The notes under the pieces were generated by a model. The model was not told the origin of the DNA. It made no database searches and saw only the letters and a list, made by a program, of their open reading frames with translations. A stretch of DNA of 62,941 nt, filler included, from Basidioascus undulatus (lineage: Eukaryota), in assembly GCA_000826855.1 (NCBI GenBank). It is 4 parts of 4 records of this genome, joined end to end, with 100 filler letters (N's around TTAATTAATTAA, not from the genome) between each part and the next. Parts side by side here need not be neighbours in the genome. Positions count along the whole stretch, not along the records: positions 31,588 to 47,213 come from JTLS01000631.1; 3 more parts are not named here. One strand, 5' to 3'. Shown piece after piece: positions 1 to 62,941 of this stretch; position 1 is the first letter of the stretch; each line of letters opens with the position of its first letter. Made by a program: the position numbers and the translations under genes.

Positions 1-2728
1 TGGTCCGCTTGCACCACTTGCAAAGAAGCGTTTTTCAATTTCTGGTTTACCGCATCATCAGTTTCGCTCGAAAGGAAGGCGAAGACAGATGGGTGACTCA
101 CTTCGCCGTTCTTCTTCTCCCCTTCCCGCATCTCCGCCTCGCCGGTGAACTCGACATAGCACAAGTTCCTGCAGCCACAACATCAGCGCTTGGGTTGACC
201 TGGGGATAGAGAGGGCAACCGCAACGGACCGCTGAGCGCCGGTCTTGTGGTCATACACGAGCTTGACGCTGGTGATGCCCGCGCTCTCGCCGCCAAAGAA
301 CTCGCGCACGTCCGCCTCCGACACGGGCGGGACGAGCCCGCGCACGAAGAGCGTCCACGGCGTCCGCTCCGGCTTCGCCTTGGACGTGGGCGTCTTGCGG
401 CCGGCGCTCGGAGCCGCCGCGGACGTGGGCGAGGTCGCGGCGCTCGCGTCGTCGTAATCCCTTGCCGCGCCCTTCTTGTTCGCGTCTGCGGACGCCGACG
501 GCGCAGCAGCGGGGGCAGGCGTCGGCGCAGGCGTCGGCGTCTTGGTCGTCTCGGCTTGCGGAGGCTGTGCGTCGGCCTTGCCGTTCTGCTGCTGCTGTTG
601 CTTGTCCACGGGCGTCTTCGAGCGCGCGGACGGGCCGGTGGGCGTCGGAGGCTTGAAGGAGGCGGTCGGCGTCGTTGGCTTTGAAGGGCCGGACGGCGCG
701 GGCTTGGAGGGTGCGGAGGGAGGCTGCTTCGCCGGCGCAGAAGCGGATGCGGCGGGAGCGGCCTGGAGAGGACGGCCGGCTTGCGGACCGGTAGGAGGCG
801 CGACGGGCGTGTTGACGGTCGTTGAGGGGGAGCTGGCGAGTCGGTGCATGTCTGTTGTTGAGTAACGAGCGTCAGAAGAGACCCAGGAAGCGTGATGTGC
901 CAAATAGGTTCCGCACAAGAGAAGCCCTGCGACTTGATCTCGCTGCCGATCTTGCCATCCTGTGAGTTGAGAAGGCGGTTTCAGCCACAGTACACGGCAC
1001 AGCAGCCCACGAAACGCACCTTAACGTCCAGAACTATGCTTCCTACTGCTGCATCCGCCAGGTTCAGGTGCCAGCAGTGCTTCCAAGCCTCGTCGTTCCC
1101 TCCGCCCGTCTTCCCCGCGCTCGGACCCGGCACGCGGTTCGTGACGGTGAGGAAGTTGGACAGGAGGACGCGCTGATTTCCGCTGCTCCAGTCAATCCCT
1201 CGCATCAGTCCCCCACCCTCTCTCTCGCTGCCCGTGGATTTAAAGCCACGCACTCAAGCACCCGCTCGACCTGCTCCTTGACCGTCTCGTACACCTCGTG
1301 CACCGCCGTCCGGCCCGCGATGAGCTTGCTCATGAACACCTCGTAGCTCGGGAAGACGGAGAAATCGTTGTACGAGCTGCTCATGCGGAAGTGCAGCGAC
1401 GCGGAGATGGTGATGTCCGCCTTGAGCACGAGCGCGAGCTGCGCGAGCAAGCCCTCCCGCCCGGGCGAGGCGTGCGTGACGAGCAGACGCGTCTCGGTCG
1501 TGTCGTAGACCTGATGAAGAGGAGATATGAGTTGGGTGGTTGGGTGCTGGTATGAAACGTGGAGGAGGCACCCGCTGAGCAGTGTCGACCAGCTCGCCTA
1601 GTTGCAGAGCGGTAATCCAGGTCGTGCCTTCGTTGGAAGAACCCTCCAAGTGAGCGCCTGAGTCCCCGCACAGACAAGACGGGTCACTCACCTTGACCAC
1701 CAGCGATAGTAGCCGTGCCCTCCCCTGTAAACATCCGTCTTTCAGCATCCGCTTATCCCATGCTGCCCACAGCGCTCATGCCGAACATACCGTTGTCAAA
1801 CAGCTGCACAGCCGATCCTTCGAGTCAGAAGCGACTCTCACGCAACTGATCCTCCTCTACTACGCACCTTGTGCAAAACCAGCGCACCGCCCAGACCAAA
1901 GAGACGCAGCTTGATGCCGCCGACTTGGAGCAACGAGGTCGTCGCTTCGTCGAGGATGTGCAGGTTCGGCACGCTGTACTCGCGCGTGCGGAGCTTCTCC
2001 TGTATATATGGAATATGAAGCAGTCCCTCTTCATCAGATGTGCCCCCATCTCCCAGATCTCCCTCGATCGTCACTCAACAAGGGGAGATGACGCACGAGG
2101 ACCTGGACGTCTTCGCAAGCTCCTGCAACGGCGTACACCGGTACGTCAAGCTAGCCACTCTACTTCAGCGCATGCTCAACGCCAGATTCCGCTCCTGATC
2201 TCACCTTGAGATCGCCGGAAACGAGGAGAGGCAAGGTGGAGAGCAGGGGCGTCGGGTGGGAGGTTATGGTCGAGCGGAGGGTGGAGACGGGGGTGTTGGG
2301 GCTCAGGAGGCTCGACCGGAGGGAAGGTGGGAAAGTCGGGCTGTAAGTGATGAGGTGCCTGAGGACTTTGTCCGATATGCGCTCGATGCTCGAGTTGTCT
2401 GGCGCATCGGACCGAGAGATGAGCGCTGGGTGGAAGACAGGCAGGTAGAGATCTCGGGTGACTTGCCGATGAAGCCAATGTCGCCGGTGTGGATGATGGC
2501 GTCCACATTGTGCTGCTTGGCGAGCTCGTTGAGCAGCTTGAACTCGCCCCTCGTATCGGCCAGACACAAGACTGCCCATCCCGGCTACGCATCAGACACC
2601 GGAGCGGAGAGTAAGACGGGAGGCCAGCGTGCGGCTGCTGCTGACGCACTGCGCGCTCCTCCGCCCGGGGTCTCGAACACTCGAGCTGATGAGGCGGCTG
2701 CGCGGGGACCTGATGGCGGCTGGGACAT
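1..2728 (-). CDS. Multi-exon fungal protein: calcineurin-like metallophosphoesterase domain, DUF2433-like region, Pro/Ala-rich linker and C-terminal RRM (3' end cut by window edge)
   Basis: Spliced N-terminus MSQPPSG...ARILCLADTRG...AIIHTGDIGF (metallophosphoesterase D/GD motifs). Central exons LKADITISASLHFR and WKHCWHLNLADAAVGSIVLDV. RRM-like LFVRGL...SEADVREFF...VKLVYD.../LCYVEF at about 150-330. GT-AG introns join the pieces. Confidence 0.75.
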
Positions 2729-3275
2729 CGTCGGCGTCGGGGGTGGCGGCGGCGGCGGCGGCGGGGATGGCAATGGCGAGGTGGGAGAAGGCAGCGAGCG
2801 CGGCGGACGCGGCAGCTTGGGAGCGGGCCGGCGCGCGTGGGCCTCCTCCCGCCGGGCTGACCCTAGCTGCAGCTGCCCATTCGGCGCTGTTCCTGTAGCC
2901 TTTCGCATTCGCCGCTGCACATAAAACACATTTAGTATGAAAAGACATTCAGATTTTGTGATTGATCTTTTCAGAGACTTAGCGCCATGGGCCAATGAGA
3001 AGGTCTCTTTTATGTAGGACTTTGGCCCGCCAACGCAGCCGCTTCTTGAGTGAAAGCGATCGAGAAACCACTGTTTCTTCTCGTTACCAGCAACAGATCA
3101 CTATTTTCGGTACTGCTCAACATGTCCGTAGTTTTGACCCCCGAGGGCAAGCCAGACCGCAGGCAACAAGTCAGAAACGATGCAGAGCTCGTAAACAGCG
3201 AAAGCACGTCTACAACAGATTCGTCTCCATTTGTCCATTTCCGCGCTAAAGTTCGTAACAAATAAACTATCTGCC

Positions 3276-6200
3276 TTAAGAACTACTGGGGCTTTCCCCG
3301 CGCTCCGCGTGGTTGTGCGCCTTCTCGGGCGGAGCGTCGTCGCTGTCGCCCTTGGGCAACCTAGTCCAGTCCCACTCCTCCATGCCTGCATCGCGGCATT
3401 CCTTGGAAGCCTTGTAGACGTTCCAGCTCTTGGCGCAAGAGAAGTAGACGTCCACATCCTCGAGCGGGCGGCCAGCAGCTGTTGAATCAGAACATTATTG
3501 TCAGCCTTCCTTTTCACACGCGGGATCTCCGAACGCTGCTTACTCTCGGGATACACTGAAGGAGAGAGGGTAAAATTTGCGCGGCTGCACGGTCTGGTAA
3601 GAGACGAATTAGACGAATTCCGTACGCACTGAAGTAGATGAAGGGAATGACGAAGATGTTGAGCCCCATGAGCAGAAGAAGCACGCCGTACGAGATCGCT
3701 TGGAACAGGAACGGCGTGATCATCGTAACGACGCCTGAAGTCGACGAGAATATGGAGTCAGTGAACTTTCTCCTTTCCCTTCGCAGACATATCAGAGTGC
3801 ACGCTTACCGTTACCGATCGACCAACCGAGCACCGACCAGGCGCCTCCTTTCGCTCGCACCTGAACGGATAAAAGATGAGCGTCGGGGTTTATACAGCCA
3901 GTAAGAGGTCAAGCTTAAAGCGTACGAAGGTCGGGAAAATCTCGGTCGGATATCTGCAGTCCTGCTTGGTCAGACTATGAAAATTAGGGAAGGCTCGAGG
4001 TGAGGTAACGCACAACCAAGGCACTGTAAGCCAGGTCGCACCGAACTATGTACGGCGTCGTCGTCAGCTCAGAAGCGCCTGAAACAAGAGAGGTATCCAA
4101 GTTCTATTGGTGAAAGGAAGCACAGTTGCTGTATAAAGGAAGGTAAAAGCGGCCGTCCCCGCTCCGTAGGCTCGCTGGTTCGGTCCGCCCTCGTTGGCGT
4201 CTGCGTGCGGGCAATACAGTCAGTACAGAATTGCGCTCTCTGGCAATTAAGATAAGACCCTTACACTTATCCAATATTCCACCAATAAGCAGCCAGACGG
4301 CCATGACGACAGCGCCCCATATCAGAGTGCTCCGACGTCCGCAGCGATCGAGTGTAAACACAGCGAAGCATACACTGGAGGACAGGTCTGGGTTTCAGAA
4401 GAGCTCGCTAGGGAGGGGGAGAGGAATATACGAGAACATGTAGGAAATGTTGTTGAAACCCGCGAGCAGCTTGCTCAAGTTCAGACTGAATCCGGCATCC
4501 CCTGTGCGCAAGTTCGCAGTCAGGTCCTTCGTCCTCCGGACTGTACCCAGTGCAGTGACCGCTGTGACCTACGGAACAAGTCCACTGCGTATACTGTGAT
4601 AACACCGATTCCGACCTGCGAGCGAAGTCAAGTTCAGCGCATGCTCCCGAGGTATAGAGCGACTAGCACTGACCAGTTCCTGCATGATCTGCAGCCAAAC
4701 AGCGAGAACGACGCGCCTCCTGAGATCCTTCTGGTACGGCGTCTTCGGGAAGACCATGCGCCAGTAACGATTATCGTCGCGGTGCTTGTTCTCCTCCCTG
4801 ACGGCGTTGACGATCCCACGGAGCTCCTTCTCGACGTCGCCCTTGCGCACGGCCTTGAGGGCCTCGCGCGCCTCCTTGACGCGCCCGACCTTAGCGAGCC
4901 AGCGCGGGCTCTCGCAGAAGAAGGGGATGAGCGCGAGGATCACGGCGAGGAAGACGATCTGCAGGGCGAGCGGAGTGCGCCACGCCATAATCTTGTGCGA
5001 GGCCGTCCAGTCGTCCTCCGGGCCTGAGCCAAGATACTGCGAATAGCGTTAGGAGGGCAAGTGGGACAAGAAGGGTAACGAGAGTTTCTTACGGCAAAGT
5101 ACTCGATCCAATACGCCAGAGCCAGACCGGCGATGTTAGCGACGAATTCCTGAAGATATGAATGGTAATGAGAATGGTGCGGGGGAGAATGAGGGAAGAC
5201 ACGACTGTACCAATGCGATGAACTTGCCTCTCGCCTGGTGGGACGAGACTTCGGCACTCCATACCGGAATGACAGCGTCGATAGCGCCCACCCCCAAGCC
5301 AGTAACGACCTGTTCCCCAGGGGCAACGTAAGCTGTCTGTATCCTGCGAGGAACCACACCTGGGAGCACGTACTCGGGCGCAGCACATCCACGTGATGTT
5401 GTAGGCGCTAGCTTGAAACACAGCCCCGATGACGGAAACGATGCAGCCGAGAATAATGGCTCGTATCCGACCTGCGCGATCCGCAATGCTACCTCCCACA
5501 AGGGCTCCGATAAGCGAGCCTGCCCACGAGACGGCTGCGTAAGTCCTGATGTTCTACTGGGATATGTGTGTCCTATACAGCGTACCATAGTAAACCTGTT
5601 ATCACCTTCATCAGCTGTGTAACGCAGGCCGAAAACTTTCGAATTTCGAGACGCTACAGAAACAATGCCGCCTAGCGCGGCGACGTTACGGTTGTTGCTC
5701 TCTGAAGAAACGCATGCGGAGTCAGTATGTGCCACGTGCAAGGAATTGAAGTTTGCAACGGACCTTGAGGATAAATTCCCATTAAATGTTGATAGTTCGG
5801 GTTGAGGTTGACCTTTGAAGGAAACACGCAAGCGGTCAGACGAAAGAAGACAGAGATGAAAAGCAAAGCAGCTGCGTACCTGCGACATGACACCTTCAAC
5901 ACAATTAAAAAGTACCGTAAGCTTCCCATCCCTGATAGACAAGACGCCACCGCCATGCGCACCTTGGTCATAGCCCTGTGTGGACGGCGTCAGTCGACTA
6001 CGGATCTTGCTTTCAATGGCAAGGACGTACGTAGAAGAGGATGGCCAGGCCGCCAAGCGCGTTGATAGCAGTGTAGTAATGCTCCGGGTTCTTAAACTTG
6101 GTGCCCAAGCAACTTGTTGATTGAGTATCCCTGCGCGAAAGCTTGAAAAGGGTGACCTACCCTGATCATCCGCTTAGGCGAGTATCCCTGCAGTCAGACG

Positions 6201-6408
6201 CAGCCGTCAGCGATCTGCTTCCTCAACGTCGGAATGCCATACGCCAACGTACAGGCATGAATTTGGCAAAATACCACTCGGGCTCGACTTCTTCATCATC
6301 GATCAACTTCTCGGGCGGCTTGTCATTCCTATCCTCCAGCTGCTCATGCTCGGCGCCTGTGTCGTTGAATCGCTTTGGTTTCGTGTCGTGGCCGTTGCCG
6401 TTGGCCAT
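3276..6408 (-). CDS. MFS sugar porter family transporter, many exons including microexons
   Basis: Exons encode GYDQG-VMS, ADRAGR, IPVWSAE...ARGKFIA, WRTPLALQ, ESPRWL, QIMQEL, DRCGRR and YPE-TAGRPLE, all sugar-porter signatures. ATG at 6408 (MANGNGHD), TAA at 3276-3278. Confidence 0.9.
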
Positions 6409-7433
6409 ACTGGACGGTGGTAGGGGATACGGGACGAGAGCGGGGGTGGTAAAGGTGAATGGAGTGGTGAAAGTATGGTGGATGGAAGGAATCTGCACAC
6501 ACCGACCTCGACCTGGGGCCGGCCGTGCTCGAAGGGTGGATCAGGAGTGTAATCGGTTTCTGTGCATTACGTCAAGAGCCTGCGTATCATGCTGGACGCT
6601 GCGCTGTCTGATGTCCAGGAAGTATTTCTCACGCAGCGATACATACTTTCATAAAAATTGACAGGCAAAAGTGATTGCATATATTTGGAACACGCCCCAT
6701 GGCGCCCGAGAGCGATCGACTTTGCGAAGACCGGAGAACGTTGGAGAGCTGTAGACTATGACGCGGGGAGCGCTGCCAGCCATTGCGTACCCTTCGATGC
6801 TCTCGCTCCATTGCGTGCCCTCGCCGCTGCCGATGCAGTCGACTCGTAATGACGCAACTTCAACACCTGCAGCTACAGACAGCTGCTCATGCAACCTGAG
6901 CAGGTACGCTCCAGCCGGTGAATTCATCGCGAGGAAGCATGCCAGGACGACTCACCCAGCTCACCTACTGCGCAGCCTTCCCCATCTGGTCCCGCAGTTA
7001 CGAACTGGAAAATAGAGAAGCTAGCGAAGAGTTCACTGTGCCACTCAAAAGCCATGGCTCTCCTGAGAGGCTTGAGTGAGTGAGCAAAAGAAGACCTTGA
7101 AGCGAACAACTTGATACTGTCGACGGACAAACGGTCGTTTCCTTGCCCTTCCGGAACCCTCAGCTGAAGGTTCCTACAAGCCGGGGGTTGGATATTGCTG
7201 AAACCCCTCATGGTTGCACAGCTACCGTGACAGACGAAGCACTTTCGCGCTCTCGCTACGGCCGCCTGTCAGCTTCGAGCTTCACCGCACAATTCAGACT
7301 ACTGGTATGCTCTGATTGAGTCCATCGAGTCACCAGTACGAAACAACATAACCTTTGGAATTTGGACGGGCAAAGGAAGACCAACAGTACATAAGCGGAG
7401 TTACGCAATTCAGTTTCTGAAACCACTCGCAGG

Positions 7434-8197
7434 TTGCTATCCGACGTTACATTAACGATCCGCCCAGTCCACGCGACTCGTACGATCCGCCTCGCTTGTT
7501 CAGACTCACATACAATCTACTTCGAAACGCGTCTTTCAATGGCTCAATCGAATGTCCCGACTCTGGCGCTGCTCGAGCTGCCCTGGGAGGTCCCCGCTCA
7601 CATCGTCACCTTGTGCACCTGGAGATTGAGAATCACGCGAACGAGCCGGACGATGAAGACAGGGCCTTCCTCCTTCCACCAGCGAATTTCGACCTTCGAC
7701 TTCTATCCGCCGCAGGTGAGACCTTGAGGCTGTTCAGGTACCGTACGCAGAGTTGGGACACTCAGGCACTGGCGACGGCCTGCGAGATCTTCCCGCATCT
7801 TGAGGAGCTCGACAAAGTGCGACAGCCATGACGACTCGTGGCCGGTTTGGAAGCTACGTTCCCCTCTCTCCGATGGACGTCATTCACCAAGGTCGCTCTG
7901 CTGATCGCAATTACCTGCTTGTAGGATGGCTACCTACTTCCCCTGTCGAGCTTGCGCAACCTCACGTGTCTCGGGCTCTCGCATGACTTCGAACGGCTCG
8001 CTCACGATGAGCGGGACGGAAACCATGACATCGCGTGGTACCGGCGTTTCCACACGAGGCTATTCAAGGCAACCCGCCACATCGCGGCTGCGTGTCTCCG
8101 GTTGCGCCAATGCAGACTTCCGAGTCTAGTATCGTTAGGGCCGCTTTCAGTTCTTATCAACAGATTTGGCAAGCCCATGTATCTTCTAATCGATTAA
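7434..8197 (+). pseudogene. Possible decayed F-box/LRR-like gene fragment
   Basis: LRR-like peptides (FPHLEEL, LSSLRNLTCLGL, TRHIAAACLRLRQC) spread over different frames with stops; no clean start. Confidence 0.3.
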
Positions 8198-9199
8198 ATC
8201 ACGAGAATTGAAATAACGGAAGAGAGGATGCGCAAATCTCGACTGGACTGCCTCGCCATCTTGTGCGATTCGGTTAGGGTTAAGGCAAGGCTGCGTATTG
8301 CGTAGAGTTGGGTCGAACGGCTGAAAGGGCGTGCGTCTCCACGCCGCAAAATACAGTTACAAGAGAATACAACCAGCCATCCTCAGCATCACAACGAAGA
8401 AAAAGACATTCAAGGCAACCCACGCATCAAAATAACAAACCGTGCAATACAGCCACAAGAAAGGTGCGACTAACCAGGTACTAGGCAATTCGCAAAGCTT
8501 CCGTTCAGAAACCTCCGCGCTCCAGTCCTCCCCCTAAGCTGCAGCGGCTTCAAGTGCTGCGTTCAAGTACCTCCTATATTGTATAATCGAGGCCCGCTCG
8601 AGGCTGAACACCGTAGCGGCCAAACTTCGGTGGCCGGTCGAGCGCGCACAGAGGTCTTTGAACGATAGGGCCGCTGCAACGTCCAGCATACCATTCAGGA
8701 TGACGGAGGCATTCTCGTCCGAGTTTTGGATGGAACCAGAGAGATGTGGTAACGGAAGTGAAGCAATGCACCTTTGAGTCTGGGATGGCGAGCATCCCGA
8801 CATGCTTCGACGTGGGGAGAAACAGCTTTGGGGTATCAGGCCTGAGCAAGGGAGGACAAACGAATGATCCTCCACAGAACTAGACCGTCCAGGTCTGCGG
8901 AAGTAGCAGAAACTGAGTCTACTGCTGGGGGCGATTCATAGTTTGTTAGTAGCGTTCAGGTACATTGACTTCTATCTCCCACCCTCTCCCCATCATCGAA
9001 CAAATCCATTAAACCCCTCAGTCGCGATGCGCCTTGCACCACTGAAAAGGAAAGACGTCATAATGTCAGCCAGGCGAGTGAAAACCGAATGAATCTTAAA
9101 GAACGCACCGCCTTGTGGTTTCGCCAGTCCTCCCGCTGATGCGCCGGACTGCAATATGTTGCGCTCTTGCAAGCCTGGCACATCGAGCGGGTCGGCCTG

Positions 9200-10126
9200 C
9201 GGCAGACCTCGTAAAGGCCGCCGCAATACATATTTAATTCTTCGACTCGTCTGCATGCCTCGTCGAAGAATTGAGGCAGCTCAGAGACTGGCCTCTCGTC
9301 GTGTACAGTTTCAAGCTCAGAGACTGGCCCGTCTCGTCGCGTACAGTTTCAGCAGTTTCGAGGATCTTTGATCGAGACTCTTCCAGGATAGCGATGCGAG
9401 TTTGTCGGCTTTCTTCTCGCCTTCAGGATTCAAGCAAGAGACGCTCTACGCTACTGAGCGTGGGGAGGCTGGTGTGGCGATCGACGTTGAATTGTAACCA
9501 TGGGTCGGGGTGTCCCTGCATGAACATGGATAGCAGATGGGAGATAAGGTGCCAGCGCAGCCTTAGATTCCACCGCCTGGGGCCTTCGACCTCGTAAGAC
9601 TGTTCAACAAGCGACTCAATGAACGACGCAGATTGCCGAATGGGCGAGACGAGGTTGGTGTACTTGTCGACAGTGAACCGTTCACCGCCGCCAACGAAAA
9701 AAATCGTGTCCTGAATGAGATACGAGGGAACCCATCATACTCGGAGCGATCCTAGGCCTATTGGAAGATGGCAATGCCGTATTCTATTGCCGGCTCGGAT
9801 GACCCAATCGTGGCGATGTAAACAGCATCTGTCTCGATCGAGGATGACTTGCCTTGTAGCAGGTCATTGAGAGCTTGTACCGCAAGCCCGATGCCACTCG
9901 TCTCTCCAAGAGCTATATTAAGTGGCCGAACCACAGAGGAATACGAGACGGGCCTATTTCTTCCAAACGGTACGGCGAAAAATCCGGCTCCCGGAGAAGT
10001 TTCCGTCATGGCTCCATAGGAGTGTGGCCAGATTAAGTGATATTGAGAAAGATTGAGAGAGATGTCGCGGTTAGGGAGAATGCCCAATTTCGGGGAATCG
10101 TCCTCGTACTGAATGGAAATGGGCAT
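9200..10126 (-). pseudogene. Decayed gene of unknown family
   Basis: 122-aa ORF 9758-10126 followed by protein-like sequence (DTIFFVGGGERFTVDKY...) broken by stops and an internal tandem duplication. Confidence 0.25.
9278..9351. repeat. Imperfect tandem duplication (36 + 38 bp)
   Basis: agctcagagactggcc--tctcgtcgtgtacagtttca followed by agctcagagactggcccgtctcgtcgcgtacagtttca. Confidence 0.9.
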
Positions 10127-11004
10127 GAGGGATTGATCCTGCGAGCGATTGAGTGAAGAACACCGCGAGCCTCGAGCGATCGATGCGATATAAGGCCAAC
10201 CGAAAAGGGAACTGATATCGATCTATGGACGCTATATTGAGAAAAAGGGAAGAAGGATGCCGGTGAAAGGAGGAAGGTGAGCGTGAGTTTCAGTGGAAGG
10301 AGCACGAGTGGGAAGAGACACGGAGGGCGATGATGTTTTGCGAAGCTCCAAGAATATTGGACGGGGTCATTGCGGAGGCGGCCCGTTCTAGGCCCATACC
10401 TCGACCTCATGACGGAGATATGCAGATTCTCTCACCTCCCTTATCCCCGCTGTCTGGTTCTTCGGTTCGTTGTTCTGTGCCGGGATGGCGAGGCCGCAGA
10501 CTGCCGCAGACTTGCTTTCCAGAAGCTGAAGTTCGTGCTCAGTTGCAGCTCAAGGTAAGACAATGCAGTTTTGTGTTTCTTGCCCTTTTAAAGCCTCAAT
10601 TGGCCCGGCTAGCATGCAGTTTGGACCGATTGATCGGTCCACGTACACCTTCCCAGCAAGATCTGAACACGCCGCAAACGGTTCTGCCCGTCTGGTATTC
10701 TTTTTGAGCTCTTCTTCTTATTGTTAAATTTTCAGGTACTCTCTGGGGATATATAAATGTAAATTTTTTGTACACTCGGGGCAGAGGCGCGGTGACGTTT
10801 CCGGAGACATCCGATCGGCGCAGAGTGACAGCCAGATAGGAAAGGCGTGCCTCTGCAACTTGCAACTTGCATGGGGCTCATCACGTTAGAATAATCAACA
10901 GCAGCAACAAGGGCGTGGGCGCACGGGCCGGCAACTGTGTTCTTGCCCTTCTACGTCCGGACCCCTTTCCACTCTTGGCCTCTGACCGTCATCCTCCGCT
11001 CCTC

Positions 11005-12200
11005 ATGGCAATCTTCACCTCCCTCCCCGACGCATATCCTCGTCCAAATTCTTCCTCTCGCTACGCGCACCTCTCCAGAGGGGTACGGCACGGGCGTGCC
11101 GCTCCAGACTGGGCAAAAGGGCCGGCGTACGATTTCACTCGATTGTCGCTGCTCAACCGTTGGTTGCATGCGCTCATGGAGCGCTTTCTCTACCGATTAA
11201 TCGCGCTGGGGGATCCCCTCACCTCACTGCCGGCAGCGCCCCGGTCCGGCTCTTCCTTCGCTCAATCGTTTCGCTCCCGGAGCTGTTGGCGCATGTTCGA
11301 AGCTCTCGCTTACGTGGGATGCGGTGGACGAGGAGGACCAGGATGAGAATGTGGGAAATGAGGGCGAGGAAGGCAAGGAGGATGGAGACGGGAATTGCAC
11401 GGAGCTTGAGGATGACGGCGAGATGAGGATTCGACTCAGGAAAGCAAGCTCTTCGAAGACGTCGCGACGGCCTCGGGCCAACAGCAGGTGGTGCGTGCGC
11501 TGAAGCGTGGCTGGGAGACCGCCCAAGTCGTCCTTCTTCTCGATCTCCTTCCGAACCTGCTCGGGCTGGACGTCACTCCGCCTTACGGAGCCCGGCTCTT
11601 CTTCGATGCCATCAAAGGTTCTGCCTCCTCCTACATGTCGTGTCTCCCACGGTCGCCCCGCGCGGCCTGTCTTCCCTGTGCGAGCTCTCCACCTGCTGGC
11701 GCGATACTGTGAACGGCTTCGCGCTCTCGCAGATTGTCCCGTGCCTCTCGCTCCCCTCGCTCCAGAAGCTCATAGCGCACATGGTCGAGGCCGATGATGC
11801 CGAGGACAACGACAGGGGCCTGTCCGCCATGTACGGCTCGTCGCAAGTCACGGACCTGGTATTCTCGTACAGCGCGATCCACGCGTCCGCGCTCGCGAAG
11901 GTCCTCCGCCTCCGGCGTGCGCTCGAGCGCTTCTATGCCAACGGCGGGATGATCTCGGCTGCGCGGACTTTGACCCGCCCGCGCTAGGCGCGGCGCTCGA
12001 GCACGTCCGGCCATCGCTGAGACATCTTGAGCTGAAGGACACGGACGGCGGTGAGCGGGTTCCAGGCACGATCGGCCTCGTTGGGCGCATACGCTGCGCT
12101 CGAGAGCGTTGTTATCTAAGAGCGTTGTTATCTCTCAGCCTCCTGTTCGAGCCGGGCGGCGGGCTGCAGTTGGCGGACGTCCTGGTTGGGCTGATGGTTG
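11005..12200 (+). pseudogene. Frameshifted F-box/LRR-like gene
   Basis: MAIFTSLPD-(+1 nt)-HILVQILPLA, TRLSLLNRWLHALMERFLYR, LFLRSIVSLPELLAHV, AQVVLLLDLLPNL and YGSSQVTDLVFSYSAI are collinear but in different frames, with no splice sites to reconcile them. Confidence 0.6.
12103..12133. repeat. Direct tandem duplication with 16-bp period inside the F-box relic
   Basis: agagcgttgttatct-a-agagcgttgttatct. Confidence 0.9.
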
Positions 12201-12718
12201 ATGTAGCAGGTTGAAAGTTGAAAGTCTGGCCATTTATGTGGATGCCAGCCAGCCGTCCACAGCCTTCCGTTTCCGTTTGCCTAGCCTTTCTTTCTTCGTC
12301 TTCATAGGGCCTGGTTCAGGTGGTCTCTCGCTTGCGCGAAAAGATTTTGCGCATCCTTTCCCTGAGCGTTCAATCGGTAGCAAAACCACTGCAAACCCCA
12401 TCCTATAAGTCGCGAAAGATGGGGATACCGACGACACGCGGGCCGTCAACGATTGACCGTGGTTCTCTATTACGCAGACTACTCCCTTGGTGGGGGCCCG
12501 TATGAGCTGTTAGAACAGCTGCATGTGCAGTGTTACAAATGTCAGCCTGCCCCCGCTTCATAATCTCTTATCTTAGCCGTGTGGAGCGCAGCTTCGCGCA
12601 AGCCTTCGAAGGCCGTCAGCGACGCGCACCTCATCATCTCTCCTTCCTCAGCACACCGTCATCAGTCCCTTCCTTATCCTTTCCACGGCCAGCAATTACC
12701 TACCTGGCCACCGGTACA

Positions 12719-13600
12719 ATGACAGACCCAAGTCAACCATCTGAGCTGCCGAAGAAGCACGTGCTCATCCTGTCCTACCCGTTCTGGGCCCCGCGTGAGT
12801 CTTCCCATCTCAAAGCAGTACGCTCACCATAATCGCCAGGAAAAGCGCTCACTCCCAGAACGCCCCGTTCTCGCGTTCATTGCGAATCTTCTCGCTGAGC
12901 TGGACGACTTTCTCATCACCTACGCGAATCACCGCGTGATCAGTATGTGCGATTCCTCCACAAATCTTATGTGCATTGCAACCTCATTTCTCCTAGTCTT
13001 ACCCCTATGACCCTACTTCATCACACCCCGTCCCTAAATCCCAAAGCGAGCTCGAGCGGCTGCATTGCAAGATAGACCGGCTCCGGCTCGTCGCGATCGG
13101 CGAGCCTCCAGCCTCAGCAGATTATGCGATGCTGATTGTCCCCATCACCGGAGACTTTATTTCCAAGTGGCTGGCCACCGCTGTGGCAGCTCTGGGGCCA
13201 GGGAAAGATCGAGGGACTCGTGTCGGGCGATAGCGAGGGCGCCGAGTGGCAGAGGCCGACGGCGATTCTGGTGCGTGAACAAGCTGCAGACACCCAGATG
13301 TGCTGGAGGGAGAGTTGATAGAAAACGCCCTTGAATAATCAACAGATGGATCGGATCGGCGGTGCGTACACCGAAAGCCCTACCCGCGAAGTTGTCGGGA
13401 AGAGGCCTGTTCTGGGGTGGCAGCCCGCCACCTTCACGGCCTTTAACCAGTGCGTGCGCCCATTTTATGTTTGTATCCCCTCAGTCCCCTAAAATTTAAC
13501 GCAAACCCTGAAACCATCAACAGCCAATTTGGACCTAATGTCGTGGGTGGGCTTGGGCATCATGGCTGCTACGGACGCCCTTTACACCGACGAGGAAAAA
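12719..13600 (+). pseudogene. Truncated UDP-glycosyltransferase (GT1) N-terminal domain relic
   Basis: MTDPSQPSELPKKHVLILSYPFWAP/QRPVLAFIANLL..., RPTAILV, PVLGWQP and QFGPNVVGGLG resemble the basidiomycete GT1 N-domain (from recall). The usual WGHxRP His position reads WAPQRP, and no PSPG-box C-domain follows. Confidence 0.55.
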
Positions 13601-13849
13601 AGCGTCAGTGCCGCGAGTACAACGAAATCATGAACGCGGTGAGCTCCATTCTAGCTAGGGAAAACTGTTTTCCAGGGGTGAACTGAATGTAAAACGTGCG
13701 ATGGGTTCAAGGTCTGGCTAGCGCAGAACGGGACGGACAAGGCCAATGGAACATTCGTCAAAGCGACTGGGCTTCGTCCCAAGTACGATTGGGAGTTTGT
13801 ACGTTTACATCCATCTGTATCACATTTTCCTTCTCTTCATTGAACCCCC

Positions 13850-14050
13850 CTGAGGAACGCATAGCAAACGCAAGGCTCTGTGAGGGAGTGAAAGCGCCGG
13901 TTGACCAAAGACAAGCGGGCCAATCGCAGGCGGGCCCGTGGACTAGGATTGAGAGTGAGAGGCCCGGATCCCACACGGCTAGAGGGTCCGAACTGCGAGA
14001 GGAAGGAGGTGGAGGAGGATGTCGTCGGGGAGGGAGAGGAGGAGGGCCAT
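13850..14050 (-). pseudogene. Second F-box N-terminal relic, inverted paralog of the 11005 copy
   Basis: ATG at 14050 gives MALLLSLPDDILLHLLPLAVRTL* (F-box start, stop at codon 24). LARLSLVNRRFHSLTEP follows in another frame. Confidence 0.6.
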
Positions 14051-14779
14051 TGTGAGTAGTTAGAGAGGATGGTCACAGGTCAGAAGTGATTTTCAGAGAA
14101 AGAGAGACAAAAGGAACATAACTAGGGGGGATAGTCATGGCGGACAGAGCGCAAGGTGGCCCGACGGTCTTCGCCGCAGGGTCGGCGGAACCACTGGACG
14201 GCGCACACGCCTGCCTTGGAAAGCGTTGAGGGCAGCCGCTATCAGGGCTTTCAGGGTGGCGCTCGCCGTTTCTTGTTCTCAGCGAAACACGTTCATCCAT
14301 TTGCCATGGACGGTTGTATATTTCCTTGGCTATATTTTTTTCCGAAGGTTCCACAGAGATTTAGATAACGAGGGCATATGGTGTAGTGGCTTATCACGCC
14401 TTCTTAGCATGTCGCTGGGTGGAGGAGGTCTCCGGTTCAATTCCGGATATGTCCATTTATTTTACTCTTTTGCTGGTGCTAAATCATTTGTTTTACCCAG
14501 AGTGAAGCAATTCCATCCTCTGCCTCAGCTTTTCCTTGAGCGTCGCACCGAGCGAGGATACAGAAGCAGGCGACCGCGCCGCGCTGTAACCGGGCCGGTT
14601 CGCTGGGTCAGCCGAGTGCTGGCTTCCCTTCCCGCCTTTGCCTGTCGCTGTCATCCCCGGTTTCGCAAGGTCGTCTGGGAGGAACACTTTCACCGAATCC
14701 AGTACGTACTGCATTCTGAATTAACATCCACATCCGGCGCTACCTGAATGCTCATGGCAACCTGGTTCCAGCAGCCACG

Positions 14780-15707
14780 ATGTCCGCCCGACCGACGTCC
14801 CCCCCAGTGGGCGCGTCTTCCTCGTCCGCCTCCGCCTCCGCGCGCCCAATGAACCCGCACCAAGCGTCCCTGCACGCCCTACGCCTACGTGACGCCTCCG
14901 TCAACCCCGCCTCCTCGTCCTCCGCCTTCTCCACCCGCACGCCCGGCTCCCCGCGCTCCTCCCGACGCAGCATCTTCGAGTCCGAGACCGAGCCCGACAG
15001 CGAGATCTACTCCCCGCGGCCGCGCTACCCGTCCACCTCCGAGCTCGGGTTCCCGCTCTTTGACCAGCCGGATGGAAGGCGCGCGGGTAGCACGACGAGC
15101 AGTCTGAGGGCGCCGAGCCCGCTGGCGAACAGGAAGGAGGGGAGGGAGAGGAGGAGGCGAAGGAAAGAGGAGGGCACGCTCAGAGGCGAGGAACACGATA
15201 GTATGGCGAGGAGGTGGGTGCGGTGGATGGCTAGGAGCGGGTTGGGCTCGTGGACGGGCGTGTGCGTTCTGGGTGGGGTTACGCTTGTGAAGTGGGCGGT
15301 GGGGCTGTCGGGGTATTCGGGTGCGTCCCTCATCTCCTACCCTTTGTTTCTGCGCATACTTACGGCATTTGACGCACAGGCGAAGGGAAACCACCGATGT
15401 TCGGCGACTACGAAGCCCAGCGGCATTGGATGGTCTGTCTCGCTACTTACCACCTCCATCCCACTTTCCGCTCACCAACGTCCAAAAACAAGGAAATCAC
15501 CCTGCACCTCCCCCTCCGGCGATGGTACTCTTACGATCTGCCCTACTGGGTGCATATCTTCTCCCTTAATTCCTCAGCTCAACTCGACCCTCACTGCTCC
15601 TTGTCGGGTGTCGGATATGCAGGGCCTCGACTACCCCCCTCTAACAGCCTACGTCTCCTACCTCTGCGCCCTCCCGTATGTCCCCCTTCTCCCCTGCATT
15701 TCTCTTT
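14780..15707 (+). CDS. ALG6: Dolichyl-P-glucose alpha-1,3-glucosyltransferase ALG6 (5' part; cut at contig end)
   Basis: Spliced [60 protein letters not shown] is the ALG6 signature. Confidence 0.93.
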
Positions 15708-15807
15708 NNNNNNNNNNNNNNNNNNNNNNNNNNNNNNNNNNNNNNNNNNNNTTAATTAATTAANNNNNNNNNNNNNNNNNNNNNNNNNNNNNNNNNNNNN
15801 NNNNNNN
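15708..15807. other. Artificial contig-joining spacer
   Basis: 44 N + TTAATTAATTAA (stops in all six frames) + 44 N; identical to the other two spacers. Confidence 0.97.
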
Positions 15808-17104
15808 GGGGTGTGCGGGAGGTAGACCGGCATGGGCATGGCGCGCATGGCTGGCTCGTGTGTTGCGTGCATCCTGGCAGGCCGGCTGGATCCAAACTGG
15901 GGGGTGGGTGTAGTGTTGTTGTCGGTCGAGGAATGCTTGATGCCGGTCAGTTAAGAAGGCAGTTCAGTCGGCGGTGTGCCTAGCGCGCAGTCTCGGATCT
16001 CAGCTCAGCGTGTATAATTCGTGATGCGTCCATGACCGCTGCCTACTCACGCTCGCTCTTCCCTCGCTGTTTCGTCTCAGCGTCAACAGCGACGAGGATG
16101 ATAAAAGAGAGAAAGAAAGAGACAGTTGGAGCTTGAGGGAGGAGAAGATGAGGACAAGAACAAAGGATGAGCGTAATGATCGACACTTTCGAGGGGCCGT
16201 CCCTCGTCGCTTCGGCTCGCGTCCACCCGCGTACGCGAACAATGAAACTGAGACACGCCGATCGCGAGTCCTCAAGAAAGCGATGCAGATGTAATGCTCC
16301 CAAAAGAGCGTATGAAGCAACCTAACACAACTCAACACAGCTCGCCGATCCACTCCCGGCCTGCTCACCGCCCCCGCAGGGCCGAACTCCGCGTCCACGA
16401 TGTCCCGAGCAACGGGAACAGTTGCCCCAAGCAGCACAGGAAGAATCCACTTTTCATAAAACATTGATTCGAGGGACCGTAAAATTGCTGGCGGATCTCG
16501 AGTACGTCATGGTCGTGCTCAGAGAAAGCAGGAAGATGAGGATGAGGTCATTGGAGCCGCGTGAGGCTTGGCGGGGAGCGTAGGTCGCACAAGGCGTGCA
16601 CAGGGCGGCGACGTCCAAATGTCGGCTGATGGTCAATCTGCTCTAAAGGGTGAAAGATGAATTCATCAGCACCTGCCCAGTGTGCGAACGAAGCCCAAAC
16701 GAGAGTAGTGTGCGCTGTTGAAGCTGCTTCGCCCTTGGACGCGTCCTCGGAAGCTTGCATCGCTTCTTTGGCAAGTCAAGGAGTTATCAAACCTCAGTGA
16801 CGGGAGCGGAGGGGAATCGGATGGTGATTACCTTGGCTTAAAACGTCGGTGCTATCCGTCTTCTAGGGAGTTGACAGTAGATGAAGGGAGGGAAATTGTT
16901 GCGCTTCCCGGTCGCAGTCTCTCACATCAGTTGGAGCATTGAGTAGGAGGCCGCTGAGGTTAGAAGCTCTACACGGATAATGTGAGATTTTTTGAGCCGA
17001 AAGATGATGAACTGATGGCGACATGAAAGGGAGGAAGAAACTACGGGTGACTTCTCTCGTCCCCCACCAGTTGCTTGTTGACCGTGCGGGCAAAAACTCC
17101 ACGG

Positions 17105-17132
17105 ATCACCCCTGATTGGTAGGCGTTATAAA
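17105..17132 (+). promoter_or_regulatory. Candidate SRE-like site + inverted CCAAT + TATA cluster upstream of ERG7
   Basis: ATCACCCCTG (17105-17114), ATTGG (17115-17119) and TATAAA (17127-17132), about 430-450 bp before the ERG7 ATG. Motif match only. Confidence 0.25.
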
Positions 17133-17413
17133 GGGACTGCTTTCTCCAGTTTGTAAATTGCGCATGCCAATGACTTGCTGTCGGGTTCAGAAACTGCAAG
17201 CAAGCTGAGCAGCGCTCAGCGGCGAGAAAAGTGAGCAGAGCCAGCAGTTGCGCCGCGGCGTTGAAGAACGACGCTTCTTCAAAACGTTCCATGTCGGCCC
17301 AGTTTCAAAGAAATTTACTGTATTCGGCCTAGCAATGAATGCACTCAGAGCAAACGAAACGTGAAATTTTTGAAGAAAGCTGGCTGCTTTTGGCTTGAAG
17401 CTGCAGGAACCGC

Positions 17414-17437
17414 CTCGGGCTCGGGCTCGGGCTCGGG
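17414..17437. repeat. (CTCGGG)x4 microsatellite in ERG7 upstream region
   Basis: ctcgggctcgggctcgggctcggg. Confidence 0.9.
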
Positions 17438-17555
17438 CATCTCGCAGCGCGTGAACGTGAGCTGATCTTACCCTCGTCTACATCCTTTCCATGAGCTGAA
17501 GCTCCCTCCTCAACGAGCACTCATACGCATACCCAATCTTCCCGACCGAAATCCC

Positions 17556-20500
17556 ATGTCCTTCCCGCCGGCCGCATCGCCCCAGCCCGCCGGCAGCGGG
17601 TGCTACCCGCCCTTCACAGACTACGCACGCTGGCGGCTGGAGGTGTCGGACGGGGGCAGGCACAGGTGGAAGTATTTGACGCCTGAGGAGGCGGCTGAGC
17701 GGCCGCAGACGGAGGAGGATCGGTACTGGCTTGGACTGGATATTGTGAGTCTGTCGCACACCGCCGGCCGCGCGCTGTGAGAAGCTCACTTTGTGGTGGG
17801 CTGGCGAGGACACCCGCGAGCTCCCGAAAGCTCGGGATCCGATGTCAGCTGCGCGGAATGGTGCGTATCGTGCTACGGTTGTGATCTGAGGGATTGTGAT
17901 TGATTGATGGAACGACAGGCTACGAGTTCTACAAGCGCCTGCAGTCGATCGACGGCCACTGGTCGGGCGAGTACGGCGGGCCGATGTTCCTCCTCCCCGG
18001 GCTGGTGATCAGCAACTACATTGTCGGCCTCCCCCTACGGGAGGAGCAGCGGCTCGAGATCATCCGGTACCTGTTCAACCGCGCGCACCCGGACGACGGC
18101 GGATGGGGCATGTGCGTCTGCGTCTGCGTCTTCCTTTCGCATCCCCCGTTCTGCCTGGGTGCTGACGTTGAGGGCATTGCGGATGGAAGCCATATTGAGA
18201 GCCCTAGTACGGTGTTTGGGACGGCACTCAACTACGTCACGCTTCGCTTGCTCGGCGTCGGGCCCGATCACGAAGTGCTCGTCAAGGCGCGGGGGACGCT
18301 GCACAAGCTAGGTTCGTAAAGGACCTCCAGCCCGGCCTCTCTCTTCTCTATCAAACCAGCTTTAAACACATTTGCTGATCCCACATCACGCGGAATAGGT
18401 GGAGCTGTTGGGATGCCGGCTTGGGGGAAGTTCTGGCTGAGCTGCCTGGGCGCGTACGACTGGGCCGGTGTGAACCCCGTCCCGCCTGAACTCTGGTAAG
18501 CCTGTCGCTTCCAGTCCCTTCCATGACGTGCGTGTGCGCTTACGTTTGGCGCCAGGCTTCTGCCCGAATGGCTTCCCTTTCACCCGACGCGTTGGTGGAT
18601 CCACGTGCGACAGGTAGGACCCTGCACTGTCCCCTGGCTGCCGCGCTTAAACGCAGATGAACATTGCTTCATGGCCGCGGCCGACGCAGATCTACCTCCC
18701 CATGTCCTATCTCTACGCCAAGCGCTTCACCGCGCCGCTCGACCCCCTCATCTCCTCTCTCCGAGAAGTGCGCCTCCGCATCCCTCCCTCTTCCCTCCAC
18801 ACACCCTAACGAAGCTTCCATCTTCACCCGTCGTGCGCTCTCCGCCCTTAGGAGCTCTACACGCAACCGTACTCCTCCATCCACTGGCCCTCGCAGCGCA
18901 ACAACATCGCGCCCGTCGACCTTTACGCGGCGCACTCAGGCGTCTACGACGCGATCAACGTCTTCCTCTACTACGGGTACGAGTGGGGGTGCGGTGCGCT
19001 GCCCCCGCTGCGGCGGGCTGCGGTGCAGAAGGCGTACGAGATGGTCGTTTGGGAGGACGAGAACACTTCGTATCAGGGTGCGGCGCCATCATCTTCATTG
19101 CTATTGTGATGCAAGGGAGGATCGCTGATGCGCTCGTGTAGGCCTGGCTCCGATCAACAAGGCTTTCAACCTGCTCGTCCGCTTCGACGCGGAGGGGCGC
19201 GAGTCGGACGCGATCCGCCTGCACGCGGAGAAGGTCGACGATTTCCTCTGGCTTGGGCCAGACGGCTTGCGCGAGACCGGCACGAACGGCTCTCAACTCG
19301 TACGGTTTCCCTCTCCCCTTTCCATCATCATTCCCTTAATCTGCATTCACTCACATTGAATGCACGCCTAATCCCTCGCAGTGGGACGCCGCCTTCATCG
19401 GCCAGACGCTCGTCGAGACCGGCCTGGGCGCCGAGCCGTTCAACCACGCGTCGACGTCGCTCCTCCTCGAGTGGCTCGACGGGTGCCAGATCAAACAGAA
19501 CCCGAAGTGGCCCAAGTACCGGCAGCCGACGAAGGGCGCCTGGCCGTTCAGCACCGCCGAGCAGGGGTACACCGTCAGCGACTGTACCGCCGAGGGGATC
19601 AAGGCTGTGCTGCTGCTGCAGGAACATCTGGAGTACGTCGGCTTGGTGATAATCTTCTGTGACTTCCCGAAGGACGAATAATGCGGGACTGACGGACACT
19701 CTTGACGTCGTGCGCCCCAGACATACCGAGCAGCGCGTCTCGCCCGAGCGGCTACAAAATGCAGTCGACATTCTGCTCGACATGCAGAACGCCGACGGTG
19801 GGTTCGCTTCGTACGAGCGGATTCGCGGGCCCAAGCTGCTGGAACAGCTGAACCCGGCCGAGGTGTTTGGTGAGTGTCTCTCGCTTCGCACTGAGTTTCT
19901 TACAAGATTTTAACTGTGCGCTTCGGCGGGACGAACAGGCAACATCATGATCGAATACTCGTACCCCGAGTGCACGACGTCCGTCCTCACGGCGCTCACG
20001 CTCTTCAAGAAGTCGCAGCCGAAGTACCGGCGGGCTGAAATCGAGTGCGTCTCCACCTCCCCTTCACCGACCATTCCCCTTGCCCCCTCCCTGCCATCCT
20101 CCAAGCTTCGAACATTTGGAATAGTGAGCTGACTGACGCTAAGGGCTCTGGTCCACACAGGACCATCACCCGCAGCGCGATCGCATACATCCACAGCGCA
20201 CAGCGCGCCGACGGCAGCTGGTTCGGCAGCTGGGCAATCTGCTTCACCTACGCGACGATGTTTGCGCTCGAGTCGCTCGGCAGCGTCGGCGAGACGTACG
20301 AGAACAGCGAGTCGGTCCGGAAGGCGTGCGACTTTCTCGTCGGAAAGCAGATGGAGGACGGCGGCTGGGGAGAGTCGTACCTGGTCAGTCGGCTGCATCT
20401 TGGCTTGTGCCGACTTTCGATCTTGCTGAATGTTTGCGTGTGCGGCCGGACGTAGTCGTGCGAGACGGGCAAGTACGTTCCTCATGCGCAGTCGCAGGTC

Positions 20501-20952
20501 GTCCAGACCGCATGGGCGCTGCTCGCGCTCCTGTACGGCAAGTACCCGCACTTCGAGGCCATCAAACGCGGCGTGCGCTTGATCATGTCCCGACAGCTGC
20601 CAGTGCATCTTTCTTTGTTGTCTGCCCGCTGGTGATCCGGAGCTGACTTGGCGGCTACCCTTGATCCAGGACGGCTCGTGGGCGCAAGAGGCGATCGAGG
20701 TGCGCTGGGGACTGTTTCCGTGAGCAACGAAGAGCGTCACACTGACAAGATTATCACATGCAGGGCATCTTTAACAAGAACTGCGCCATCTCATACGTGC
20801 GTCCCCATTCGTCTATCGGCATGTTTGCCCCGTCGAGCTCGCCTGACCAAGCTGTCTTTTCACTTCCACAGCCCAACTTCAAGTTTTCATTCACTGTACG
20901 CGCACTCGGCAAGGCCGCGCTTGATTTCAACGACCAGGATTGGACTGCGTAG
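17556..20952 (+). CDS. ERG7: Oxidosqualene cyclase, lanosterol synthase type
   Basis: [70 protein letters not shown] (catalytic DCTAE with lanosterol-type T/Q/V residues), QW repeats ([25 protein letters not shown]) and [11 protein letters not shown] at 20950-20952. Confidence 0.96.
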
Positions 20953-21377
20953 TAGATAGACTGAGCGTAGTCATTCATTTGCTGATTGAACGTACGTGCC
21001 AAAGGTCGTGGCTACGGCGCACGCAGTCCCACATTGGCATACCCAGTAATACTCACCTGATTTTACACACTCATCAGCATGCAGCACACGTAGACTGTCC
21101 AGCAGCCCAACTTGCGTGTTAGTGTGTCAACGCTAGCTGACCTGAAGGCGTTCTTCGCACCTTCGCAAGTTGATCATCTAGTCTCTATGCAGTCGCGGTA
21201 CCCCCCAAGAGACGACAGCCGTCGTGTGACAAGAACTGAGCGCGAAGGACGCATAGTTCGATGGAGAGCGAAAAAAACAACACGGTACAAGAAGTCGTCA
21301 ACCAAAGCGAAAAAGAAACAAAGGACCTAAGCTCCCCCTTGCGGAACCCACCTCCCATCCCAGAGCCGATCAATCAG

Positions 21378-23342
21378 CTAGCTAACGACCGCCACTGCCC
21401 AACCGCCGTCCTCCTGCCTGATGACCCTGATGCCGTAATTCGCCTCCCACCTCACGCCATCGCTTCGTCCAAACGCGATCCTGAGGCCCTCGTCCGCCTC
21501 CCCGCCGGCCCCAGCAATCTCCTCCGCGCCCGGCAGCTGGACGCTGCACGCGCTCATGCGTTCCTCGCCGACATGCTCGTCCGCGTCCTCGGGCGCAGCG
21601 GGCTGAAGGCGGAGGAGGAGGCCCGCGTCGCCGGGGGGCAGCGAGCGGTGGGTGACGCGCGTGGAGAGCGGTCCGAGCGGGCCGAGGTACAGCGCGAGCT
21701 GCTCCTGCGCGAAGGGCGACGGCGGGCGGAAGAGGGAGGAGACGGTCAGATCGAGCGAGTGCGTCAGGGGGCGGTAGTACGGCTGCGTGGTGAGGCGCGG
21801 GAGGGGCGTGATCGACAAGGGGTTGGGCGAGGCGGGGTTGAGATACGAGGGCGGGAGGTGGAAGGTCGAGGAGAAGGAGCCTGAGAGAGAGTAGTACAGA
21901 GTGGGTGAATGTTTCATGAGTAAAAGGAAGGGGAAGAGGAGTGAAAAAACCGACGCACCAGTGCTCAAGAGCGTCCAGCAAACAGCATCGTCGATCTCGC
22001 CCTCCTTTCCCTTGCCCTTCCCCACCTTCACGCCGCTCATGCGCTCCGCTGTACGCCACACCGCGGCCGGCTCGCCCGCCTGCCCTGCGCCGAGGAAGAG
22101 GCCGTCGGCGCGCTCGAGCGCGACGCGGTGCATCTGCTTGACGACGCCCTCGGCGGTGTTGTCGAGGATGTTTTTGTCGACGCGGCGGATGATGAGCGGG
22201 GGGGTGACGAAGATCTCGGTGCGGAGCTGGATCGTCTGGTTGTACTGCAGCGGCGGGTCCATCTCCTCCTCTACTGCGCCGTCGCCCGCGGCGCCACCGT
22301 CGGGCGACGCGCTCGTCGACGCCGTAGGCGGCTGGCGCTGCCCGCCAGAGACGACTATCACCTCCCATGGCACCCACTCGTCCGCCTCGACCGTCAGCCC
22401 GAAGCTGCCCGCCACGCCGAGGTAGCGCGTGGACGTCGTCTGGCTCGCGAGGCGGTTGAAGAGTGCGATGCGGGGCGCCTTGGGCCCCGTCGCAAAGTGG
22501 CCCACGCCCGAGGCCGCCCACGAGCCCGTCTTCTTGCTCGGCTTGGAGATGATGCTGATGGGCGGGGAGCGGAGGCTCGCGAATGGCTGCTCGCCCGCCA
22601 TGGACGAGAATAGTCGGATGTTGAGATAAAACTCCTTCGCGCCCTTGTCGCCCTTGCCGCCTCCCGCGGCGACAAACGCGCCCTTGAAGAACGTACCCTC
22701 AGGCGTGACCTCCGCGCGCGACTCGGCGCCAACCTCGACGTTCCCGTCCGTCCCTCCGAGCGGTATCAGCCCCGCCTCGACCGAGTTCGGGAGCGCGCCG
22801 CCGGACACGCGCAGGATCGGCGGGGGCACGAGCAGGCGGCGCTCCGTGCCGTAGCTCTTCTGGGCGTAGAGCGGGTGGAGGAGCGTGAGCGTCGTGGGCG
22901 TCTCGGGCGTGGACTCCACGAGGCGCTTCGCAGGCCGCTCGGACGCGACGTCGGGCGAGAGCGGGCGCTTGTGCGACGTCGAGACGGGCGCGGGCGAATG
23001 GTGGTGCCGGTAGTCGTCCCAGGGCGAATGGTGGTGGTGGTGCGCGACGGCCGCGGCGTGGTGCGCGTTCCAGCCGCCGGCGAGGTGCTCGGACGCGGCG
23101 AGGAGGGAGGACAGCGCGTCACCGGAGGACGTCGCCGACGCGTTGGCGCCCTCGGGCGAGGCCGCGATCGCGTTCAAGAGGAGGTTAAGCGCAGTCGTGT
23201 CGTCGGTCTCTGTCGTCCCGCCCTGCGCGCCGTGCGAGTCTGTCCCCTCCGCAGAGTCCCGGACGTCGGGGCCGGGCAGGGAGGGGTCAAGGGTGGGATC
23301 GTGGTGCCCGTTCAGGTGGTGCTCGTCGGTGTGCTCGGACAT
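21378..23342 (-). CDS. CSL family (CBF1/RBP-J/Su(H)/LAG-1) transcription factor, fungal Cbf11/12-like
   Basis: HPLYAQKSYGTERRLLVPPP (LAG1 DNA-binding N-domain), IISKPSKK, IALFNRLASQTTSTRYL (beta-trefoil), PLIIRRVDK, QMHRVAL and RSDGV. One 78-nt intron at 21881-21958. His-rich low-complexity N-terminus. Confidence 0.9.
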   Translation of the reverse strand: MSEHTDEHHLNGHHDPTLDPSLPGPDVRDSAEGTDSHGAQGGTTETDDTTALNLLLNAIAASPEGANASATSSGDALSSLLAASEHLAGGWNAHHAAAVAHHHHHSPWDDYRHHHSPAPVSTSHKRPLSPDVASERPAKRLVESTPETPTTLTLLHPLYAQKSYGTERRLLVPPPILRVSGGALPNSVEAGLIPLGGTDGNVEVGAESRAEVTPEGTFFKGAFVAAGGGKGDKGAKEFYLNIRLFSSMAGEQPFASLRSPPISIISKPSKKTGSWAASGVGHFATGPKAPRIALFNRLASQTTSTRYLGVAGSFGLTVEADEWVPWEVIVVSGGQRQPPTASTSASPDGGAAGDGAVEEEMDPPLQYNQTIQLRTEIFVTPPLIIRRVDKNILDNTAEGVVKQMHRVALERADGLFLGAGQAGEPAAVWRTAERMSGVKVGKGKGKEGEIDDAVCWTLLSTGASVFSLLFPFLLLMKHSPTLYYSLSGSFSSTFHLPPSYLNPASPNPLSITPLPRLTTQPYYRPLTHSLDLTVSSLFRPPSPFAQEQLALYLGPLGPLSTRVTHRSLPPGDAGLLLRLQPAAPEDADEHVGEERMSACSVQLPGAEEIAGAGGEADEGLRIAFGRSDGVRWEANYGIRVIRQEDGGWAVAVVS

Positions 23343-25610
23343 GGTTCTGCGGACCAATAGAATGTCAGCTTCCAGAGGGATCTGATAAGTGGCTCGAACG
23401 CACGCAGAATACGATGGTGTACTGTCGGGTTGCCATCAGCGGGTCGCGTGGACGGAGACATGGAAGTTGCATCAAATCAGGCGTACGCTAGTCTCGTCAA
23501 GAAACCTCTTGAGATCAGTATGTGGTTCTGGGTTGGCGGTAGTGGATAGCTGAGATTGGCAAAGGGAACGTGTCAGAGGTGAAAGGGGATGCCAAACGGT
23601 GCCTGGATGCTCCGCCAACGACCCGTGCCAGGCAGAGTCTCTTTGTGCTTGGTATAAGCACCCAACATAGCTTTTTCTTTGTGCCAAATCCCTCCAAGCC
23701 AGGACCAAGATTACACGAGACCAGGTGAGCCTGCGCATCGACTATCGCTGCGTCCGACCAGCTCGGTGGACGGCCAGCGGACTCGAACGAGTCTCACAGT
23801 GTGCCGCATACGGTCCTTATACGATCCCCATACCGCCCGTTCCCAACCCTTTCGCAAAAGAACACCGCCGATGCTCACCTCGTTCAGTCTCCCGCGGCCT
23901 TCCGCGCCCAGAGGTCCGTCCAAGCGTAGCGACTCCTACGCCCCGCCACACCGCACCACCGCCCGTCCGCGTCCTCCGGTCAACCCACACGGCAAATCCT
24001 GCGACAGGATCATCGTGGCGTACGAGTTTGTGAACGAACCCGTGCAGATCGTTGAGATTGAGCTTCCTACGCGGCGACGGTCGTGGGAATCAGAGTCCTC
24101 AAGTTCCCACCCTCGGCGGCGAAGATAGCCAGGGCGTTCCCATTTCGGTTTGGCATGAATTCATGTGTCGGACTTGTAGCCACCGGTCGCTGTGCCTTTC
24201 AACTGTAAGTCCTAGCAAATGTGCCACAGACGTTTGCTACAGTTATCCGATATATTCTATGAGCGCTTTTGTGGAGGTCTGCAACCTCCACCCACTTGAA
24301 AACGCAAAAACGGTGGAACCCAAGGCGGCCACACAGCGCGCGTAGGCAATCGTCGCTGTCCACCCATGGACCCGTCCTTGTGCGGTACTGGGTTCAAAGA
24401 ATAAGACATACAAAAGTATTTGGAAATCAATTCCATGCTCGTAGAGCCCGACGACACGGTAGAACTTCTGATCACTCGGTTCACTTGAGACGGATGACCC
24501 CGCGATGAATCTCACTCGGGCACTCGTGAACTCCTTGTCTTTGTCCATGGATATCTAGCTTGTGCAAATTGTTTTTAAAGATGAATCTTATCCTTTTGAC
24601 CCCAGTAACCAGTCTGTTGAGCTATGTCGAGCGAGAAAAGTGCGTGAACTGCACAATTTCCTTTCCGGGTGAACAACTTCCGCTAGCTATTTGTCAGATC
24701 GGACGGCCAGGGTGGATTACGAGAGGGTAAATCCCTGATGTATTAGACTGACCTGTATGATCAGACCAGTATTTCTCTGGGCAGTGGACAATGTTCCAGT
24801 CCGTGCGTGAGGCGGTCGCACCCAGGCCTCTCGCTGATGTCCCGCTGACCGAAACCCCCAGACTATGTTTCGGGGTGGGGTCCAAGCAATATAATTTCCC
24901 TTCTTACATCTGTACGGGCATCCAACGAGCTGCGCGGGCGTTCCTGCGAAAGGCAGGCTGCTTCTGTTGCAACGCTTCGTGTTGCAACGTCGCCGCGCCA
25001 GAGCATTCGTGAACTCGGAATTCCACAACGCAAAGACTACCAACCCTCTCCCATTTCAACCCTATCTTTTTCCTGGTAGTGGAATCATATGTTTTGGACA
25101 CGGCTTGGACGCCTTTCAGGCGATGAGCTTCTGAAGCCAGGCATCTCGCCCGCGACCGCTGTTCTCTCGCACAAATCTCAGCACTGACCACTTTCAAGCC
25201 CGCTGACATAGCCCCTCCCGCCTCTCCACCTAGCACATTATAATTCACCCAAACCAACCCGTTGCTTGACATCGGCTGCTGCGCAACCGGGCTCTTTTGC
25301 TTCGGCGAGTGGATCCCTGGCGCTAGGCCTCATCACGCCTCCTCACGTGAGGGCCCGGCGCCACCGTTCCTGCTCGTGCGGTCGAGGATCGAAGAGCACA
25401 TGAATTTCTGGGCCCTTTCCACTTTACCGGTAAGTACGTTGCCTATATTTTGCCTCCTTCTTCCACGCGTGTGGGGACAGCTGGCACCGGACGTCCGGCA
25501 GCCGGTATGGCCAGGCCCACTACCGCAGTGCAGCAAGCTCAATAAAAGGCAGTTGCTCGCTCAGAGTTGTCGTTCTTCTCCCTCTCACCATATCCCGTTC
25601 ATTCGTCGCC

Positions 25611-28600
25611 ATGGCCTCTGACCCCCTCTTCTCGCCCGGCGTCGTGCTCAGCCTGGGCGCCGCCGCGCTCGCAGTTGGCGGACTGTACAGCACCGTCCGC
25701 GCCATTCTCCCGGCTGAAGTTCCTGGGGTACACGATCCGCCGCAGTTTGGAACGGCGAAGGGCGCTGGGGCTCCTAAGACCTACGATTATATTATCGTCG
25801 GCGGGGGTAAGTCGGTGCTGGGTGTTCACTTGTTGTGGAATCTGCAGCTGACACTTTGATTGAAGGCACCGCGGGCTGCGTTCTTGCGGCTCGTCTTACT
25901 GATGACCCGAACGTGTCAGTGCTCGTGCTCGAAGCGGGTTCTAGGTAAGCATACAGGAGTTTATGGCGATGCCATCAGCAGATCTTCACCGAACCCTTTT
26001 TCAGCGCCGCCAACGTGCTTTTTTCCCTCCTTCCCTCTGGTTTCTCTAAGCTGTTCAAGTGTGTATTAATCATTTTAGATGCTTGCATATGCTCAAGGAA
26101 CCATCCCTCAGGACGCCGAGAGACTGGGAACTCTACACGGAGCCTCAGCCAGGTTGCGGGGGCCGCAAGCTCTACTGGCCGCGAGGCAAGATGCTCGGAG
26201 GTGAGTCCAAGCTCTAAGCACTAACGCGTCCCCTATTATTGACATGGAAATTGATTTATCAGGATCTAGCTGTATGAATGCCATGATGTGAGCTGCCCAG
26301 CCTTCGCTTTCACAAAGCGAACGCAACCTGACGGCAGCGCAGCTGGCACCATTGCTGCCCCGAGGACTTCAACGAATGGGCCGAGAAGACAGGCGACGAT
26401 GGCTGGTCTTACAACTCTCTCAAGCAGTGCGTCATTTCTCTCCCCTTCTTTCGTTTACTCCAGCTGACGCTCTCTCTTTCGCAGGTATTTCCGCAAGATC
26501 GAGAAATTCACGCCGCACGTCGACTTCCCGGTCGACCGAGAGCACCGCGGGACAGACGGTGCCATGAAGGTACTTAATGTCTTTCACTCTACTGAAAACA
26601 CCACACATTCGTGCTCACGAACAACCATTTAGGTCGGCTACTCTCACATGGCGGACAACACTCGTCGATTCCTCGACGCTTGCGCAGCGGTAGGCATCCC
26701 CCGGGTGCAGGACATCAACACGCCTGCGGGCTCGCTCGGCGCGACCAAAGTGTGTTTTCCTGTTTCATGGGGAGATTGGGCCTTATGTTCAACACTTTCG
26801 GTAGCTCCAAACGTTCATCGATCCCCTCGGCAAGCGCTCGTCTGCCGCCTCCGCATACTTGACTCCAGACGTCGTGGCCCGGACGAATCTGACGATTGGC
26901 GTTGGGGTGACCGTAAGGGTTTCTGAAGCATCCCTGTTATTTCAGTAACTAATGGTGGTTGACCTGGCAGACTACCCGAATTGTATTCGAGAATAGCGAG
27001 AAAGGCACTCCTCGTGCCGTCGGCGTGGAATTCACCACAGGGCTTGGGAAGCCCGCCTTTATCGCCCAAGCCAAGCAAGAGGTTCTTCTGACGTATGTTT
27101 CGTCCACGAGCTTCTTCATGCTCAGTCATGATAGCTAGTACCTTCCAGTGCCGGCTCCGTTCATTCGCCGCATCTCCTCATGCTCAGCGGCATGTGCGTT
27201 CTCTCACCACATGTCCACTTGCAGAGCTTGCACTGACGGTCTCTGCCCATTCCAGCGGCTCCTCCAATGAACTCGAAAAACACAACATCCCGCTCGTAAA
27301 GAATGTGCCGAGTGTGGGCAAGAACATGAAGGACCACCTGGCGGCGTTCTCTTGTTCCAAGGCGGCGCCTGGAACAGGGATCGACTACTTGCTTCACCCC
27401 GTCAAGGTCTGTTCACCCCCTTATTTACATTTGAGACTTCCGCTTAAGTTGCGCCCCCCTCTATTTTCAGGCCATCCCGGCGCTCTTGACATGGATTATG
27501 GGCAAGCCTGGCCCGGCGTGTAGCAACGTGCGGTTTCCCGGCTGTTTCCTGTGCATCCGCCGCATGCCTGACTGAGAGTCCGACGGGGATAACAGGTTGG
27601 CGAGGTGGGAGCTTTCATTCGGTCCACGGACGAGAGCCTCTTCCCCGAGCAGAAGGACCGGCCGCTCGAGGATCTGGCGAGTGGGCCGGGTGCGGCTGAT
27701 CTTGAGTACATCGGTACGTTGGGCGAGACTCAGTCCAGACTTCCATGCCAGATGCTCTGTCCTCACGCATTGCTACATTTAACTTGAATAGCTGCGCCGG
27801 TCCAATTTGTGGAGCACGGAACTGCACCGCCCCGGCCCGGCGACTGGCTAAGTCTCGGTCCCATTGGTCTCCGGTAAGCGTTCCTCCCATTTTCTCCAAA
27901 GATGGTGCTCAAGGGTGTAGCTTATAAATTTCCCGATCTACTACTCCCTGTAGACCAGCGAGTAGCGGCACCATCTCTCTTTCATCCTCCGACCCCTTCG
28001 CAGCCCCTCGCATCGACCCTAAGTGTGTTTTCCCACTTCATGCCAATGTCTTCTCCACTTAACGCTCTCCTCATAGCTACCTCACTGCTCCCAACGACGT
28101 GCGCGTTCTCGCCCGCGGCGCCCGCCTTGCCGCGAAGCTGTACCGCACCAGCCCGCTCAAGGAGGTGGTTGTCGAGATGGATCCCACTCTCGCAGCGGCC
28201 GTTGACTCAGGGAGCGAAGCGCAACTCGAGGGCTGGGTTCGGCAGAACGTCGAGACGCTGTACCACCCTGTGAATCAGTCAGCCAACTGGTAGGTTAGTG
28301 GGAGAGTGACTGACGGAAGTTGGTGGCTGCAGGTTAGCACTGTCCGCATGGGCAAAGAGGAGGAGGGCAGTGCACTCGACTCGCAGTGCAGGATGTACGG
28401 CGTCGATGGGCTCCGGGTCGTGGATGCCTCGAGCTTCCCAGAGCTGCCCGCAGGTCACACTGTAAGTAATATTCGCCGATTTACGTTCATCCGCGACGGT
28501 TGACGAGCCTGCTTTTTCGTGCTCTTCGCGCAGACCGCGCCTGTCCTCGTTCTCGCCGAACGAATCGCCGACATCATCAAGGCCTCTCGTTCGACAGCGA

Positions 28601-28611
28601 AGTCCGGATGA
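25611..28611 (+). CDS. GMC oxidoreductase (AA3-type) with N-terminal hydrophobic anchor
   Basis: YDYIIVGGG/TAGCVLAARL...VLVLEAG (FAD Rossmann fold), WPRGKMLGG/SSCMNAM, VGKNMKDHL, TLYHP/VSTVRMG, GLRVVDASSFP and GHT/TAP (His/His active-site pair). TGA at 28609-28611. Confidence 0.93.
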
Positions 28612-28863
28612 TTATCTTCTTCGGTATTTCTTTTTATTGAAAGGGTTTTGTTTGGGGATAATTGCTTGTACGGTTGTAGGACGCGATCACAGTTCACAGA
28701 TTGCACTTCGCAAAGGTCGCGTGTGTGCTGCACAATCAGTCTACTGGCTACGATCGCATCTCCGACCTCGAGCACGAAATCGCCTTTTTCAAGCTTAAGC
28801 ATTTGATCGTCACAGATTAGCCGGGGACCTCAGACAACATTCCCACCCTCCCCCTCTAGCAAC

Positions 28864-30002
28864 TCAGTGCAGCCAGTGCTTGAAAAAGGCACTACCCGTC
28901 TGCGCAGCGTCGATCTGTGCCAGAGCTGCGTAGCCGCCGAGGTCGGAGCCCCTACATCAAAAATGACACAGATGAGTATCTCTTCAAGCTGCACCGAGAA
29001 GATTCTCCTCGACGGGGCTCTGCTTACCGGGTTGTGAAGCCGTGTTCGGTGTTCAGGAATAGTGCCAGCTGGGACCAGACTGTCTCGTTCTTGGCGAGCA
29101 GCGCACCCTCTGCCGCACGCCTCTGTTCCGTAGGGAAATAAACATCATCTGGATAGAAGTAGAGTGGGGGGCCAGACACCCGACATAGTCAGTGTCGTAT
29201 GCGCTGAGGAAGGAACTGGCGGAAAAGACCCACATCCGGCAGTAAGCAGCAGCACCGGCTTGGTGAGCGCCTCATAGTCCCTCGTCTCCGTGATGGAAGG
29301 GTGAGCGACGGCCTCCGCGTCCGCCTTCGTCTCGTTCGCGCCCGATCCCAACCACAACGTCCCCGGCGCCCCCCAGCAAATACCCATCGAGCCCACTTTC
29401 CAGTACTTGCCCCGCAAGTCATTCACCACCGCCGCGATCTTTGTCCGGGCCACGTCCCCCCGCGGCGGGTACTTCTCCAGAAATGGGGCGGCGTCCCAAA
29501 CTGCGAACTCGTCGAACGCGTAGGGTGCATGCTCGCCGGAAAAGAAATCGGGAATGAAGACGTCTGCGTCAGCGTGGTGGGCGTAGAAATGCGCGAGGAG
29601 CCGGGTAGAGGGCAGGGCCCAGCCGAATACGTCGGTAATGAAAATGAGGGCCGGGCTGTTAGTGGAGGATGGGGAAGGCGCAAAGTAGGCGGGAAGGCCG
29701 CCGAGTGTGATTTCCTGGCCGCTGCGCACAGCGAAAGGTGGAAGGAGGGGCGTTGGAAGTGCGTGAATTGCGATGAAATATGCGTGGGAAGATGAAGTGC
29801 CCTACTCATGGGAGTTGGTATCGGGCAAGTCTGAAATCAAGTATCAAGATGACGGATTCCAGTTGTGAAGGCATTGGCACGCACGCCGAGGAACAAAATC
29901 ATCCGCCGTTCGCGGCGCAGAGGGCAGCGCCTCCGCGACGACGGCGACCGTTGCTAGACCGGCAAACGCAAGGAACGCAGAATAGGGCTTGGTCAGAATC
30001 AT
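28864..30002 (-). CDS. Dienelactone hydrolase family alpha/beta hydrolase with predicted signal peptide
   Basis: Five exons splice in frame: MILTKPYSAFLAFAGLATVAVVAEALPS.../HLPDTNSHD/GQEITLGG...TDVFG...PDFF...GICWG...AHPS...TAG/YDVYFP...EHGFTTR/G...FFKHWLH*. The GxCxG nucleophile, Asp and HGF His of the triad are present. Confidence 0.85.
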
Positions 30003-31487
30003 CCTATAGTGAGATTGTTGTGTGGTGAGAAGGGAAAATCTGGCCTCCAGGTCGGAGGCGGGCCTTAAAAGGCAATCTTAGGCAACGACCGGTCCGCAAG
30101 ACCTTGCATGACGCCTGATCTTGCCTTCGTCAGCCTAAGCCGCGATAGTTAGTACACGTGCTTTGAGATGCCAGTATTGTGCTTTGAATCCTGATCATTG
30201 GTGGAGTCTGTCGAGCGTGAGTGGATTGGTCAGACGACGCTCACAATGAGGACGTGGTTATCAACGCAGTAGTCAAAGTTGACAGAGGGCGCTCGCAGTG
30301 TGGACACGGTCTAATGGACGCGGTCAGCGAGCCGTGGAGCTTCTGGAAAGATTCAACGCAAGTTCCATGAGGCGAGCGGGCATAGCCTTGGCATTGCGTA
30401 GGAGTGTGAGGTTGCGGGAGTCAGGGGAGTCAGGTGAGTAGCGCGTGCTGAGGCCGGTGCGAACGAGCGCGGTGCAGATGTGGTCCAACTGTGGACGGTG
30501 GAACATCGTCCACGAAAGCTTTCAGGAAGGCCTATTGACGAGCTTGTCCTATTCCTTAAGTATCAACAAGAATTTTATGACCATCCACATCCTCCAGCCC
30601 ACTGCTTCGTGCCCCGTCGTCCTGCGATAGTCGACGCCAGGGGCAGCAGAGAGCTGCGAGGGAGAGGGCGTGCTCATGCATGTTTCTGAGATTTCTTCAT
30701 ACTGCTATTTGAGACTGCAGACCAGTTGGGGAAATCGAAGCTTCGAAGGTATTCGTGGAGTAGAATGACTCGAAGTATGGCAAGTTGTCGAGACCGAGTG
30801 GGAAAACACTGGCGCAACGGGGACGCTTGAGGCAGTCTACAGAAATAAAAAGCACTCACTTCGCAGCGAACCCACACCTTAACTGAAGGATGCGAGAATG
30901 CGATGCGTGAAAATGGGGCTACTGCTGTGCGTCAACCTCGCGCCAAAGGAGTGATCAGGCCCAGACAGAAAGACAGAGACGCGCTGCTGCATAACAGGTC
31001 GTGGGCTGTGCAATACCTCATGTTGAAGGTAAGAGTTTCTCAGACGACCTCGCTGGCGCGAGCGCCTGCAGCTGCCTGTGCATCATCTCGGATCCCTGCA
31101 TGGCGCCATTGTCGAGCAACGTTTCGTCTGTCGGCCGCCCAGTACTGCTCCTTCCTCACCACTCTTGGGCATTCACTGTGCTTTCCACATGTTCCAAGAA
31201 CACAAGAAAGGGATTGAGAGGCTGAAACAAGTAGCTGCTGGAGTGCTCAGCGAGGGAGATATGGTACTGCGACTCTAAATGGCAAGCACTCCGCATGGCA
31301 AGCGCCACACGACTACTATCGAGGAGCACAGGATATAAGTACAACAACAAAACGGGCTCACAATAAACAAGATCAACTCAGTCCCAGTCCGGTCCCTCTC
31401 AGTTCCTCCCCCTCGCCCCCGCACCCGTCCCCTGGCCCTCTACGGGCAAAACTCACCTCGCATCGCCTCCCAACTTCATCCAGAGCC

Positions 31488-31587
31488 NNNNNNNNNNNNN
31501 NNNNNNNNNNNNNNNNNNNNNNNNNNNNNNNTTAATTAATTAANNNNNNNNNNNNNNNNNNNNNNNNNNNNNNNNNNNNNNNNNNNN
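31488..31587. other. Artificial contig-joining spacer
   Basis: 44N-TTAATTAATTAA-44N. Confidence 0.97.
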
Positions 31588-32562
31588 AGAAAAATGGAAA
31601 GGGAGGGTGGGGGAGACGAACCAGTAGAAGAGCATGGAGGTCGCGCCGGAAGTAACCATCGGCGACTCGGAGACGGAGAAGACAGAGTAGAAGCCGACCT
31701 GCGTTCCACCCCCGCATCAGCCAGCCACTTTTACATCGCAGTCCACCCCAGTCCATCAATGAACATACGCACGCCGAACGCTGTACTCCCCTACCTACAG
31801 GTCAATCTCCAAGGTACTTCAGGGAAGGCGGACGAGGGCGAGGCGGAACGCACCCCCAATCTGCTCAGGATCCGGGTTCCCCTCCGCGATCTTCTTCAAT
31901 CTCGCCCAGTCCTGCTCGCGAAAGGGCATGCCACTGTCCTCCCGTCCCCCATCAGCTTCCTCCCTCCCTCCCCATCCCTCATCCGCTCTCAAAACGCACT
32001 TGTTCTTCACGCTCCACCTCGCGATCTGCCTCCCCCCGGCACGGTCAGTCTCGCCCGCCTGGGGGATGAGGCACCCAAGCGGCGCACCACATGCTTCTTC
32101 AAATCTGGGAGCTTTGCGGATGGGGGTGTGGGGTCGGAGGGATCGCGCTCGAGATATGAAGCAGACTCGAAGTGCACGGAGGCTGACGTCGCGCCCGCGT
32201 CGTCGGCGTTCTGGAGGATTTCGCGGAGGACGGTCCACTCTCCTGAATCTGTTGCGCACCCCACCTCAGCTGCACTGTGCGTACTCTATCGCGGATGGGA
32301 GGAACGTACAGCGCGCGAGCTGATAGGGGCCAGTGGGGGTCAGTCTGCGGAAGAACGGGAGGGGGGAGCAAGCATGGGTTGGGCAGACGGACGATCTTGT
32401 CTATCAGCGCACGCTGGTTGACCTCTACGCTCTCGTCCGCGCCTTGCTCAAGCTACTCTCCCCCCACCGCCCCCCGCCCACACACACATCCCACCCAGTC
32501 AGTCCACGCCGTCGCACTCCGTCCGGATCCCAACGCACCAGCGCTTTCCGAGCGGCGTCCAT
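31588..32562 (-). CDS. Sacsin/HSP90-like GHKL (HATPase) domain protein, 5' part only (likely fungal DUF3684 family)
   Basis: Spliced VEVNQRALIDKI/LAR/YSGEWTVLREILQNADDAGA (N box), KNN/GMPFREQDWARLKKIAEGNPD and FGV/GFYSVFS (G2 box). Truncated at the spacer. Confidence 0.85.
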
Positions 32563-32874
32563 GTCGGATCGAGCGCGCGGGGAGGAGTCTAAACGATTAT
32601 CGAAGGGAGTGTAGGATAGAATCTAGGTGTGTGGGAATGTGGTGGTGGATGTGGAAGACAAGACAAGAAAAGACACGGTGATGAGGCCGTGCAAGAGGTT
32701 GAGGGCCCGTCGCACAGCCAGAGGTCGGATCGCGGAGGCGGTCGAGATGCCGCAACACCCGCGGACGTAACGCAAAGCCAGCGTGGGAAAACGCACTTCG
32801 ACTTCCGACGCGACGGATCCAACGCGTCCTTTCAGTCGCGTCCCCTCCCCTCCCACACCATCCATTATCCCCAA
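32563..32874. promoter_or_regulatory. Probable bidirectional promoter (HATPase gene / SUB1)
   Basis: Head-to-head ATGs 312 bp apart. Confidence 0.5.
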
Positions 32875-33591
32875 ATGGCCAAGTCCACCACTTCCAAGCC
32901 CGCCCGTCGCGTCGCGCACGACTTTGACTCCTCCGTCCCCCCCGCGGGCTCAGCGAGCGAGAGCGAGGCGGAGGCGGTCAGCTCGGGCGTTGAGAGCAGC
33001 GCGGGGGAGGCTGTGAAGGGGAAGGGGAAGAAGCGGAAGGCTTCTGCGGGGAAGGTGGATGGGAAGAAAGAGGGGAAGAAGGCTAAGAAGGCTGAGGAGG
33101 CTGAGGAGCAAGGACAGGGGGAGGGACCGCAGGCGTTGAGGAATGAGGACGGGGATGGTGCGTCTCTCCTCTCTCATCCACCACTCTCCGGCATTCTCAT
33201 ATCCTTCCTATAGCATATTTCGAGGTCCGCGTTAAAGAGACAGTGTGTATGTGGATGCGATGCTGATCCGTGAACCGCAGCTCGGCCCCCACCGCCGCCT
33301 GACCATCCGCAAGTTCAACGGCAAGCCGCTCATCGACATCCGCGAGTACTACGCGGACAAGAAGGACGGCGGGAAGGAAAAGCCGGGGAAGAAGGGCATT
33401 GCGCTGGGGAGGGAACAGGTGCGTAGCTCAGGTCTTCCGCGTACCGTCTTCCCCTGCCGTCTTCTCGTCTTGCTGTGTTCGCTGGGTGAGGTTGGGGGAC
33501 AAAGACTGATTTGCATGCTGGTGGGGTGGGGAAGTGGGAGGAGGTGAAGAGGGTGCTAGGGGGGGTGGATAGGGAGTTGGGGAAACTTTGA
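32875..33591 (+). CDS. SUB1: Transcriptional coactivator PC4/Sub1
   Basis: Ser/Lys-rich N-terminus, then AYFE/LGPHRRLTIRKFNGKPLIDIREYY...KPGKKGIALGREQ/WEEVK (PC4 domain). TGA at 33589-33591. Confidence 0.92.
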
Positions 33592-34171
33592 TGCGGTGGA
33601 CGCGTCTGGTGGAAGGGCGGGGCACGGTGCGACGGTGCTTGCTTCCTCAGCTCACGTTCAAACGACGCATTTATGTTTCCATGTGACCGAGGTTTAATTG
33701 TAAGGTATTGCAAACCGCTGGGCCGAGCGCATTGATAATTCCAATTCCATCGAAGCGAGCGACAGTTCCGAGTCTGGATAGCGTGCGTTCGTGGGATAAG
33801 CTCGCCGTGCGTGTTTCTCCCTCCTTGTTCTTCGAATGAACCTCTGTCAATGTGAAAGATCGGTGATCTCCATTGCGTATCGACGTATCACTGTCCCGGC
33901 ATCCCTTCTGTAAATTGGCGCTCCCCCCTCCCAACCCGCACGTGACCCTTCGTTGAACGACCGCCCACCCGCACGCCAGAGCGTCTTTGCTTTCTCGCCA
34001 CGACCTTGCCTGCCTGCCGCTCGAGGCATACCAGCTTGTCTCTCCCATTCTTCTCCCATCCACACCCAGACCCGTCCATCTATTCCCTCCTAATTCCTCC
34101 CGTACGTATCCTCCCCCTGCCCCACGCGCTCCTTGCTAAGTTACCGGGATGATTTACAGACAGAGCACGCG

Positions 34172-37100
34172 ATGTCCGACCCCCTCACCGCCCTATCCAC
34201 CTACCTCTCCCAGTCCCTACAGCCGGCCACCCGGCGCGCGGCCGAGCAGGCGCTTGCGCAGGCGGAGACGCAGCCGGGGTTCCTCCTCCTCGTCCTCCAG
34301 CTCGTCGGCGCGGGGCAGGCCCCCCCCGAGGTTCGCCTCGGTGCGGGCGTGCTGTTTAAGAACGCTGTTAAGCGGGGGTGGGCGCCGGTACGCCTTCCTT
34401 TCTTCCTCCCCTGCTCCTCGTCTTCTTTGAATTAGTTAGGTGCGTTTGGTGATGAAGGACGAAGAGCTGATGATGGCTGGAAACCGGATGTGGGGAGCAG
34501 GAAGATGCCGAATCCAACTTCACCGCCGCCGACCGCGCAGCCGTCAAAGCGCAGATCGTCCCCGCGATGATCGCCCTCTCCTCCCGCCCGCCGCTGCAGC
34601 TCCAGATCGGGGAAGCCGTGTCGCTCATTGCGGAGCATGACTTCCCTCAGCAGTGGGAGGGGCTGATCGACGTGCGTCTTACCCCCCACCTCCTTCTTCC
34701 CCCTCTCCCTCCTCCCCTCTTCCCTTCACACTCATCTCCCTGCGTCTCGGTTTGAGCAAGTGGAGAAAGGTACTCATGCTGATGTGGGGTTTGGCGGGCG
34801 AAACAGCAAATCGTCTCCTCCCTCTCCGAGACGGACTACAGCATCAACAACGGCGTGCTCACGACCGCGCACAGCATCTTCCGCCGTTGGCGCGCCCAGT
34901 TCAAAAGTGACGCGCTCTACTCCGAGATAAACTATGTCCTTTCCCGGTTCTGCGAGCCTTACTTGGCGCTGTTCCAGGTCCGTCTTCCTCCCTATGCCTC
35001 CGTCCTTACCCTTTGCCTCTTTCTTTCCCACCTCTTTCTTCCACTTTTGTCCTCCCCCCAGGCTCCTTTGCCTTCCCCCTCTCCCTATTTCCATCCCCTC
35101 CCAGCCCCCTTCCTCTCCCATCCCTCCATCTTGCTTCCTTTGCCAAGACATACATGCTTACCCTCACCCTGGGGCGGCACAGCGCACCGATGCCCTCCTT
35201 TCCTCCCCCACCTACCCGACGCTGCCCGCGCAGCAGCGCGATCAGCTCGCGCACTCGATGGTGCTCCTCCTCCAGCTCTTCTACGACCTAAACGCGCAGG
35301 ACCTCCCGCCCTTCTTTGAGGACAACACCGAGGTCTTCATGGGCTTCCTCGCCAAGTACCTCGTCGACTGGGGGAACAACGTGGACTGGGGCGCGGTGTG
35401 TTGCTGCCTTCTCTTCTTTCCTTCTTGCCCCATCATAGCCTTTCTTGCCCTCTCTCTTCAGTGGAGGACGCTTCTGCGCAGGACTCTGGCTGACTCGCTC
35501 GCTACGCTCGCACAGAACGAGGACGATGCCGACCCCACCCCGCTCGAGAAGATCCGCGCGTCGATCTGCGAGTCGGTCGAGCTCTACGCGCAGCGCTACC
35601 TGGACGCGTTCCCACAGCTGGGCGCGTTCGTCGAACGTGTCTGGACGCTCCTCACGCACTTGGGCCCAGGCCAGCGCTTCGACCTCCTCGTTGCCAAGGC
35701 GATGCGCTTCCTGTCCTCCGTCGTGCGCAACCCCGGCCAGCGCGCGCTGTTCGAGAACGAACAGACTCTGGAACAGTTCTGCGAGAAGATCGTGCTGCCT
35801 AATATGGCGCTGAGGAGTGAGTGGACGTTCTTGGTGGGGTGGGAAGGGAGGAAGGGGATGGAAGGCTGATTGAGCTGGGGTGCGTGGATAGCGCACGAGG
35901 AGGAGATGTTTGAGGACGACCCGCTCGAGTATGTCCGGCGGGATCTGGAGCCGACTACGGGTGCGTGCTTCACTCGCTTCGCCATGCAACGAGAAGGTGT
36001 TTATTCGGCTTCATTTCCGCAGAGAGCGACACGCGCCGCTCGGCCGCGACCGAGTTTACGCGGGCGCTGATGGAGCAGTTTGAGGCGTCTGTGACGGGCA
36101 TCATCCAGCGGTACATTACCTTGTACTTGCAGGTGCATCGAAACCCCGCCGTCTCGTGTTGCTAGGCTCGGGGCTAATCTGGGATGACGGTACACAGCAA
36201 TACAATGCGGACCCAGCGAACAACTGGAAGTCCAAGAACACCGCCATCTACCTTCTCACCTCTATCGCTTCCCGCGGCGCGACGACGCAGGTGCGTGTCC
36301 CCTCCTCACAATGCGAAGTATTCTCCGGCTGACAGTGCGCCTCCAGCACGGCGTGACCTCCACGAACGTCCTCGTCGACGTGATCTCCTTCTTCTCCACG
36401 AACGTCTTCTCGGACCTGCAAGCCGCGTTGGGGACGGTGCACCCCATCCTCGAGGTGGACGCGATCAAGTTCCTGCACACGTTCCGGAACCAGCTCTCTA
36501 AGGACCAGATCCTCAGCGTCCTGCCTCTCCTCGTCCGCCACCTCGCGAGCGACAACTACGTCGTCTACTCGTACGCGGCCATCACGATCGAGCGCGTGCT
36601 GTTCATCCGCCAGAACGGGCAGCCTCTGTGCGTCCCCTCCCCTCATCCATCTTCCCCCGCAGCGACAAGCGGCTGATGGGTGTATCCTCGCAGGTTCACC
36701 TCCGCCGACGTGCGCCCGTTCGCGCAAGACATCCTCCTCGCGATCTTCGCCAAGATCTCGTCCGCGCCGACGCCGGAGAAGAAGGCGGAGAACGATTACC
36801 TGGCACGGGCGGCGATGCGCGTGATTCTGACGTCCAAGGGCGCGCTCGCGCCAGTGTACCTCCCCGTGCTCGAGCAGCTCTCGGCGATCGTCGCAGAGAT
36901 CAGCAAGAACCCGTCCAACCCGCGCTTCTCGCAGTACCTCTTCGAGAGCATCTCCGCCCTCGTCAAGTACGTCGTCGCCGACGACCCTGCGAGCTTGCCC
37001 CAGTTCGAGCAGAAGCTCTTGTATGGGCCGTTCCAGACCATCCTAGCGGAGGACATTACGGGTGGGTCTCTCTCCTCCCTGGCCTCTCTTCCTCCGCAAC

Positions 37101-38362
37101 AACTCCTGAACTAACCTGCCCCGCCCCCAGAGTTCACCCCCTACGTCTTCCAAATCGTCGCGCAGCTGCTCGAGCTGCACTCGTCGGCGTCTCTGCCGGA
37201 CTCGTACCAGGCGCTCCTCCCGCCGCTCCTGACCCCAACGCTCTGGGAGCAGCGCGGCAACGTGCCCGCGCTCGTGCGCCTCCTCCGCGCGTTCCTCGTC
37301 CGCGCCTCGCCCGCGATCGTCGCCAACAACCAGCTCCCCGCCGTCCTCGGCGTGTTCCAGAAGCTCGTCGCCAGCCGCTTGTTGGACATCTGGGGCTTCG
37401 AGCTGCTGCAGGCGCTGTTTGAAAACGTCCCTGTGTAAGTGGTCCTTCGTTTTCCATTGGCTGTGTGTGTGGATGCGAAGCTGACTCGGGCGCTTGCGAT
37501 GGAACAGCTCTGCCTTCGACCAGTACACGACCCCCGTCCTCACGCTCCTCCTCACGCGCCTGCAGGGCTCCAAGACGGACCAGTTCACGCGCGCGTTCAT
37601 CTACTTTGTCTTCTTCGTCATGGCCGTCCAGCGCGAAGGCCTGAGCGCAGACTACATCGTCGGGGCGTTCGAGAAAATCCAGCCTGGGTGCGTATTGCTT
37701 CTATCTACCCCGCTGACTTGATTTTCTCGCTGACGGGGAAGGAATGAACGATCCGACAGCCTTTTCTCCCAGCTCCTCACTGGCGTCATCCTCCGCGAGA
37801 TCCAGAAGGTCCCGCAGAAGGACCGCAAGGTCGTCAGCGTGGGCCTCATCCGCCTCCTTGCGAGCAACAGCCTCCAGTCCGAGCCGCTCGTCAAGGCCTG
37901 GTGTGTCGTTCATCACTCACCTTCTCGCTCGTCCTTCACGTCAACTGACACCGCCGCCCCACAGGCCCGCAACCCTCGAGGCGCTCCTCCGCGTGCTCCT
38001 CCTCCCCCAGGACCTCAAGGCCGCGGGCAAGGGCGACGACGACCTGTACGTGGACGAGGACACGGGCTACCAGGCTTCGTTCTCCAAGCTGGCCTCGTCC
38101 GAGGTCGCGCGCCAGGACCCCGTCGCGGACGTCGCCGACCCGCGCGCGCTCCTCAGCGCCGAGCTCGCGCGCATCAGCGTGCAGAAGCCTGGAATGGTGC
38201 GCTTCCCCTTCCCTCTCCCCAGCCTTTCGTATGGGTAGTTGATGTTGAAGGTCTGCGTTGCGTATGGATCAACAGCTCCCGCCCCTCATCAGCCAGGTCC
38301 CGCAAGAGCTCACGCAGCCGTTCTTGAGCTACATGCAGACCAACTCGCACACGATCGCATAA
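34172..38362 (+). CDS. CSE1: Importin-alpha export receptor Cse1/CAS (exportin-2)
   Basis: IBN_N start (RRAAEQAL...GVLFKNAVKRGW), IAEHDFPQQWEGL, FYDLNAQDLPPFFEDN, EEMFEDDPLEYVRRDLE, NWKSKNTAIYL, KNPSNPRFSQYLFES and WEQRGNVPALVRLL. TAA at 38360-38362. Confidence 0.95.
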
Positions 38363-39160
38363 ACGACCTCACCTTTTCCCTGCATCGCCCTTCTACTCCT
38401 TATTCCCTATCCTGACCCCCCTAGCTAGCCTTTCCTTTTCATTTCTCCCTCCACCTGCATGACGAACCCCGCACACAAAAACACGCTTTGCTATTGCCCT
38501 GCATTGTCATTGGCATTGTTTTCCCATCATGCCCACCCGTCTAGGTAGATAATCACTCGCCTCACGTCGTCCGTCCTCGATGAAAGCCGCATCGCGCGCG
38601 GACATGAATTGCGCCTGCTGAGCGGCTCAACAGCGCTGGACTGGGCGCTGGACTGCCTCGCTTGCTGCCGACATAGATGTATCTCCCACTGCACAGAGAA
38701 TCTGGAAAGGTCACGCGGCAAGTGACGTTGCTCCAATGCAATACTGATATCTGCAAGCGGAGCGGACCGCACGTCCGGCGGTTCAAGCCACGAGCCGGCT
38801 CACGACAAATTTTCCACGTTCTGCTCTCCTCGCTCTTTCTCTTTCTGAAGTAGTCTCGACTCGACTCAGCAGACTTTCTGCAAGCTGTTCCAGCTAGCAA
38901 AAGGTCCAGAGACTGATCCAAGTGAAGCTGATGGAAATGATGAGCCTCGATGCGCTGCCTTCAACCGCACGGACCTTCCGCCCTAGACCGAAGCTTGGTC
39001 ACCCTCGTTTTGTCTTCCTTCGCCATCGTCCGCCTTGGACCAAGTGGCCGTACTTCTTTCGAGTTCTGATCCGCTGCTTTTCTCTCTCAACCTAACGGTT
39101 ATTGCATTCGAACTTCGTTTTCTCGTCCCCCTGTCCTTTTCGATCGTTGACCTTGCGCTC

Positions 39161-42100
39161 ATGGCGGCTCCATTTTTCGGCCAATCCGCGCTCACTCATC
39201 CACCTACGCCCCCCGATACGATTACTCGTCCATCTGCACCGGTTCAATCATGGCCGGTCACTCCCGAGCCATCACCCCCAATGCGGCAGCAGTGGGCGGT
39301 AGTCGTTCTCCCGCCCGCGACGCTCCCGCACGTGGCGCCGAGCTCATCGAGCTGGGGCCCGCATGAGCGGTGGGGGGCTGGGGTGTTGATGAAGCTGGAA
39401 GATACGGTTGAGTCTTTCTCCTGTCTCTGGAAACCGATGTAATTGTTGCTTACTGGCGAGACTTCACATCGACGCTTCAGCTCGAAGCCCAGCTGGACGC
39501 GATCGCAGTCGAATTCGCGCTGCCCGGCAAGACCGGCGTGCATCTCTATCTCGTTCTCCCCCCGAACCCTGCATCCTCCCACCTCGGCACAACTTCGACG
39601 TCCCGCCCGCGTATCACATCCTCTGCTTTCCCGTTCCTCTTCGGGCCGTTTCTGCGACCTACCTCCACCGCCCCTGCTCTCCAACTAGCAGTCGCAGCGA
39701 CGCTCGAATGGGTCGTTGACGTTCCTCACGCACCGTGGTGGCCCGCTTGGATTGCAGGCGGCATCCCGGACGGGATCCTCGACGGTGACGAGTCGCGCCG
39801 GCAGAGCACGGTCGACCTCTCCCCTCCTACCCCGCCGCTCCGGCAGACGCTCCTCCGCAACAACGTCGGCCTCAACAGCGAGACTCTTCAGAGCCCGCTT
39901 CCGAGCGTTGCGTTCCTGCGCAAGCTTTCACTTCTCGCAGGGCGCAACGTCTCACCCGCTTCCTCCGTCCGCGCGCGCAGTCGGACGCAGACCGGCGCGA
40001 CGATCGCGTATGTTCGCGATGGGCTCCCGCCACCGGAGAGCTCCGCGGCGGCCAGAGCGGCCGTCCTCGGGCCACCCGCTGTGATTCCGGGCGCTGAGCT
40101 GAGCCTGAGCGAGAGGGAAGAGAGAGTGCTCAGATGGGAGAGGGAGGTCGCAGCCGCGGAGACGGAGACGGAGGATGTTGGGGTGGAGGATATAGGGGAC
40201 GACGCGGTTGAGGTGAAATTGCCGCACAAGGAGGAAGTGGGCGAAGAGGAGAAAATGAGCGGGGAGAACGTCGAGGCCGATTCGGTACTCGATTCGGCGG
40301 CTGGTGAGGATGACCACGTTTACGACATCTTGTTGAGTCTGCTGTTCATTCCAGGCAAAAACCAACGTCTTATGACTGATATTCTTCTGAACATCTTCGG
40401 TAGAGCATACGGATCGAATTCATCTGCCCCAAACGCCGAGCAGCTGTTCGCTTCTCGCTCTCAGCTTTCGCGGTCCGCGCCTCGAAGTCCTCCGCCGGCT
40501 TCCGAAGACCCGATAGAGCCAGTGGATATGGACGGACTTGACGCTCAAAGCGACGGTGCTCCAGTACTGTGAGTATCGCTTTCGACATCCACTGCCGATG
40601 AAGATTGCAACCCTGACGCCGCTTTGACACAGGTCCTCCCGTTCCCGTTCGCTATCTCCTCCCCCTTCGCCGACTCCGCTTCCGTCGAGCCCGAAGCAAG
40701 ATCTCGATGCAAAGGGCCTTGAACTCGACATATCGTCTGTTTCTTTCGCCTTTCCAGCGCCTATCGATTGTCAACGTTGCTGACAATTTCACGTTGTGCG
40801 CCTGCAGGTCCAACGCTCTCGATACCCCGCTGGCCGGCACTCCTCTCCACCACCAACGCCACCATTCTCTCCCACGAAGTCTCGCGTCCGAGCCCTTTGC
40901 GTCGAACAGCGAACACCAGGAGCACGACAAATTTTCCAGCGACAACTTCGAGGAGTATGTCTCAAACCCATGCACCTACATCAGACTGTAACCACTGAGG
41001 AGGCGCTCCAATTCAATTGACTGCTTTTCCGCTCACCCAGACCCGACACCCCGCCCACCGCCGACTTCTACGCGGCGTCCCACACCTCAGGCGAGTCGAC
41101 TCCCACCTCAACAGCGCAACACAGCCCAGCGACCGCCCCGCCGCCGAAGGCGCAGTCGCCGGACCGGCACAACGATTTTGAAAACGAGTGGGTTACATTT
41201 TCGCGCCCGTCTTTCTCTAGGCTGAGCTTGGATGCACCATCGTTGCTTACCCGGCCGCTGCTTCCAGCGCATACGACCTCGACACGATACTGCCGGATAC
41301 GCCCCAGGCCTACGTGCCGCCACCCGGTCTACCTTTCCCCGATCACTTCGCATCTCTGCAAGGCTACAGTGCCCCCGAGGTGGGTGCGGTGGAGGGCGAA
41401 GCGGCCTTGCAAGAGTTACATTCCAATTCGTGCGTGAGCATTTGCCATTAAAATCGTCAAACGTGGCTGACCGAAGACGCCCTTTAGGTCCTACAGTCCG
41501 GAGGCCTCGCACTCCAGCTACTTGCTGTCCCGAGCTTCAAGCTCTCTGGACCTCGGTGCTGAGCATTACGGAGGGAAGCTGGCGGAGCGAGGATGGGAGG
41601 GCAACTGGCCGTACTATGTCCCTCGGTGCGGTGCTTGCTCTATTGCCGGTTGACTCCATAGCGTTTCACAGCTGACGCTAGAGGACTATATAATCAGAAC
41701 CCCGGAAGGCCGGACCTTTGACGATCTTCCCTCGATCAAGAGCACGACCGACGAGCCGGTGCCAACGGTTGCCCATCTCCGAATCGGCGAGATGCCCGTG
41801 GACGGACTGGTCTACCCAGTCTTCGATATCTGTGAGACCCTTTATCTGTCTACGACCGCTCGAGGGGCTAAATTTCGGGGATGCCATTCAGATCCCGTTG
41901 CCGAATCGGTGGGGAAGAACGGCGAGCAGAGCCGGTCTCACAGCATCGTTCGGTGCGTATTTGCTCCTTCGTCAAAGACGAGCACTCTTAACTTCTTAGT
42001 CTGATTGCCGTTTATCTTCTGTCGTGGCCGCAGGTTCGCCGTCCTTCCGGAAGATTCGTCCTCGAGGGCGGAGTCGCCAGTCCTGGAGAACGCAAGAGCA

Positions 42101-45100
42101 CCACGGGAACGAGCTGGGGCTGACGCGAACGACAACGACTTTGAAACAGAGTCAGTTCCGTTTCCCACACACCTACCTCCAAGCTGAGCTCGAATGCGGC
42201 ATCACCGCTGACGCAGCCGTTGCTTTCAGCACGTACGACCTCGACTCGACTACGCCGGGCATGTCCGAAGCCCACGCGTCGCCGCCCGGCCTACCCTTGT
42301 CCGATCACGTCGTATTTAGGCACGCTCACCGTGCGAGTGAGGAGGGCGATCCTATCAGCGAACATGACTTGGATGAGTCACGCTCGAACTCGTACGCCAG
42401 CCTTTCACGACGTTGCAACGCCGTACCCGTGACTCAACGGAGACGACTTACAGGTCCTACGATAGCGAGGATTCTGGATTCAACTACCCGCCCTCCCACA
42501 TTTCGGAGTCGCTGGAGACCGTTCGCGAGCACGGCGGAGGGAGCGGCCCGCAGCGAGGATGGGAAGGCCACTGGCCGTATTATGCCTCACGGTACTGTGG
42601 CTATTTTCTGACTTTGAAACGAGAGAAGTACATGGCTGACGCGAGAGTGAACATAAACACAGGACTTCGGAGCGTTTGACCTCGGCAAATTTCCCTTCGA
42701 CGGAGTACACGGTCGACGAGAAGGCGGTTGCGCATCCAGACGTGGGCGAGACGCCTATGCAGGGACTGGTCTACCCGTTCTCCGTCATTTGTGGGTTCTC
42801 GTTTCCTTGGAACACGATTTCTCAAGTAGCTCAATTTTGCACGCCCCTCAGATCCTCTGGTCCATTCAGAAGGCGAGAAAGGCGAGCAGAGCCGCTCCGA
42901 CAACTTCGGGCGGTATGCAATTGACTTTCATTCGTACCGACAAGCTTACCGATCTGACTTTTCTTAATTGCCTTCCTTCTTGTGTCACGGTTGTAGGTCC
43001 TCCAGCTCTCTGGAAGATCCGTCGCTGAGGGCCCCGTCGTCAGTCTCGGACCACGGCAGAACATCGCCGGAACCAGCTCAGGTTGAAGACAACCACTTCG
43101 AAATTGGGTCAGTCCCGCTTTTGCACATATCCCTTTCGATGGGAGGGTATCGACGCTGACGCAGGCGTTGCTTCCAGCGCCTACGGCCTGGACCCGACAC
43201 CGCCAGCTGCGCTCCCAGCCCGCTCACCGTCGGCCGACCTAGCGCTTGATTATTCTGCGCGGGCGCCTCGAGTCGCAGCGAGCGAGGAGGGCGAGGATGT
43301 TGACGATGAAATGGAGTCGCACTCTGATTCGTACGTCAGCCTTCTCGTCGCTGAAATACATGCAAGAAGTGGCTGATCGGGGACCGCATTTTTCAGGTCC
43401 TATGGTACCAAGCCTGCCAGCTTCAATTACTCGCCTTCACAAGCTTCGGGTCCTCCGGAGTCCGTTGTTGAGCATGGCGAAGGCAGCACGCCGCAACGGG
43501 GATGGGAGCGCAACTGGTCGTACTATGTTCCAAGGTGCTGTAACTGTTGCTTCGAACAACGCATTAAGGGAGGTGAATGGCTCATACGGCTGGACATATC
43601 ATCAGGACTTGGGAGCATCCTACCTCGGAGGATCTCCCTTCGACGGAGAGCGCGGTGGACGACCAGGACACGCCGGTTGCGCACGAGAAGCCGGAGGAGG
43701 GACCGGTCTACCCCATGTTCGCCAACTGTATGTTTTCGTCCCTTGAAGATGATCGAACCAATAACCCAATTCCGCGCCTGCCTTTCATCTCCAGACGCTG
43801 AATCAGACGGCGAGAAAAGCGAGCAGAGGCGGGCACACAGCGTCGTTCGGTGCGCGCTTGCACCGTTCTCATACAAAAGAGCACCGCGGTCTGATTCGTT
43901 TGATTTTACTTCCTGCTTTTACATGGCGCTAGATCCGCCAGCTCTCCGGATCCGTCGATGAGGGCGCAGTCAACGGCATCGCCAGAGCCCGCTCAGGCTC
44001 ACGCGAAGGACAACGGCTTTGAAATTGAGTTAGTCCCATCATACCCATCTGCCTCTCATACTTGAGCCTGAATGTGGCAACGATAGCTGACGCCGCTGCT
44101 GCTTTCAGCACACACGGCGTCGACGCGACGCCGCCTGGGACGCCCCAAGAGAGCGCACCGCAGCCCTACTTGTCCTTGTCCGATGACTCGGAACCAATTC
44201 ACGACCCAAGTTGGAGCGAGCACGGCGATGAGATGGCCGACGAGGTTGGCGGTGAAATGCACATGGATGTGTCACGCTCCGACTCGTACGCCATCTCGCA
44301 ACGCTGAAACCCACGCGAAACTTGACTGACTGGAAACGCCTCCCAGGTCCTACGGTACTGAAGACTCTCGCTCAAGCACCCGAACTTCAGACTCTCCGGA
44401 GTCCGTCGCTGAGCGTGGCGAAGTGAACGTGGCGGAGCAGGGATGGGAGGGCAACGGGGCGTACTTTGCCGCACGGTGCGCGGCAGTTTTCTTGACTCTA
44501 AAGCGGGAGGGGTCCATGACTGATTTGAGGCTAAACTTTTTCGCAGGACCTCGGAGTTTCTTCGTCTGGAGGATCTCGCTCCTGTGGAGAACGTGGTCGA
44601 CGAGTCGATGACAGCGGTTACGTATCGCAACGTGGGCGAGACGCCCGTGGAGGGAATTGTCTATCCGTTTTCCATGATCTGTGGGTTCCCTTCCTTTTCT
44701 GGACAATCTATCCAGTGACTGAATATCGCCACTGCCCTTCAGATCCCCTCTCTGAGCCACCCGTGCGGTACGCGCTGGACTTTACACAACAGGACAGGCT
44801 CCCCAATTTTACTAGTCTGATTACGCTACGTGTCCCCAGGACTGCCAGCCTCCCGGAAAAGCCGGCGGTGGAACCGGAGGCGGAGCTCGAACAAAAACAG
44901 GGCTGGAATGGCAGCTGGCCACGCTCCGTCCCTTCGTACGCCGAGTGTTTGCGCTAAATACCAGGCAAAGACACCTGTTGCTGACTGCGTTCACGCAGTT
45001 CTCCGCTATCGGACTCTCTACAAGTGATCGAGGACCTCGCGGAAGAGCCCGGAATCGAGCTCGAGCAGCAACAGGCGTGGAAGGGAAGCTGGCCATACTA

Positions 45101-46035
45101 CGTCCCCCGGTAGGCTAGCTAGTGCTTCTGATATTCAAGAGTTCAACTGACGACTGGCAGCGACGCGAGATACTCTACCTATAGCTTGAGCGTTGCCGTC
45201 AGCGACGAGTCCCATGTGCCTGGCGAGGAAAAGGAAAAAGGCTTCGCAGAGGAGGGCGACCGCGAGGGCAGCCGGCCGAACTACGCCCCCCAGTGCGCTG
45301 TCGAATTTCTGGCTGTATTTGTATGGCAGGGTGCTCACGGATTGTGCTCACACTCAGGTCTTCGGAGGACATCAGCACCGAGTCGGACCCCCCGGAGGAA
45401 CAACCAGCGGCGGTTCAGCAGTCGCACGGCGGGGCAATGCGCAGCGGGCACGAGACGCCTGTGACGCAACTGGGATACCCGCACTTGATTATTTGTAAGT
45501 CTTTATTTCTCCTTCATTTCAAACGTGATTGCAATTGACTTCTTGATCTCCGGCAGATCCGATGCGCGCCAAGACCCCCGTCGTTCGCCCCGCACCGTCT
45601 TCTCTCAAGCCTTGCGCTCGCGACCATCCGCTCAATTCGCTGGACATCGGTGAGCGAGCTCTCTGGTGCCCGCCTTCTGTGGCGATTTATTGACAAGCTG
45701 ATGCTGAGAGGCACACGCCCCATAGACCTGAGCATTCAGTATGCTTCTCTCGAACTTCCGACCAAAAGCGCAACGCACGCAGAACCATTCCGGGATGAGA
45801 AGGAGGAGCGCGAGCGGCAGACTGCAAGGGGTGTGAGGCTGGAAACAACGCTCCCGGCTTTGGAGATCTGTAAGGTGCTTTCCGGACTTCACTTCATGAT
45901 CGCAGCTGAATCAGACTCGACTGTTGAACAGCCGGATATCCACACTTCGAGATCTACCCGCCGCGCGTCGATGCACCTCTCGGGACGGTCATCGCTGCGC
46001 AGCCGTCGGAAGTGGTGCAAGCGGCGGAGCCCTGA
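39161..46035 (+). CDS. Uncharacterised protein of about 32 exons and about 1,550 aa: small folded N-terminal domain plus acidic Pro/Ser-rich region with repeated WxGxWPYY and YPxxxIYP motifs
   Basis: Exon 1 39161-39406 (MAAPFFG...GVLMKLEDT); exon 2 from 39481 (LEAQLDAIAVEFALPGKTGVHLYLV...RPRI...ATLEWVVDVPHAPWW). Downstream GT-AG exons have matching phases at every junction checked. Last exon 45932-46035 (SGYPHFEIYPPR...AAEP*). Confidence 0.75.
41041..44767 (+). repeat. Four diverged tandem copies of a five-exon/five-intron module of about 0.95 kb
   Basis: Module starts at 41041, 42034, 42997 and 43933. Homologous exons have conserved sizes (C: 138/138/138/129; D: 134/128/122/134; E: 61/61/55/25; B: 162/162/153/177) and homologous intron ends (e.g. 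tgcttccag/tgctttcag before every B exon). Confidence 0.9.
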
Positions 46036-47213
46036 TAGACATACATAACATGGATCTGTAGGAAACTGAGAATCATGCTGTATGCATATATTCACAGACG
46101 CGTCTACCTACATGATTTTTGCTTTGCGCATTCAAGAGAGTCTTCCGGAAGCCGTGCACTGCGAAAATCCTCATCGGCAGGTCGTGTGGCTGCTTGTACT
46201 TACACTTCGGTTACAGGAAAGGCTGTGGTATACTTAAGTTAGTTACTTATGGAAGAGCCGTGACTTTAACATTGTGAGTTTAAGTGACAAGGCAATACTG
46301 GACTAAGGAAAGACGGCCGGTTCAGTAAAACTGACTGGCTGATGTCCTTCGGGGGACTGTACGATGTGTTGAACTGACCCTCAAGCGGCAGAGTAGAGGT
46401 GTCTCCAAGGCTTGTTTTTGAGGTACGCCTTTCAGGCAAACGTTTGTAGTGTTTCGATGTTTGAGGAACCCGGCGACTTTCGGTATGCACTGCAAACAGA
46501 ACAGTCCTCGGCCCCAACTTTTGGTGACATTCCGAGCAGCTGGAGTAAGGTTGAATTCTTCGAAATTTCTCTTGAATATGTGAAGCGGAGAGGTATGGGC
46601 AAGATGCCCATGCTATAGCGGGGAGCACGACAAAGCACAACCCAGCGCTGCCGGAAACGTCGAGGCACACTGAGCGTGCATGCAGACAGTCGCAAAAAAA
46701 AAGGTCTATCAGAATGTTCCATATCCAGCTTCTAAGCGGATTAAAAGGCCGAGCGTTGTCGGTTCTGGTGTGAGTACTCCCTGAAGTCCTTGCAGCTCCT
46801 GGGTTACGGGAATAGTTGGCGCAGAACAGGCATTGTCTGCTTCTCACGGATTAGACTGGCTCTAAATTCCTTGGAGCTCACGTCTTCCCACCGTGCGACG
46901 ACAACTCAAGCTCTTCAAAGCACTGAACGTGGGACGGTGGTATCGGCGCAGAGCTCCGGTGTTCGCATTCTATTTACTCGCTATGAAAAAAGAGACGCTA
47001 TGAAAACAAAAGAGAAAGATTGTCCGAATGCTAATACGGGTTAGTTTTCTATGCACTGCCATTTCGGCATTTTGACGCGATGCACCTCTGTAGGTCCCGT
47101 GCTCAACAGCGGTCCGTCAAAACTCTTTCGCCACGACGCACGACCCTGTTCCCAGTATACTCATAGTTCCACTCTTGATCATCTGGTCTTGCCCGTATGA
47201 ACCGCCTACCGGC

Positions 47214-47313
47214 NNNNNNNNNNNNNNNNNNNNNNNNNNNNNNNNNNNNNNNNNNNNTTAATTAATTAANNNNNNNNNNNNNNNNNNNNNNNNNNNNNNN
47301 NNNNNNNNNNNNN
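47214..47313. other. Artificial contig-joining spacer
   Basis: 44N-TTAATTAATTAA-44N. Confidence 0.97.
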
Positions 47314-48742
47314 CCCCTTCGCCCCTCTCAGCCCCCCCCCCCCTTCCCTCGGGACTTTCGTGGCAGTCGTGGTTCTATCAGGAGCCCCAGAAGTGGCCCA
47401 CAACGCCTATCTCGCCGCTTGAAAGGAGCGAAAGTACCGCACGGAAAGGAGGCCTGCAAGACGAGGGTGCAGGCAACCGCAAAGTTGATGTTGCTCGGAA
47501 TCAGACGAGCTTTCTTTCTAAAAGTATGCATTTATCTCAAGTTTAAGCTGGAATATAGTTGAGAATTGTCGGAATACTTCGTTGATGACCTTCAAGAATG
47601 CTGCAATGCCCCGCGGCGAGCGGGCGGTTGAAACTCCGCCATACACGACTCCAGGGTGCTGAGTGGCAACACGCAGATCCCCACAGTAATTGAATCACAA
47701 ACCCAGTCTTATGTACTGTGTTATGTACACGTTTAGAGGTAGCAGGCAGCCGAACGAGCACCTCTTGTTTGCTCATCGAAGTCGGAGTCGGCGCGTCGCT
47801 TTGAAGATGACGTTGAATCTTTGTCCTCTCGAGAATTACCTGAGTATGGTTCAAGGAAGGGGATATCTCAATATCTCTTAGGGACCTGCTTGCTGAGCAA
47901 GGGCGCTGTGGCACTGTCAATTGCTATTAGGAAGGGCGGCAGTCTCGAATGGGTTCCGCTCTAAGGACGGGACGGGGGATTAATGGCTGTGGGGTGCGTG
48001 GTAGTTCTTTTAGTAGTTAATATGGACACGTAGTCTCTGGAGACTATGGGAGCTGTTTTACCCAATGAGCCATAAGCGGAAGGTGTTGCCTGCAAGTCCC
48101 TCAAAGATTGGCAACCGCGGCAAACTTACATAGAGCAGACTGCGAGTAATCCTGTGAAAGTGATAACTACTCTTGATCGTCAAATAGCTTCTCGGATAGA
48201 TTGAAAGCGCCCTTTTCAGGATTTCGAAATAGAGGCCAGTGGAAAGCGTGTCGAAAGCTGTAAGTCCCCCTCCGCAAAGGTATGATTCCCTTAAGCATCC
48301 CTCTTGATCATGGCGGCCGGTAGACCTTTTCAAAGGCCTAGATTTACATAACGAAAAGTCTTCACTCAACTGGCGTCTAGCCTGTAGCATTGGCAATGAG
48401 TATGGCACTGGTGCTGGGCGACGCCTATTGACCGAATTGAGAATTGCATGTTGTGCATGTTCCCTGCTTGGAAAGATCGACGAAAAGGTGTCGTTACGGA
48501 TGCACGAGCCACAGAGTCAACGAATGGTGCTGCAGCAGCATGTGCACGTGTAGGATGCTGGAACTTGGATCACTGATGGGTGCGACGCTGCGGGAACAGC
48601 TGCAGCGAGCGGAGACGCTCGCAAGGAGTATGCACCTTATCGCCGCGCACCTGGCTAGCGGATTCCAGGCAGCTTCATGCCGTCACCTCGTCGTTCCTGT
48701 TGCCTTCTCCCTTGAACCACCACCATCAATACACCCAATACG

Positions 48743-51700
48743 ATGGCATTCTCACCGCCAACAAATTCCAGAGCATCGTTCTCAGCGGCAGCAGCCCGGG
48801 CTACGTCCCCTCCCGGTCGTCGAGCGAGCGAGACCGCGAGCCTCAACACGTCCGTGTCCTCGCCGCCCTCCCGGAGCCCGATCCCGTTCGCGAGCAGCAC
48901 CAACAACCGCACACCGCCCGCGAAGGAGCCAGGCAGCGCGGGAAGGCTCAAGGATCTTACCGGCGGAGTGGTCAAGAGTCGGAAGGGGTCCGTGTTGACT
49001 CGAGGAGCGATCTTGAAGTCCGAGTGAGTGCCTGAGCTCCTTCAGTTGTTGAGAATCATGAACGCTTAGAACGCCCGGATCACAGCCACTACGCGTCCGG
49101 TCGTGCGCGCTCGCTGGACATCAACCTCCAAGGCGCACCCAACTTCCGCCAGCCTCGCTCCGTCACCCTCGGCGTTTACGGCGTCGCCCAGCCGACCACG
49201 ATCGGCCTGCGCACCATTCTCGCCCTCCTCGACTGCCAGCCTGGGCGCGAGGAAGATGAGTCAGGCGAGTGCGTGTGGATCTCGACGCGCGATGAGCCCC
49301 TCGTCTACATCTCTGGGCGGTCATACGTCCTTCGCCACGCCGCGAGTCCGAAGAAGAGCGTCGCGCTCAGCGACCGTGCGGCGAGCCTGGAGGGCATCGA
49401 GGAGAGGATGAAGGCGGACATATTGAAGGAGGCGAGAAAGTGAGTGGCAGCGTGACTAGGAGCTTAGTGATCCTGCTGACAGTAGCGGGTGAGCAACAGG
49501 TACGGAGGGCTCATGTTGACCCACGAAGAGATGGCCGATGGCGAGATCGTCCCAACTTGGCTCTCTGTGGACGCCCAGAGCGTGCTTACTCCGCGCGAGG
49601 TGTGGGAGGTGGCGAAAGCGGAAGGCTTCAAGGTCGAGGTGCGCTTTCTTGCCGCTACATTTCCAAGCGCGCTCTGAACCGACGCTTTCAACAGTATCAC
49701 CGGTACGTTGAGCCTCAACCAACTGCTAAGTTGAGACAAAATGGCAAGGCTGAGTAGGGTGTGTTATGGAACAGCATCCCCATTTCTCGTGAGACGCCTA
49801 TCGAGGACAACTATCTCGATGCGTACGTCAAGGTGATGAAGACGCTCGACCCCGTCCGAACTTCGCTCGTCTTTTCCTGTGGCATGGGGGTCGTTCGCAG
49901 TACGCCCTGTTACATTATGTACTTTATCTTGGATTGAACGCTCACAGACACTTCATCCGGCCTTCAGCCACCTTCGCCATGGTTTCTGGCCTCCTCATCA
50001 GGCGCAAGCAGCTCCTGCTTATGGGCGAGCCTGACCCGTTCGACTTTGCGCCCCCACCTACACCGCAGGGCAACAGCACCGTGGGTTTGCGTAGGCCTCA
50101 CCCTCGTAGCAGACCTCAGCTGATGTATCCGTTCTCGCCAGCTCGCAGCGAGCGTGATGGAGCAAGCCAACGCGCAGCAGCAGACGAACAAGTCGCTTCT
50201 TCGACTCACCCATCTGGTCGAGAAAGGTGCGTAGGCGATCGTGCGCCTGGACGGACCGACAACTGACAGCTAACCGCGATGGACTTGTTCGCAGTCCTTT
50301 CCAGCGAAAACCAACAATCCGCTATAGAAATTCTCATTTCTCACCAAACTCTCCTCGAGAATCTCCGTGCCGCCTCGCTGGGCCAGTACCACATCGTAAG
50401 CTCCTCTTTGAGCTTTTCCAGCCATCTGGAATCCCGTAGCTAACTCTCATCGTTCGCTCAGGTCCTCAACCTCCTCGCGTGCCTCGAGAACGGCCCCGAG
50501 TGCAAGCGCCTCGTCGACACGCTCATCGACAACTGTTCGCAAATCGTCAACCTCCGGGAAGCCGTACTCGACCACCGCTTGCGCTCGAGCACGACGCGCG
50601 TCGACGAGGACACGCGGCAGAGCCACCTCCGCGAGGCGCTCAAGGCGCTCGAGCGCTATGCGTTCGCTGTGGCGTTCGCAGGCTACCTGGACGAGAGCGC
50701 AGATCTGGAGGTCACGTTCGCGGAGTTCTTGCAGCAGCGGACGGAAATTCGAAAGTGCGTCTTGTGCAAGCGGCTGGTCGAGGAGAGGGGCTGGGCGCGA
50801 CACGAGCGAACATGACTGATGACGGGGTTGGATTTCTCGACGGACAGCATGATCGAGTTCCTCCGGCGCAAGGGCAGCAGGCTATTCAACTTCGCGCCCA
50901 TCTCGGACCTCTCTGTCATTTCCAAGCGCGCGGGAGGCGCTTCGAAACCTGCGACGGACGTGTCGCTCGCCGGAGGCCAGGTGTATGCGGATGAATATGC
51001 CGAGCTGGTTGTTCATGTTCGTCATTTCCCGAAGTCGTGCTCCAACCAATCTGAGGCTTGCTGACGTTCATTCGACACAGAATCGGAACGGCATTCTGCT
51101 GCGCTCCAGCACGCTGTCAGTATTTGTCGAGAGAGTAACGTTCTGCGACGTTGTCGAATCACTGACCGAGATCGATCTATGAAAGGCTCAAGAGCGACAT
51201 CTGGCGGAGATCTGACGTCAATACGACGCTTGCGGGCGCTGTCAACTTCCGTCGGGTGCCGCACACCAACATTTACGCGCTCGGTCAGCCGGATGTTGGC
51301 GCGATCGATCAGGTATGTTTCTCGTGCTGCCCGTTGAGCCATTCCGACGAGCGAGAGTTCTGAACCAATTCTCGCAGGTCATCTCCATTATCCGCGAGCA
51401 ACATCCCGATGTGCACAAGAAGATCACTTGGATTAATCTTCGGGAAGGTACGCCATTCTACTGCTCATGTGGTATTCGTTTTGGGAGTTAACGTGTGCAT
51501 TGGTTCAGAGCCGAGTTCGTCTTCACAGAGTATGCATGTTGGGCGAGCTGGCTGCTAACGCATCGCTTCAGTCGTATACGTCAACCAAGAGCCGTACTGT
51601 CTGCGTAAGGAAGGGTATTCCCTGCGCAACCTGAAGGTTCGCCAGGGATACACATGCTCCTGCGTTAGGACAACAAGGCTTACACTCCAGATGGGCAGGA

Positions 51701-54700
51701 CTTCGGCGGTATCTCCGCGACGCGTTTGGAGGTTCTCGAGGAGCGGCTGAAAGGCGATGTGCTCGCCGAGCTCACGCGCCTGGATGGCAAGTAAGTGGCG
51801 TCACGCATTCAAGCATTCGTTGGTTTACTGCTTCACTTAGCTTACTGAGTGCGATGAAAGGCTACTGCTGCACACCGAGACGGTGGACGGTGATGTGGTG
51901 CCCGTTTGGGAAGACGCCGCGCCCGACGACGTTGCTGCTATTCGGGATATCATGGATGAGCGGTCCGACGACATCGACTTCAAGGTGAGAGCTGGCGTAG
52001 GAGGCTCTACTCGCCCGCAGCTGATCGTCGCCTCTGAACCAGCGCATCCCCATCACATCTGAAGCCGTGGCTGACTTCACCGACATCAACGAGTGCGCGT
52101 CCCGTCATCCCTCTAACATGCGACGCTTCTAACCCCGATGTCTCGCACAAAGCCTACTCGAAGTCGTTATCCGCGCCGACATCGACTGCCCGATAGTGCT
52201 CAACTGCCAGCTCGGCCGTGGACGTAGCACGCTCGCGTCTGTCTTGATGCTGCTCATCCAGAACTGGATCGCGAAATCGCGGAGAGAGCCAACGGCAGCG
52301 CCGACAGGGGCCGAGGACGAAAGCGCCCCAATGTCCTCGTCGGTCGTGCTTCTTCCGACTCCGCGCAAGCCGTTCACGCGCGGCCCGTCTTCGGCTCGCC
52401 TTATCAAGCCACGGCGCTCGTACCAGGTCATCAACAACCTGCTTCGTGTAAGAGACCCACGCTCTCGTTTGGAGTCGCTTCACCTGATAAGGTCGCCGTG
52501 GGAAACAGGTCATCCGGAGGGGACTCGAGGTCAAGCAAGCCGTCGACGATGCGATCGAAGCGGCTGGCGAGATTCACAGTGCGATCATCACCAACCACTT
52601 GGTCAGGCCTGCACATGACTAACAGTTCTATATATTACAGACCTCCGTGACGCCATCGAAGAATCGCGTGTCCGGGCTGAGGCGGAAAAAGACCCGAACG
52701 CGAAGCGGTCATTTATTCAGAAAGGGCTCAATGCTCTGAGGCGTTACTTTTCGCTCATAGTCTTCCAAGCCTATCTGCAAGATACCCCACCTGATACGGT
52801 ACGCCCACTTCACGGACAACCCGCTCGCATGCTTAGCTCATTCACCTTGTTAGATCGACACCCTGCCATCTTTCAAGGATTTCGTCGAGTTCCGGCCGGG
52901 TAGGTCTCGCTGCTTTGTTGCCTCCAGGCAAATGCTGTCCGAGCGATTCTAATCTCAACGTCGCACCAGTTCTGCGCACGTTCGAGAAAGAGATCAAGAA
53001 CGCGGGCTTGGAGGCGCTGACGCCTCTCGAGCGCGACACCGCCCCCGAGGGCAACGCCCTTTCGGACGAGGTCGATCGCGTGGTGAAGAACCGCGCTGGT
53101 CGCATTCTCTCTGCGTCGACGCTTCTGAAGTCCGACTTCTTCTCAGGTGTGCAGGGCTCATCGTCTTGAGGCAGTCTTCGAAGCTTAACGTCTTGGCATT
53201 TTTATCACAGGTCTCCAGAAGATGAGCCTCCCCGAGCGCATTCCTGGCGCCGCAAATTTCCGCCGAATCCCTCTCGCCGTTGCGCGAAGACTGCAAGAGC
53301 TCGACATCCCTCGGGCGCCAGCAGTCGGGCTGCAGGACGAAGGACTCGTCGTGGGCGTCGGGATGCCATCGGGAGAAGGGTGCGTCCATGTCGCTTCTCT
53401 TATGCGGTTCACATCTGACCGTCACGATGATGCGCTCCAGTCTTCGCGGAGCGCTCGCTGCCATGGGAGCAGGGCAGGACGGCTCATCGACGGTTTTCTG
53501 GACCTCACTGCGCGTGAGTAAACCGCTTTTATACCGTCGATCACCACATTTACCAAAAATATATCATTTATCCAGGAAGAGCCGGTCATCTACATTGTCG
53601 GCCAACCGCACGTGCTGCGACTTGCCAACAAGCCGCTGACCAACGTCGAGTCAACCGGTGTCGCGACAGACGTCGTCGAAGCGATGGAGGACACGCTCAA
53701 GCGCGATATAATCGAAGCAGCGCGTGATACTGGCAGGATCCTGTGAGAGAATGGCTGCTCGTTTAGATAAGGGTCGCCGTCGCTGATACTGGTCCTTGTA
53801 CCATCAGGCTGCACGATGAGCAGGAGATCAGCCCGGGCAACTTCAAGATCATTGTTAGTCTTCACTCGAACCAAGTATTGACTCGATGATTCTGCTCACA
53901 CTTCAAATGTTCAGCCAATCTGGCAAAACGTCGAAGACAAGGACGTTCTGACTCCGCGCGAAGTCTTCGAGGAGGTTCAGCGGTACGTCTTGCTATCCCT
54001 TTTACTTCCTCTGTACGCTGATGAAGTTGTTTCTGTTTTTTAGCGAAGGATACAAAGTGCGCGATGAGCAGTCGTTTACTGTAACCTGCCGCGATGACTG
54101 ACCATTCACGCAGGTCGACTATGCCCGCGTCGCGATCACCGACGAGCAAGCCCCTTTGCCCAACGCCTTGGCACAAATACAAGGTCGTGCGGTCACCGCG
54201 CTGGAGTCTGAGGGCTCGTTGGCTTTCAACTGGTACGCCTAGTTCCGTCTGTCCGTTGACGCCGCCGCGCTCAAATTTGGGGTGGACCCGCAGCCAAATG
54301 GGCCGCGGACGGACAACAACGGGCATGATTGTCGGCTGTCTTGTCGCGGCGGTTTGGGGAAAAGACGGCAGCAGCGATGCCCTGGCGGCGTCTTTGTCTT
54401 ATCTGGAGCCGCTGGTGAATCAGCCCGTCGGAGACGGAGACAATGAAGAAGATGAGAATCCATATTTGCAAGGTAAGCCCGGTTTGCTCGGAGCACCATG
54501 ATAGGCGCTTAACCCTGAGTACCTTCACAGGACAGTACCGCATGATCCTCCAGCTCGTCGGCGTCCTCTCGCACGGCAAGCGCGCGAAGGCGCTCGCGGA
54601 CAAAGCGATTGAGTAGGTCCAACTTTGCAACGCTGACCCTGTGCGCCGAAGGCTTACGCCGCACAATTGACAGCGTTATGGAGGGTGTCCAAAACCTGCG

Positions 54701-55074
54701 GAACGCCGTCTACACGTTCAAGCTGCAAGCCGAGGCCGCTGAACTTGGGTCGGCGAAGCACAAGCGCGTACATCGGTTGCGCATCAATCCTAAGCCCTTG
54801 AGACATATCTCTGATGCATTTCTCTTCCACGAAAAGATCTTCAACCTCGCTTTCAACTATCTTCACCGCTACGGGATGCTCGTGACATTCGCCAATTTCT
54901 TACTCGAGGCTGTCGAGCACGACCCGTACTTGAAAGCCGTCTCGTTTCCAGAGTGGCTCGTGGAGCACCGCGAGGTCACATCTATCCTGTGCGTCAATAT
55001 CGTTTCCGTTCGTGTCGTTCGTGTTCTGAAACTAACAGAGCGATTCTTGCAGGTCCCGGAGGACGCTCGACTAG
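48743..55074 (+). CDS. Paladin-like protein with three PTP-like phytase (inositol phosphate phosphatase) domains
   Basis: Three repeats of the VVxxRxG..L....LKSD / GAxNFR / W...R.EP.VY / IPI pattern, with P-loops FSCGMGVVRTT, NCQLGRGRST and FNCQMGRGRTT. About 30 or more exons. TAG at 55072-55074. Confidence 0.9.
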
Positions 55075-55440
55075 ACCGCCCTTGTTGCCCCTGCTCGACC
55101 CCTCTCACGCAGTACCTCCTACTACTGCATAGATTCGCAACTGTCATGTTAAACATGCAGAGTATTTTGTCGCATTGCTGCGAACATTGGAACCTATTCA
55201 CCCACGAGAAGTGGCGAGCGACCTTCAGTTGATTCTCGTGGATAGATAGGAGACGCCGACGACCAGTTATCGGACATTGCATAACTTACGCTTTTGTGAT
55301 CGTTGCACAGTCGTCGAGTCTTGCAGAGGTGTATGCGAAAAAACATCATGAAAAGGTATGCACAACCACAACACAGTCCACTAAATCCACACCGACCAGC
55401 TTCCATTCCACCTTTTTATCATGCTCAATCTTCTCACCCC

Positions 55441-56037
55441 TCAAATCCTCTCCATCTCAACGCGCTCCGCCCGCTCCTTCTCAGTGACCATCCCCTCCTC
55501 GTCGTCCTGAATTTGCTTGGCTCCAGCGCGCTTGGCCGTGCGCTTACCGCCGCACAGCTGTTTCGGGGTCGGCCAGGTCTTCTTGACAGCCCGGAAGATC
55601 CCGACGAACGCGAGGAGGACGAAGAGGATGGATCCTGTTCCGCCCATATCAGAGGCTGTAGCCATGCTAGTCGAGACGGAGGAGCTTGGAGCGCACCTAG
55701 CAGAGCAACAGGAATAATCCAGGCTTTCTGGGAGGCCCGGTTCTGTCCACGCGTCGCAGAACCGGCAGCGGCACCGGGCCCGAGGGCAAGGCCCGCACCG
55801 GGTGCGCCGGGGGTGAAGCTACCAGGCCGCTTACGCCAGCGGCCTCCGCGCCAGGAGGTACTCGACCCACGGGGTCGATTCGCAGTGCCGCTTGAACACA
55901 AGACCCATAAGTATGATTGACCAAGTCGTTAAGAGAACAAGGAGCACTCACGTTCCCGTGAGAACCTGTCCCTCAGAGAGGAGGCATAGCAGGGCGAGAA
56001 GCAGGACCGCTTGAAGCTTGGCGAGGAAGCTGGACAT
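55441..56037 (-). pseudogene. Possible small secreted/membrane protein gene, probably disrupted
   Basis: Signal-peptide-like MSSFLAKLQAVLLLALLCLLSEG ends at a gtgagt donor. A downstream TM-like SILFVLLAFVGIFRAVKK with charged tail lies in a frame that cannot be joined without stops. Confidence 0.3.
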
Positions 56038-58388
56038 GGTCTGATTAAAGCGTGTTTCGAACAAGATGAGGTCTGATGGAGAGTGAAAGCTCGACAACGG
56101 CCCAGGGCTATATGGTCTCTGTGAAGGGTGCAGCGCAGCCAAGTTGCTGCTGTGGGGCATCCGCCGCAAGGCAGGGGCGGAAACAGGGGAGATACCTATC
56201 TTATTCCGGCCTTGATAGGGTTTCCCTTGGAGAAAGGTATTACTGCAAGCCTCAAGGCGGAGGGCGGGAGCGGATGGACTGGGCGCCCATCATCCTGACT
56301 CATTAGCGCTGAAACGGGAAGGCAAGACAGCAAGCTTCGAAAGGGCGACCGCATCTGCGGGGAGCTGTGTAATGCAGAGGCACTAGGTCAAAACCTGACT
56401 TCTGGTTCTCTCAATTCCCGTGCGTGGCCTAATCTCCTTGAACTCATTGATCATTCCTCGCTGGGGTCCTCAAGGCACACTGTCGCTTTGGTCCTCACAC
56501 TGTTCTCCTTGCCACTTCCCATTTTCTCATGGTCACATTAAGCCAATTTCTCATGCTATAAGGCTTCCTAAAAGCGCTGAAGTTTCCCTTATGCACCTGA
56601 CCCCCGAGCGGACTGCTGCTGCATTAGGTCTTCTGCGCGAGCAACTTGAAGATTCTTTCCATTGCCTTTCACGGTCTCCGGCACTAGTTGCAAGTCTATT
56701 ATGAATCTGGGTGGAAAATAATCTTTTTATACATTGGGTATTGGTCGTTCTACTCACATCGTCGAGTTTCGGCTGCCGCATCCAGGTCTGCACATCGCGA
56801 CACCCAACGTTTACACGCCATCACGCCTTGCGTCTTTTCCTTGCGACATTCAGAGTCTACGAAAGTAAACCTCGAATGCCAGTTGCATCGGTCAGGTGCA
56901 ACCAGTGCGTGCAAGGGCATCAGGCTTGGGACGGGTCAATACTCATCGTTGCAGCCAGTTCTGCTGACAAGCGCTGCACTGTCTCCACAGCGTGCCGCAT
57001 GCGCCTTCGTGTATTCGTTCCCCCTTTCCGTTGCGTCCGGATTGACCAGGGTCTCCAGCTATCATCTTGACGCATTTATGTATTAGACCACGAACGAGTA
57101 AAATCCTCATTAGTTCTCACTTGGACACTCCAGCTTCCGAGACTCAACGTGCCAGTCTTGCTGCCGCATTCCCTTCGGCATCCGGAGATGAGCCCAGGCT
57201 GTGTCCTCGCCTTCGTCCAACTCCTGCAACTTCACACTGTCCTCCCCCCCCTCTCCCCTAATATCCCCCCACGTCATGCAAATTGGCGAGCGATTCCGCC
57301 TCATCGCTCTATGACGCTTTCACCTGAGATCACCAGGCTGAGCGACGACAACATGGAGCACAACGAGACCGACGGGAACTGGCGCGCACAGGTTACCAAG
57401 CTCGAAGCAGACATGCAGAAACTGCACGAGTGCGTTTACAAGACCGACTCGCATATGAATGACACCACGGTGGAGGTCGCCAAGCTAAGGAAGACGGTTG
57501 AAGACAGTGCGAAGTCTGGAGGAGCGCGTCGATGTTTTCGCCCCCGTGCCTGTCGCCGTCATTATTTGCAAGTCTGTCAACAATCTGGGTGCCAGATAAT
57601 CGTTTGTAGGCGCTGGGGATGGGCCAACGGTTGTTCGTTGGGAGCCATGCATGCTCTGTCGTTAGCTCTTGTGGCTGCGGCATCCTAGTCCGCACGTCGT
57701 AACACTCAACTTTTTCACCTATGCTTCGTGTATTGAATCTGACTTCATAATTTGCATGAGGGGTTTTCAAATGCCCACTGAAATTGGTCATGCGCAACCA
57801 GTACAATGAAGGGCATACGGCTCGGTACAAGTCAATACTTTCAATCGTCGTGCCCGGTCCAGGACCGACAGTGTAAGGCCTGGGCGTCCTAACATCAATA
57901 TCCCTGAGTAATAGCACCGGTTTAAGGGACTGTAACACAATGGTGTGCGATGATAGTGATTCGATTCCGCCCAGTTCTGGTGTTTCAATCTATTTCTCTT
58001 TGTATGAACCTCAACCCGGTGATAACGACGTAAGACATCTTTTCACGGCTTCGCAGTAATTATCGGGAGCGTCTCCCACTGTCGCGTCGTCCAACGTTTG
58101 ACCGGGACGACTAATCAACAGCGCCTCGGACGATCTTTGAGGACTCTTGTTGGATTCAAAAGGGATTTTTTCATGCATGAATTCAGTAATTCAGTGCATT
58201 GCTTCATAGGTACCCATGTGGAACGTCAACCTGTAAACGTGGAAAATTGACCGCCAGATGTGGATGCTTCGATTCCGATGGATCCCCTGCGTCCACCATA
58301 CTTCTCAACTTTTTTCTAGAAGCGCAAGAGAAGTTATGGAAAAGAGCCGCCTAGCCCACCAAACAAGACCAAGTGTCGGAGACACGGC

Positions 58389-59519
58389 TTAACAATGGTT
58401 GCTGATCTCACATTCGCAGCGCAGTCTACACAGCAAGCAGCGTTCAACAGCTTGAATTGATAGCATCTCTAGGAACAACATCCAGTAGAAAGAAGGGTAC
58501 CCAGATAAATACTCTCCAGACAGCTTAAAACACTTCAGCTTGCGTTCCATCGCCTGATCGGCCCTCCTTATGCCGTTCCCACCAGTATGCCTCTCCCCTC
58601 GCGCCCGTCGCGGCGACCAACTTCGAAGACATGCTGCTTGAACCCAATAACCCGCAGGGACGAGCAAGATTCGGAGAGCGTGTCGAGAGCGTCTCGACAC
58701 CAGTAGCAATGTTCTCCCATATCTTCAGCAGGCGCAGGCGGGTGAAGGGCGAGCAGACGTTGGCGAGCGCTTCAGCCTGACAGCGGCAATTGAAGTCAGA
58801 GATACATAGTCGGAGCAGCAAGGCAGACTTGGTGCATAACGTACGGTGGGTCCAGGGGAAAAATATCCGGTATAATCGAGCGCTTCAAGCGAGTCATGCA
58901 AGCACGGCATGAGCGGCAACAAGCCGTTATGCAAAGGGAGCCTGACGCCCTCACAGGTGATCCGCAGCAGTGCAAGAGGAAGCTGGCGCTCTTGTATCAA
59001 GCTGCAGACCGTATCGACTCTGTCGGCACCCTCGTACTCCATATCTTCAGGAGATAGCTTAGTCAAAGCACGAGAAGTCCCTAGCGTGAGTAGGATGCAG
59101 GACGACATGTTGAGTTTGAGAAGATGGAGGGTGTGGAAGGAGCGGTGTGCCAGGAATCGCCCGAAGTCATGTGGGTCGCAATATCCGCAGTGCACTGGGC
59201 CGCTGCCGAAAGCCTTCCAGCTCGGAGTTATCGACACATTTTCTTGCTCCTCGCGAATTCACCCACCAAGCCATTTGCATGAATCAGCTTGCAAGTCGGA
59301 TAAGTCGTTTAAAAACCGACTCCCACGCATGCCGATTTGCACGTTCTTGGTATGTAAACACTTTATCGGCAATGTACGACGTGTTCCTGTGTGTAAGATG
59401 TTATTATGGAAATAATTCAAGCACAATAGCAAAGCGCGGAGTGGCGCTGGCAAGTCTTCGAGCATGCATCCCAAACATGGTGCAATCTTGCACATCGACA
59501 TCCGTATCCATCCCCACAT
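58389..59519 (-). pseudogene. Possible decayed F-box/LRR-like gene
   Basis: LRR-like peptides (LHDSLEALDY, PFTRLRLLKI, RKLKCFKLSG) spread over several frames with in-frame stops; lower GC than the intact genes. Confidence 0.3.
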
Positions 59520-59527
59520 CCACCAGC

Positions 59528-62158
59528 TTACTCAATAATGTGCGCTGTCAAGCCAAACCAAAACAATCAGTACTCCTGCGCGGGCCTTCCCCAACCGGAT
59601 CGCGAACGTACCCCTCTGCGGAATCGCGAGCTCCTCCCGATCGGGCACGGTGACCTCGTGCAGGCGCCCCGCAAACACATACCGCACGCGGAGCTCCTTC
59701 TTCTCGCCCATGCAGGGGTCGAAGAATCCTAGCAGGCCGGCCTGTGCGTCCTCACCCCGTTAGAGAAAGCACCGAGAAACAGGCGTGAAAGAGAAGGGCG
59801 AGGTGATGTACCTTGGAGCGCCCGCCCGCGATGACGAGCTGGTGGTTCTGGACGAGGACCTGCAGGGGCACGCGCACGTCTATGTAATCCGCTTGCGGGA
59901 GCTCCTCAGACGAAGACGGCGGCGGGAAGAGCCCGCGCGCGGAGAAGGTCGAGAGCGCGCCGTACGAGGCGGAAACGATGACGAGGCCTGTGTCAGTGAG
60001 CCAATGCCGGTGAGCAAGGCTGCTGGTCGATTATAATGATCGAGAAAACAAATGCGCACCGTTTTCCTGCTCTTCCTGCGCACACTTCCGCGACGCAGGC
60101 TCCTCCATCAGCCGCACGGCGTCCTCCGCCTGCATCCGCTTCTCGCGGATCTTCTCGGCGTTCTCTTCCCGTACTTGTTGAAGGCGTCTGCGGTTCAACA
60201 CATTGGGGTAAAATTCTGCAGGAAAGTTGATAGAGGCCAAGAGAAGGACAGCGACGCACTCTTGCCGCTGCTGCCGCCGGCGCGGGACGAGCACGAGGTG
60301 GTGCAGCGTGACCATGGTCATGGAGGGGATGAGCGCGGTGGCGACTACGAGAGAGGAGTCGAACTGGCGCGAGAGAAGGATGGGGATGACGATTTTCTGG
60401 CCGAGGCGGCTCCATCTGCGCTCTCCATCCCTCGTCAAGCTCCGTTCGAACCCGCGCTCATGAACAGCGACTCACCGCAGCCTCAGCGTCACGCCGCCGG
60501 GGTACCCGCAGTTGAGCCCCAAGCCCAGCACCGTCTCCCTCGCGACCTTCCTCTCCCCCCAAGCGAAGGCGTTCACTCCTCCGGGGAGGCCGATCGCCGC
60601 CCCGACGCGGATGCGGACCGTGCCGTCGAGGACGCGGCGCCCCCACTCGACTTGCAGCGCGTTGTCCCGCGGGCCGAGCGTCAGCTGCGTTATCCAGCCT
60701 GGGAGGGCCGTGCCAGTCAGGCCGATCGTGAGCGCCGAGGGCGCGCTGGGCGACGGGAGACGCAAGGAGAGGAAGGAGGTGGTGCTCGTGTAGAGGCGGC
60801 GGGCGACGGTGAGGGTGGTGGAGGGGATGGAGAGCGGGGAGGGGTGCATGGAGGCGACGGTGATATGCCTGGATGGGAGGAGAACATCAGTTGAGCCGCA
60901 GGGTCAAGAAAACAAGAGGGGAAGAGAAGGGCGCACGTGTCATCGTCGACTTGATAGCCTGCTTTGAGGTTCGTTACACGCGGTCGCAAGATGGATTGGC
61001 TTAGCTGTTGCAATCGAAAGAATATCAGCTAAAGAAACTTCGGAACCCAGAGGAAATGAAAGACGCACTTCGAAAGATAGGCGCGGCGACCACTGATGCC
61101 TCAACGTGCCGACCATGTTTCCACCACCCGCACCTCCTCTAGCGAGCATCTGCCCAGCGCACAACAGCCTGGTAGTGCCAGTCAACGGCGCCTACCTCCC
61201 TTCTACGTCAGCCGCCCACCGCCTTCCCGCAGCAGCACAGGAAGCGGTCCTGCGACGCACCTCGAAGCTATGCCGCATCAGCAGCTGCTGGACCTTGACG
61301 CCCTCGATCCGGTCCTCGAGCGTCAGGTCGCGCGGCTGCAGGCCCATGCGCACGCGGCGGGCATTGGCGGACTCAGAGGAAGCGAGGAGAGACGTCGCGT
61401 CCAGGGCGCAGGTGATGTCGCCCTTTGAGCGGATCATGGACTCAAGCGATGCGAGATGTCGTTGTCGGGCGAGGCGCTCGTATTCCGCTCGGAGCTGGTG
61501 GAGATGAGAACCACTTCGTGAGGCATTGTTAAGATTGAGGGAAAAGGAGATTGGAGGGAACACACCTCTTCAGGCGACTTCAGCTTCGGTCCGACTTCCC
61601 AGTTCGCCTTCAACCCTTCCTCCCCCAGCGCATCATACACAGCACGCTTGTGCTCGTCCGTCAAGACTGCGCACTTTTCAACGCTCAGCTCTTACTCCAG
61701 TGCCAACACAGAAAGTTGCTCGCACCTTCGTACGCTTTCTGAATGGCGTGGAAACGGCTCTCGGCTGCGAGCTTCCGCTCTGGATTGCGCTGCTTATCAG
61801 GATGAAAGATAACTGTCGGGCCAAAGCATCTCAGCATGTTAGGGAATTCAGCAAATGTCGGGAGGAAGACGCACCAGCCAAGGAACGATACCGATCCTTG
61901 ATGGTCTCGGTCGAGGCGTTTCGAGGGACGTTCAGGATAGCGCTGTCCTCTCCCGTGTTAGATCTTCCAAATTTCCCTTGAAGAACTGGACGATACTCAC
62001 TAGAGGTCCTGCCCATCGTCCGCCTCGCCGTTCGCCTGCTTCAGCAGCTCATCAAACTCGTCCTCGTCCTCATCCTCGAACAGGTCCGCGTTATCGACCC
62101 TGCCCGAGGCGGATGGTTCCGGGCCGTCCTGCCACTCCGGCGCGTACGGATCGTCCAT
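59528..62158 (-). CDS. DNAJC11-like J-domain co-chaperone
   Basis: J domain DLY/AILNVPRNAS...RYRSLA/VIFHPDK...QKAYE/VLTD...RAVYD. C-terminal VPLQVLV...GGRSK/AGLLGFFDPCMGEKKELRVRYVF...HEV matches the DNAJC11 C-terminal domain. TAA at 59528-59530. Confidence 0.9.
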
Positions 62159-62354
62159 TTACTGTAAAACAGGAGCGATCGCGTATTAAGTGCGTTGATG
62201 AATGTTGATGGGCAACCTGCGAGAACGATCCTCGTCGGTCGGCCTTCTCGTTTCCCGGCTGACGTAAGCCTAAGGACGCGCGACGGCGATGGCAACTTGC
62301 CGCTGCCCACATTTCGCGTCTTTCCCTCCGACCGCCATCACGACGACTCGCACC
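62159..62354. promoter_or_regulatory. Very short probable bidirectional promoter (DNAJC11-like / SWC5-like)
   Basis: Divergent ATGs only 196 bp apart. Confidence 0.55.
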
Positions 62355-62941
62355 ATGGCCCCGCTCATTCCACTCGACCCCGCACTGGGTGAAGGCGACG
62401 ACGACGACGAGTCCGACGACGAAGACTACTTCCCGCCACCCGAGGCGCCCGCGTCCGACTCGGAGCCTGAGCCGGAGCCCGAAGAGGACGAGCCGGATCC
62501 CAAGCGCGTGAAGCTCGACGCAGACGAGGCCAAGGCCAAGGCGAATGTGGCGTGGGAGGCGTTCAAAAGGGGTGTCTCGGACGGGGATGGGAAGGGGAAG
62601 GGGAAGGAGAAGGAGGGCGCGAAGGAGGAGGTCCGGATGGTCAGGATACGGCGCGAGTTCATGTTCGCTGGGAAGGTCGTCGTGTGCGTCCACTCATTCT
62701 CCCATTGTACAAGCGTCGAGATCATACCAAGCTAAGCCTGAGGATTGCTCGACGTAGCGAGGATCGCGAAGTCCCTTCCAACTCGCCCGAAGCCATGGAG
62801 TTCCTCTCCAAGAACGCGCCTCTCCCGCCGCTGCCCACTCCCGCCCCAACACCCGCGCCCGCACCAACAACTTCCAGCTCATCCCTCACCATCTCGTGCA
62901 CCTCCGCCCCTGCCGCATCCTCTTCCCTCGCACCCTCACCC
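62355..62941 (+). CDS. SWC5: Swc5/BCNT (CFDP1)-like SWR1 complex subunit, 5' part
   Basis: Acidic N-terminus (DDESDDEDYFPP), KANVAWEAFK and VRIRREFMFAGKVVV/EDREVPSNSPEA are typical of Swc5/CFDP1. The BCNT-C domain would lie beyond the window. Confidence 0.7.

Follow-up and report, generated by a model that had tools for sequence, protein, structure and literature searches.

Repeated exons in the locus and the gene model

The locus analyzed here raises the question of whether a set of short exons recurring along a fungal contig belongs to a real protein-coding gene, and how such a gene was built. The contig, JTLS01000631.1 of the Basidioascus undulatus assembly GCA_000826855.1, supplies positions 31,588 to 47,213 of the window, by which we mean the whole stretch of 62,941 nucleotides that was analyzed. 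The locus is flanked by the gene of the CSE1 exportin on one side and by the contig end on the other, and the surrounding genes are ordinary nuclear ones (PC4, Cse1/CAS_CSE1, DLH, and PTP-like phytase).

The gene model runs from 39161 to 46048 on the plus strand and contains 30 exons encoding 1625 amino acids, with zero stops in 1625 codons (Table 1). The original prediction, which gave the gene as 41041..44767, was right about the four cassettes within that interval and understated the extent, as additional C- and D-type exons also belong to the gene. Splice signals were present at all 29 introns: each is 51-86 nt long with GT..AG borders, G occupies position +5 in 26 of the donors, the acceptors are CAG (25), TAG (3), and GAG (1), and a CTRAY branch-like motif is found in 18. 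Retention of 27 of the 29 introns breaks the frame. Exon 1 ends in phase 0; of the other introns, only the D/E intron departs from phase 2, being of phase 1. The GC content is 0.62 in exons versus 0.51 in introns. We regard the locus as very probably a real intron-rich gene of fungal type, predicted from sequence and built by duplication of a multi-exon cassette; that its product is in addition a multivalent disordered repeat protein makes up a fuller reading that we consider likely.

The model is least certain at its 5' end. Several first introns would leave the frame open as far as 40568, and the one in the model was chosen because its length fits the range of the other introns. The start of the last exon is ambiguous because acceptors ending at 45710, 45725, and 45782 all give the same final frame.

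Table 1. Features of the gene model, in window coordinates. AG/GT, exon bounded by AG upstream and GT downstream.
Feature	Position	Strand	Length (nt)	Remarks
Exon 1	39161..39406	+		From ATG, 82 codons, ends in phase 0
Intron 1	donor at 39407, acceptor ending 39480	+	74	Donor GTTGAG, acceptor CAG
Exon 2, large N-terminal	39481..40568	+		362 full codons, open frame
Exon 3	40633..40734	+		Ser/Pro-rich, end ...LELDI; GT-AG bounded, in frame
Exon 4	40808..40954	+	147	In frame, end ...DNFE as in A exons
Cassette 1 exon A	41041..41187	+	147	AG/GT
Cassette 1 exon B	41268..41429	+	162	AG/GT
Cassette 1 exon C	41488..41625	+	138	AG/GT; …RGWEGNWPYYVP
Cassette 1 exon D	41698..41831	+	134	AG/GT; …GLVYPVFDI
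Cassette 1 exon E	41892..41952	+	61	AG/GT; …GEQSRSHSIV
Cassette 2 exon A	42034..42150	+	117	AG/GT
Cassette 2 exon B	42230..42391	+	162	AG/GT
Cassette 2 exon C	42454..42591	+	138	AG/GT
Cassette 2 exon D	42663..42790	+	128	AG/GT
Cassette 2 exon E	42852..42912	+	61	AG/GT
Cassette 3 exon A	42997..43107	+	111	AG/GT
Cassette 3 exon B	43178..43330	+	153	AG/GT
Cassette 3 exon C	43397..43534	+	138	AG/GT
Cassette 3 exon D	43606..43727	+	122	AG/GT
Cassette 3 exon E	43795..43849	+	55	AG/GT
Cassette 4 exon A	43933..44028	+	96	AG/GT
Cassette 4 exon B	44109..44285	+	177	AG/GT
Cassette 4 exon C	44347..44475	+	129	AG/GT; degenerate motif GWEGNGAYFAA
Cassette 4 exon D	44547..44680	+	134	AG/GT
Cassette 4 exon E	44743..44767	+	25	AG/GT; 36 nt shorter than E1 and E2
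Extra C-type exon C5	44840..44935	+		…QGWNGSWPRSVP; 44.9 bits
Extra C-type exon C6	44999..45109	+		…QAWKGSWPYYVP; nhmmer E 3e-5
Extra C-type exon C7	45161..45292	+		Degenerate, …REGSRPNYAP
Fifth D-type exon D5	45358..45494	+		…LGYPHLII; nhmmer E 1e-10 with C7 end
Exon at E position after D5	45557..45649	+		As in E, a phase-1 intron splits the Tyr codon of I-Y-P
Last exon	45711..46048	+		Basic tail, pI 10, TAA stop at 46046-46048

Structure of the repeat unit

The central 3.7 kb of the gene consists of four head-to-tail genomic units of about 905-993 bp, each with five exons (A to E) and five introns. All 20 exons that had been listed carry AG upstream and GT downstream and join in one frame: the joined sequence (2388 nt) contains 0 stops in 795 codons, versus 25 and 7 in the other forward frames and 33, 11, and 18 in the reverse frames. 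None of 2000 mononucleotide shuffles of the joined exons was free of stops (mean 23.3, minimum 11), and the unspliced DNA has 23-34 stops per frame, with a longest open run of 203 codons.

The tandem repeat itself greatly exceeds what chance would give. In self-blastn, 41169-43801 aligned with 42132-44755 at 63.3% identity across 2735 columns (800 bits), and alignments offset by two and by three units were also recovered. An independent repeat search found four-copy families spaced 931-966 nt apart, several of which span exon/intron borders. Tandem Repeats Finder, whose longest period is 500 nt, is blind to a unit of about 950 nt and accordingly gave no repeat for 41-45 kb. Profile and nhmmer searches detected no further copies of the unit in the rest of the window or on the minus strand. 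The lengths of each A, B, and C exon are divisible by 3, as are those of D and E summed, and the unit begins and ends in phase-2 introns, so that any copy number stays in frame.

Exons A and B are present in 4 copies each, C in 7, D in 5, and E in 3 plus one shortened copy. The shortening of E4 is an in-frame loss that removed the GEQSRS island, and the intron after E4 aligns with the other E introns from its first bases. Partial repeat units run on to 45649, past cassette 4, and the three extra C-type exons and the extra D-type exon derive from further, older or partial duplications. C5 is weak at the DNA level (nhmmer E 2.7), C6 shares 75% identity over 68 nt with the end of C5, extending into the intron, and D5 is the fifth copy of a D-exon family in the repeat search. 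The exon that follows D5 gave no match to the E profile, its remainder being unlike E, and the likeness of exon 4 to A-type exons was not significant (A profile, E 6.3).

Selection on the copies and their origin

Within exon classes, copies differ in length by multiples of 3 in 30 of 30 pairs (24 of the 24 unequal ones), as had been claimed, whereas among introns this is true of 10 of 30 pairs (6 of 26 unequal), as expected by chance. The exon indels correspond to at least 10 independent changes (naive P ~2e-5). The reading frame has thus been preserved since duplication, while the introns have drifted freely in length. Nei-Gojobori dN/dS was 0.42-0.75 between cassettes and 0.37-0.67 per exon class, and its bootstrap 95% interval stayed below 1 in four of the six pairs, reaching 1.01 for cassettes 2-4 and 1.07 for cassettes 1-4. 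These values, moderately below 1, support weak purifying selection on the cassettes, as had been proposed, although two of the six intervals include 1.

Introns at homologous positions were more alike (normalised global alignment score, mean +0.098, n=30) than those at non-homologous positions (-0.193, n=120; Mann-Whitney p = 7e-16, with pairs that are not independent). The shared intron positions and phases and this residual intron sequence, together with repeat families that cross exon/intron borders, indicate that the cassette was copied as DNA with its introns and not via spliced RNA, in agreement with the genomic duplication first proposed. Jukes-Cantor distances between units were 0.475-0.610, so that whole units differ by about 0.5-0.6 substitutions per site, and dS between cassettes was 0.6-1.1; the copies are old. 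Their protein identity is 36-46%. In the cassette tree, which is star-like, internal branches measure about 0.025 with bootstrap values of 45-46, and the order of duplication is not resolvable. With breakpoints in introns, either unequal crossing-over or replication slippage would most likely have produced the duplications. As a case of in-frame internal duplication of a multi-exon cassette, the gene adds a new example to a known mode of gene growth.

Homology searches and properties of the protein

Searches with individual exons or exon 2 as queries found no relatives in Pfam, the PDB, a library of 1.84 billion proteins, the Atlas, or metagenome contigs, for an organism that is poorly sampled; exon 2 had no match in any of these. 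A Pfam scan of 17 exon pieces matched no family, hence the transposon domain that would have spoken against a gene was not seen, and Rfam gave no match. The window's CSL protein is likewise absent from the protein libraries, and the genome seems simply to be unannotated there.

The translated modules have 214, 202, 193, and 187 aa and carry the motifs quoted originally, within or close to the 190-215 aa expected. The protein is rich in S (12.8%), P (10.9%), E (9.2%), and A (9.1%), and the modules are acidic (pI 4.1-4.6 each). The maximum 19-aa Kyte-Doolittle hydropathy is 1.45, so that there is no membrane segment. In a module alignment of 222 columns, 34 columns are invariant and 50 are shared by three of the four copies, clustered in five or six short islands per module with variable spacers between them: [DN]xFE..Y[DG][LV]D, S[ND]SSY, RGWEGNWPYY, E.P..G.VYP...IYP, and GEK.EQ[SR]R, in this order. 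A single-sequence AlphaFold2 model of exon 2 had a mean pLDDT of 40.8 and was not usable.

Judged from composition only, the repeat protein is probably largely disordered. By analogy with calpastatin, it could perhaps act as a multivalent disordered binder, a candidate mechanism that we advance tentatively: a module, about 200 aa long, would make several weak contacts with a single copy of its partner, so that four to five modules would provide avidity or bring in more than one partner molecule. Possible leads, and no more than that, are a protein of Bro1/ALIX type that reads the YPx3[IL] island and kinases acting on the Ser-rich and RxxS islands.

Alternative explanations

The locus might instead be a decaying or never-expressed pseudogene, or the repeat a transposon, a satellite, or an assembly artefact. 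The lack of homologues in the libraries searched, a dN/dS not far from 1 in two pairs, and a GC3 of 0.69-0.70, below the 0.86-0.93 of the adjoining conserved genes, would suit this; the low GC3 is also consistent with weak selection on codons, with low expression, or with a gene that is young and evolves fast. A relic is nevertheless hard to reconcile with 30 exons open throughout, shuffles never free of stops, intact signals at 29 of 29 introns, and indels that keep the frame in exons and not in introns. Within the window the unit is confined to this locus and to the plus strand, Pfam and Rfam gave no match, an artefact of assembly collapse or expansion is not expected because the copies are only about 63% identical, and two DNA runs contain all sampled words of the stretch, both being possibly the window's source. 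We consider a relic or artefact extremely improbable.

For a real gene, two other views concern what the modules do. The aromatic content (6.4-8.9% per module, fairly high for a disordered region) and the conserved positions across the whole module, many of them aromatic or Gly/Pro, could reflect a folded domain of a new family, with the conserved aromatics W, W, Y, Y, F, and Y as its core. We judge this unlikely: the segments that separate the islands differ in length as well as in sequence, and each exon class has in-frame indels; the negative charge-hydropathy margin of every module, the 60-66% of module residues contributed by S, P, E, D, T, G, Q, K, and R, and the lack of a Pfam or PDB sequence match point the same way, although all four are indirect as to fold. 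The cassettes might also be mainly an alternative-splicing array, the genomic repeat serving isoform diversity: A, B, and C exons, D+E pairs, and whole cassettes with phase-2 borders are all frame-neutral, so that transcripts with varied modules could be formed, and the available text of PMC9013439 and PMC3632108 ties tandem exon duplications to alternative and mutually exclusive splicing. The copies differ in length and have diverged in protein sequence, unlike typical mutually exclusive exon sets, and an array as the main function seems distinctly improbable, while remaining compatible with, and not exclusive of, a gene for a disordered repeat protein.

Comparison with known systems

According to the available text of PMC3632108, the calpain inhibitor calpastatin is fully disordered and has four inhibitory domains with three conserved subdomains each, matched by its exon structure. 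Like the repeat gene, it has an unrelated N-terminal region followed by four tandem modules with short subdomains and variable spacers, and several exons per module, built by internal duplication of frame-neutral exons (PMC3632108). However, there is no sequence relationship (the calpain-inhibitor family is among the Pfam non-matches of the 17 exon pieces), calpastatin exons are of class 1-1 whereas the borders here are of phase 2, and calpastatin is an animal protein; to suppose that this fungal-type product inhibits anything would be pure analogy.

Genes of disordered proteins commonly show internal tandem duplication of symmetric exons (PMC3632108, available text). In the human genes described, successive homologous exons of one phase encode disordered, motif-bearing segments, as is probable for the repeat gene, and the repeated short motifs confer avidity (PMC3632108, PMC9013439, available text). 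The repeat gene differs from single-exon duplication in its five-exon unit, in which D and E are individually asymmetric and frame-neutral only as a D+E pair or within the whole block. Multi-exon cassettes also recur in apolipoprotein(a), as two-exon kringle-IV repeats, and in nebulin, as super-repeats. These units, whose number often varies within populations, encode either folded domains or defined structural repeats from known families. In these genes, as here, several exons and introns were copied head to tail with intron positions kept, whereas the present module has no known family.

PalA and ALIX recognise YPXL/I (PMC3244986, available text). Their client PacC has two such motifs, and a conserved Tyr-Pro island recurs once per module in the repeat protein (VYPVFDI, VYPFSVI, VYPFSMI, and GYPHLII); only D5 carries the strict form YPX[LI], a single YPHL, whereas the remaining D exons have YPx3I, apart from D3, which has neither. 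The looser YPx3[LI] form is that of ALIX-binding viral late domains. The motif is short enough to occur by chance, and it is common to the copies because they are homologous.

Yeast cell-wall genes carry intragenic tandem repeats within single exons that are short, nearly identical, and encode parts of secreted proteins. The repeat gene resembles them as a fungal gene whose protein was enlarged by in-frame internal tandem repeats. Unlike them, it shows no hydrophobic or membrane segment, and its unit of about 950 bp contains five introns and is about 63% identical between copies.

Structure of the cassette gene

The cassette, a block of five exons (A-B-C-D-E) with their introns and about 950 nt in length, is repeated four times on the plus strand. 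We found that all 20 cassette exons of the original prediction are preceded by AG and followed by GT. When these exons were joined, one frame contained no stop in 795 codons while the remaining five frames contained 7-33 stops, and none of 2000 shuffles of the joined exons was free of stops, so that the original observation of the exons is borne out. The same DNA left unspliced has 23-34 stops per frame, in agreement with the prediction that the gene does not show up on a plain ORF track. The four five-exon cassettes on the plus strand stood, whereas the extent first assigned to the gene was too small: extending the frame both ways led to a model of 30 exons at 39161-46048 (+) encoding 1625 aa, hereafter the cassette gene, which lies wholly within the contig at 31588-47213 (Table).

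Table. Parts of the cassette gene, conserved islands of its modules, and other genes of the window
Feature	Position	Strand	Description
Exon 1		+	first in order
Exon 2	39481-40568	+	large, 362 codons; after exon 1
Two short exons		+	Ser/Pro-rich; between exon 2 and the cassettes
Four A-B-C-D-E cassettes	41041-44767	+	after the Ser/Pro-rich exons
Extra C-type exons (three)	44840-44935, 44999-45109, 45161-45292	+	after the cassettes
Fifth D-type exon	45358-45494	+	
Exon in E position	45557-45649	+	after the fifth D-type exon
Last exon	45711-46048	+	basic tail
Island [DN]xFE..Y[DG][LV]D			spans A/B junction
Island S[ND]SSY			spans B/C junction
Island RGWEGNWPYY			end of C
Island E.P..G.VYP...IYP			spans D/E junction
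Island GEK.EQ[SR]R			within E
PC4 coactivator gene, then intron-rich CSE1/CAS exportin gene	33236-38330	+	upstream of the cassette gene, same strand; Pfam PC4, Cse1, CAS_CSE1
CSL-type (LAG1 DNA-binding / beta-trefoil) transcription factor	21381-23435	-	685-codon open frame
Dienelactone-hydrolase-family ORF	29148-29801	-	Pfam DLH
PTP-like phytase exon	49036-49440	+	Pfam PTPlike_phytase; on the next contig

The 29 introns of the model are 51-86 nt long; G is found at position +5 of 26 donors, 25 acceptors read CAG, and a CTRAY motif is present in 18 introns. The model is uncertain at its first intron and at its last acceptor. Retention would disrupt the frame for 27 of the 29 introns. The introns at 41832-41891 (60 nt) and 44768-44839 (72 nt) are divisible by three and free of in-frame stops, and their retention would insert 20 or 24 residues, respectively, with the frame intact.

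Profiles of each exon class were run over both strands of the window and detected four A, four B, seven C, five D and three E exons together with a shortened E exon in the fourth cassette; no further copy of any class was found on either strand. Exon 4 (40808-40954) was considered as a fifth A-type exon, since it has the length of the first A exon (147 nt) and a DNFE ending, yet the likeness was not significant (E 6.3) and the assignment was rejected. The minus-strand ORFs that overlap the cassettes are short and have no matches to the repeat profiles.

The cassettes were copied as DNA, introns included

Self-blastn comparisons showed that the cassettes share 61-63% identity over 763-2735 alignment columns, the longest alignment (63.3%, 2735 columns) being offset by about 963 nt. 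Mean identity among cassettes was 64% for exons and 59% for introns. Introns at the same position (30 pairs) resembled each other more closely than did introns at different positions (120 pairs; p = 7e-16, for pairs that are not independent), and the repeat families span the exon/intron borders. These results show that the cassettes are head-to-tail copies homologous as DNA with their introns, as expected from the genomic, intron-containing duplication originally proposed. The intron phases are 2,2,2,2,1 in all four cassettes, and the phase-1 D/E intron is also retained at the fifth D-type copy. Because the unit borders are in phase 2, block copying keeps the frame at any number of cassettes. 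The natural mechanism of this duplication would be slippage or unequal crossing-over at intronic breakpoints.

The copies are old and lie at similar distances from one another, with Jukes-Cantor distances of 0.475-0.610 and dS of 0.6-1.1. The cassette tree is star-like with support values of 45-46, so it does not resolve the order of the duplications.

The alternative that the array is a transposon or satellite repeat was weighed against its distribution and content. A profile of the unit matched this locus only within the 62.9-kb window, both strands included, and none of 17 exon pieces contained a transposon-type domain or any other Pfam match; Tandem Repeats Finder, whose period limit is 500 nt, reported no array in the 41-45 kb region. 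Being a single locus in the window and lacking such domains in these exon pieces, the array was rejected as a mobile or satellite element; a match of the repeat unit to a known transposon, named beforehand as a finding that would speak against a functional gene, was not seen in the Pfam scan of these pieces.

Selection on the coding frame

The strongest signal of selection is the internal contrast between exon and intron lengths. Length differences between exons of the same class were multiples of three in all 30 pairs, representing at least 10 independent changes, whereas those between introns were multiples of three in 10 of 30 pairs, which is the chance rate. The earlier observation that homologous exons differ in size only by multiples of three therefore holds against its intron control. 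We also calculated dN/dS between the module copies, as had been suggested, and obtained values of 0.42-0.75 without any frame-breaking exon indel; the bootstrap intervals lay below 1 in four of the six pairs and included 1 in the other two, reaching 1.01 and 1.07. By exon class, dN/dS was 0.37-0.67. The GC3 of the cassette gene was 0.69-0.70, compared to 0.86-0.93 for the Cse1 and CSL genes of the window, which speaks against strong constraint. Taken as coding evidence, the open frame, the in-frame indels and the dN/dS below 1 support the prediction of a functional protein-coding gene under weak selection.

Composition and conserved islands of the predicted protein

The predicted protein is rich in serine (12.8%), proline (10.9%), glutamate (9.2%) and alanine (9.1%), and no hydrophobic segment was found in its 1625 aa. 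Each module, the product of about 200 aa encoded by one cassette, has a pI of 4.1-4.6 and falls on the disordered side of the charge-hydropathy plot, and the last exon is basic (pI 10). In the 222-column alignment of the modules, 34 columns are identical in all four modules and a further 50 in three of the four; these positions are clustered in islands (Table). Composition and charge-hydropathy suggest that the cassette gene encodes a repeat protein that is probably disordered. The AlphaFold2 single-sequence model of exon 2 (mean pLDDT 40.8, pTM 0.18) was too poor for a fold search, and the two-chain complex prediction of exon C with exon D scored 0.00, which is not evidence either way.

Search for relatives

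The homology and fold searches used single exons, the C-exon profile or alignment, or exon 2 as queries; spliced whole modules would be more sensitive. The 17 exon pieces, each scanned singly, had no match in Pfam (6 at E up to 1 and 11 at E up to 10). Exon 2, searched at longer and near lengths in a collection of 5.8 billion protein clusters, gave no relatives among the 8000 candidates sharing most words with it, which is weak evidence. A profile of the seven C exons gave no match at E up to 0.001 among 1.84 billion representatives; the exons from which it was built score 45-83 bits each, which would make a single exon in good preservation findable, provided that it had been predicted as protein. 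No relatives of exon 2 or of the first C exon were returned from the ESM Atlas, exon 2 matched no PDB sequence, and in JGI metagenome contigs 344 pattern matches to the C-exon alignment and 382 to exon 2 yielded no confirmed relative.

As a control query, the CSL-type ORF retrieved 23 proteins from the collection, mostly fungal NCBI entries with a few animal or unnamed ones; the best match was only 31% identical, and the window's own CSL protein was absent from the matches. The collection thus contains fungal NCBI proteins but not this one, so that it samples the organism poorly and apparently has no annotation for it, and the cassette gene is at most a candidate orphan.

The last exon matched the designed propeller Tako8 (E 5e-12), and this match was dismissed as an artefact: one 6-bit match is counted seven times, once for every identical blade, and the i-E is about 100 in each case. 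In that exon the match falls on residues 61-96 (45893-46000), a stretch similar to one WD40-type blade strand of the propeller.

Comparison with known systems

According to PMC3632108, genes of disordered proteins are often built via internal tandem duplication of frame-neutral exons, and repeated short motifs provide avidity. Calpastatin, as described there, resembles the cassette gene in three respects: an N-terminal part unrelated to the modules is followed by homologous modules, here four or five; each module has several short conserved islands within variable, acidic, low-complexity sequence; and several exons encode each module (PMC3632108). By this analogy the product may be a multivalent disordered binder or regulator that holds one partner molecule per module. 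None of the 17 singly scanned exon pieces matched the calpain-inhibitor family or any other family in Pfam, and the comparison with calpastatin is one of analogy, not of family membership.

The Tyr-Pro island resembles the YPXL/I motif that PalA/ALIX recognise in their clients (PMC3244986). The strict form YPX[LI] was found once, as YPHL in the fifth D exon, while YPx3I occurs in the first, second and fourth D exons and the third has neither; as a motif for PalA/ALIX (Bro1 V-domain) the island is a lead only. Proteins with a GW/WG 'Ago-hook' carry many such dipeptides within a disordered region. In the 1625 aa we counted five GW, one in each of the first five C exons, and two WG.

A broader reading, which we think improbable, makes the gene the founder of a family of multivalent disordered regulators that resemble calpastatin, undescribed so far and restricted to one fungal lineage. 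On this view each five-exon cassette would be sufficient in itself to bind or inhibit, in a 'wrap-around' manner, a single molecule of some conserved partner, such as an ESCRT/Bro1-type protein or an enzyme, and valency would be tuned by gain or loss of whole cassettes.

Significance of the locus

The observation behind the original prediction is confirmed and extended, and its interpretation is supported. The locus adds a case to a known process, in which a cassette of several exons is duplicated within a gene and the frame is preserved; the repeat protein encoded here is probably disordered. The mechanism of duplication is a textbook one, and the locus has no bearing on a long-standing open question; as a fungal-type gene that shows growth by copying several exons together with their introns, the case is unusually clean. 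The contrast of exon and intron lengths serves as an internal control for reading-frame selection that needs no second species. The protein is also a candidate for a new family, multivalent and disordered, in a fungal lineage that has been poorly sampled, and annotation easily misses or mis-models genes that have many short exons and no homologues. If the number of modules differs among relatives, the locus would offer a direct test of the tuning of motif-cluster number.

Genomic surroundings

The DNA of the window is nuclear and fungal in type: its GT..AG introns are short and often contain CTGAC-like branch motifs. No Rfam family was detected in the window. Three identical linkers of the form N44-TTAATTAATTAA-N44 are located at 15708-15807, 31488-31587 and 47214-47313, and the 12-mer TTAATTAATTAA gives a stop in all six frames. 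The linkers mark the window as a pseudo-molecule of joined contigs, in which adjacency across linkers is meaningless. The best matches of the CSL-type ORF in the collection are fungal (Ceratobasidium, Mortierellaceae, Phenoliferia and Tulasnella) at only 25-31% identity, indicating that, for this gene, no close relative of the organism has been sampled. The PC4 and CSE1 genes have a GC3 of 0.86-0.93, far above that of the cassette gene.
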